In this document: one piece after another, positions 1 through 64,000 of the stretch
Position numbering within the stretch: the first letter of the stretch is position 1
Layout of the letters: every line of letters begins with the position of its first letter
Assembly: GCA_965113315.1 (NCBI GenBank)
Contig: OZ220364.1
From: Podarcis vaucheri
Taxonomy: Eukaryota
Reading direction: 5' to 3' (one strand)
Length of the DNA stretch: 64,000 nt
The notes under the pieces: generated by a model
The model's input: the letters and a program-made list of their open reading frames with translations, nothing else
Told to the model about the DNA's origin: nothing
Database searches by the model: none
Made by a program: the position numbers and the translations under genes

Positions 1-290
1 ATCTACGCCCCTCGTCCGGTTCACCTTTTAAAAAACAGCTTCGGTTAGGTAGGCTGCAACAGGGACTTCTCAACATCAGTAGCTACACCGTAAATCCAAG
101 TATTGATGCCCTATAGGCAGGGTGGAGGCAGTGAACAGAGAGCCTCAAATGAAAACCAGTTAGGCCGATTGTGACTGTAGAACAGAGCACCCGTTTCCCC
201 AGATTAGAAAAGGGGGAGCCAAAATCTATGCAAACAGAAGATGAACCACACACACATGTACACACACAGAGAGACAAACAGTATGCACAC

Positions 291-456
291 CATAGCTGTC
301 AACTTTCAGATTTGAAAATAAGGGATCAGCAGCCTCAACTGTCCCGGGGACAGTCTACAGGATATCTAACAATCCAGGATAGCAGCATGAAGCAGCGGGA
401 AACGGCACTGGAATAAGGGAATTTCCTGCAAAAAAAGGAAAAGGTTTACAGCTATG
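291..456. mobile_element. short hAT-like non-autonomous DNA transposon (MITE)
   Basis: TIRs CATAGCTGTCAAC ... GTTTACAGCTATG (1 mismatch); flanks atgcacac / atgcaggc resemble a decayed 8-bp TSD. Confidence 0.6.
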
Positions 457-460
457 ATGC

Positions 461-474
461 AGGCAGGCAGGCAG

Positions 475-516
<42 letters not shown>

Positions 517-520
517 ACAC
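461..520. repeat. (AGGC)n followed by (CA)n microsatellite
   Basis: Directly visible tandem repeats. Confidence 0.95.
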
Positions 521-769
521 CATGCTGCAGGGAGCATGTTTCTGCTGGACCAGTTGCACTGCAGAACAGGGGATATCCCTGAACCAGGGTGTAGGATGGA
601 TATACTGGGCAAACTGGGTTTGTGATGGCAGTACTAAGTCTGGGACAGAGATGACCTTCTAAAGTTGTCCCTTCACCTGATGTTTGCAGTGGGGAGGGGT
701 GTTATTTTTTCCTGTAGACTCTGCTTCCAAAGATAGTAAAAAGGGGAGGATACTTCCTATTCTATAAAG

Positions 770-890
770 GAGGGGGTGGCGAAACTGGCCTCCCAGTGTT
801 GCTGGATTACAACTCCCATCATCCCTGACCATTGGCCATGATGGCTGTGGACAATGGGAGCTGGGAGAGCCATGGTTTCCTCATTCCTAA
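770..890. mobile_element. short dispersed repeat (probable old MITE); related copies near 22560-22680, 41805-41925, 47457-47592, 49640-49770, 51190-51295, 59475-59587
   Basis: Shared core like ctacaactcccatcatccctgaccattggcc ... atgggagttgtag recurs through the window with internal symmetry. Confidence 0.55.
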
Positions 891-1296
891 TTTTAAGTGC
901 CATTTGACATAGAGGAACTTCAGGGCCCCCATGGTTGTACATGACACAAGAGTTCTGCCTCCACCCTCCGCAAAAGAGGGCTTTTCCCCCTTCTTCACTC
1001 CTTCTGTATCCAGCACATTTGTCCGCAAAAATCAAAGTGAAACCTTTATGCCATATAACTTGCTGTAGGGTTAGGGTCGCTGAAGGGCAGCCGGTTAATT
1101 TTGTCGACTGGGTAAGTTGGGGAAATGGCACATTTCAGGAGGAGTCAGATCTTGGTGCCTTGTTGCCGTCACTGTTGTTCGAACGGAGCTGCCCTGCGTG
1201 CTTGGGAGCGCAACTGGCGGGCCCTGTGGCTAGGGGGGTGTCGTGGCCTTTGACTTGTGGGCTCCCCACCTGAGTGCCCGTGTGGCTCCTTCACAG

Positions 1297-1431
1297 GCAG
1301 CCAGTCGGAAACGCACAGAAAGGTCTCTGCCTCCGCCAGTAGCCCCTGCGACTCCAGCACAGCCTCGACGCCTGTTGGGGAGCAGATTGAGCGGGCCCTG
1401 GATGAGGTAACGCAGCAGGGTGCATTGAAAG
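1297..1431 (+). CDS. DBN1: drebrin internal coding exon (GSQSETHRKVSASASSPCDSSTASTPVGEQIERALDEVTQQGALK)
   Basis: tcacag acceptor, G|gtacgt donor; peptide matches drebrin SDSSTASTPVAEQIERALDEVT; phase 1-1. Confidence 0.9.
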
Positions 1432-1547
1432 GTACGTGCAGCCCCCTCGCCCCTATAGGCTTGCCCCCCTCCTGGGTCCTCGGGCTGCAGGCTCCCTCCC
1501 TCCAGGTCTGCTGAGGAACCTCCCCTCTCGCTTCCTCCCTGCTGCAG

Positions 1548-2287
1548 ACTCCTCCAGCCCCAGCAGTGACGAGACAGCAGTGGCATCCGCAATGAGCTGG
1601 GCCCCTGCCAGCGTGGAGCCTCCGATGGAGAAGGCCGAGGAACCCCCTGTGGGGGCCACAGCCTGGCAGGCAGCGGACTGGGCAGAGCCGCAGCAAGGCG
1701 GGGCTGGCCCCACGGAAGACCTGGTGTTTCCAGAGCCCAAAGACGAGCCTCTGTTCCCTGACGCCCCGCCTCCCAAAGAAGAGCCTCTGTTCCCAGCAGC
1801 CCCTCTGCCCATGCAGAGCGAAGGCGCCCTGGATCTGGGCGAGGCCTTTGGCTTCTCCCAGCCCCCCGCCCCACCCTCAGAGAACATCCTTGACCTGTGG
1901 CAGAATGACAGCGCTGCGGCCGAGCCCACCCCTCCCGCCGCCTGGGAGCTCCAGGGCGGGCCCCCCACCCCAGCCCCGTGGGACCTTCATGACGGGCCGC
2001 CCGCCGCCCCCATGCTGGTCGAGGTGGATGCCCCCCCAGGGGCGGTGGAGCCCCCGCCCTCCGCCAGCCTCCTGGAAGACAACCTGTTGAACTTCAACGA
2101 CCTGCCCGAGCCCCCGGCCACCTTCTGTGACGCTGAGCAGGATGAAGAGCCGGCCAGCATCATTGCCATTGAGGGGCTGCACCAGATGACCCTCAGCTAC
2201 CAGCATGCCCTGCAGGAAGCTTCTGGGGTGCACCAAGAGCCCCAGCTGCTCACCAACGGGGAGACGGCCCAAAAGGAAAGCACGCAG
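1548..2287 (+). CDS. DBN1: drebrin large Pro/Glu-rich exon with Homer-ligand PPATF
   Basis: ctgcag acceptor, CAG|gtgagg donor; contains LLNFNDLPEPPATFCD and PQLLTNGETAQKESTQ, characteristic of the drebrin C-terminal region. Confidence 0.93.
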
Positions 2288-2851
2288 GTGAGGAGAGGGG
2301 CGCTCAGGCTGGCAGCAGGGCCTGGGGGGCACTTCTGAAAGCTCCTAGCCCTGCCTTGCAGATCAAAACAGAGGATCGTGAGGTACCACAGCTTGCTTCT
2401 GCGTGTTCATTTGAAGTGTGTCTCCTTTGGGCCCTGCCACTGGAGAAGTAATAATAATAATACTTTTGTAATTTATGTGCTGCCCAACTGATTGGGTTGG
2501 CCCAGCCACCCCCGGGTGGCTTGCAACAAATTAAAACACCAAGCACAGTAAAACATCAAACATTTAAACCTTCCCTATGCATGACACATCTTCTTTCATG
2601 TCTTATTTATACACGCACAGACGAAATATTTGTTTATTGATTGATGTTGAAGAATGATGATGTTCCACGAACTTTTGGACCCTTTCACGCGTGCTAGCTC
2701 ATGGGTAGCTTGAGCATTTTACTCCTCAGGCCTTCGTTGTCTGAGAGTACAAAACCAGAAAGTGATTGTTGCTCTGGGTTAACTGGGAAGGGAAAGAATA
2801 GGGACACCTTCCAAAGCACAGCACATGCCACGGTTTGCTTTTCTCTTCCAG

Positions 2852-2954
2852 ACCAGCGAGGGTTATTTCAGCCAATCACAAGATGAAGACTTTAACCAAT
2901 CAGAAGAACCATCTGCTAAAGCTCCTCCTCCAGTGTTCTACAATAAGCCCCCAG
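2852..2954 (+). CDS. DBN1: drebrin penultimate coding exon (TSEGYFSQSQDEDFNQSEEPSAKAPPPVFYNKPP)
   Basis: ttccag acceptor, G|gtgagg donor; near-identical to the drebrin SEGYFSQSQ...KAPPPVFYNKPP segment. Confidence 0.95.
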
Positions 2955-3104
2955 GTGAGGATCAGGGATGGATGGGAAGATCCACCTTTGCGCTTCCTCT
3001 TCTGGGGACCCCAGAAGAGCGGGCTTTGGGGACCACCCCTTTTGAAAGGGGGGAACGAGCTAGCCACCCTCCCTCACAGGTCATGCATTTGATTCCCCCC
3101 TCAG

Positions 3105-3175
3105 AGATTGATATCACCTGTTGGGATGCGGACCCAGTGCCAGAAGACGAGGAGAACTTTGGGGGCAGCGTTTAA
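3105..3175 (+). CDS. DBN1: drebrin last coding exon (EIDITCWDADPVPEDEENFGGSV*)
   Basis: cctcag acceptor; EIDITCWDADPVPE is the conserved drebrin C-terminus; TAA at 3173-3175. Confidence 0.95.
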
Positions 3176-4060
3176 GGCCAGCTCCCCTGCCCGACTCCTG
3201 TATCCTGCACCCAGCGAGCCCAGCGAGTGCAAGCCTGGAGCAGCCGCAGTGAGGGCCTGGTGCCTGCTTGCTCCGTATTGTAGCCCTGCGGACCAGGGCC
3301 TAAGATTGTGCCCCAGCCAGACAGGATATTCTCCATGGTACTCCGGGGTAACTTTTTCCAGCTCTCTTTCTCTTTCTCTCTCTTCTCCCTGTTTTTCTAA
3401 TGTTGTCAAATAGGAAACGTGTAAATCTGCCTGGTCCCCCTCTTTGTTGGTAGCTTCCCTGCAGATCCTTCCCCCTCCCAATTGCCTCTGCCCATTGGGT
3501 TTTTTCTGACACCCCCCCAAATGCCATGTATACCATCTGGGTTGATCTCCTGTGAGTGCTGCTCTTGGGGGTGGGTGGGGAGGGTCGCTTCCTCCTCTCA
3601 GACTCTGCCCAGAGTTTTGAGTATTTTGCACGAATTTAAAATAAAATATGGCAATAAAATGGCCCTTGTGTGGGCAAGGCTCTGGCTCCCACCCCCCCAC
3701 TTCTCTGTTTGGTCCCCCCAACACACACCTGAGGCACCCAGCGAAGCAAAGGAGAGCCCCCTCCATCTCTGGGCTCTAGCAGCAAGGAACGTTCCCCCCC
3801 CCTCCAGAGTTCTGCGCCCAAATGCCCCTCTTGTTTCAGAAATAAGCCCATTTCAGACCCTTCTCCTTAGGCCTTTATTTGCCCTGAGAGCCTGGGACAA
3901 GGGGAGACTCTGGGTGGGCTCTTCCCCCCTCCAAAAAACCCTTTCCTCTTTCCCTACCCTCTTTCCTCTTTCATTCCATGCTTGGTTTCCTTTCTCTCAC
4001 GTACAGTAATTGTTTTTTTGAAAGCACAAATTCTGTAACAGCAATGTGCTTATGTATGTT

Positions 4061-4070
4061 AATAAATAAA
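4061..4070 (+). terminator. DBN1: likely main DBN1 polyadenylation signal (overlapping AATAAA x2)
   Basis: aataaataaa followed by GT-rich and poly-T downstream element (about 4095-4135); proximal AATAAA also at 3640-3645 and 3653-3658. Confidence 0.65.
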
Positions 4071-4613
4071 TTGATTCCAAGCAGGGCAGCTGGCTTTGTA
4101 GTGCAGGGTGCCTTTTTTTTTTTTTTTTTTTTTGCTTTCAAAGGTGGGGCAGGATTAATGAGGCAACGCAAGACCACCGGGTGGTCGGGTGGGCATATTC
4201 CACAGACCAAAACAGCTGGTCTTTTATTCAGAGTTTTTTCAGTAGCTGCTTTTAAGGGCCAAAAATGTACTTTGATGGGGTAGGGGTATGAAAGCTGAGG
4301 GGAATTATTATTTTAAGCAACTGGAACACTTTGAACGTGGCATTGTCTGGTCTATAGTGGGCCCTGCGTGAAGTCATAGCCTGAGCAGGAGAACTCACCA
4401 CTAGATGTCGCTGCCAACAAAGGAATGTGTTTCTGGAACATGCCTAGGCCTCCATCCTCCTAATTCTGTGGGATTATTTAGGAATGGGGTTGCTTCACTT
4501 CCTGCCACAGTGCACATGGGACTCTTTAAAAGCACAGCACACCCACCGTTTTCACAGCACAGACTCATCAACCACCCAGCACCAGGTTTGTAATAAATCA
4601 GGTTCCACAAACT

Positions 4614-4619
4614 TTTATT
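4614..4619 (-). terminator. PRR7: likely PRR7 polyadenylation signal
   Basis: AATAAA on minus strand about 330 nt after the PRR7 stop, preceded by a U-rich tract; a second AATAAA at 4223-4228. Confidence 0.6.
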
Positions 4620-4950
4620 ATTTTCAAAATGTAACAAACGAAAAATAGGAAACGAACCCAAAGGCCCCCTTGCAGTCAGCACCAACAGAGCCTGTAGCGG
4701 GCCCAGAAAAAGGGGAGTGGGCGAGATGGGGAGACCAGCCCCAATCTCACCCTGGCCAGGAGGTCAAAGAGCAGCTGGGGGGGGAGAGATCTTTGCACTG
4801 TGAGGGCTCATGGCCCAGACATGGCTGGAAGGCTCGGACTGAGAGGCTTGGTGGCTCCCGCAGACCAAGGGAACAAACAGGCTGCCGGGATCCTCCAGCT
4901 TGTGTGCAGCAGCAGCAGCCACAGTCCCACCCAGGGCGCGGCATGGCGTG

Positions 4951-5339
4951 CTAAACTGCAGTAGTCCTGCCAAACAAAGGCATTGAGACCGGCAGGTGCC
5001 AGGGCCCCGGCTCATAGCTGTCTCTGGCGCTGAATTCTGAGTCTGTCCAGCTGGGGAAGATGCGCTGCGAGTGCTCAGCCTCCAAGTAGAGGTTGGTGCA
5101 GGTGGGGCCCCGGCTGGCTGTGCTGGGCAGGTGGAGCGCTGAGCTGTAGCCCCGGTCCAGGAAGAGGGGCTTGTAGCTGGGCGGCTGCTCCTGCTTCTCC
5201 GGCTGCTCGTGGCTCAGGAAGGGGGTGGTGATCTTGCGGTACAAGCCGCGCGTGTCCGTCAGCACTTCGCTGTAAGGCGGCGGCGGCTCGGCCATCAGCA
5301 CTGCTTCCTCGTAGCAAGGTGGCTTGGATGGATCTGGTT
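4951..5339 (-). CDS. PRR7: PRR7 last coding exon ([36 protein letters not shown]...PLFGRTTAV*)
   Basis: ttgcag acceptor; PPxY WW-ligand motifs and the C-terminal PDZ-binding RTTAV typical of PRR7; TAG at 4953-4951. Confidence 0.95.
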
Positions 5340-5664
5340 CTGCAAGCAAAGCAATCACAGTGACCCGAGTGCAAGGAACTGATACAGTTAAGCGTGCCAT
5401 CCCACCATTGCCTGCTCTCTCCCCCCCCCCCCCAGGCATACAAAATACAAGCTCACCTGTCCCAAGCAAGGTTTGGGGAGAGACAGAAACACAAACACCC
5501 TAAGCTCTATTATCACAACCCAAGAGCTGGCTACAACCACAGACCTACACTTCACAGGCAAGCAAATGGGATCAGGGATGGTGCAAGACTTTGGATATAC
5601 GGAATGGGCATTCTGACCTCACCTTCCTCTTAAATAAGCTTCCTGAGATCCTGCCCACTTCAGC

Positions 5665-5882
5665 CCTGCATACCTGAAAGGGCTTCTCCACCCCCATCAT
5701 TCAGACACAGGTCCAGCTCTGAGGGCCTTTTGGCGCTTCCCTCACTGCGAGATGTGAATTTACAGGGAACCAGGCAGAGGGCCATTTCTGCAGTGGCACC
5801 CACCCTGTGGAACACTCTTGTGTCAGATGTCAAGGAAATAAACAACTATCTGACTTTTAGAAGGCTTCTGAAGGCAGCCCAA
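5665..5882 (+). mobile_element. LINE (L2/CR1-group) 3' ORF2 fragment in PRR7 intron
   Basis: Translates to RAISAVAPTLWNTLVSDVKEINNYLTFRRLLKAA, the AFS..AP.LWN.LP...F...LK C-terminal signature of L2-type ORF2. Confidence 0.7.
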
Positions 5883-6002
5883 AGCAATGTTTTGTTTCAT
5901 TCCTTCATATTTTGCTGGGAGCTGCCATTAAGGGAGCTGAAACTTTGCAGGCTCTGGGTGAAGGCTGAACCCTTTCAGCCTACTGGAGGCAGCTTTGGCT
6001 CC

Positions 6003-6166
6003 CTTAGCTGTGGCTCAGTGGTGGGGCATCTGCCTTGCATCCAGAAGGTTGCAGGTTCAATCCCCAGCATCTCCAGAGAGGGCGGGGAGATCCCTGCGTG
6101 AAACCCTGGGGAGCCCCTGCCAGCCAGTCCAGCCCGTCCTAGGCTAGATGGACCAGTGGCCTGACT
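6003..6166 (+). mobile_element. tRNA-derived SINE; related copies near 16020-16155(-), 38975-39130(+), 50325-50480(+), 52225-52370(-)
   Basis: A-box-like tggctcagtgg and B-box-like ggttcaatcccc; shared 3' part ctagatggaccagtggcctgact. Confidence 0.65.
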
Positions 6167-6273
6167 TCCTCTGTTCTCGCCAGCCAGCTACCCACCTGCA
6201 GAAGCAGCGCTCCTCCCAAACGCGACTGTATTCTGCACCAGGAGTGGGCTCAGTCCCCTTCGGGTGCCCTTAC

Positions 6274-6604
6274 CATGCCTGCAGCTCCACGGCCTCGGGG
6301 GTGGGAGGTGAGGGCGATGGGGCTCGATCCGGAGTCGGTGAGGTACCGCGATGCCCGGTGGGTTCCTGATGTACCCGCCCCCGTAGCCGGAGCCCCCATA
6401 GGCAGGGCCCCCATAGCCCTCGTAGTGGAGGGGCTCCATCTCCAGGGTGCGCAGGTGCTGCTCTCGCAGCCGCTCCTCCTGCCGCCGCTTCATGCGCCGC
6501 CGCAGGTAGCTGCAGAAGCAACATAGCAACACAATGAGCCCCCAGATCAGCCAGAAGCCGGCAAAGCAGGTGAGGAACGTGTAGGTGCCGTGGGACATCA
6601 CCAT
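6274..6604 (-). CDS. PRR7: PRR7 first coding exon ([49 protein letters not shown]...): single TM helix and Cys cluster; 239 aa with the next exon
   Basis: N-terminus near-identical to PRR7; G|gtaagg donor in phase 1 joins 5339; in-frame upstream TGA supports this ATG; probable exon acceptor tttgcag|6733. Confidence 0.95.
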
Positions 6605-9600
6605 CTTCGCTCCGGAGGACTGGCAGAGGTTTCGCCCTACGAGCTTTGAAGCCAAGGAGTTTATTCAGTTCCAGCTTTGGGGGTGGGGGGTGGGCAGGAG
6701 ACTCTTTCTCTCTTTCCCCCACTTTTGGGTCTTCTGCAAAGAGGCAGGGACTAGGCTGAGTTCTGCGGGTGCCTTTGCCTGCTCTGCTTCCTCCCTTGCT
6801 GCCTAGTCATGTTGATGGGATCACAAGCTTCCCCTCTGCTCTCCTTGTACGTCCAGTTTTGCCTTTTCCCCAAAGATTGTGCAGGGTGCTCTCTTTCAGC
6901 CGCAGTACAATCCAGGGGCCACCACCAACAGGGCCCTGCTTCAGTCAAGGCAGTGGAAGCAGGGTCTGCAGCAGCTCAGCCCCTTGTGAGTTACGCGGCC
7001 TCCCGGAGGTGCTCCACAACTGCAGCCATGGAAGAGGTTGGCCGGAGACTGGGGCGCAGGCTTGGGCCTTTCACGGAGAGGGGGGAGTTCTGGCTCCTAA
7101 AGGAGCCCAAGGGAGGAAAGGAGAGTGCTGGGAAGGCTCATGGGCACGGCCTGTGCTCTCTTCTTCAAACTCCTGAGTTCTTGGATACTTGGGGTAACAC
7201 GACCAGTAACACCAGCACCCAGCCCAACTTCTTCCCATTGCTGGCTCGGGGCTTTGCAGGGCCAACAGCACTTCCGACAGGAGCTCGCTCCCTGCAAACA
7301 GACAGACAATGCCATTGATTGTAGGAGGGGACAGACAAGTGCTATTTTGCAGAACCCACCCTGCCTGCTCTAAGCCCCTCCCCAGCTAACGAGCACAAGC
7401 CACTGGTGGTCCAATGAAGGGGTGTAGAGCTTAGACCCTGACTGCAAACACTGCCCTCCCCTTGAACACAAAAGCCTACGGCTTGACTTGGCTTCCCACC
7501 CGTTGCAAAGTAGAGGGGAGGAAAGCTTTTGGTTAAATTGGGTGTATTGTACAGCCTCCTACCCCTGTCCAGCAATCTAAGCCTGTGACTACCAAGTGGG
7601 CATGTGCCCCCTTTCATGCAGCCACAGTACTGCCCACACATTCACCATCACATGTGCCCACTCTCATTCATGCACTGAACACTCATAGATCAGGCTGGGC
7701 TTACAGCATTCAGGCATGCTCCTTGCACAGGTTGCAACCAAATCTGTGGACCCCCATCGCCCTGGCCATTTCCGACTGAGGCGATAAACTTCCAGGGATG
7801 GAGCAAACCCAAATTCCAGACCTGCTGCTGCTGCTGTGGCAGTGAAAGGGAGGACTCACGAAACAGCAGGGCACAAAAGGGAGAGGCCAAGAGAAGACAG
7901 CAAAGCACAAGTACCAGAGCACTACCTCACTTCTCCTCCTGATGGCACTGCTAGCCCAACGGCACTCCTCTGCTCATCCACAAACCATCACAGAAGCCTC
8001 CTGCCCACACATGTCACAGCTTCACCCCTCAAGGGACTGCTCTCCACATGGTGCATCTCACGCCACTGCCAAGATGTGTGCTGATTCCTCCTTCTCTGCC
8101 TTCGCTTACCCCCTACCCCCAGGTAATGGGTGCCAAGCAACAACCTCCCATTCATAGCAAAGCTGTTTCCAATGCAGCTTAAGGACCACTAAGCGCAAAG
8201 CAGGTTGCCCTAAGCTAAAACTGGACTTTGACACTTGCATCAGGTAAAGGCCCCACCATCAGCTCCATCTCCACCCTCCTCCTGCCTGCTTGTTAGTTCT
8301 GATGTCTGCCAGTAGCTAGGCCACCATAATCCAAGGCAAGTAAGTATGTTATTCCCAGGATATTTCATAAATGGACTGATCCCAGTACCCCATTTCAGGA
8401 AATCACAATCACTCCAGAGGGAGAATTCCTCCTGCATGTATACTGCATCAGATCACAAGCTGTGGGGATGAGGTGATCTGAATCTTGCCTTTGTACACTT
8501 AGGCTGTATTCTAGACCGGCACACATGCAGCAAGAGGTATTCCACATTCCACCCAGGCAAAGAGAGGAGGAGGCTGCAGAAGAGGGCAGCAGGGGGCGTG
8601 GCCTAGGCAGGGAGGGTGCAACCAAGGGCCAGGTAGAGAGGCCTGTTGTTGCCCACTTTTGGCTAGTGTGCACCCTATTTAACTTGGGAATCTCTGTAAG
8701 CACCGTTCATAGAATGGCCTTTCAAAGTGTCATCAGAGCTTCCCCAAATGTTAACAGGACCTATTTGGGATTAGACCTTTCTGAGTAACTCTGTACTGAG
8801 GAACAACTCCATTTCTCCTTTAAAAGTATCTCACTGTCACCTCAAACACAGCTGAGAGGGTATTCCCCACCATATCAAGGCATTAAGAGATAAGCCTGCA
8901 AGCTTTTATTATTGCTTACACTAAGCCAGCCTTCTTATCAGAGCCCAAACCAGCCGCTAAAACTTCAGAAGTGGGCTGAGCTTCAGCCTCGTGTGGATCT
9001 CCTTCACGCTACCGAGAGCCCCTGTCAGCTGCCAACCCTGTTGGTGTGTTTTAAATGTACAGAGCCAGAGTGCATGATCGGCAGCCATTAACAGTTAAGG
9101 TTAACAGCTAGCAACTAAGCTGTGTTCCTGGATCTGTTCTCTTGCTTCACATCAGGTCAGATCAAGGCCAAGTGTTCTTTGCAAGAAGCCCATCAGTCAA
9201 CAAGCACTGAGTGCTCTGTCAGAAACAGGGACCCTGGTCTAAGTAGGCTGCTGTTTACCTTCCACCTGCCTGCCATACATCATAAGGCAGGTGCAAATCA
9301 ATACCAGTAAGCATTAAACTGTTTAGTCAGAAGAGACACCACAGGCCAGCCAATCACAGAAAATGCCTGAAATGTCAGTCTTCTAGCCTCAATACAGTTG
9401 ACCACTGCTTAACGTCTTCCTCATAATGGCCCTATAATAAAGTTTTGGGTTTGAATGGACCCTTTTGCCACTTGTGTGATGCTTGTCTGGATCATTTCCT
9501 TTGTTATTATCCATATTCTAAGGCAGTAGCCCCCAAATATTCCATCTGGGACTCAGCCAACTGAACTATATATTACCTTGAGCTATAGGCCTTCTGAATC

Positions 9601-10209
9601 TTTGACAAGGCACATAGATAAGCCTTTCTACTTATCTATGTGCAGGCCCATTATTAAAAACACAAATTACATTAAGACTGTCAAGTTTACATTCAGAAGT
9701 GGTGGCCACAAGTTAGAAGAAAAAGGAAGTGTAACTGGGTAAGCAGGTGGGTGGCTGAATCCACACAGGAAATGAAGCAGCCCGTGAAACGGGTTGAATG
9801 GGAATGTCCTTTGTCCCTTCTTTGAACGCACGTGTCCCAGTTGGTGGCTCCATCAAGGAAGTGTGACTGAGCTAAAACAAGCCCAGGAAGAACAACTTTG
9901 CAGTTGCCAATATGGCAGCAACAGGGGAGATCAAGCCCCCCCCCCTTCCTCCCAGTTTACTCTTCCCCAAAATCTGCTAATTAAAAACAGGATTTTCTAA
10001 GGAACTACAAAATTTCAGCGTGATTAGGTCAACAGCAAGCTGACATTAACTAAATGCCCACAAAAAAGGCTGCAAATGATCATGTTGTACAAGGGTGAAA
10101 TTTGTTAATAGGCCCTGAATTCAGCTTTCCGGGAAATATTTATGTTTAAAGTATGTTTCTAACCTTTATTGCCATGAAGGCAGGCTTGTAAGGTTAAGCA
10201 ATGTGTCAT

Positions 10210-10410
10210 GACAGACTGGTTAAGTGGTTAGAGTACTGGGACAGGACCAGAGAAACCAGGGCTCAAATCCACACTCAGTCATGAAACTCGCTTGGTTCAG
10301 CTACTATCCTATAGCATAGCCTAACCCACTGGGTTGTTGTGAAGGAAAAATAGCAGAGGGCCAAGGTATGTGGCTCTGAGTAACGCGGAGGAAAGCAGAG
10401 AAATAAATGT
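10210..10410 (+). mobile_element. degenerate tRNA-derived (MIR/Squam-like) SINE
   Basis: gtggttagagtactgg ... gggctcaaatccacactcagtcatgaaactc ... gggttgttgtgaagg; similar to the 62547 copy. Confidence 0.5.
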
Positions 10411-12168
10411 AATGAATAGACGGGGGGGGGGGGGATCCATGAAATTTCAAAAGCCACAGTGGGAGATGAACAGGATATTCAGTTGCCAGGGAGAAGATTT
10501 ACAGGGCTGTGCATAGCTCTCTGCACCTTCCCATTGGTTAGAAGAAAGTATAATGCAAAATGACCCAAAAAATCTCCCAGGAGATCTAAAAAAAGAAAAA
10601 TGGTAATAAGAAAACCACTGACAATTTGGTTCCCCTTGATGGTACCTCAAAATATGCCATCTGAGAGCGCCTACCTCATCTTATCCAATTTTTGCTCACC
10701 TTTGATTTGCATAATATGCTTTGATTTGCATAATTGTACAAAGATCCAGCTTTCCTAGAATTAACTGAGTGCAAACACACACACAACCTGCTTCCGAAAA
10801 AGTATAGAATTGCAGACACTTTCTAAATGCAGAGCACAGAGAACTCTGTAACAAAGACAAGGTCACAGTGCCAGACCTCCACCTGGGACAACCTTGGTAC
10901 TTGGTGAGATTGCTGGCTGCTGGCCAGAAGGAAGAGGTCACAGAGCTGCCTAGATCTCCCTGAATATTCTGCTGTACATGAGAACAGTATAATTCCAGCA
11001 GAGACCAGTGCAATATTCACACACCTGCAGGACAGAAAGCTCCAGTTACAGGTGGCCATAAACCAGTGACCAATATATGCCTCTGCTGGGAGGTAACAGC
11101 GGGAGAGGGGCATTGCCCTGATGTCCGGCTTGTGACCTTCCCAAAAGCAACTGGGTGGCTACTGTGAGAACAGGAAGCTGGAGTAGATAGGCCTCTGGTC
11201 TGATCCAGCAGGGATCTACTTGTGTTCCAAGTGAACCTACTATATGACCCTGTCTTACTGATCCCACGGTCCTCAGTACCAAGGTCTTCTCAAGGCAATG
11301 CCTCCACCAGCAGCCTTAACATCCTGTTTAAGATACTTAATAAAAATGGTCCATTCCAGCAGAGAAGGCCAGGATGGTTCTTCCAAATGTAGCTCATCTT
11401 TACCTATAAATATCCTTTCTGGGTGTGTTTTTAGACGTCCCTAATAAGATGAGGATGGCTATGGATACATGCACCTCAGTATGCTATTGAGGGTTTCTGC
11501 ATAGAAAGCATTGCAACTGGTGATGCGGGAGGGAATTGCAACAGGGCCTGTTCACGGCTCCCCGAGACTCCAGTGCCTCCCCTCCTCCTCAAATAGGAGA
11601 GAACAGCTACGCCTGTGCTGGGCAATGCAGATCCCAGCCTCAAATCACGACAATAAATGTCAAAGTAAAGACTTAGCAGCACCTTGGCAAGGACTCCTCC
11701 ACAGCATGAATCTGGCCTCGTGCAAGGCTGGCATCTACGGGACACTGAGATGACTGGTGTGCTGTGTTGGCTATGGCTGCTGGAGGGGTGGGGGTTGGGA
11801 GGGAGGGAGGGAGGAGCACTGCATCAAAAGGACTAGTCTACCTTAAAAGCACAGGCAGCCAATCCATCTGGAACAGGCACTGCTCTGGCCTGCAGCTGGA
11901 ACCTCTGGTGATTCTGGAGCACTGGGCTTCCTTGCCTCTCCAACGTCAGATCCACCATTTGTGTGCATGAGGCCTGCCCTTCCCCGTTCATTTTCAAACA
12001 TACGCTCAGGCACATGTTCGCTTCTGAAGATAGGGTGCCTTTACAGGTAATATGTCCCTACCTGTACTGTTACAGGCTGTGGCTTCTTCTTGAACACCAG
12101 CTTTGCTCATCCATGCAGATGACACCAACAGCCCTTGTGCACAAGTAGGGTACATACATTCCTGGGCA

Positions 12169-12171
<3 letters not shown>

Positions 12172-12203
<32 letters not shown>
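12172..12203. repeat. (TG)n microsatellite
   Basis: Directly visible. Confidence 0.95.
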
Positions 12204-12205
<2 letters not shown>

Positions 12206-13149
12206 ACACTGAACAAGCTCTCCATTATTTTCTCTGATAGCACAGAGGGCACCTCAGATTCTAGGCAAGCACTTCTTACATTTTCCTACCTAGCCACCAC
12301 TACAGAAGCTCCCAGGCTTAATTTAAATTAAAGCTGATACACATGAAGTCAAACACACCACTGAGCATGTCCATCTGACCCTCTGGAAATCCACAGCCAT
12401 CCATCCACTCCTAAAGTGGGCATCCAGGAACCACTATGGCTTCCAGGGGCACTTAACTTCTGCTGTCTCTTGTCTGATAAGCTTTACAGGTTGCCCTAAA
12501 AGACCTGCCTCCTGATCGTGACCACGTGAGGCAGCCTGCAAAGGTTACTGGTGTCCTGCTTTTCCATCTTATGGTCCAGGATCAAGATGCAGCCTAGAAA
12601 GCAAATTCCAGGGCTGAGCCCAGGCATAAATTAAACCCTGGAGGTCAGGTTTAATACACTGACATCTTTTTAGCCACTGCCTGTCATCCAAAGGAAGCTG
12701 CCTTATACTAAAATCAGACCACTGATCTGGCTCAGTGTTGTGTTCGCAGACTGACAGCAGCTAAAGTTCCTTGGCCAAGTGTTTTGGTGGGGCACAGAAA
12801 TTAGTATCAGAGCAAGAATAACTGGGGAACAAGGACCATGGCCTGATCTCTCAACTGAGCTACGGTGCCTCCTTCTCTTGAAGGATGGGGAGGGGGGCCA
12901 TCTATCTCTTTTGTTTTTCTAGAAGGCCGATTAACCCTGTCCACTCAAAACACTAAAGCAACCTTCTGACGCTGCTTGCATTTGGGGGAAACCCAGTGAG
13001 CCTATGCAAGGCCCTCCGACTCTCCCCCATCTTGGTGCATGATGATCTCCGGTGCTTACAGCTAGCTTAAGATGCTTCCCACCTCTCGGAATAGCGTCTC
13101 TACCGTGGCAGTGCCCATTATCATCCACCCTACCCCGCAAACACAGCGG

Positions 13150-14480
13150 CTCCAGCCAACATGAGAGGCACCGATCCTGAGCTGAATGCGCCTACCAAAC
13201 TGGCATTGCGCGCGCACACACACCAAACGCACACACGCACACCCTACAACGCAGAGATGGGTGCGCGCTCAACCAAGGCAGGCGAGAGCGCGCAGGACTT
13301 CTCTCCTGCCCCCCCCCCCGCGTTCCTTCCCCAACCTGCCAACCGCCTCCTAGCAAGTCCATTGCCAGCGCCGGGTGACGCCGCCACGTTCCCCAGCTAT
13401 GCCAAGTCCCCAGGTGCCCAAGCAACAGGAGGCGCCGAAGCTGCAACCCCGGAGGGTCTTCCCTGGGGTCGCCCCGCTCGCTTGGGGGCGAGCAGACCAT
13501 CAGTCCTGTCTGCTGGCACCTTAAGGGGCAGCTGCAAGTGGGGAGAAGGGCGGCCGGCCGGGCCCCTTCCACCAGTTGTGGGCAGCTGAAGGGTGGGGGA
13601 GAAGAGAGCAGGAGACAGGCAGCTAAGCGCAGAGGAGCCTCGCTTGGCAGGTGGCTGGTGCTGGTGCCTCGCCTCGATGGGGCCCCGGTGACTCCCACAG
13701 GGTCTCTCGCCTTTTTCGTTCTCACCGTCACTTCCAGCGCCGAGATCAGGGATCGCCCGCAGGAGCCCCATCTCGGGAAGCCGGCAGAGCCATCCCTTCG
13801 GCTTCGGCGAGGCGTGGAGCGGGGCTGGGGCAGGCGCGGCCGGGAGAGCGCGGCGTCAGGCGTGTGGGCTGCCTCTCGCCTTGCCCATTGCCCGACGCGG
13901 CAGCTCCACGCGGGCCGTGCCGGGCTCTCCCTTTGTCTCCTCCGCCGCCGCCGCAAGCGCTCGCGCGTCTCTTCCTTTCTTCTTTCTTCTCTCTCCAGCA
14001 GCTCCTGCCTCGCTTGCTCTGCCGGCCCCGCCCTCTGGCTCCTCCCTCCGGCGGCGGCGGCCCTCGCCAGCCTCTTCCTGCCCACTTCGGGGGGCTTGCA
14101 GCCTCGTGGGGACGGCGCGCGGGTCTTTCCTAGGAGAAACCCCGGGACTCCAAGGCCGTCCGGAGTGGGGTGCGGTGGGGGTCGCCGGGAGGCGTCAAAC
14201 AGCAGTGGCGGCAGCGCCTGGGGCTCGCTGATCTTGGGGGCTCCTTGGCTTGCTTGCTTTTTTTCTTTTTTTGCTCCTCGTTGGAATTTCCTGCCGGGAT
14301 TCGCTTGGCTCCCTCGCTGTCCTTTCCGATCCGGGCGGGCTTCTCCCTCTCCTCCCGACGTCACGACTGTAGCCTCGGCACGTCAGGGCCAAAGCAGAGG
14401 TGGGGAGAACGCCAGGCAGCAGGGAAAGTCCGGCAAAAGCACCTCCGAGGCCCTCCCAGCCCCCCCGAAGAGAAATCCAT
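13150..14480 (-). promoter_or_regulatory. PRR7: CpG island, probable PRR7 promoter and non-coding first exon (about 14020 to 13726)
   Basis: Very high GC/CpG density, GC box ccccgccc near 14025, CRE-like gacgtca near 14357-14363, (GGC)n runs, donor ACG|gtgaga at 13726; upstream of the PRR7 CDS. Assignment to PRR7 is inference. Confidence 0.6.
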
Positions 14481-16898
14481 GATCTCTCCCTCCTCGCTTC
14501 CCGAGCCAAGAATAGCCCCTGGAACCGAGGCCTTGATTCATAGCCTCCTTCCCCCCACCTCCGCCACCCTAACGCACACAGACGCAAGAGGAAATCTATT
14601 CCTAGGCTCTTGTCTTGGTGAGCAGCAACACAGCAAAGCCTCAAGACAGAAGAAAAGGCTTGGGTTGGGGGAGACCCCCGGGTTACCTAAAACCGGCCGT
14701 GCTGCAGATCCCCTGCTATTCTCAGATCTGGGTTCTGGAAGCCCCCTGTAGATAGACGGATTCCTTCTTAATGTGACATGGCCTTTCCTGCCTCTTCTGG
14801 AATGCCCAGTGCAGGTGTCCACCAGGGGACCCAGTTAAGTGAAGCATGTGTCGAAAGGCTCTCCTTAAAATGGTACAAGATAAGGGTTAACAATGGAAAG
14901 CCCATGCCCAAATTTGCCCTTCCCCTACCTGGCCCCCTCTCCTTCTTAACCCAAATGTGAAGGGTGGGTATGAAAGGAGGGGTGGGTGTAGCAAAGGGAG
15001 GCCTCCAGTGGGATGTGGCATGGCTTGGCCAGCAATCCGACACCTTGTTCAAGAGAGGGTGCTTCCCGACTGCTGCCGGTTTTTGCGGTGGGATAATCAC
15101 ACACTGCACTGGCACAAATCCCAGGTCATACATGGAGGTCTTGTGCAACAGATCCGCTCCCCCCAAAGCTGGTGACTTATTGCTATAAAGAACAAGTCAG
15201 GAATTTCAATAACCCTTGCTTTGTGGTTTTCAGCCACCATTTCTGCCCATTGACTAACCTCCCTGCAGATCGTCTGGGAGGTGTGAGGGATATTTACTAA
15301 CTAGGGGTTGTAAAGTCTCTCATCACCCCTTACAACCACCCAACCTGCCAGCATGGAGAGCCTGGCCTTTAACCACTTGCACACCATCAAGCGCAGAGGT
15401 TTCCTAATGTTTCGTTTGTAAAGACCCAATTAGCTGTTTGGAAGGGTCACTGCACCACACTCCCTGGGTGCTCTGCTCCTCATTTATGATGCCAGCTGTG
15501 TTTCACCCCATGGACCAGAGAGGGCTGGCAATAGTGCCTGGAAGGGCTGCCTGGGTCATTGTTACTGGAGGATTTGCAAGGAGCCCTGTGGAAGAGTCTG
15601 GGGCTGGTCAGCAGTGCCTCCTCCACTCAGCCATGTGCTCTCTGCAGAGCTGACAGTTGTCATTCCTGACTGCAGAGAAGCAAGCAGGGTGGGGTGCGGG
15701 GGGCGCGCACACACCATGGCAGCAATAATGCAGCCTGCAGGCCTCTCTGTGCTGCTGTCATGGCGACAGAGCCGGGAGAAACACACGAAGCTGCCACTCA
15801 GTAGTAGTTAATGAAAAGTGTTGTGCCTGCCTGGCGAAGCCTGGGGAAGGGGAGCTGTGAGGAGTCCTGTCAGGGAAATGTAAGTGGACAGATAACCTTG
15901 TCACCTCACCACAGGGTAGGGGCAAAGCAAGGGTATTGGGACTTGGGTATGGCTCACCCTAAAGGAAATGGCGAGGAAGGGAGACAGTGGACACACATAG
16001 GAAGCTGGCTTGAAACTTGAGTCAGGCCATTGGGGCTCAGTGTTGACTGGCAGTGGCTCTCCAGGCTTTTAGATGAGGGACAGTCCCTCAGGATGCGAGG
16101 AATTGAACCTGGGGCCTTCTGCATCCACAGCAGATGCTCTTCCACTGAGCTGCATCCTCAAAGTGGCATGACCACTTGACAGACCCACAGGATGTGCCTA
16201 GGCAAGCATGCTGCCACATCACCCAGGTGGCCACATTGTCCCAGTCTGAGAGAGCTCACCCCAGGGCACCTTGGGCACCAATCTGAAATCTCTCCAATGT
16301 CCTGATTTCTGGTGCTGAGAATGTTACCACCTCCCTGCTGCCCAAGGTGTCTGGACAACATGGGTGTGACAAAAATAATAATCCCTTGCCACCTAGCAAG
16401 ACAGCATTGGCAAGCAGCTTACCAAGTGGTTACATGCAACATACCAGGCAAAGTCAGCAGCCATGTTGGGCATGGGGAGCTGTGTGATGCAAGAAATAGA
16501 TGTCAAGTGTTCTCAGTTGCTAAGGGTCCTGATGTACCTACTTGACTGCTCCCTTTGCTACAGAAGAATGAACACTCCTTGCCATCACTGAGTTGTCCGG
16601 GAATCTTCACTTGCATCATGGGATAGACTCCGAGAGAGCAAACAGTTACATGTCGTGAGTCAGCTCTGTTGTGCTGTGGCTGTTGCCCCCTGTGGAATGT
16701 GACCCAGAATGGCACTTCCTGTGTGTGGGTAGGAACTGGGACTTACTCAGCGTTGTGCATGGAACATTGTATTCCTACTGGAACAGGCCACTTGCGGATG
16801 CCCATTCTTCAGCAAAAATCTACTGAACACCGGAGCCTTCTAGCATATTTCCCTGGTTTTACTAGCATACTTTAGTTATGTTAGACCCTGCATCATAT

Positions 16899-17473
16899 CG
16901 GAATCGAAAATAAAATTGCCAGTATCATAATGCCGTTATACAAATCTATGGTGTGACCATATTTGGAATAATGTGTACAGTTCTGGTTAAAAGGATATTG
17001 TAGAACTGGAAACAGTTGAAAAAAGGGCAGCCCAAATGATCAAGGGAATGAAAGGGGGGGGGCATAACAAAGGTTGCAGCATTTGGGACGTTTTAGTTGA
17101 GCGAAAAAGTGAGTAAGAGAGGCGACATGACAGACGTTTATAAAATTATGCATAGCGTAGAGAAAGTGGATAGAGAAAACTTTTTCTCCCTCTCTCACGA
17201 CACTAAAACTCATGCACATCCAGTAAAGCTGGATGTTTGACAATTCAGGACAGATAAAATAACTTCATAGGCCACCAACTTGGATGGTTTAAAAAGACGA
17301 CTGGACATATTCATGGAGGAGAAGGCTATCAATGGCTGCTCCTCAGTCAGAGGCAATAATGCAACTAAATACCAGTTGCTGAAAGTCACTGGAAGGGAGA
17401 GCGCTCTTGTGTTCAGGTCTCGCTTGCAAGTTTCCCACAGGTATCTGGGTGGCCACGGTGGGAATAGGATGCT
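16899..17473 (+). mobile_element. CR1 LINE 3' fragment (degenerate ORF2 end plus 3'UTR)
   Basis: Decayed motifs resembling LYKSMVRPHLEYCVQFW, LGxFSL..RRLRGDM.EVYKIM and LDGFKRRLDxFMEE, with stops and indels. Confidence 0.8.
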
Positions 17474-18990
17474 CTCCCCGCCCCCATGCCTCTCAAAATA
17501 TTTTTATTCACCTCCTGCAATTTCTTCCCTGTCACACTTGTACTCTATCTGCCACCCAAGCTGCCTCTCTTTCATTCCCTGTCCTTTTACAGTCACTTCT
17601 TCCCTCATAACAGTTTCTTATGTCCCCTTTCTTTCTACTCCCCCATTTCGTATTATTCTTAAACAAAGATTAACCTTTTATCTCTCTAATTTCGTTCAAC
17701 AACATCTCTGGCCTTCACCCCTTAAAAGAGGGGCCCTCCCTTCCTCACCTCTACACAATATGTGGGGAACTACTGCTGCTGATATTGCTCCAGGTCTCCA
17801 GCCAAAATATTTCACCACAGTGAAGGGGTGGTATGGGCAAGTGAGGGAGGCACTGAGGCCTACCTGGAAGTGGGCAGATCTCCACTTGGCCCTGGCCTAA
17901 TGTTTGAGAAACACTGACACTGAGGGAAGATCACACTAAAGGCTTATCTAGACTTCTACGTGTCCCACCCTTTTCCCACAGGGAAACTTGGTTTTTACCA
18001 CTCAGTCGGAGCAAATGTCAATCAGGTTTTCTGTGGAATGTCATTTGCTCCAATTCAGCACCAAAGAGCGGATTTTAATGGGGAAAGTGGTAATGCAAAC
18101 AGAAAACTGCTTGGATGGACCCCAGCTTCCTCGAAGTGTGCACAAGCCCCAAGACTTTGGGAGCCTGCAGATGTGCCATACTGTAGGGTAGCACAGTCTC
18201 ATAATGCTCTGGACTTTGGCACACAACACTTGGGACTGCAACTCCACCACAACCCAGTTAAAAAATCAGGTTTGCTGCTAGATTCTTAACTGCACAGGTC
18301 ATGGCTAGAATCGAGAGAAAGGAGGGAGTATCCAAAAAAGCTGCTGCCATCAGCTGCGTGTTGTGCGGAGTGAGGAGCTGTTTCCTAGCAACAGCTAAGA
18401 GCGCTGCTCACCCTGAAAAGAAGCCTCCCACAGTTAATCCCAGGAAAAGAAGCAGGACATCAGGTTGCTGCAGGGATAAGAGGGTAGCATAGGCCCAGTT
18501 TAATTGAGAGTCAAGGGAAGGGGAGCTTGGTTTTGAAATACCTTTATGGGAGCCATATTGCCAGGCCAGCAGTGAACAGTTGGGCGGGGGGAGTCCATTG
18601 GCTGGGCTTGGAATAAAGCAGATTTGGGATCTGGGGGACATTTTGAACTCTCCAGATTTCCAGTTTTAGCATTGGGATTCTAACTGCAGTATTCTGCCTC
18701 AACATTTAAAGTGTGGCAGATTGTAAGAGCTTTCAACTGTTGAGCAGTCTTTTTAAATGGTTGTTGTCAGACATTTAATAGGCTATTTTGTAAGTGGCAA
18801 TCTAATCAAGAAATGGTAAACCCTCTGGCTATGGATGTGGAAGAGCTTGCATGTATCACCGCATCTGTGGTAAAGAGAGGTGTAGCCTTTTCTATACTTT
18901 GCCATCGTGTTTACACCTATGGCTGTGACAATAAAAAGATAGGCTTCTCCACATTTGGTGCATTCAGTTAAGAAGTAGCTTGTTTCCAAA

Positions 18991-19187
18991 CAGGGCCGAC
19001 CCACCCATGAGGCAAGGTGAGGAGACCGCATCAGGCGGCAGGATCCACAGGGGCAGCAGAATCTGATGTAGATTTTTATTTCCCCTTTGTTCCTGATGTT
19101 GATCTTCACTCCCAGTTTCTACCCTGGTGGGGAGCAGGGTGCCATTTTGTGGTTCACCTCAGGTACAAAAATGTCTTGGGCTGGCCC
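18991..19187. mobile_element. old MITE-like dispersed repeat; second copy at about 27577-27742
   Basis: Ends cagggccgaccc / gggctggccct; both copies share ttgttcctgatgtt and ttgtggt..cctcaggt..aaaat. Confidence 0.55.
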
Positions 19188-21906
19188 TCTTTCACAATTA
19201 CCACTGCTATGTTGACAGCACATTGTTCTTCATAGGACAGGGATTGGCAACCTGTGGCCCACAGCCTAATTTCAAATGCCCTTTGCAAGTGAACATTTCA
19301 GACCTCAGGCGCATGACAAAGGGGTGACAGAAATAAAAAGGGCTGCTCAGTTGTGGCTCTGTCCCTATCCACAAATTATCTCTGAGGGAATGTGTCTTGT
19401 GTCCTAGGGCTTTTGAGTGAGACTTGTACTTATTCCATTTTCAGGCAGTTTTAGTTTTCTAAGTGTACTGTGTCAAGAGCTTGTCTCATTTTTGCACATG
19501 TTGCTATCTTCAGGTGTCTTGTTAAAGAGAAAGCTGTTGCAGCACTCCAATCCAGGTCATTAAAATATCTATTTGTTTATTAAATTTATATCCCACCCTT
19601 CCTACCGAAGAAGTTCAGATAATTTTTTTCTCCATAGTGAACTATATATTTTGGACAGAAAAAGTATGCTATCTGCATGGAACTGCCTGGGAGAATAGCA
19701 ACTTAAGGGGCAATTATATCATATTGGGACTTTCTAGCACCCACAAAGAAGGACAATTTTACTTTTATTCCTCTCTTTGTTTTGTTGATCAGTCATTTGC
19801 CTTTATGAATTCATGAACCTTGTAGAAAATGTATCTTAGTAAATAATTATTGTCAAGAACAGATAAAAAACATGATTGCAATATTGCAAAGAATTAACTG
19901 AACTCCTTTGGAATGTAGATTTTAAATATGAAGATATGTAGATAATTGTCAACTGATGTTGACTATCAGCTATCAAATGATGAACATATAAATAGATACA
20001 TTAATAGTGGAGAAAATTATACAAAAATTTTATATAGATATCATATATAGATCTATATCATATATATAGATTTATATATATCAGATACCACTGATAATGT
20101 CATATAGACTATTTTAGTGAAAGTGAAATATTAAGCAGTCTTTTGCAATGTGTCCAATAGTTGGAATCAACTATATTGTCAAACCGTGACATCCAGTGTT
20201 ATATATCAAAAATCTAGCAGATATCAAAACACACCGAGTTGCTTCTTGGGACAGTTTATTAGGACAATTTTATTTTAGCTCTAGCTTTCACCTCTGTTAG
20301 ACTGGTCCTGGTTAGGTTCAATTTTGAGAGCTGAAGGATAGTTTCCTCTAGAATTAGGAGCAAGTAGTTAATGCAATATCACACTTGGCTATTCTTTTCA
20401 GGATTCACTGCTAGATGCTGCCCTCTTTTCATCTCATGAATTCATAGGCTAACCGTGATCTCCAGCATTTCTCACCATTATTTTGAGACCTTCTGAGGAG
20501 GTACTTTTCCCTTCAAAAAGAAGGCTTAGGGCAATGAGGAGCAGGGCCCATTCCCTGATAGTAGAAACCTCACCGGGGAATGATTTGCCTAAAGAAACTC
20601 ACTTGGTCAGTTGACTGAGCCAATTTAAACCATTTAAGAGGATGACATTTGGATGAATCGCCCATTGGATAAATGGTCCATTGCGACTTCTGTGACTTCC
20701 TTTTATTGCTGTCAAGGTTTTGTAATTCTTGTGTGTTATTTATGTTGAATTTTATTTGTGTTTTAACTTGGTGTCTATTAAGCTGACACAAGAGCCTTTT
20801 GCCTGAGTAGCAACATTTGTTGGAAAAAATGACCAGTTCAATGCATACTTGACATCATTTGTAGAACTGGGACCAAAAAGAGAAGAACAAGGCTAGGGGA
20901 GGAGGGGGGACATATCCCTGTCTAAGGCCATAGAGAACTTCCAGTCAAGGTAGACAATATCAGTCCTATTGGTCTGCATCAGTACAAAGCAGCTTCATAT
21001 ATTTTACCCCATCAAGTATTAAGGCTAGTGCAGGTGTGATATTATGGCTGTCCAGGGAGTGGGAATAAGTCTATAGGGAATGAATAACAATTACTGATGG
21101 AACACAAAGATTGCCGTGACCCCATTTGCAGGCAACTCCCTTCCCTATTTTTGCTCCTGCTGTGGATGCATTGTGCTTCTCCAGGAGACCAGTGTTGGGC
21201 CTCCTCTCTAGGACTGAGAGTTTGGTTCTGCTGAGTCTCTGCAGTTAAAATATTCGAAGGGATTTTGCCCTAAAATGCCCCCTTTTCCTGCTGGCTGGGG
21301 GGAAAAAATCCATCCACCTCCGCCTGTTTCTATGGCAACTGTTCCCAAGATAACAAACTGCACTCACCAGTCTCATGCAAAGCGCTGCAGAAAATGTAGC
21401 TGGGACATGGTTCTTAGAATTGGGATCAATCCCCTCCTCACCCAATCTCAGACAATTGTTTGCAAGGAGTTTCAGAACTTCAATGGCCCCATCCTCAAAA
21501 GGAAGCCCAGTTTAGGTGTCAGCTCATAAGGCACACTCCAGCAAAAGTTCAGCTCATCTAAACCCAGTTGTGTTGAACTCAGTTGTTTCTCTCCCATTAA
21601 CTACAGTGGAACTAATAGCTTGACCTGCTCTGTTCCTTGAGCAAAGTGTGTTTTTGGGAGGTGGCATCTTTGCAAACTGGGGTATTTTCGTTTAGTTACA
21701 ATTTCAAAAAATGTGTACTCATGTGAGGTAGATACCAGGTAAGAACTCTGGCAGAAGTAAAATCAGCTAGGTGAGAAGTTGTTGGGGTTTACTTGAGGGG
21801 CAGCGGGGAAGACCGTGGACAGCAGGAGGATTAAACTCTCCCTGCCATTCACATTGCAAAGCATCTCCTCCTGAAGCTACTTTGGAATGCAGAGGATGCC
21901 TTAGAG

Positions 21907-22258
21907 CAGGGGTCTGCAACCCGCGGCTCCGGAGCCGCATGTGGCTCTTTTACACATTTGCCGCGGCTCCGGGGCGGATACTAGCGAGGGGAGGAGGCGC
22001 ATTGTGCGCCCCAACACTCCCCACTGTGGCGGGTGCTGTACTGGCTGTGACGTCGCATGGGGGCGGTGCATGCGTTAGTCACGCACCGTCCCGACGTCAC
22101 CTTCCCGCCCACTGTCAGATTGGACATTAAGGTAAGAAACAATATATGCAGTGTTATATTTGTTTTAAATGTCGCAATGGTTTTGTGGCTCCCTGTTTTT
22201 TCTCTCTTCGGATACAGGTCCAAGTGGCTCTTTTTGTCTTAAAGGTTGCAGACCCCTG
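21907..22258. mobile_element. young hAT-superfamily MITE (352 bp)
   Basis: Perfect 15-bp TIR CAGGGGTCTGCAACC and perfect 8-bp TSD CCTTAGAG (21899-21906, 22259-22266); CpG-rich interior. Confidence 0.92.
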
Positions 22259-23259
22259 CCTTAGAGCTTCTTTACCTGTACTTGCAGTGAATGAGGTAGC
22301 TCCATGAACATTGACAGCCTAAATCATTGGACCTACAGTACAGCCCTCAAGTGTCCCTACACCTGTGCCTTTTTGAAGCTCATCAAATTTTGGAACCCCC
22401 TTTAAAAATGGCAATCTGAAACCAAAATTCCCACTTAACAATGCTCAGTGGAAGAGGAGGTGACAGGATCAGAGCTTCTGTTTCGTTGAGAAACATTTGT
22501 GAGTGAAAACACCATGCTATTCCCCACCCCACCCCCGGGCCCACAGCACTCCTCTAGAGCAGAAGTAGGCAACTGCAGCTCCCCTCATCCCTGACCACTG
22601 ACCGTGCTGGCTGGGTGCTGTTGGGAGTTGGAGTCAAACAAGCACAGGAGGGTCATAGCCTGGTTAGCTACTACCTTGGAGGTTCAAGTACTCTTCACTC
22701 AGCTATAAAAGGGAGCTGCCCCCCCCCTTTGTGTAAATTACAAAGCAAGAATAGCAAAGGGGCCTTCATCTTTTTTCTCTTCTCTCCCACAGCGCCCCCC
22801 CCCTCCCCGTCCTTTTGCAGCCGCAGTTGGCAGATCTGAAGTCAGTGTAAATGATTCCAGAATTAGGCAGACAGCCTTCCACCCCACATACTGTTCCCGA
22901 TCGGAGAGGCGGAGCTGTCACTGGGAAGGAAGCGGAGTTGCTAAGCGCCGAGGTAGAGAGATGTGTTCAAATGACCCAGCCAGCGCCAGCCTCCTCCTCC
23001 TCCTCTTCCTAACCTCACTTCACCCTCCACTTTCCCTGACAGCAGGGGAAAGCCACAATCACCACCTATAAAGGTACAGTTAAGGAAAAGACGAGCAACA
23101 CCACCAGGCATTCTCCAAAGAAGCAAAAAAGGAAAAATAAAAAGGTTCTTCCTGTTCCATCCTAGTTGGGTAGATCGGGGGGGGGGGGAGAAACACAATG
23201 GTTTTTATCACCGTTTCCAAAAGACAGGAAGCTAGATTCTGAGTCAAGATTAGGAAGAA

Positions 23260-23990
23260 CTTCGTCAGGACAAGGGCATTTCAACAATGGAACAACAACG
23301 GCCTTTGTGAGCTTGCGAAATGCCCTTCTTTGGAGATTTCCAAGACAAGGCTGGGCGGGCGTCGACCGTGTGGAGCCACGTCCGTCGGAGGTACAGGACG
23401 TCCCGTCGCCAAGGCAAGGGGCGGGGCGGGGCTAGAAAGGGGAAGGAGCCCCCCGCCCCAGCTCCGGGAGTGGAGCGCCTCGCGCTTTTCGACCCAATCG
23501 GCAAGGAGGAAAGCACTCCTCCGCATTCGAGGCTGCTTCCTCTCCTCCTTTATAACGCATTTCAGCCTCCCACGTGTTTACTTCCCACCCTTCCCGTTGT
23601 GCAAGCAAAACCCGCCTCGGTTGAGGCGAGTTAAGGGGCCTGTCATGTCGAGACGGCGAATCTCGTGTAAACAAGATGAGCCTCCGAAAGAGCAGACAGA
23701 GCCAGCGCTGAGCACGTGCTGGAAGTGCTGCCTGCAAGGATTTGAGGGGCAAAGACTGGGTGGCTGTGCGTGTTAAAGCAGATTTCCCAAAGGTACCAAT
23801 TCCCCTCTCCCACCGGCAGCACCGCACAATCAAAGCAACAAAAAGGGAACACAAAGCATGCTTTGCTCCGTGCTTATTGCCCTCTTTTCAGCGGTCGTTT
23901 CCCCGCAGGAGTTAGGAGATCTTACCTATTATGGTCACTGACAAGACAAATCGAAGGGCCCTTGCGCCAGGGGCGTCGGATCATCCTGAA
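23260..23990. promoter_or_regulatory. CpG island with promoter-like motifs, no assigned gene
   Basis: Tandem GC boxes ggggcggggcgggg (about 23418-23431) and ccccgcccc (about 23451), CCAAT (about 23494), tttataa (about 23549), CACGTG at 23571 and 23713. Confidence 0.6.
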
Positions 23991-25017
23991 AGTCATCCAT
24001 CAAAGCACAACTCAGCTTGTGGTTTAAACTGGTCCATTTTACACCGTGGTCAGTAGCGTCTGCAGTGCAGACTTTCAGTATGGACTGCAGTGAGCTCACC
24101 GGAGGAAGCAGGACACCACATGCTATTATTTTTTGAGTGTTTGAGGTCTCAGGGATGAGGGGCATATATGGGGGGGGGGAAGCAGGATATATCCCCCTGC
24201 TAAATATGTCCCCCTACAGTTTCAAACCTTGATTTGAGCATATCCTAGCCAGTAACGAACTCCAAAACCTATCTCCAGAAGCTACAGTTCTCCTCTGCCC
24301 TTGAGTTCTTCAGCCCCGGCTCTGCTAAGTTCTAACAGAGATCATTAACTGTTAGTTCTCTCTGTTTTAAAAAAAATATAAACAGGGCCCAACTCTTTCT
24401 TCAGGCCTGCAGATTCCTCCTCCCTTCTCTCAATTTACAGCAGCTGCAGCACCAGCTCAGAGAAACCCCCGTACTGACAGCTACTTAGGCACACAGGCTG
24501 AGCTAGGTAGGCCGAGGCACACAGAGCCTCCAAAACGAAGGAAATAACTTTATGTCCTCAAGCTATTCCAATATTGCCACATCTGCTAAAACCTCAACAG
24601 ATCTACTGAAACACAGGCCAACCTGCTGCTTGAAAAACACCTCCAAATGAGACAAATCTACTGATAGCTGAGCTTACATGAGTCTTTAAAAGTTCTATAA
24701 TCCCCCACAATGTAGCAAAACTCTTAGAAGACTGAAGTGTGTGGTCAAAAAATACAGCAACCCCTTTTTGTTCCATTCGATCCCAGCGACAAAGGAAACC
24801 TAAGCATGTTCCTTGCATAGCGACGTGGAATAGGATGCACGCTGCCGAAGCCCTCAGGAATCCCATGTGCCATCAGACCACCTCGCGTGCTGCGCACCAC
24901 CGACCTCCTTCCCCCCTCAAAATATCCCTCAGCCGCAGTTTCCGCTCAACCCCCATCTGCCTCCATCCGCGGTGCAACCCTTGCAAGCAACAGGAGGCTC
25001 GAGCGGGAAAGAATCAC

Positions 25018-25031
25018 GCGCCCCCTAGCGA
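25018..25031 (-). promoter_or_regulatory. candidate CTCF site in a small CpG-rich patch (24820-25140)
   Basis: Minus strand TCGCTAGGGGGCGC, close to the CTCF core CCRSYAGRKGGCGC. Confidence 0.5.
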
Positions 25032-26896
25032 GAGCGCCGACTGCTTCTGCTTGCTCAGCTCACCCCTTGCTCCTCCATTCTCATCGCCTTGGAAACGACG
25101 TCGGGGAGAAACAGCAGCACGGAGATCGTGTCTCGCTCCTTCTTGGCAGGGTGAAAGAACAGGGAAGAGCTCTCTCCCCCCCCGCCTCTTACAGTAAGGA
25201 TTTTTGATAACAGCTATTTAACCAAAGCCTTCGGATGAGAAGGGCAATCCTTGGCCTCTTCTGGGAAGAGCTACCACCTTCAACTGTCAAGACCAGAGCC
25301 CTCAACTAATAGTTGACTGACATACATGCCCTGGAAATACTTTTTTTTGGGGGGGGGGTGGGGTTCATAATTAGGCAGCTGCATAAACCTCCTCCTCCTA
25401 TCTCATTATCTGTGCTCCATTGCCCACCCCATCCCTGCCAATCCCAATTTGCCAAATTAATCTGAACCTTGCATATACCAAAAATAGTGCAATACTGACA
25501 TTATGCAAATTAATTAGTTTCAGGATTGACGTAATTTGTTTTAAGCACAAAATGCAAGTTTCCCTGGCACAGAATGTTGATTTTTCTCTTCTTATTTTTA
25601 GCTACAGTCAGCCCAACAGAGAGCACTATTACACACCCTCACAATGATTTGTTTTAACATAAACTAAATGTTACTCTGTTAAGTGATTATGTTATATATG
25701 GCAGCAGGCTTACACGCCCATCAACCTCTCTACTGAAGCTGAAATGTCAAAAGCTAGGCCTGTCGGAGAAATACAGTATAAGATGTTTTACCTGCTAATC
25801 CAGGTATGAGGGTATGAGGTATGAGAACAAGCATCTGTTGCAGCATAGCTGTACAGACACCCAATGGCATTAGATGCTAAACTCTGCAAAGGATTAGAAA
25901 ATGTAAAGTGAACCCAGACTTTAAACACAACAAATGTAGACAAATTATGCAGTGATTGCAAAAGGGTGCAGGTTACGTATGTTCATCAAGAGCACAGGCT
26001 ATCCAGGCTGAATTCGCGAACATTCAAACTTGGGGTACTATCGATTAAAGGAACCGCAGACTTAGTCATACAAATCACAATTTTAGCAGTTAAGTCTGCA
26101 AAAGATTGGTTCTGAGAAAAAATAGTTCTGCAGAAAAGATTAGCTTGTTTTGAGATGTGTCGCAGGAGGCATCATCTTAAAAGAGGCAGTTCATTTTCTC
26201 TCACCTACGAGGCAATACCTCTCCTAAAGTGTTGCTTGCCATATGCAGTTTCAATTAACACTGTTAGACACATCTTTAAAAAAGAAGAAGAGAGATAACA
26301 CCTGCCAACTGATTAAATGGGGATCTCATTTTAAGCCATCAAAATGGTTTCCTTCTGATCAATTGGCCACACATTGCAGCCCTAATTAGAAGTTATGCTC
26401 CTGCAGCTGTAGTGAGTGACTAAACTATCTTGGGCAGAAAGGGCCTGGGTATTAAAAACCTATCTGTTGTGGGTGTCTTTCAGCTCCAAAGCTGCTGCTT
26501 TCTCAACAGCTTGCTACTCCTTCAGTTGCAGCCTGGAGGTATTTCCAATGGATTCTTTTTGCTAGCTAAACGAAGGAAGCTGAATCAACATGTATGATTT
26601 ATCCAATTTTAATTTCAGATAACCTTATAAGTTCAGTGGCTCACTCTTACCAAGAAGAGTGACAACACACCATAAATCGCATGGGCCACGATTCAGTTAA
26701 CCCAGTGTCTGTGCAAGGAATCCTGCTAGTGAAGAGTGCAATGCTGAATTCCCACCCTGGATTAGTGCTGTTAAGTGCAAAACACCAGTTCTCCTGTTAG
26801 GCAAGAACTGGTTTTGAGCAGCTTTGGCTCCTTTAAGAGTTATTTCGCACCTTCTATGCTGACCCAAGTAAGATGCTTAAATAGGTGCCTCCAAGT

Positions 26897-27150
26897 CAGG
26901 GGTCAGCAACCTTTTTCAGCCGTGGGCCGGTCCAACATCCCTGAGACCATGTGGTGGGCCGGACTATATTTTTTTTGGGGGGGGAGATGAACAAATTCCT
27001 ATGCCCCACAAATAACACAGAACTGCATTTTAAATAAAAGGACACATTCTACTCATGTAAAAACACGCTGATTCCCGGACCGTCCGCGTGCCGGCTTGAG
27101 ACGGCAAATGGGCTGCATCTGGCCCCTGGGCCTTAGGTTGCCTACTCCTG
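26897..27150 (+). mobile_element. hAT (Charlie-like) MITE, family with copies at 51624-51944 and 57452-57703
   Basis: TIR caggggtcagcaacct / aggttgcctactcctg; TSD ctccaagt/ctccaagc. Confidence 0.88.
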
Positions 27151-27235
27151 CTCCAAGCAGTGAAGGGCTGGATGAGGGCCACAAAGCACATGCAAGGCTT
27201 TAGCTGCAGCAAGTGGGCCTGCATGCATTGCATTA

Positions 27236-27554
27236 CAGTGGTGCCGCGCAAGACGAATGCCTCGCAAGACGAGAAACTCGCTAGACGAAAGGGTTTTGCG
27301 GTTTTTGAGCTGCTTCGCAAGACGAATTTCCCTATGGGCTTGCTTCGCAAGACGAAAACGTCTTGCAAGTTTGTTTCCTTTTTCTTAACACCGTTAATAC
27401 AGTTGCGACTTGACTTCGAGGAGCAACTCATAGAACGCGGTGTGGTAGCCTTTTTTGAGGTTTTTGGTGATTTTTGAAGCTTTTCCAAGACGAAAAATTC
27501 GCTAGACGAAAAAACTCGTGGAACGAATTAATTTCGTCTTGCGAGGCACCACTG
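27236..27554. mobile_element. Tc1/mariner (Tigger/pogo-like) MITE
   Basis: TA TSD both sides; TIR cagtggtgccgcgcaagacgaa / ttcgtcttgcgaggcaccactg; internal cgcaagacgaa repeats. Confidence 0.9.
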
Positions 27555-27944
27555 TACAAAGGATTCAGGGGCTGCTCAGGGCCAGCCCACCAGAGGCTCA
27601 AAGAAGTGACCACAAGGGCAGCGAATCCCAACCTTGTTCTTTATTCCCTCCTCCCCTTGTTCCTGATGTTATGCTTCTTGCCTGGTGAGGAGGGGCACCA
27701 CTTTGTGGTCCGCCTCAGGTGCTAAAATATATTGGGTCAGCTATGGGGATTCCCCTTGTGGTTGAGCAACAGATTCCCACACATCCCTGATGGTAGGGCT
27801 AAGAAATCAAAGCTCAGCTCAAAGAAAGACTGGCTGTGAATAATTGATCTGACATTGATTAGATGCTTACCCTATTCAAGGTCAGCTCAGGCTTCCAAGA
27901 GTAAGCTTGCTGCCTGCTGTACTGGCACAAACAGGGCAGTTACA

Positions 27945-28030
27945 ATTTAGCCACCGTGATACATGCCATAATAATCTCTGGATTAGGTTACTGAAATGTG
28001 TTCTACACAGGGCTGCCTCTGAAAAGTTTT
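27945..28030 (+). mobile_element. degenerate L2-type LINE ORF2 fragment
   Basis: Translates approximately to LATVIHAIIISGLGY*NVFYTGLPLK, resembling the L2 ..HALV.SRLDYCN.LY.GLP motif. Confidence 0.55.
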
Positions 28031-28499
28031 CACTAGTGCAAACTGTGACTGTTCCCAATAGCTGTTGTCAGCAGAGAGAAGGCTGAATATATTTTGTAAT
28101 ATTTGCCCTGGGTGTCTGTGTCTTCTGGTTCAAGTCCCAAATCAAAGGGTCTGGGTCCCATAGTAGTTGAAGGAATCCCTGATCTTAAATATGCATCCCT
28201 CTTGTCTCTTTAACTATTCAAATCTCCAGAGATACCGTCTTTCTTAGGAAGGCCTTTGAGCCGTAGAAACATATGGCACACTTTTTAAACCAGCTTGATT
28301 TGGGTTTTCTAATTTGCATATTCCAGAGTATGTCCTTTTATATTTTTACTATTTAAGTATTTTACGTGAATCTGAGATGTTCAGATGTTCAGGTTAAGTG
28401 CTTCACAAGCAGCAGGGATGCTTTCTTCTATCCATACTATTTATTGAATTTTAAGGCATTAGGGTTTTAAGGAAAGTTAAGCCAGCCCTAATTTTAATA

Positions 28500-28734
28500 C
28501 AGTGGTACCTCAGGTTACATACGCTTCAGGTTACATACACTTCAGGTTACAGACTCCGCTAACCCAGAAATAGTACCTCAGGTTAAGAACTTTGCTTCAG
28601 GATGAGAATAGAAATCGTGCTCCGCGGGCAGCAGGAGGCCCCCATTAGCTAAAGTGGTGCTTCAGGTTAAGAACAGTTTCAGGTTAAGAACGGACCTCCG
28701 GAACGAATTAAGTACTTAACCCGAGGTACTACTG
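28500..28734 (+). mobile_element. Tc1/mariner (Tigger-like) MITE, family with copies at 46541-46766 and 58544-59179
   Basis: TA TSD; TIR cagtggtacctc(a/g)ggtta / taacccgaggtactactg; internal caggttaagaac repeats. Confidence 0.9.
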
Positions 28735-30311
28735 TACACAACAATAAATTGATACTCTATCAAACTTACTCCATTCAGTGCCTTAAAAAGAGGGGAAGGT
28801 AAAAAAAATATTACTAGGCTATCCCCTCAATAATAGCCTGTCATTTCCCCCCTCCCCGCCACAATTTTCTGAAGAGTGTACACTGCTCTTCTCCAGCACA
28901 TCTGTTGTTTAAAAGATGAGGGAAGGCCAGCAACAAGTTATTTCTCCACATGCACTATGACTTCCCTTCCTGGCCCACTGCCAATAGCAAAACTACTTCC
29001 ACCCAGCCATTTTTCATAGGAAATGCAATACTGTGCTTACTGAAGAGGGCCAGGGCTCATGAAGTCATACAAGACTAACTATTGGGGGGGGGGCAGGGGG
29101 CAGTGCAGATGCCAACTTGCACTGGAATCGCAACACGGTGTAAAACTGTTCTAATGTGTTCTACAGGCTTCAGCAATGCCAAGCACATTCAGTGCTCTCT
29201 TTAATCTACAGCTTCTAAAATATGTGCGGTCGCATAAAATGTGGCAGTTGAACTCTTGTGCATTTCACACATACATATCTGTGAAGTTATATCTTACAGA
29301 TGAAGGAAAGATATCAGACCCCCTGATACAGCTACATCTCAGTTAAGATGGCATATACACTAGAAAACCCTGGAGGTGATGCATTTCTACAACAAATACT
29401 GTGGGATGAAAGTCGAAATAGTATATTTTGAGCCATATTCACAAATCATGTTTCTCAGTGCTATTGCAGTTATAAATGGGGCACACAACAGTAATTTTGA
29501 AGGAGGTCCTTTTATTCCTGGATTTCCATTGGGTGAGGGGAGACAGAGACACCCCCCTAAAAAAACAATCAATTCCAGAAACACTCTTGCCTAGGCAACG
29601 GCAGTAGATAGTAGCATGTCCAATTTCCAACTCTTTTAGTGGGCGTATCTCCAGCATATACATTTTATAATATCACAATTTTATATCTTTCATACATAAG
29701 TTTACTGCCGCTATGGAAAGACAAATCAGACAGGAGTTAGGCTAGAGAAGAATTGCTAACAGACTGCAGCACAGACTTGTTAAGACAGAAGAGAAACAAG
29801 CAAAGGTACAAACTTAAAATTTAACAGGGATGGGGTGGAAGAAAGAATCAAGGCAGAAGCCTATCCTCAAGAGGCAGGGAGAATGGAGAACAGACCCAGG
29901 CCAACAGGTCAGATCAGGGTTTTGGCAGACACAAAGGACAATTCTGAAGTGCTCATAGAACTGAGCTCAGATGCTCCTGACCTTAGAGGGATATTGCTAC
30001 AGCCATAGTTTTGAATTTGAAGCCAGAATAAAGGAGGAACACGGGGTTCTTACACATAAAACTAGGGGTGAAAGTCACCTAATGAGTCCCATAAGCACAA
30101 GTTGCATGAGGATTCTGGTTTGCATAACAGGGCTTTCCCCTCAGCCCTCCTCCCATGCTCCTCAAAATTGGCTTGGGAGTTGGGAGAACCCCCAAAGTAG
30201 CATTGGTGTGCGGGACAAGAGGTGGAATTGTTCTGTCTCACAAGCTACAATACTTGCACTGATGAGACATTCACCATAGTGCAACCCTGAATTCTACCCT
30301 AGGCCTTGATT

Positions 30312-30398
30312 TAGGCTGCAATCTTCACCCTACTTACCTGGGAATAAGCTCCATTAAATAGGACTTACTTCTGAGTAGACGTGATTAGAATTGCACTG
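30312..30398. mobile_element. short palindromic MITE-like repeat; related copies at about 62997-63088 and 63890-63980
   Basis: ggctgcaatc...acttacctgggaataag...ttacttctgagtagac...attgcactg, imperfect inverted repeat recurring in the window. Confidence 0.5.
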
Positions 30399-33300
30399 CT
30401 AATCAAGCAAGCTTTTAAAATACAGGGGGGGGGGGAGATTCCTATTAGTTAGAGGGGCTGCCAACAAGGGAAGATCTGTTTCTAATTGGTATGCTGGAAG
30501 TCCCAGGCCCATTATCTAGCAGGTCTCATGAAAAACAACTGAGTAGCAGGTGCTACTAACCTTTCTCTGCCTGAGAACCTAAGAAAGTCACTAGCCAAAC
30601 AGAGTAGACAATATGGTCTAGATGGACCATAATCTGACCTGATGCAAGGCAACTTCCTAACAGGCACCTACCACCTTACAGATAATTGGAGACAATTAAC
30701 TCCTTCTTCCAGATTTGATGAAGAAAAGATACTTGAAACTTACATTTCTTTCTCTCCACTACTTCAATTCAAAAACCAGAACACAAAATTTGCCACTGTG
30801 TTTTAACACCAATAACTACACTTAAATATATATTTATAATACTGATGGAACATGAAGTTTTATTTCTTTTTTAAAACAGGGGTGTGTTTTTTTGTTAAGG
30901 AGAGAATATTCTATATTCCCAAATTTGATTAAATGTAAAATATTAAGATGACATTTTCTGCTGGAAATAAGTAGTAGATTTTATTAAATCATATAATCTT
31001 ACACCTAAGGGAAACTGTCCTTTTTATTAGTCTTTTGCATTATGTACCTATAACAAGTCTTAGGGATGTCATGCTTAAACATTACTAAAAGGACTCAAGT
31101 TTAAATGACAGAACTACAGATTTCCCTGTCAATTGTGAAAAGCACACAGGAGTTTAAAAAACATGGATTCCCTGCAGTAACATCTGGAACTGGGACTGAC
31201 ATCCATATTTATTGCACTGAAACCTGCCCCTGTTCTATTTACAGTTGCAGTCCACTTTCCATTTTTAAACTCTGCCTTTCAGGTTGTGTCTACAAATGTA
31301 CATCAGCTATAAGATATTATGTGGGATGAAGTGACTAATGATATTCTCAGACAAATTTTCAGATGATCAGAAATATTTTTCAAAAGTATTTGAAAAAGGC
31401 AGAATAAAATCAAAAGATGGGGAAGACAGGGAAAAGACACAATGAAGAAGTCTGTAAATAAAATATCACGTTCAACTGGAGTTTCTAAGGAAAGGAATGA
31501 GACAGGCTCACTGAATTGCTAGCTGGATGTTAACTGGCAGGCTGCAAGAGGCACGTGAGAGTGTGTAGAGCAGACAAGGATGGAAGGCAGTAACAAAAGA
31601 TCTATTTGCCACACAGAAAACAATGAAGAGAAGTTGCTCTTTTCTAATTCAGGGGCATGCTGACTGATGCTCCACATTCAGGAGCATCAGAATGAAACTG
31701 CCCAGCACCTGGCAATGTGTTCACTGCATCCACTTCTGTACCACAGCAATGAATCATCAGGACATACAGTTAGCAAACAAGTTCAAAATAGTTCCAATAT
31801 TATCAAGAACAGTGCAACACTAGCATGAGATACCATAGGTGAACTGGCAGATGAGGTTAACTGCCCAGGGGCAAGGCAGATCACACACACACACACCACT
31901 CACCCACAATCTCCAGGTTAGAAATAACTGCTGGGAGACTGAAGAAGTGCACACTAGATACAGAATAAGGGAAATTATTTGAGATTGGAAATCTTTAGTC
32001 CAGGCAATAAATAGGTCTACTTATCAGAGCTTCATGAAGGCACAAATGCAGCTCTGTGGGTGCCTTGGGCTCCCAGCCATGGAAGACTGTAGAAGAGATT
32101 CCTATGGAGAAAGATGACTAGGACTTTCAGCCTAGCTACACCAGACAGAAAACATCTACACTTGAATCTCCTAATGTTTTCTGAGCTCTTCACCAAAAGA
32201 GCCAAGCTTTACCTGGACAAAGCTGCTATTTTTCTACTCTAAGGCTAACAAGCAGCTTTGAGGTGCGATGTGATTAGGAAAATTGTGCAAGGGAAAAGGG
32301 TAAACCCTACACTTTCAATGCTGCTGTTCCAAATTCAGAGAACTAGCACCTGCTTTACATTAAAAATGAAGACACCACGAGGTTTTATTAGAGACCTCTC
32401 ACTTTTCATGAAGTTTAACCCTTTCAAAAAAGTGCAGAGGGCTCAAGATTCTAGGCTCGAATCCATGCATGCTCCCACATTGGCACAGTTGGCAGGTGAA
32501 CTCTTTAGAAAACATTACTAGGACAAACAACAGAATCACATCATTTCTTGGGGGAGAAAAATAGGGCACAGTGGTCCAGAAAATAAAATAAATAAAAATA
32601 CAGACTCAACTTTTATAGGTTCCCAAGGTAAATGGCAAACCCTCCCCAGCTTTCCTTGTCAACTCATACTGGCCTTATTGGAGTTTCAAGAAAGAAATTA
32701 AAGCTAGAAACCAGTATGCTGCCAACAGCTTCCATTTAACTTGTGTGATCACAGGTTTATGTGCTTGGTCAAAGAAAATAAATGTCAGAAGGTGGTGGAG
32801 AGGAAACATTGGCAATCCCACCAACCATTGCACTCACCCTGGGAGATTGTTTGGAGGTGCGGGGAGAGTCTGTAGCAACCTTGGGAGAGTGTGTGCAGCC
32901 TTCAGATAGAATGTAGAGGTGGCTGGAGAGTGCTAGGATATGCCTTTTACTGTTTTTAAAGGGTTGTTTTGATTATACATTATTTTGGCTTTATGCGCTA
33001 TCCCTGGAATGAAACCCCTGTGTAAGCCGAGAGTCAACTGTAATGCTACTCTAGTGTTTGAAAACTTCCTTACTTCAATTAACCATGTTAAAAACCAACC
33101 AACCAACCAACCAAAAACCCACAGCCTGTCATCTCAGAAAAACCTGCAGGTATTATCTTGACATGTCTACAAGCCTTAGCATCTCTCCATCACTCTCATT
33201 GTGCATTATGGGAACAAAGCAAGTCATCTGGGGGAAGTCCTGGACACACACAGGTTATCCCAATTGTGTCCCTGCAGACTAGATATGCCAGTGGAGGCTG

Positions 33301-33858
33301 CTCTTGCATTGCAGCTGCCATTCCTGAGCTTCTCCTTCTACCCATTTCCACCAGCAGAACAGATTGGTGGATATTCCACAGGGAACATTAAAAGGATCCA
33401 TTGCTTGGGGAACAGAGCTGCTTACTTGTTTCTTAGAAGTTACTGGTGCACAGTGTTCACGAGGGTGAAGCAAGGACGCTGGGGTAAGGAAGAGAGAGAG
33501 ATATAGAAGGACCTCCATCCCCAACAATTAAAAATGTACATATGCTATATACATACATTCATAGATATATCAATATAAATATATAAAACAAACTCCAGCA
33601 GGTGAGCAGATGGGAGGCCAAAGGCCAGGATCAGGGCCAGCCCTGGAATGTTTCACTAGTTCCTGCCATCATCTCTCCGCTATGGAAAAGGTGTGGCAGG
33701 ATGATCCCTCGGCAGTAGACTGAAGACCTGTGCAGAGGTGTCTACTTTCCCCCGTCCTGGAGCATTTCCTCTGTAGGGTGGAGTCTGCTGCCACCCTGAA
33801 ACGATGATCCCACACTCATACAGCTAGCATGTGTGCTGGGTTGTAAGCCAAGCCAGTG

Positions 33859-33985
33859 CTAAGCCAGTACCATCTCTTTTGTTGAGTCAGCTCGCTGCTT
33901 GGCCAGGCTCATAGAAATAATAGGCTGGCGGGACCTATAGGCGAGTGGGTTCCTCTTCACTTTCACTGCAGTTCCCACAACAGTC
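33859..33985 (-). CDS. GRK6: GRK6 B-type tail frame of the last exon (RTVVGTAVKVKRNPLAYRSRQPIISMSLAKQRADSTKEMVLA*), used if the 2-nt microexon is included
   Basis: Frame stays open for 42 codons and starts like mammalian GRK6B RIAVETAA; usage is inferred. Confidence 0.6.
33935..33985 (-). CDS. GRK6: GRK6 last coding exon, A-form tail DCCGNCSESEEEPTRL*
   Basis: Long pyrimidine tract plus ccag acceptor; palmitoylation cluster CCGNC and PDZ-type TRL end of GRK6A; spliced CDS totals 1728 nt = 575 aa. Confidence 0.93.
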   Translation of the reverse strand, partial: DCCGNCSESEEEPTRL

Positions 33986-34948
33986 CTGGAGAATGAAGGA
34001 AGGAGGAGGCGGCAGGAGGAGGAGGAGGAGGGAAGGGTGGGGGAAAGCAAGGGGGAAAGGGAGAGCACACAGCAAGCACAGAGTGAGTACAGTTATTATT
34101 CAACACGCAGACATGCCACAGGATTCTATTCCCAGTCCCCACAGAAAAAGAAACCATTGCTTAGAAAATAACTTTGGGGCTCAGCACCAAAACCAAATCT
34201 GATGGTGGAGCTGCTTGCAGTCAGTGCTCTCTGGCAGCCAACCTGCAGGACTAGAGAGGGAGAGAGAGAATATCATGCTGGACCTCCTACTACACTCCCT
34301 TCTTCACAACCAGACTGTGCCTTTTCCATACCCTTTCAATGCCTATTTATGGGCTGTGAGGAATCTAATTGTACTTGGCCATGGCCAAGTACAGAAGTAG
34401 GAACGGAAATTATTCTATGTTAGTGAGCCCAGGACCATAGTGGGGTCTTATGTAGGCCTAGTAAAACCACAGCAGGAAACAGATAAACCCAGAAAGATGA
34501 ACCATTACTTCAATGGAACAACTGCAATAAGATAGGAGCATGGCCTAACTGTAGAAAGCAGGACATGTCTAGATCATCAGCAAGCTCTCAAAAAGTGTGC
34601 GGGGTTCTTGGGTACATGAGGGAGAGAGAGAAAACTTCCATTCTTAATAGCAAGGCCACATAAAGAAGGCATGGGAGCTGGAGAAAAGGGATGTTTAAAT
34701 AATAATCCAGCTGCTTCCATGGCAAGGGAACAAGGCAAGACATTCATGGTGCTTTGCAGGAAGCAGGATTAGTGGCTTGAAGAACTATTAATGAACAAAC
34801 AGCGTATTTTGGAGAGGCGGGAGAGGGGGAAGGAGAGGGAGGCACTGAAGAGGTAGAGTCCTCATCCCCTTGTCTTGTCATGTCCGCCAGGGGAGTTTGG
34901 GGCACCAGGTAGTCATTTTCCTGAGCAGAGCAGCAGAGAAGAGGTTGC

Positions 34949-34954
34949 TCACCT
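34949..34954 (-). CDS. GRK6: GRK6 2-nt microexon (AG, 34954-34953) / C-form terminus AGG TGA (R*)
   Basis: Minus strand ctcac..gcatgttttctctttccag|AG|gtgagc: branch-like motif, pyrimidine tract, acceptor, 2 nt, then a strong donor. Confidence 0.75.
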   Translation of the reverse strand, partial: R

Positions 34955-35991
34955 CTGGAAAGAGAAAACATGCTGTGAGAGCCCGGCCAGAAATAGCCAT
35001 GCCCTCTCCTAAGGCCTCTCCTGGCCTACAGGGATAACTACCACCAAACAGAGCAGCCAGAGCAAGACCCAGAGGAATTGCCAAGGTGAGGGATACTGGA
35101 AAATGATGAGCCCACAGAAAGGAGGGAAGATGCCAATTCAAATGGGCTCTCATTCACACACCACACCACAATAAGGCCAGGCTCCTAGCACTGGGAGTGA
35201 ACACTTTTTTCTAAGCAAAAAGCACCGCAAACACATGTGCTGTGCAAGAAGCTGTCTTTCTAAATCATGAAGACATAAGGGGGTTCAGGGACTAGTTTCT
35301 GAGAAGAACAAAGGACACTTTATCAAGTGTTTCTCTCCCACAGCTGTCTTAGTAGTTTTGGCATGGGAAACAGCCAGGCCAGATTGGCCACGACAAGAGG
35401 CATTTGGGTACATGGGGGACTATATTGCTTTCCAGCTATTTGTCCAGGCCAAAAGGAGCAAGGCTGTCTAAAGCCAAGAATTATTAGACTATGCTTCCAG
35501 CCACCCACAAATCTATGTTAAGTATCACACATACAAAGCTAGGGCCTCTTGGGTACCAAACCCCAAGACGTCCTTCCGGTTATTCAGAAAGAAAGTTGCT
35601 CTGGAAGTGGGAAGTCACATCTGGATAGTTTATGGAGCTTATGTTAGTAAACTGAACTAGCTGAGCTCAAATGCCACTACAGCAGCTGGCCTGCTAATGG
35701 GTCTGAGGTGTATAGATACAGAAAGATCAGTGGTGCTAGCACTGGCATACAACATGGTACCACTTGAGGAAAGCTGCTACCCTCTCCTCTCACACCTCCA
35801 CCCCTCCACCACCACCTCTTCTCCTCTTCTCTCTCTTTTAATGTTTTGCTGGTGCTAATGCAGCAGCAGCAGTAGCATGCCTCCACCTCCTATCTGCCGC
35901 AGGAAAACAAGAGGGTCCTTTCTCAGAGCAAGACATACTGAGAGAGGCGGCACAGGAAAGTGCCTATACCACTGCTGCGTTTAAACTTTTA

Positions 35992-36504
<513 letters not shown>

Positions 36505-36674
36505 CTAGGGGAGAATAAAAAGATGACGAGCTCACTATTGGTCTTCCCTGCTCAGGTCCTCATCGACAGGGTGTCTCCATGACACTTGTCCCAAATTAGC
36601 TACTTATACAATACCTCAGCCAGTCAGTTATGGAACAGCTTTGCACCCCACCCCCAGCAAGTGCAGATGACTCA

Positions 36675-37234
<560 letters not shown>

Positions 37235-38669
37235 TTAAAATGTTATTTTTGAACAATATTCTGGAACAGAACTTGAACCATTATTGGTAGAATGAGGTTC
37301 TTTTCAACTGAACCCGAAACACAGCTTAAGTTACTGGTTATGAATAACTTAATAAAAGCTGATAGGATATCAGCTCTTGACTGCACTATGGCCTTCTAAA
37401 TCCCCACATATGACAACTCTCAAGTAAAAAGACATCAAAATAATCTGTGAGGATTTGTTTTAATATTATGCTCTTATTTGCTCAGGTTTCTCAGCCCTTT
37501 CAAAGGCAGTAAACAGCAAGAAGGATCCCTGTTGCTTTATTTCTGAGACTTATACCCCGTTTTCCACTAGCCTGTCAGAAATCCCATGGCTTTAAGACAA
37601 CAATCCACAGAAATTACAATACAGAATGAATGTATCTTGTACACTGATAGACAAAAGAAGGCCGCTGGAGGGGAAGGGTCTAGTCCAATAGCTGCATTCT
37701 AGGGTATCCTGGATAATCACAGGAAGCATGGATTATTTTAAACATCAATCTGCATATTGAAGGACATAAAAGTTTCTTACATGAGCAAGCAACCTCCCTC
37801 CCAACCATTGCTTATTGAAGCCTCTTGCAAGATGCAAAAACTCTTAGCTACGTAAAGTGAGTTATAGTGTGGAGGAAAGAAGTAAATAAGGCTTGCTAAT
37901 TCTTCCAAACATCTGAGACTGTTATGCATGCAACAAGATTGATGACTGGGACACAGCACTCACATGATTTCATACCCGACCCTTAGTTCTTCTACCAATC
38001 TTTTTACATTTACTCAAAAACAAGAAGGGATTTTTGAAACTATGGATGTGTATTTAATGGGTAACTGACACTTCATAGACCTCCTGCTTGAATGAAACCC
38101 TCTGCACTGGTTATGATTGAGGTTTCCTTCAATTGCTTAAGCTCCAATAAGCTAACTGAGAGAATAAATTAACAGGATGGGACAAGGAAAAGCTTAAAAT
38201 GTTAAACTGCTTGATGCCAGGTAGGTAGGTAGGTAATCTAGGAAGGGATCTAGGATCATGTCACAGTTGCAGCTAGGCCATACTGCACCATACCCTACTC
38301 TTATTGCAAATACAAATGTTCCAGGAGCCAGATTGAAGAGGAATGAAGAACTAGTGAGTACAGATGAGATGATGTTTTCTGAGTCTGACACTAAACTGCT
38401 ACCAAGCTACAACTGCCCTGAAGAGAAGTATTTTTACAATTTTCATTCATTTCACAAAGGTACACTGCCTTGATTTCCTGGCTGAACCTGGCTCTGGAGA
38501 AGTCATACACACAAAATGAGATCTAGTAGCAAAACAAAAGTTATGGTGTACTGCACTACTCTGAAGTTAGTTTCTAGTGAGCAGGTACAAGCTTTCTCAA
38601 CGTACCCAGAGCCCACTTAGAGGTGAGCAGGCACCCCTTTTAAATGCTAAAAGGAGGGTAACTAGCTTA

Positions 38670-38981
<312 letters not shown>

Positions 38982-39518
38982 TCAGTGAAGGCGAACACAG
39001 TTTGCACACAACAGGTCCCAGATTCACATCCTAGTATTTCCAAGTACAGCTGGAAAAAACTAACTCTAGTGAGCCACTGCCCATCAACATAGATAATATT
39101 GAGCTAGGTGGACCAATGTTCAGGCAGCTAGCTATGAGCTCAACAGAACTGGTCAGACTTACGCTAGTGTTGCCAAGTGCAATTCCAAATCTCATGTTTA
39201 ATGTAGTGGCAGTGTAAAGTACAGTACTTGCAACTGCTTTAAGAAGAAGCAGCAGGCAGGAAAGGGAATGCTTAACACAGTCCCCAAGCTAGGGTTCAGT
39301 GATGTGCCACAAAGAGGAGCCATCTCATCATGTACACCTTTGTAATATACTTTAGTCTTTGGCAGGATTCACCTAATGATTCCCCATAAGCAGAAGCCCT
39401 GTGCAAGGTCTTCCACTGGGTAAAAGTGCTCCCCCCACCAAAAAAACCCCAGAGCCATAGCTATGGCGTGGCGGCGGCTAGCCAGGTTTTTGCCCCAGGT
39501 GAAGCCCCCAGAGGCTTC

Positions 39519-39520
<2 letters not shown>

Positions 39521-39553
<33 letters not shown>
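39521..39553. repeat. (GT)n microsatellite
   Basis: Directly visible. Confidence 0.95.
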
Positions 39554-39554
<1 letters not shown>

Positions 39555-40557
39555 ATGCAAATGCATGTGGGTGTGCCAAACTGGGTCTCTGACCTGGGTG
39601 AAATAAAGCCTAGTTTTGTCCCTGCCCAGGCACTCTTCAAACTTGGTGGGAGGAAGAGATGGGAGAACCCCCAGAACAGAGGAGGTTGTTCCATCTGGCA
39701 AACTTAAAAGGTTGTGCAGATGGAAAGTTCAACAGAGCATGATGTTTAATTCCTTCCTTCATCCTTCCACAATGCCCAACAATGTCTCAAATACCGTCCT
39801 TTTTTCCCCTCCAGGCAAACAATGCAAGGAAGAGTCAATGTCTGTAGAACATCTACCAAGATATACTAATTAAGTGAACGTAGGCTAACTAGCACCATAC
39901 CAATACTGTACTTTAACCACCACCAGGTTTTTGGCTTGCAGTAACAGGAAAGAATTTGTACACAACATGGTACCACAAGTCAACAGCAACACTGAACTCT
40001 GCTTGCTTTGCCAGTTCTACCCAATCTAAAGCATCCTTGTTCTGACACCTTGAAAGGGGTGCCAATTCTTGCACAATTTTGTTATCTAGACTGCTGCTCT
40101 TTGGACACCAGGAAAATGTTAGTCCCAAAGAGTACAAAATTACAGCTTTGCAGAAACAATAGGAGCTTGTTTGTTTTATAAGCACTGTAAAAAGAATTAA
40201 TTCACCTCCATCTAATTTCCTACGAAACTTAGGGCCCAAATGTAATTGAAGAGAAGGAATGCTTAGGATCAAGTAAGGTATTGCCAAAATAGAAGTATAG
40301 AATAGAAGAAATGGATTACACAGCAATGAAGACAAATGCACTTTCTGAGTCAAACTTAAAGATTTAACTGATAATTTAACTTCTTAGGAGACTAATATCT
40401 TACCAGAATGTCGAACCTAGGGTTTAAGTTTCACTGGATTTCCAACATACTAAAATAGCACCCACCATTGTTCTGAACTGCAAACTTTGACAAGATATTG
40501 CTTTTACCCAGTGTCCTTGGCTGCTGCACTTCATGGTCTCCATGTTGACCCCAGTCA

Positions 40558-40677
<120 letters not shown>

Positions 40678-40802
40678 TTATCAAAGGAAAGTGAGTCATG
40701 CAAGTGTGCAGTTTGCAGATTTCCCTCAACCCAGAACAAAATCTGATATAAAAACTGCAGATAGCAGTGAAGCCAGAGTGTTTAGAACAGACATTTACTC
40801 AC

Positions 40803-40840
40803 CATGGTCATCCAACAATATATTTTCTGGCTTCAGGTCC
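40803..40840 (-). CDS. GRK6: GRK6 exon 10 (RDLKPENILLDDH)
   Basis: 38 nt, AG/GT flanked; catalytic loop. Confidence 0.97.
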
Positions 40841-41284
40841 CTAATGGAGGAAAATAGATTGTGTAAGATATAAACCTCAATGGGTTGCTTCTCCAGGACT
40901 AGCAGAGGAGAAGCACCATAAAACATATAAGCAAGAATTAGTGATGCCAATATCACAGGAAAATATGAACTATATAGCCATACCTTTCACATATGGGAAA
41001 TTTGTGAGGCAGGGCCACTTTCCCATTACAAATTTTTCCCCTTCTTTCTTCCACTTGGGCATTAATGAGAGTCTGATATGTTTTGGATTCTCAGCTTGGA
41101 AGGAGAATGAAAACCTGTGCTGGTGAGTTCTGGGAAACTAGTCCTGCCTCAGAGGTTTCCTTGCTAAATTCTGAACAACTGCTTTTACAATATAGTAGCA
41201 GTGCTTAAGATACTGCGCAAATCCTTGTTAACATAAAACCCCAGTGTGAACCCCAGCTACACCTGGGAGAAAAGACTGTTCTCA

Positions 41285-41476
<192 letters not shown>

Positions 41477-42626
41477 CTACAACACAAGCAAGCCAAGTCA
41501 ACCACTAGAAAAGCAGAACAGCCAAGCACAGCATAGCACCTACACACAACTGGCACAATTCTGCACCAGCTATACACAACAAAATAGATGCTCAAAGCAA
41601 GATGCAGGATAATTTATGTATCTTGTACAGGAAGAGTTAACTTTGCATGAAGCTTTTTGGGTAAGAGGTGAGGAGGAGCTGAAAAGTACGGAGGGAGTAG
41701 GGTTAATAGCGATGGGACCTGACATGATAGTGAGTTGCAGATGGAGAGAACAAAGAATGGCAGAGCTACAACTCCCGCCAGGGCACTTTTCAGCCATTGG
41801 AGCAGCCTTCCCCAACTCAGTAACCTTCAAATATTTTGGGCTACAATTCCCAGCATTCCTGATTAGCAAAGGGCTGATGGGAGTTGTAATTGAAAAAATA
41901 TGGAGGCTACCAGGCTGGGGGGATATGCACTAAATGAAGCACTCTTCCCTTATTACTCTCGTCCCCTTCAGTGAGACAGACAAATCCAGCCAGACCCCAG
42001 AGTAATGTACTTTTATTATATCATCACAATCCTTTCATAGACGGGTTTCCCATTGTTTCATGCCATACAATAGCAATATTTTGACAGTCCAGCACTATGT
42101 GAGCAAAGTCAACTGTGTAGGTTCCTCCCTCCTGATAGCTGCCTGGCTAGAAGAGGCAGACAACTGAGTGGGAAAGGCCCACAAAACTGGCCCTGCTCAC
42201 ATGACCATAATTTTCAACTGTTGCAGTGGCAGTGTGAGACAAAGCCATGGAAAAGCAGCTGTGGCACATTTGTGGTCATGCATTAAAGCTTAAAAGGGAG
42301 AGAAAGTTTTCTGCATAATGTTGTATGAAAAAGAATGATTCCCCGTATCTTCCCCACAACATCCCCGGTAAGTGAAGAACCTGCATGAGCTGGTTATTAC
42401 TAAAGGGATCTCCATACAGCCAGATCCTAGTCTGCAAATGCAGTAATGCAGACCTATGGCCCAGAAATGTAAGTCCAACAGCCTTATGCTTTTCTTGCCA
42501 TCTGGGTAAGATTCCACATATTGCAGTCCTCTCCTGAATTAGTCAAGATTGCTTCACCAGGGTGAGAGAGTCAAAGACATGGCCACATTCTGTCTCAGCC
42601 TCAGTGCAGAAGTAAAGCAGTTCCTA

Positions 42627-42869
<243 letters not shown>

Positions 42870-43190
42870 TCATTACTCTCACTGAAAGCAAAAGTGATGT
42901 GATACCATAGAGATTAAGTAAATGGTTTATTGCGGCACACCATGAAAGCCCCAACTTTCACTGGAAAAATTGGTTCCCTGTCATGTTGCTGTAACAAGGT
43001 GACAAACTCAGAGCTCAGAATCAAATCCAAAATGAATGGTTGAAGGACTCAGTCGTGTTGAATCACTCCTAGTATTCTCCTGCTTGTGAAGCACTGCATG
43101 TAAAACTTGGGAGCATAAAAGATACTTAACACAGCAGTCAGCAACATGCCACCCAACATTCAGCTAATATTTCTAGGTATCAGCATCTTA

Positions 43191-43580
<390 letters not shown>

Positions 43581-43934
43581 TCACTACACAAGCATACATG
43601 TTTCACTCACACATGGAAAGTGCGGGATTCAGCCCGTTGTTCTGCAATTTATGCAAGGCATAGTATACACACAAGCTTGACAAACTAGAATACAGCATGG
43701 ATTAAGACTACATGGTTAGCAAGTTTCAAGGCTGACAAAATGAAAAGCAAAAGCTGATCTTGAAGAGGATTTGTTCTCACTATATGACCAGGAGTCACCG
43801 GCTAGCATTTTCTCTTTCACTTATCAGTGAAAGTATCAAGGGCATGAAATGTGTTCTTTACAATGTGCAAAAGGGTATTAGGTTGAAAAGCAAAGCTACA
43901 CCTATCTCTGACCCCATAGCAAAGTGGAGGTTTA

Positions 43935-44051
<117 letters not shown>

Positions 44052-45157
44052 TCAGAAACAGTGAGGTTGCCCTATGCCACAAAATAAAGAGAACAGAACC
44101 TGAGGCACCTCTGGGAGGGAAAAAAAGCAGAAATGAACATCAAGTTTTAAAGCTTGAGACGCTTCAAGGGATTTGACAAGCTCTTGGATCATAAGGCGAG
44201 GAGACTGCCAGAGACAGCAGACATTGAGAAGGCTAGGGCAACATACTATCCAATCTGGAGAGCAATAGGAAGGAATATGATGGTTACTTCCCTTTTCAGA
44301 GGCTGCCAGAGAAAGCAGGGCTCCAGATCAGAGGCTCTTTGTTCATACACCACAGCCACGTAGGTCCCTGCCAGAGCTTTTTGCACAGCTGCAGCAGCAA
44401 GACCTGGGGCCAGAAATCTGAATTATATGGGCAAATGCAGCAAGATGAAGAACACAAAGACAGGGAACTCTAGACAAGGCTCACTTTTAAGAAAATTACT
44501 TTTGATACTGCCACAGCTTCCAAGCACCACCACTACCATCAGTACAAAGTGCCACCACAATGTTAACTGCAATCATCCAAGCCTGGTCTGATATTTGCTG
44601 CCAAGGTAGTGAAAGATGCTTTAAAGGTAGGTCTTACTTATTTAAACCCTGCCTTTCCTCCACTGAAATCAAGATGGTATACATATGGCTCTCAGGCAGC
44701 CAGTCTTCCATCTAGGTACTGACCAGATAATACCTGCCTGGCTTCAGCAAAGGCTGCTGCATCATGTGCCTTCAGACTATGCCCTGGGACTTCTAATGAA
44801 AGTACATTGTTCCCAAGGGAGAAAGAATACAAGCCAAAAGGAGCATCACAACAGGCTGGGGTGACTCCTTTTCCATTCACCATCAAAAGCAGGGTAAGCC
44901 ATCTAGCAACTCAAATATTAATATTTATTAAGCCTTATAAGCCACCTATACACAACATGGCACCCACTGGCTCTCCTACAGCAGGGAAATAAACAGTACA
45001 TGAATTTTAAGCAATGAATTCCAAGACTTGCTGGTGACAACCCACTTACAGATGCAACAGGTTGTATGCAAAGTTAGCCCCTACTAGATAATCAGTGACT
45101 ACTGTCCTGGGAAATGTGCACATCATGAATCAAATTCCTCCCAATCCCCCCACTCAC

Positions 45158-45258
45158 TTGGTAGATTCCTTAAAGAGCTCTTTACCCGGTTCCTGCTCCA
45201 GTCTCTTAGAACACAGATTTACTAGCTCCAAGGGCACTTCAGGCACATGATCCACACC
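45158..45258 (-). CDS. GRK6: GRK6 exon 5 (GVDHVPEVPLELVNLCSKRLEQEPGKELFKEST)
   Basis: 101 nt, AG/GT flanked, phase-consistent. Confidence 0.94.
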
Positions 45259-45974
45259 CTGAGGATAGACAGGATCAGACAGGAAAATCAGAGTTCTGTT
45301 GTTTTTAATACCTATGAATTTATATCCTGCCCTTCCCATAAATCCCAGAGCAGGTAACAACATTATTAAGCCAACCAACAATACAAGAAAACAATGAATA
45401 GTGAGAACAGATAATCAGATCCAACCACAATAATTACATATTCATTATTGCAGCAACTAAGTATTCATAAATGTCTGGAGAAACCAGGAAGGCCAGAGTC
45501 TGACCCTGGAATGTCAATGAAGTTAGCACCAAGTGCCCCTCATGAAAGAAGCTGTTCCAGATTTGGGGCATCACCATGGAGAAGGTACTACTAATGGACT
45601 GGTAGAGTCAAATTCAGCACCAGGTTTGAAGGAGATCCTGGGCAAGGTGCCACTGGGCCCCTCCAAAGCACCATCCTGGGGTGACCCCAAGTGAGCTTAC
45701 AGAGTGGCAGGGGTGGACAGCACCAGGGGAAAGTGGCATGGTGTGGCTATGGCAGCTGCCCGGCCTTGTTCTTCTCCTTCATCACCAGGCCCTTAAAATT
45801 TAAAAAGATTGTAATAATGCCAAGCTTGCTGGGGGGTCAGGTTAGCACTTTGGGGAGGCAGCAGTGCTGGCAAAAATAATTTGTTTCTTCCGAGTACCTG
45901 GCAGTGAAAGGACAAGTGCTGGACAGATGCCGCCACTACTATCTTTCCTCCCAAATGCTTCTGGCTCCAGACAT

Positions 45975-46027
45975 TGTTGTTGTTGTTTAGTCATTTAGCC
46001 GTGTCCGACTCTTCGTGACCCCATGGA
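45975..46027 (-). mobile_element. extremely 5'-truncated RTE-BovB LINE (3' tail only)
   Basis: Minus strand ccatggggtcacgaagagtcggacac...(caa)n, same end as the 63.3 kb copy; flanked by ccagacat direct repeat (45967-45974, 46028-46035). Confidence 0.8.
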
Positions 46028-46303
46028 CCAGACATAGTATTGCTCCATTATGGAGAGAGCCTGTGGGGCATGGTGGATGCTTCTTCTTCTTCATATTTGC
46101 TCTTGGAGTGCCAGGCACTTAAAATGAAACCTCCTAGGAGGTCCTCAGCCCCCCACGCCTGCTGGGAGCTATTGCCAGGCCTAGGTACCAATGTTTACTC
46201 CCTGTTGGTAATATTTAGGCATATCCTTGACCCAGCTTGGTCTAGGGCAAGTGCAGCTCTCATTAAGGCAACTTTCCCTTTGTTTAGCTAATGCAAATCT
46301 CAC

Positions 46304-46381
46304 CTTAGGGGTCAAATACGTCTCAATCAGGAGCTGACCACACTCTTTGAGTTTTTCATCAGGGGTTACTTCATACTCTGC
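46304..46381 (-). CDS. GRK6: GRK6 exon 4 (AEYEVTPDEKLKECGQLLIETYLTPK)
   Basis: 78 nt, AG/GT flanked. Confidence 0.95.
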
Positions 46382-46540
46382 CTATGTAAGAATGAGGATA
46401 AGAAAGCAATATTCAATTATTCTACATACCTCTCCCAAGAATAAAAATGCAGAAATGATGTAAACAAACTACATATTCTTGTATAATCCAAGAACCACCA
46501 CTACCTGTTCCAGACTCCACTATGAGCAGAATATGAGTAA

Positions 46541-46766
46541 CAGTGGTACTTCGAGTTACATACGCTTCAGGTTACAGACTCTGCTAACCCAGAAATAGTA
46601 CCTCGGGTTAAGAACTTTGCTTCAGGATGAGAACAGAAATCGTGCTCTGGCGGTGCAGCGGCAGCAGGAGGCCCCATTAGCTAATGTGGTGCTTCAGGTT
46701 AAGAACAGTTTCAGGTTAAGAACGGACCTCCAGAACGAATTAAGTACTTAACCCGAGGTACCACTG
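46541..46766 (+). mobile_element. Tc1/mariner (Tigger-like) MITE in GRK6 intron 3
   Basis: Near-identical to 28500-28734; TIRs present, right TA intact. Confidence 0.9.
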
Positions 46767-46902
46767 TACTGTGAAAGTAATGAGGTAAGAATAAAGCCAC
46801 CTCCATACACTTGGATTTGCAATATGCCACATGCCAGGATCCCTTCCTTCAAAACTTACAGTTAATCAGCTCCCATGTTTAACCCCCAGGAAGGGATTCT
46901 CA

Positions 46903-47052
<150 letters not shown>

Positions 47053-48974
47053 TCAACGGCTACTAGCCCATACCACAATCAGAGAACATTTAAGAGAAGA
47101 GGACACTAAACCCATTTTCAAAAGAATTTACTTGATCTGACCTGAAGCAACCACTTTAGCAATCAAAGATTAGGAGAAGGGTCCATTCCAAGTCCTGAAG
47201 GCTATTCAATGGAACAGATAACCTGTGTGTCTGACTCATTTTAATTCCCAGCCATAAGATCTTCATGTTAAATCTTTATCTTCAAGAATTAAAGTGCTCT
47301 CTTGAGTAACTGACATTTCCTTCTGGCCACTGCATGGAACTACTTTTGCAAAGTCACTCAACTGCTTATCAGAAAAGTTTAGGAACCTGCATGGCCACAG
47401 CTGAATCATGGAGCAGAAAGTGAATTTCCAAGCAATATATCTAGTAACTCGTATGGCAGGAATGGGGAACTTGTTGCCCTCTTGATGATGTTGGACTCCA
47501 AACCCCCATCAGCCACAGCCAGCATGTCCAGTACCAGGAATTATGGAAGTTGTGGCCCAGCAACATCTGGAGAGCCACAGGTTCCCCACATCTATACAAG
47601 GGGATATTAAATCTCTTAGCAGCAGGATGGAAACATCCACTGCCGCATATCTTCTCTAGCAGGATATCAATGAACCTTTTTTTTCTTTTTCTATGTGACA
47701 GAATCACCACAACTCATTGCTCCCTAGGAAGGTGCTGCTGGTATTTTAAATCAAAGTACAGACTATTTAACACTTGTTCAGAAGAGGACGGGAGATCTTA
47801 TCAGGCACCAGCTTAAGGCTTGCTTCTTTTCATGTTTTTGCCTTTTGGGGTGTCATAGGTTTGTTCGAGTGGATGAGGGTGTGTCTCCCACCCCCCATTT
47901 TGGCTATAATAATAAAGACAGGTCAACTTGTCCACCAGAGGAGTTACTTGGCACAACTACAAGTCAGACATATCAAGTCCCAAAACTTAGGTTAATTTTT
48001 CATGGCTTGATTTTAGGCTCTCAACCTGAAGTCTATACACCAGAGGTGTTGTTCCCTCTCCTTCATATCGCTGACTTAATTGGAGGGAGTAGGGAGAAGA
48101 GGAGTGACATTATTTTTGAAATTTACATTTTATTGGTTTCAATTATTCATACAGAAAGATAATGATCAACAATTTTACTCTCTCTTTCTCACCACAGGAG
48201 GAACGACATTATTAAATCATGTTAAAAGGATTCCGCCCTCATCCCCTGATCTGGGCATGTCTTCTAATCTGAAGGGGACAAAGCTAGAAAAGTGACGTCA
48301 ACAGCGAAGCAACAGGTCAGCCTCCTCAGGGTAACTTAATTCAACTGTATTGGGTATAACTGAACGATTAGTTCACACAAGATGCAGAGATATGGCAGAA
48401 TTAATGAGCAGAGGCTAATAGAAGGCAGCGAGGCCAGAACAGCAATATCATGCGGAGAAGCAGTAGGCAGTCTCCATCTGTAGGCAAGTGCTTTGGGTTC
48501 GCAGAATCCTTTAATTATTAATTTCTTGAAGCACACAGAAAAACCAAAATGGTTATGGAGAGGTAGGTTATGGCTGTGGGGTACAGGCTGACTAGTGTAG
48601 CTAATGATCCCTTTCCAGGCCCCCAATTCTCCTTCTAATCAAGATTCATGCTCAGATCAAGAGGCGTGTGCAGAAATCCAGGACCTTGTAACTTTGCAAG
48701 AAGAAACAAGCCAGCTATGCTTCCATCCCTATGATGGAGGTGAGGAACCTCAAGCCCAGGTGCCAAGACAGCCTACCAAGGCTCTACCCTGCCCTTGAGA
48801 TTCTCCCCATGTCATGCCCCTTCCCCATCCCTGCTCCACACTGTCCTGGAGTGCTTTTGCCTGGCTGATTGATGTCCCTGAACTGTGATGATGCTTCTTG
48901 CAGTTTATGGGTTTGTTTATCTTCCACAGCTGGCAATATTTTGAACGAACCTGGCAGTACTTTGTAGCTCCACC

Positions 48975-49109
48975 CATAGGTGTAGCCAGGATTGGGGGGG
49001 GGGACAGGCCTTTTGTTAGGGGGGCAGAACCTCAGTTAGCTATGTATTTTTATTGATTTTTATTGATGGGGGGCAACTGCCCCTCACTGCCCCCCCGGCT
49101 ATGCCCACG
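48975..49109. mobile_element. small hAT-like MITE (135 bp)
   Basis: Imperfect TIR cataggtgtagccagg / ccggctatgcccacg; TSD gctccacc/gccccacc. Confidence 0.7.
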
Positions 49110-51623
49110 GCCCCACCCACTGTGGTGGAATTAGTTTAATCATCACTTCCCAGGAAGCCGTTCTTCTGTAAATCACCCCACCCCAACTCTCTTATGGAGC
49201 ATGTTGTAAGTGTTCTCTTCTGTGCAGCAGTTGCTCTAAGGAAGCTGTGGTTTCCTGATGTAAGAATACAGTCGAAGAAAACAAAGCCAATGCAGAAAGT
49301 GTGGAGAGGGGGGGAAGGGGCCATATGCAAACTGCACCATTTCCTTCTCTTGCAGGAAATGAGTGTATTGAATGAAGGAAGGTGAAGGGGTCAGAGCCTG
49401 GCAGGATTAGAGGATTCTTCATAGCTCTGCTGAATAATGGACACTTTTTGCAGAAAAATTATTTTCTACCCAGGCCACGTAGAGGCAAGAGCTTTGCTCT
49501 AGGCAGCTCTGTGTTAAACCAACCTGGTCCAAGGTCTCCGTAATGGGAGGGAGGAAAGGAAATTAACACACAAGAAGTATAAAAGAGTAGGGAATCTCAA
49601 GTTTCCCACATTCTTTCAAAGAGAAAGAAAGTCCATAGGCAGGGATGGAGAACCTACCATCCAATTAATGTTGGACCTTAACTCCCAGAAGCCCAAGTCA
49701 GCAACACGAATGGCCAGGGTTGATGGAAACCACAGTTTAATAGCATCTAGAGGGCCACAGACTCGCCTGGAATAGGACTTCTTTATACAGTTACTAAGAA
49801 CAGCCTGTTTTCACAGACACACAAAATGCACCAGACAACCAGCAGCTCCCTAGTCAATGCACCATGTCCAAAGTTATTTTGTTCAAACTATGACAGAAGA
49901 ACGTTCTGGCAAGCTGCAAACTAGACACTATAAGGAGATAGAAGGAGGACAGGGAAATAACAGGGACTTTTCCCAGAGCAAAGATAGTGACAGAGAAAAA
50001 TGTTATCCAAACAAAGCCAGGCCAACTGAGTTCAAAGTGGACAAATGGCTAGGCTATAAATGAAGAATGCAAGTTTCCAGAGTCAGCACTAGAAAACTGG
50101 CAGAAAACCAGCAGTGATTTTTATCTTCAATCGAACACAAGATAATGACCATTGTAAGGAAATGGAATATTAAAGTGAAACCACTTCACAACTGGGCTTT
50201 ATTGTGGACAACACAAGGAAACCCTGACATGGGCCAGCTTGGATCAACAAGGGGGAGGGGAAGTATACAGGGAGAGAAACTGAAAAGGACACTGAGCTGA
50301 AGGGACACATTAAGCTCTTTCAGGGAAAGGACCATAGTGAAGCGGTAAAGCACATGTTTTTCATGCAGGGGGTTCCAGGTTCAATCCCCGATATCTCCAG
50401 GCAGAGTTGGGAAAGCGAAACCCCAAAGTGCTGCTAAGTCTGTGTAGTCTAGACAATTCTGAGTTTGATGGGCCAAAAGTCTGAATAAGATCCAGAAATC
50501 AGTATTCAGAGTCTTATGAATAGTAGCCCAGAAATCAGCATGACCAGGGTGTAAGCAAATCATCGAGTGTTTAATGGAATGAGTTTCTCTCACTCAACTC
50601 AGTAACCTTTTATGGCAAACCCATAACCTGATGTTATAAATTTGAAAAGTAACAATGTTACTATTGAATGTTTATTAGAATTAAGGAACATCCTTCGACT
50701 AAAAAATCCCACAAAAAATCAGTACCACGTAAGACCTATTCAAATTGCCAGTTCTTCTTTAAAGAATCTATAGTGCTAGAAAATAATTTACACCATTAGT
50801 CCATAATAAAATAATAATAATAATAATTTATTTATACCCCTCCCCATCTGGCTGGGCTTCCAGAAATAATCACCACCAGAAGAAATCCAAATCTAACAGA
50901 TAAATCTTGATTTAGAGTAGTATTCAAGTCATCTATAAAAGGCCTCTTTTTAAATAATTAATGGTACTGCTGTATCAAGGCACATGATCTTGGGAACAAG
51001 AACCACTGTTGTCAACGGCAAGGAAATCTGTACAGCTCCCATACACCCGATAGCAAAGAGCTTCTAATGTAGCCAGGCTGAGCAAGTCCTGTCAGTAACA
51101 AGAAACTCTGTGCAGCATTCTTTTCTGCACCTTGGGCTATTTTCACAATTTTGTCACTCCCAAGAATTCCTTTGTCACCAATAATTTGAAGCTTGTCTGG
51201 AGAACATGTGCCTCTCCAACTTCCATTAGCCCTGGTCAGCATGGTCAACAGTCAAAGAGCAGAAACATCTGGAGAATTGCAAGCGCCCCAGGCTTGATTT
51301 GAAGGGATGCTCTACAGAGAAAGTCAACAACTTTCCCCTTGGATAGGCCTGTGGGCTGGCATCCTGAGAGTGAAAGAGGCCCCAGCTAGCATTTAAGAAG
51401 AAACTGCTTTAACTGCAATTCAGAAACCAAGCTTAAGCTAGAAGACTGCATGATTTCAACTTGCCAGGCAACAGTTCAAGTTTTCCCATACCACATAACT
51501 GCTCACAGCCTTCTCAATGAGCATTTTTTGTTCACTATAATTAGAGATGAAGAGCTGTATAGTTAATAGGTGGAAGAAAAGAAGCAAGCAGGCCAACTTG
51601 GAGCAGGAAAACAGGCTCTAAAG

Positions 51624-51944
51624 CAGGGGTAGGCAACCTAAGGCCCGGGAGCCGGATGCGGCCCAATCGCCTTCTCACTCTGGCCCACGGATGGTCCGGG
51701 AATCAGCGTGTTTTTACATGAGTAGAATATACCCTTTTATTTAAAATGCATCTCTGGATTATTTGTGGGGCCTGCCTGGTGTTTTTACATGAGTAGAATG
51801 TGTGCTTTTCTTTAAAATGCATCTCTGGGTTACTTGTGGGGCATAGGAATTTGTTCATTTCCACCCCAAAAATATAGTCCACCCCACCACATGGTCTGAG
51901 GGATGGTGGACTGGTCCATGGCTGAAAAAGGTTGCTGACCCCTG
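51624..51944 (-). mobile_element. hAT (Charlie-like) MITE with internal ~70-bp tandem duplication
   Basis: TIR caggggtaggcaacct / aggttgctgacccctg; TSD ctctaaag/ctctaaac; gtgtttttacatgagtagaat block occurs twice; opposite orientation to the 26897 copy. Confidence 0.88.
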
Positions 51945-52545
51945 CTCTAAACTGACATGCAGTTCCCCCCAATACTTCATAAGAACTTCAAAGGGATCAG
52001 GGAAGACATGGCTGGAGTTTTCCAGGAATGATTAAGCCAGCAGAAGTGGGAGAGGAGACTGCTTGGATTTTGACACAGCTGGTAGAAAATCACTGGTTCC
52101 CAGGGGAAAGCAAGTGGAATTAAGGAGAGCAGTAAAGTAGCTGATTAAAATGAGATCAGGTAAACTTTGCAAGAGGAGAAAGGCATCTCTAAACTTAGGA
52201 AGATGCCTTGTACCAAGTCTGATCACCAGTCCATCTAGCCCAATACTGCCTACTCTTGAGTAGCAGCTGCTCTACAACATCTCAAGCAGAGGCAGTTCCC
52301 AGTTCAGATACCCAAGACTGCATCTGGGACTTAATGCATATAAAGTATATGCTCTATTACTGAACTAGAACCTCTCACAATGCTGCCAGAGGGTCATGGT
52401 GATGCAATACTAAGGCAAAATAATTGCACAGGAGTGTTTGGTAATGACAATGCTACCGCCACAAAATCCTGCATCATCAGGCAATCATATGAACAAGCAT
52501 AGCTTACCATAGGGTGAATGTACAAGATCTTATGCCAAGCACTCA

Positions 52546-52830
<285 letters not shown>

Positions 52831-55800
52831 TCAGTCATATCAGAATTCCTTTTAAAGGTAGCCAGGAAATAATTGGCCAAATTTGCTCCAAGACTTTTCT
52901 GAGCACTGTCCACATCACCATTTCAGAAAAGTTCAAATATTCAGGTTAAGAACTTGGTTAAGTCACAGATGGTCTCCCTGTAACTAACCTTCAGTTGGCT
53001 GGATATACAATGCACTGAAATATGATAGTTCAGAGTGTATTCCATACCACAGTTACAGGTACGCATTACAGTCAAGTAACCAAATGCCAAGAAGGAAGAT
53101 TTTTTAAAAAACTTTATTCCAAAACCGATTTTTTTTTTTTACAAAATTACAAACATCAAATTCAAAATCCATATTCATTTTGTAACATAAGCCTATTACA
53201 TAATTGACTAAATTAAAATATACCTAATGGCCAAGAAGGAATAATTTATTGACACAGCCATTTCTAAATTTCAACTTATGTGCTAAAACTGATTCAAAAG
53301 TTAGCCATAAGTTAACCACTTCAGTATGAAACAGTGCATAAGGATATCTATCGCTTTAGTTCTTTCTTCCAATGAATAAAGGGATAGTTAATTAGCATTT
53401 TGAACAAAGGAGGCTAACTGGCACTGCAGATTTTACCATGCTAATAGGAGGTATTAGGGCTAATTGCCCAGGCCTTCTAGCTTGCCTTCAGGCACTATTG
53501 TGCATGATAAGATTTAAGGATTGAAAAAACTGCTTGTTCTATACATACCACCTACTTCTATACACACCACATACCATCAGAAGGGGAAGCCACCTCCTCC
53601 CCACCCAGCAAGGTCGCATAATTAGGCCTTTTTAACAGCCCTGAGCAAAGACTTCCAGACTGCATGAGAATACTTAGGTCTCTTTCCCACACTAACAAAA
53701 CTGAATTGGACAAGCATAGTTCTAAAATCTGCAGAGCAAAGGGTCTAGAGGCCAAGAAACAGTGACATGCCAGACTACCCATTAACTTCCTAACTGAAGA
53801 AAGATTTAAATCTGCATTTGCCACATACAATTCCAGCATCGACTCACACTTCTTACTACATATATGAGCAGGACTGAAGTTTGCTAAGCTGTTCAATCTA
53901 TACATACCCGTCAGCAGTACAAGACAACTAAAACAAGCCAGCCCTCAGCAACATGGTTAAACTACAGGCTGCCAGCCTGGTTTATTGTGTCTACTTACTG
54001 CCACTACAACAGGCTATTCAAATGAGGGTAGGGGAAGCAGCCAGCTGCATATAATATAGTGCCTACTACATCTTGGTACTGTACCAGCCAACACGGGTTA
54101 CTAGCCTGCTAAAGGGTTAGTAATCTGTATTTCCATGCTTATGTGCGTGGAGGCCCAGAACGTAAACTCCACGTAAGGGGGGGGGGCACCTGTATTCGCC
54201 TGAATGGAATTCCTGATAGCCTAGACGGGGGGGGGGGGGGGTTCAATGCAAGGGACACCTACCTATGTGGCGAATGGCAGCTATGGTCAGACAAACAACC
54301 CTCTCCATCCATCCATCCAAGCAAGCAAGCAAGCAAGCGGTATTGTTGCAGTTCAAGGACACAAAACCACTATAGGAAGATGAAATGCAAGGCCAGTGAG
54401 GGGTGTGACCTGGGGAGGAGGCACTGCATTGGCACAGATCTGAAGGCTAGATAGAGGTCTGAGGGCAACCTGGGCCTGAGGTTACCCATCCTCAGCCAAC
54501 TTATTAAATAAAGGCTATATTCACTACAGCTTCATTATAATCAACAGAAACTGGCTGAAAGGGAGGAGATAAGCACTTCTAAGAAACATGGCTCCAACAT
54601 AACATTATTATATGGAAATAATTGCCAGAGTGCTGTCCATTAAGCATATCATTTAAGACAGAAGGGACAGTGGCTTTGAGACAAGTTCTACTCTAAAATA
54701 TTTTACATTGGCATCCTGCTGTGGGGAAGATAGGGGCAGAAAGAACACATATGCATGGTCCATAGCAATTCTTGTCTAGGTCCCCTACCCCCCATAAGAA
54801 AAGATGCATTGCCTAAAAGAAGCTAAGAGTTGTGCCATATTATTGACTGTACAAATCTAGGAAGGAAGTGAATCAAGGCAGTGGGCTACACAATACTTTC
54901 TCACTGAAGGAAGGTAGGTGGGGCATTGAGAGATCTCTGCTGCAAAAAAGTCCCCAGCTTCACCTCTCAACAAGGCCAGAGCTGAAAGTCCACCTGCCCC
55001 CCATTACAACTCAGTACAAAGGGAAAGAAAGAAAACAGTATCTCAACCACCACTCCATGCAATTTTATCTCTGCTGGTCAGCGCTACTGCAGCAAAAGCA
55101 TTTTAAAGAGAAAAGGCAGAGGGAGTACAGTATCTTCTCCTGAATCTTCTCTTCTCCTTTATCACCAGTAAATATAGCCAGCCCCTTTCACAAGTATTTG
55201 AACATGGGATCCACTATGTATACAATTCATTCTCCTAAGAATTTCAGCATTTAAAATATAAATAAAATAGATGGTTAGATGCTGAATTATCCCTTATGGT
55301 TTAAGACTGGCTTCCAAGGTTTTATGTCATTTTTAAACCAGAAGGGGCTTAGCAGGATTTCCAGTTGCTCATGGGGGCTGCCTCGGTGTCATATCTGGTT
55401 GCTTCTTCCTTTGACTAGCAGAAGCAAAATGATGTAGCATCAGTAAACATACATAACTGACATAGGTTGTTGAATTCAGAATTTTCTTGGTATAGTTTTT
55501 TGGCTAGCTTAGAACAGTATGTTCATTTACATGACAGTACATACAGCCCTGCACTTAAGCTCACCATCTCATAGGGATCTGTACTATTTAAGTGAATAAT
55601 ATATTCAATTCCCTCCTAATTCTGCTGTTATTACCATAAGAGGGTTGCCCTAAAAAGTATGAGAATCTCTTAATGAGGCATAAGTCACAGCCCCATAAGT
55701 CAGCAGTGAGCCTGTAGCCTGAACCAGAATATAGCAAGCAGTAATAATTATTATTGTTATTTATTAAATTTGTATTTTGCTATACCCGTGGATTTCAGGG

Positions 55801-57451
55801 CAGTTCACAACATTTGAGTTGCAGAACATTTCAGTTTGGAATAAGCCAAGGCTAGAAGTACATGAAGAGACTGAAGAGACAATATACTGTGGTGTGAGGT
55901 GCTGCTTCTCCTGTAAGTAGCTCTGAACAAAGAGGACTGGGCAACTTGTTCAGCCTCAAAGGCTATTTCAAATGAATAGTTCCTAGTCACAGTACTCCTA
56001 TGTAAGACCACGCAAACAACCAAGTGTATATCTTTTTGTACACAAGCTGCTAAGTGGGTTTCAGTGCATGTACTGAAATATTTGCGTGCTAATAAATGCA
56101 TGTGTAGCACATCTTCTGTAGCAGATCTCATCTACCCATGCCTCCATTTCCCTTCCTCCATTGCTTCCCTATGTTTATTTTAGATTGTAAGTCCAACTAG
56201 GGACCTGTTATCTATTTTTTGTGAAGTGTTCATGTGGTGCTAGGTTAATCATCATCATCATCTTGAATGTGTACAGGCACTTTCCTTTCTGTTTTCCTGA
56301 ACAGAAGTTTTCTCTATATAGAAAAATTGTCACACTTGGCTTTAAGAGGGCATGCTGGAAATGTACAATGAGCTCAACGGCTTCATCTAATTTACACAGC
56401 TACTTAAACTCAATTACAAAACAGTGCATAAAAAATTCATGGAAATGGTAGTTCTTAGTGGCTATTGTATATAAAGCAACTTCTCGAATGCTACCATAGC
56501 CATTTCTGAGTAGTTACATTTCCTTCGATGAGATAGAACAACAATCTATACATGGCAAACTTTTATATGCCTACTTAAAATCAAATGACTTTTCTTATTG
56601 ATTTTAGTCTTCACAGGCTCACCTTCCTTGAGGCTGTATACCCAAGAAATAATTCCTGACAAGCTAAAAGGTCAGAGGGAGGGAGAGAATTGAAGTTTTA
56701 CACAAGCTAAGCTTTTCAGCCACCTAGCACAATCAAGAACTCCAGCCTGCTTAGCTTCATATGTTCACAATTATGAGCAAGCCTATCACTTATTATATGG
56801 ATTCAGAGAGACCCAATTCACAAGATCTAAAACTGTATATCTTATTGTTCGCACACTGAAGACCTAATGCCATCCAATTTTCAAGGCATATAGAAACTTA
56901 CTTTTAAGAGTTAAAGCAGACGTCTTCAGGACCTTAGAGCCCATGTACAATACAGAAATGTCTGGTCATCTTCTATTGCCCAGCCAAATGTGAAACATTT
57001 AATGGATATTTAAATTGGACCCAATTCCATTTGGACAAAAACTGAATAGAAGAAGTGATGGGGAACCCTAAACTCTTGCCAGAAAGCCTTTCAGGCCTAA
57101 TGGCCTGGCAGCTTCTCTTAAAAACAAAGGTCAGTAATTCGTGGCAAGGAATACTTAGGCCTCAGTATCATATACAGATTTCATACAGCCTTAAGTTTAT
57201 CAATGCTGAACTCAATTTTTATTTCTCATCAAAAAATCCATTCCTCAATTCTCTCATCCAAATCTGATGAGAGAAAGAAGCTGCCCATGTTATTTTTGCT
57301 TCACAACCCACTTCATAAAACTTCGTATAAATCAAAAACTCCAATTTTAATCTTTCACCATATTTTTACTCTTGGCTTCCCATGATTCAGTATATGAATG
57401 CTTTAATCCATGGCAGTACAAAACCCTGTGAATTAAGTACTTTGAATAAAC

Positions 57452-57703
57452 CAGGGGTCAGAAAACTTTTTCAGCAGGGGGCCAGTCCACTGTCCCTCAC
57501 ACCTTATGGGTGGGGCACACTATATTGGGGGGGGGGGGAATGAATGAATTCCTATGCCCCAAAATTAACCCAGAGATGCATTTTAAATAAAAGCACACAT
57601 TCTACTCATGTAAAAACACGCTGATTCACGGACCGTTCACAGGCCAGATATAGAAGGCTACTGGGCCGAATCTGGCCCCTGGGCCTTAGTTCGCCTACCC
57701 ATG
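57452..57703 (+). mobile_element. hAT (Charlie-like) MITE
   Basis: Same family as 26897-27150; TSD gaataaac/gaatatac. Confidence 0.85.
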
Positions 57704-58543
57704 GAATATACATTTGCTGTAATTCTAAGGTTTAGGGTTTGTTTCCTTTTTTAACAAGGCCTTTAACAAGAGCAGTTCTTAGAAATTCTAACTTTATACA
57801 GCTTCTGTCTGTTGAAGTTACCAAATGATTAAGAAACACCTGTTTCTCTGGATGAAAGGAACCCAGATTCATTGCCAAAGAGCCAGAGAGTACAAAGCTC
57901 TTAAAATCTCTTTTGATTAGCATTATGTTGTAGCTCTTTCATGCTTGAGCCACTTCCACTATAAAACGTTCTACATTTAAGACTCGCACAACAGTTTGGT
58001 TGATTTACTTTCATTTCACACAAATTATGCATTTAAATGGCTAGTGTGGGCATGTATATACCTGTATAATAAAAAAGCTTTTAGGAGAATGGCATGTATA
58101 GCTGAAAAAGCTAGGGTGGCAAGCTAAGAATGGACAGTGATGGTTTTAATATTCACTGTCTTTAGAGTGAAATAAATGCCAGGACAACTTAGGCAGCCAA
58201 AACCTTCAGCAACACAACCTCAGGTAGCAATAATTTTGCATTAAAGGCTGAGTATCGTCTGGCTGAAGATATTAATTAGGCAGTGTGTTTATAGCATACT
58301 GTGAAGTAGGCTAATTGAAAACTATGGGGTAGGTATAATCTACTGTACTGTCATAACATTACACAGAATTTGGTTCTGAGTTGAGAACTGAACAACTGGA
58401 GGCACCCAGTTTTCATTTACAAAACGTAAGTACTTGGAAGTCTCAAGAACTAAACCAGAGGGGGATAGGACTTCCACATTCAGGTGGTGTGACTTCAGTA
58501 TTCTCATGCCCCTTCTTACTGACTAGCAAAAAGAGGACATATA

Positions 58544-59179
58544 CAATGGTACCTCGGGTTACAGATGCTTCAGGTTAGACTCCGCTAACCCAGAAATAGT
58601 ACCTTGGGTTAAGAACTTTGCTTCAGGAGAACAGAAATCGTGCGGCGGCAGTGGGAGGCCACATTAGCTAAAGTGGTACCTCAGGTTAAGAACTGTTTCA
58701 GGTTAAGAACATAGGCGCCGACTCCATGGGGCTTGAGGGGGCTTGAGCCCCCTCAAAAAATTTTTTGGGGGGGCTCAGCCCCCCCAATAATCTCGGGCGC
58801 CGCCGCCGTCCCCCGCCTCCTCCCCACCTGCTCCCTCGCCAGCCAGCCAGCCAGCCGCGCGCCCTAGCCGGAGAGCCCCGGCCGTCCCCCGCGAGAACAG
58901 GGGAATCCCCGGGGGCGGGGGCTCCTGCCTCTAGCCCCAGGTTTCCCGCCTATCAGCTGTTCCGGAGCTGATTAATAGGCAGCAGCACGCTCTCCCCTAT
59001 TCTCTCACGAGGGGGCGGCGCCACTTTATTTGCATATTCATGAGCTTATTTGCATATTCATGAGCTTATTTACATTTCACGAGCTTTCCCGGGCCCCCCC
59101 AATATTTTTTATAAGTCCGCGTCCCTGGTTAAGAATGGACCTCCAAAACGAATTAAGTTCTTAACCCGAGGTACCACTG
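58544..59179 (+). mobile_element. Tc1/mariner (Tigger-like) MITE interrupted by a nested insertion
   Basis: TA-flanked; left part (58544-58709) and right part (59136-59179) rejoin into the 28500-type element. Confidence 0.88.
58710..59127. mobile_element. CpG-rich hAT-like MITE (418 bp) nested in the mariner MITE
   Basis: Perfect 8-bp TSD GTTAAGAA (58702-58709, 59128-59135); imperfect TIR cataggcgccgact / agtccgcgtccctg. Confidence 0.85.
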
Positions 59180-59233
59180 TAATTCTAAATAAGCGGCTCT
59201 ATAGAGATTCCTATGTTCTACCAAATCTTGCTG

Positions 59234-59473
59234 TAAAGGTAAAGAACCCCTGACAGTTAAGTCCAGTCACAGGCGACTCTGGGGTTGAGGCGCTCATCTC
59301 GCTTTACGGGCCATGGGAGCCGGCATTTGTCTGCAGTTTTCCCTAGTCATGTGGCCAGCATGACTAAGCCGCTTTTGGCGCAACAGAACACCAAAACTAG
59401 AGCAGCGCACAGAAATGCTGTTTAGCCCAAGTGGCTCAGTGGTTTAGACCACAGCACCACCCCTATGAGTCCC
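59234..59473 (-). mobile_element. Sauria SINE, internally deleted
   Basis: Minus strand ends in ctttaccttta tail and starts ggtggtgctgtggtctaaaccactgagcc; shares the ctggccacatgac core with the 62257 copy. Confidence 0.75.
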
Positions 59474-60639
59474 CAGATCCTGTTGATCTACAGCTCCCTC
59501 CACCCTCAGCCAGTATAGCCAACAGTCACGGATTATGAAAGCTGTAGTCCAACAACATCTGAAGACCCAAAGTTGGGAAAGCTGCCTTAAAGACTATCAT
59601 TTTTATTATGGAACAAGCTTTTGGGGACTAGAATATAGTCCACAGAAGCTTATGCCATAATACGTGGTTTTTAAGGTGCTACAATACTTTATTTTTGGTT
59701 GCAACAGGTGGTTGTCCCTTTGGAAATTGTCAAGTGGGGTTCTACTTGCTAAGATCTGCAACTTTTCTAAATAAAATAGTGGAAACAAGAGTAAATAAAT
59801 CAGAGTTGAGGAGCAAACTAAACTGACACTTCTGCTCCAGGATGGTATCTAAGGCTGTGGAAAGTATGTATTCTGCAGTAAGGGAAAAGGTTGCTTCATC
59901 TTCTTCCTCATTCATTTTCTTCTCCATGTGCAGATGATCAAAAGAAAGACCATGATAAAAGTTGCTTTCACATTTTACATTACCTCATTAGTGAGCTGTG
60001 AACCCTCTGTTTTTCAGACTCTTAAATACAAGCCTGTGTCTGGTTATACACAAAAATGACTCACTACTACAAAGCCAAATTGTTCCCTTAAATTTAAGGC
60101 TTACAATTCTGACACAGAGGAAAATATCTGGTAGCAGAGTATCCCAATAAAAAGCATTGCCAAAGTCTGCTAAAGAAAGCGGGGGAAGATTCCAGCACTC
60201 AGACCTGTGTTTTTTAATGCAGCGGTCCCTTATGGAATCTCATGCACATATGCCAAGTCAGAAGCCAATTCTAGAACATCTCTGCTGCTCTATGGCAAGA
60301 GAACATTGTTCCTGTGAGGAAACCCATTCAAGAGAGGCACTACTACTACAATTTTTTTTTAAAAAAACCAACAACTTCTGATGCTCCACCTAGAGTTAAG
60401 TAGTACAATGGGTAGCATGCCTCTGACTCTACTAGCATCCAGAACCCTGAAGACTTCCAAATCTTGTCAATTTATCAGCTCCTCTCAGTCTAGGGAGGTG
60501 AGATCGCAGTCCCATATTTGGGCGAGTGCTTCTTATGAGCGTTTTTGGAGAAGAGTGCAAACTTTCACTGATCTCTACATCGGTTCCGGGGAACAACAGT
60601 TCAAAGCCTTTATCAAGAGGAAGCTGCCAGATAAAAGCA

Positions 60640-61860
60640 ACGAACCGTGTCTGGAGAAAGCATCATTCGGCCACAACCCACGTCACTACGCTCCTCGGTC
60701 TTTTGTGAGGCCTCTATAAGCATGTGCTGGCTGGTCCTTAACTCCAAAGCTCCGCAGTTTTTCTACTTTCGGATATACACCCCCCTCCCCACCAGCACAC
60801 AGGGAGGGCGGAAAGAGGGGTGGGGTGGCGGGGGGAGGAAGAAGAAGGAGAAAGAGCTGGCGGGCCGGGTCATAACACGCAACGCCGCCTCTCCGCCTCC
60901 CTCCCGCGCCTTTGACAGCGGCCACCCATCCCCACCCCACCGCTGCCGGGCACTCAACGCCGGGCTCCGAAGGGCTCTCTTTCAGCAAGGGGAGCGCGCT
61001 TCTCGCCTCGCCCAGCCCGCGAACCTCTCTCGCTGCCTCAGGCGCCGCCGCTCCACGCGCAGCTCCGCGGCTCGTGCGAAAGGGGTGACCCCAAGCAGGA
61101 GGGGAGACGCCGCCATGCCCTCGCTCGCCCAACGGCGCCGGGGGCTTCCTGGGCTCCTTCTTCCCTCAGTTTCCCTCACGCGCTCGCCCCCTGCGACCCC
61201 AGGCCGGCTCCTCACCCTCTCGCGCCTTGAGCAGCACCGTATTGGCCACGATATTCTCGAGCTCCATCGGGGCCCGCCCGCGGCGCCTCAGCCGTTCCTG
61301 CTGCTGCCGCCGCCGCCGTCACCTCTTTACCACTCAGGCTCGGATCTCCCCCTTCCCACCCCTCGCTCCGCCCGCCGGGTCCGGCACCTCAGCAACCTCC
61401 AACGCCTACCTCCAGCATAGCCCCGCCCACTGCCTGCAGGCCCCGGCCAATCCCCGCTCCAGCACGGCCCGCATCGGCTCCCGGTTGGCCGGGCGGGCCC
61501 TCCTCCGCCTCCTCTCTGCCCTTCTTTTTCATTGGAGGGACAGGAGGGGCGGGCCGGGAGCGCGGAGACCCTCCCTCGCGGGGCGATTGGCTCCAACGCC
61601 CTTTTGGGGGGTGGGGTGTGGCGCGGGGGGCGGGGGGAGTCTTGAAAAAGGAGCGGCCAATCGGGTCGCTTGCAAGGGGGAATTGGACGGGCTCGAGTGG
61701 GGCGCTCGGCTCCACGCGCTCGCCCGCCCTCCCTCGGCTGGAAGCGTTGCCCGTGCAAATGTGTGATTGGGCGAGAAGTTGCTCGTTAGTTATGGTGGGA
61801 GGTGCCACGGGCACTTTCGGTGGGCGTGAAGTCCTACATGTGGTGCGCGTGCAGAGTGCA
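60640..61860 (-). promoter_or_regulatory. GRK6: GRK6 CpG-island promoter
   Basis: Dense CpG around exon 1; several GC boxes and six CCAAT/ATTGG boxes between 61447 and 61770. Confidence 0.85.
61216..61267 (-). CDS. GRK6: GRK6 exon 1 coding part (MELENIVANTVLLKARE)
   Basis: ATG at 61267, 52 nt, G|gtgagg donor; conserved GRK5/6 N-terminal helix; the downstream exons and DBN1/PRR7 synteny identify it as GRK6. Confidence 0.97.
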
Positions 61861-62256
61861 GAGGAACAAGGATGGGCTCCTTTGGGTTGCTGTTAGGAAT
61901 AAGGTTGCAGGCGAAACGGATAGGTAGGCCAGGAACGGCCCGATGCTTTATACGTTCCTTGGAAGTAAAAGCCCCATTGAATCCAGTGGGAATTACTTAA
62001 ACCAGAATGGATGTGTATTTAAGTCTTCCAAAGAGAAGGAATGGAAAATCTCCCAAAGGGAAGGAATGGAAAAACTATCTCCCACACCTCCTTGAACTCT
62101 AAACCAATCTTCATTAACTAGTCCTCATTATAGCTAGGCATTAGCATTCTCACAGGGCAGGCTATTTAATTTAATTATTTAGATAATACTTCACCATGCC
62201 ATCATAGTAAAACAGAATACATTAACAAAAAATAAAAAGTAAAGTAAAAGAGATCC

Positions 62257-62539
62257 GATTCGAATCCCCGCGGCGGGGTGCACTCCCGTTGCTCAGTCCC
62301 AGCGCCTGCCAACCTAGCAGTTCGAAAGCACCCCCGCGTGCAAGTAAATAAATAGGGACCGCTTACTGGCGGGAAGGTAAACGGCATTCCATGTGCTGCG
62401 CTGGCTCGCCAGATGCAGCTTGTCACGCTGGCCACGTGACCCGGAAGTGTCTCTGGACAGCGCTGGCCCCCGGCCAGATGGGCGCACAACCCTAGAGTCG
62501 GACACGACTGGCCCGTACGGGCAGGGGTACCTTTACCTT
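62257..62539 (+). mobile_element. 5'-truncated Sauria SINE with 12-bp TSD
   Basis: Begins at B-box-like gattcgaatcc, ends (accttt)2; TAAAAGAGATCC at 62245-62256 and 62540-62551. Confidence 0.88.
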
Positions 62540-62544
62540 TAAAA

Positions 62545-62690
62545 GAGATCCAGTGTGGTGTAGTGGGTAGAGTGTCAAACAAGAACCTGGGAGATCAGTG
62601 TTCAAATCCCTACGCAGCCATGAACTTGGGTGAAGTTGGGCCAGTGGCTGCCTCTCAACCTACCTCTCAGACTTTTTGTGAACAGACTTC
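62545..62690 (+). mobile_element. tRNA-derived (MIR/Squam-like) SINE
   Basis: cagtgtggtgtagtgggtagag A-box region and gttcaaatccc B-box. Confidence 0.6.
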
Positions 62691-63259
62691 ACAACCCTCC
62701 TGAAGGACTGCCCATTATTTTTTGCCCAGTCCCAGAACTCCAGCCAATTGCCACACTAATGCTGTGCCCACTCCACTCTTCAAAAAGGAGGCCCAGAGGG
62801 CATAGCTTTTGTTGGATCAACTTCTTATTTTGTGCTTAGCCATGTATTTATGCCTCTTATATACTTGCTGCACTGTGTAACCTTGCCCATGAACAGTTCT
62901 GAATTATGCATTAAAACCTTTGGCAGAAACCAATGTGGGAACTCTTCATCCAGCAGTGAGGGCTAGGACACATTCTGGGGTTCAGTTGACTTATGGAGGC
63001 TGCAGTCCTACACCTGCTTACCTGGGAGTAAACCCTATTGAATTCAGTGAGCTTTCGTTCTGAGTTGTCTGTGAATTTAGGGACAGCTAACAGTTTGTTT
63101 AGCATGTGGATGAAGGAAGTGTTAGTGTGGAATGCTAATACATAAATCGCCTACAGGTGAACACTTTCTGACTTGACATATATAATGGCAAGAGATGAGG
63201 ATGTCAGAAATCCTGTGGGTAAAAATTCAAGAATTGGAGAAGCTTTCACTAAATGAGAG

Positions 63260-63555
63260 TCCCCTGAAATCAGCCCTGAGTGCTCAGTGGAAGGACAGAT
63301 CGTGAAGCTGAGGCTCCAATACTTTGGCCACCTCATGAGAAGAGAAGACTCCCTGGAAAAGACCTTGATGCTGGGAAAGATTGAGGGCACAAGACGAAGG
63401 GGACGACAGAGGACGAGATGGTTGGACAGTGTTCTAGAAGCTACCAGCATGAGTTTGACCAAACTGGGAGGCAGTGGAAGACAGAAGTGCCTGGCGTGCT
63501 CAAGTCCATGGGGTCACGAAGAGTTGGACACAACTAAACGACTAAACAACAACAA
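63260..63555 (+). mobile_element. RTE-BovB LINE 3' end
   Basis: Translates to EGQIVKLRLQYFGHLMRREDSLEKTLMLGKIEGTRRRGRQRTRWLD (RTE ORF C-terminus), followed by the BovB-type 3' end and (CAA)n tail. Confidence 0.92.
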
Positions 63556-64000
63556 AAAGGAAGAATCAGGGCATGATGAAAAGGTGAAGGAAAGGAAGAA
63601 TGATCACAGATGGTTGAATGATGTGGATAGAAACATAAGGAGTTATGGGATTCCATTGACCTTGCATTGAACAGACCTTTCAGCATGAGGGCTGATTCAT
63701 ACATTGATTTTGACAGATGAAAAACATTTTACATATGCAAAAATGTAATGTGTGTGTACAAGAAATACAAGTACATAAGTAGGAAACTGGGTCTCCACCT
63801 GGGTATCCAGGAGCAATCTCTGAATGAGAAGTACCCTCAAGATAAAAAGGGGAAATGTAACACACACAAAAACTACTGCCCCACATCAAGAGCAGGCAAG
63901 TCTATTCTAATCCCACATCATTAACTTCTCTGTTGTATTCAACTGAATTCAGTGGGACATATTTTAAGTAGGCAGTTGCCACAGAAGTTTTGGGAAATAA

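Follow-up and report, generated by a model that had tools for sequence, protein, structure and literature searches.

The stretch of DNA that was analysed (64,000 nucleotides of Podarcis vaucheri contig OZ220364.1; hereafter, the window) carries the GRK6 gene on the minus strand. A tblastn search with the lizard GRK6 protein P0002, combined with canonical splice borders, gave 16 coding exons for the A form; the 15 exons ahead of the last intron total 1677 nt, and the last intron measures 2384 nt. The A form was identical to the gecko protein P0023 at 548 of 575 positions, to P0002 at 544/575, and to a rodent GRK6 at 495/575, as would be expected of a squamate. In agreement with a GRK6 orthologue, the closest named relatives were GRK6 proteins, and the 16 exons ended in an A tail with three cysteines and a TRL end. 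Two GRK6 paralogues were located elsewhere in the P. vaucheri genome. PRR7-like coding segments were found downstream of GRK6 at 6604-4954 (minus strand); PRR7 is also fused to GRK6 in the fish prediction P0211. In addition, the window contains dispersed repeats of two families (150–250 nt, 81–91% alike), which are likely short mobile elements. Splice sites were scored with matrices trained on the 15 acceptors and 15 donors of GRK6 itself, and the branch-point call followed the general consensus. The features are as follows:

33935..61267, minus strand: GRK6 coding span, 16 exons (A form), from tblastn with lizard GRK6 P0002 and splice borders
36370..36504, minus strand: exon 15, 135 nt, ending in phase 0, the last exon common to the A, B, and C forms; encodes an amphipathic helix
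34955..36369, minus strand: 1415 nt of the last intron lying 5' of the 2-nt exon, from sequence
34975..34979, minus strand: predicted branch-point-like motif, with its A at -22 from the acceptor, from sequence
34955..34973, minus strand: GCATG, pyrimidine tract, and CAG acceptor (8.0 bits; acceptor AG at 34956-34955)
34953..34954, minus strand: 2-nt exon AG, putative counterpart of human exon 16
34947..34952, minus strand: donor (10.3 bits); bases 34951-34949 double as the C-form stop codon TGA
33986..34952, minus strand: 967 nt of the last intron lying 3' of the 2-nt exon; would serve the C form as 3' UTR
33935..33985, minus strand: last exon as read in the A frame, encoding 16 aa with Cys 561/562/565 and the TRL end
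33859..33985, minus strand: last exon as read in the B frame after inclusion of the 2-nt exon, predicted basic tail of 42 aa, stop at 33861-33859
32384..32389, minus strand: first AATAAA 3' of the last exon; candidate poly(A) signal for all three forms
26897-27152, 28524-28737, 46540-46769, 51624-51944, 57452-57703, and 58543-58710: dispersed repeats

The original prediction, which placed a 2-nt microexon in the last intron, had quoted the sequence of 34979-34947 (minus strand) exactly: a branch-like motif is followed by a pyrimidine tract, an acceptor, the dinucleotide AG, and a strong donor, with the acceptor and donor two bases apart. The gene model also reproduced the GRK6 identity and the three outcomes that had been proposed. 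Skipping of the AG gives the A form of 575 aa, its inclusion gives the B form of 601 aa with a frameshifted last exon, and use of the acceptor alone gives the C form of 560 aa, which reads AGG TGA and thus ends in Arg followed by a stop. The B tail of 42 aa contains 9 K/R and 2 D/E. The site is present in a single copy in the 1.6-Gb genome of P. vaucheri.

The donor of the 2-nt exon outscored all 15 real donors of the gene in a leave-one-out comparison, and its acceptor outscored 10 of the 15 real acceptors. Both scores were reached by only one of the 494 AG-NN-GT sites on the two strands of the window, namely the 2-nt site, and by none of 2000 simulated introns, 27 of which had a summed score within 3 bits of that of the site; these counts are not p-values, since the thresholds were set post hoc by the 2-nt site itself. 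On the summed score, the site is outranked by position 44110, which combines a strong acceptor with a weak donor. This cag-AG-gt look-alike (44112-44103, minus strand; acceptor 14.1 bits, donor 5.9 bits) lies within intron 5, some 80 nt ahead of exon 6, and could be an alternative exon 6 acceptor or a product of chance. In the two P. vaucheri paralogues, no comparable 2-nt site was found within about 8 kb downstream of the exon-15 equivalent; their best 2-nt sites reached only 3.3/4.9 and 5.0/4.7 bits. In the second GRK5-like paralogue, L055 (G000:C37:39813483 and downstream, minus strand), the likely last exon starts about 1006 nt past the start of the exon-15 equivalent and has a weak donor 4 nt inside.

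A 2-bp exon 16 of GRK6 is listed as the shortest human exon (PMC6549324); it is the second-to-last exon of a minor transcript and gives a C-terminal variant (PMC9929638). The human A, B, and C forms have 576, 589, and 560 aa, B and C lack palmitoylation, and all three still attach to membranes (PMC9784940). The palmitoylation sites of human GRK6A are Cys 561/562/565, which are lacking in B (PMC11689595), its TRL end is the ligand that binds NHERF1 (PMC8042174), and A, B, and C all bind DNA and enter the nucleus (PMC3642199). The amphipathic helix upstream of the tail is described as conserved in vertebrates, in a section that does not mention the 2-nt exon (PMC3307776). PMC12632871, considered as a further paper on the 2-nt exon, was rejected because it concerns exon 10a. 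A literature search with few subscription journals retrieved no paper on conservation of the exon outside mammals.

The P. vaucheri site shares with exon 16 of human and rodent GRK6 (isoform C, NP_001004105.1) the gene, the last intron, the 2-nt length, and the three outcomes. The human isoform C (P0280) and the C form of the window both have 560 aa and end in Arg, and the A forms share Cys 561/562/565 and the TRL end. The match to the known human forms and the 2-bp exon, which the original prediction had proposed, was supported (PMC6549324, PMC9929638, PMC9784940). The two systems differ in that the A form of the window has 575 aa instead of 576, and its B tail is longer (42 vs. 30 aa) and more basic; moreover, human B and C are known forms, whereas those of P. 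vaucheri are predicted from sequence alone. A PKA site is described for human GRK6B, which the Arg-Lys-Ser motif missing from the B tail of the window would fit. By position and products, the 2-nt site is likely the orthologue of human exon 16. A similar case is the 4-nt microexon of MPC1, which is likewise very short, not a multiple of three, and flanked by strong splice sites, and 2-nt versions of which splice in minigenes (PMC9929638). However, the MPC1 microexon is constitutive and internal, whereas that of GRK6 is alternative, lies in the last intron, and alters only the tail by its frameshift.

We consider it probable that splicing at the 2-nt site of the last GRK6 intron, the likely orthologue of human exon 16, would yield three C-termini. 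Skipping of the site would produce A, which retains all three cysteines for palmitoylation and, as its PDZ ligand, TRL; this joint is present in an RNA contig of a related species. Joining of exon 15 to the acceptor with the donor unused would produce C, the donor's own G-TGA completing Arg and the stop codon. The C mRNA would likely retain the 967 nt as its 3' UTR, since neither AATAAA nor ATTAAA occurs in 33986..34952 or anywhere from the site to 32600, the first hexamer being at 32389. With no junction downstream of its stop, such an mRNA would therefore escape nonsense-mediated decay. Use of the donor as well would produce B, probably in two ordered steps via a C-like intermediate.

The tails following exon 15 were classed in 293 proteins, which form an arbitrary sample of entries, not species, with groups assigned from names; the sample included 120 of the 143 matches in one listing. 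All classed tails are annotation models, with DNA and read support unseen. Among the entries listed, the C form (Arg-stop) was found in 1/18 squamate (a skink), 5/23 bird, and 0/9 turtle entries, in the single monotreme (platypus), in 2/15 marsupial and 7/53 placental entries, and in 0/15 amphibian and 1/2 lungfish entries. A Lys-stop after exon 15 occurred in 7 of the 31 cartilaginous-fish entries listed (six species), and neither ending was found among the 79 ray-finned entries listed, two of which lack exon 15. The B form was present in 1/9 turtle, 8/15 marsupial, and 12/53 placental entries listed, as well as in five unnamed Logan fragments with mammal-type tails; none was found among the 18 squamate, 23 bird, 15 amphibian, 2 lungfish, 31 cartilaginous-fish, and 79 ray-finned entries listed. 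The only B form listed outside mammals was the turtle model P0066, which also lacks exon 6. B-like tails without the exact junction (P0031, P0032, P0062, P0100, P0103, P0134) were classed as "other"; P0031, P0032, P0062, and P0134 reach the B frame by another route than the correct junction, which bears out the expectation that gene predictors would mis-model the site.

The same junction products are thus carried by the RefSeq X2 models of the skink Tiliqua scincoides (XP_066470128.1, P0126; C), the turtle Carettochelys insculpta (P0066; B), and birds, so conservation in reptiles was already implicit in public annotation. The skink model upholds the suggested squamate conservation for the C form. 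As for the three-way switch in a squamate, the reading outcomes and lengths stood, but production of B found no counterpart in the 18 squamate entries listed or in the RNA contig, which showed the A joint only. A search of the turtle junction region against short proteins gave nine candidates, one of which was an intron read-through. In a metagenome scan of 50 loci, no other amniote GRK6 intron was detected. Introns were checked in the top two loci, L002 (fish-type GRK6) and L003 (a GRK5-type paralogue), the other 48 being weaker, and the DNA of the 273-nt L002 intron contained no 2-nt site.

Other short endings were also observed. Among the models P0148, P0150, P0171, and P0205, newt tails of two residues (PL, KL) and a whale shark tail of six residues follow exon 15, and a cyprinid model stops right after it. 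In the set P0075, P0076, P0080, P0167, and P0263, the A-type tail of sharks runs to 47–50 aa, has one or two of the three cysteines, and does not end in TRL, whereas the chimaera retains a 16-aa A tail with the TRL end.

The B tails of other entries shared 5–9 of the first 14 residues with that of the window and were unalike afterwards. We rejected this initial likeness as a sign of selection because the conserved A frame overlaps there and forces it. Used alone as a query, the B tail of the window found no relative (two candidates, none scored). The original prediction noted a longer, diverged B tail; with 41 aa in the turtle model P0066, such length is not peculiar to this species. It is possible, though we doubt it, that the squamate site is only an alternative acceptor of the last exon, switching between A and C, with the donor kept for its G-TGA stop and B absent or made in traces. 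Such a reading accords with the annotation of C in a skink and in birds, with the lack of B among the squamate and bird entries listed, and with an unconserved B tail that does not contain the Arg-Lys-Ser motif of the mammal and turtle B tails. However, the donor matches the consensus beyond what a stop codon needs, outscoring every real donor of the gene, and a turtle B model exists. Missing B models are, moreover, weak evidence because automated annotation handles 2-nt exons badly, and of the main sauropsid cluster, which has 640 members, only 15 were among the matches listed.

The motifs reported next to the site were found where the original prediction had placed them: GCATG at 34973-34969, one of six copies in the last intron, and three YGCY at 34935-34927, compared with 54 across the whole last intron; TGCATG does not occur in it. 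These are candidate motifs for regulation by Rbfox (GCATG) and MBNL (YGCY). Neural SRRM4-type microexons have a frame-preserving length and a UGC close upstream of the acceptor. The GRK6 exon resembles SRRM4/nSR100 microexons in being very short and alternative, but its 2 nt do not preserve the frame, and TGC is absent between 35054 and 34936, which includes the stretch from the branch motif to the acceptor. The second AG directly adjoins GT, and it could be considered an acceptor in its own right, i.e., a zero-length recursive splice point through which the intron would be removed in two steps to yield A. The second AG scored 11.4 bits as an acceptor with our small matrix, and a zero-length exon was spliceable in a minigene of another gene (PMC9929638). 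Nevertheless, we find a recursive function very improbable: the matrix, with its 15 training sites, penalises G at -3 too little, the intron has only 2384 nt, and the B and C proteins would be left unexplained. Moreover, an AG preceded by G seldom serves as an acceptor, and splicing normally takes the first AG that follows the tract.

No run recorded as RNA was among those listed for the stretch, which speaks neither for nor against transcription. Four of the 24 listed runs were aligned, all from a related species and not from P. vaucheri. X1 is a contig set whose RNA status was presumed automatically, yet one of its contigs is spliced at three introns: it skips the 2384 nt to form the A joint (depth 22.5), and the two preceding introns are spliced as well, so that both junctions of exon 15 are present. 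Transcription of the A junction is thus observed in a related species. Another X1 contig (34319-35049, depth 5.1) is unspliced across the site and carries seven differences, all six of those listed lying outside the motif; contigs of this set cover 33986..34952 at a depth of 5–9. The last acceptor (34040-33995, minus strand) has a long CCT-repeat pyrimidine tract, which attracts unrelated reads and, through a deletion, is 6 nt shorter in the contig of the related species. The other runs, X23, X24, and X21, gave only 54, 59, and 9 aligned reads, many of which fell within repeats. The bin depths of X24 were 0.07 at 36224-36374 and 0.86 at 34865-35015, with zero in both bins adjoining the latter, and the first-mate-plus depth was nil on the last coding exon. 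A fragment spliced from exon 15 to the site would fit these values, but we rejected this reading, as others fit too and no joint is listed. Of the proposed search for the three junctions, the A joint was recovered, and none of the four runs had a B or C joint listed; the runs neither show nor exclude these forms, since the raw depth on coding exons was 0–2 and contigs drop rare variants. The least probable view, that the motif is a chance occurrence or a dead relic and only A is made, draws on the A joint being the only one seen in X1 and on the presence at 44110, elsewhere in GRK6, of a similar motif whose acceptor is strong, but hardly agrees with the 0/2000 simulated introns, with a position in the same intron and the same three predicted products as in mammals, or with the C form annotated in the skink.

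We return to the likely orthologue of human exon 16. The switch was most likely selected for eliminating the acidic, palmitoylated, PDZ-binding tail and not for the sequence of the B tail, because C is more widely annotated and the B sequence drifts. The amniote age given in the original prediction is probably too young for the acceptor: it is probably older than amniotes, as judged by the Arg-stop annotated in lungfish and the Lys-stop in cartilaginous fishes. A more far-reaching scenario, which we propose tentatively and hold to be somewhat less probable than its negation, is that the site was present in the jawed-vertebrate ancestor, has acted for more than 400 million years as a switch stripping the anchor and PDZ ligand, and was lost in ray-finned fishes, with B as a drifting by-product. 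The donor would then double as the stop, AG-GTRA giving Arg-stop and AA-GTRA giving the Lys-stop of sharks and chimaera. The shark Lys-stop could as well originate from an unrelated acceptor followed by AAA-TAA.

The three-form mechanism is already known in mammalian GRK6, where it is textbook matter, and it opens no new class; only its likely greater age is new. The 2-nt exon marks a spot where gene predictors fail, and for the study of splicing, GRK6 offers a set of naturally occurring 2-nt exons that ray-finned fishes have apparently lost. The comparison suggests that the product conserved since ancient times is the tail-less C form rather than B, and that what selection maintains is a GRK6 freed of palmitoylation and of its NHERF1-binding end. 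If the Lys-stop of sharks and the Arg-stop of lungfish share the same 2-nt exon, the site would date to the ancestor of jawed vertebrates.
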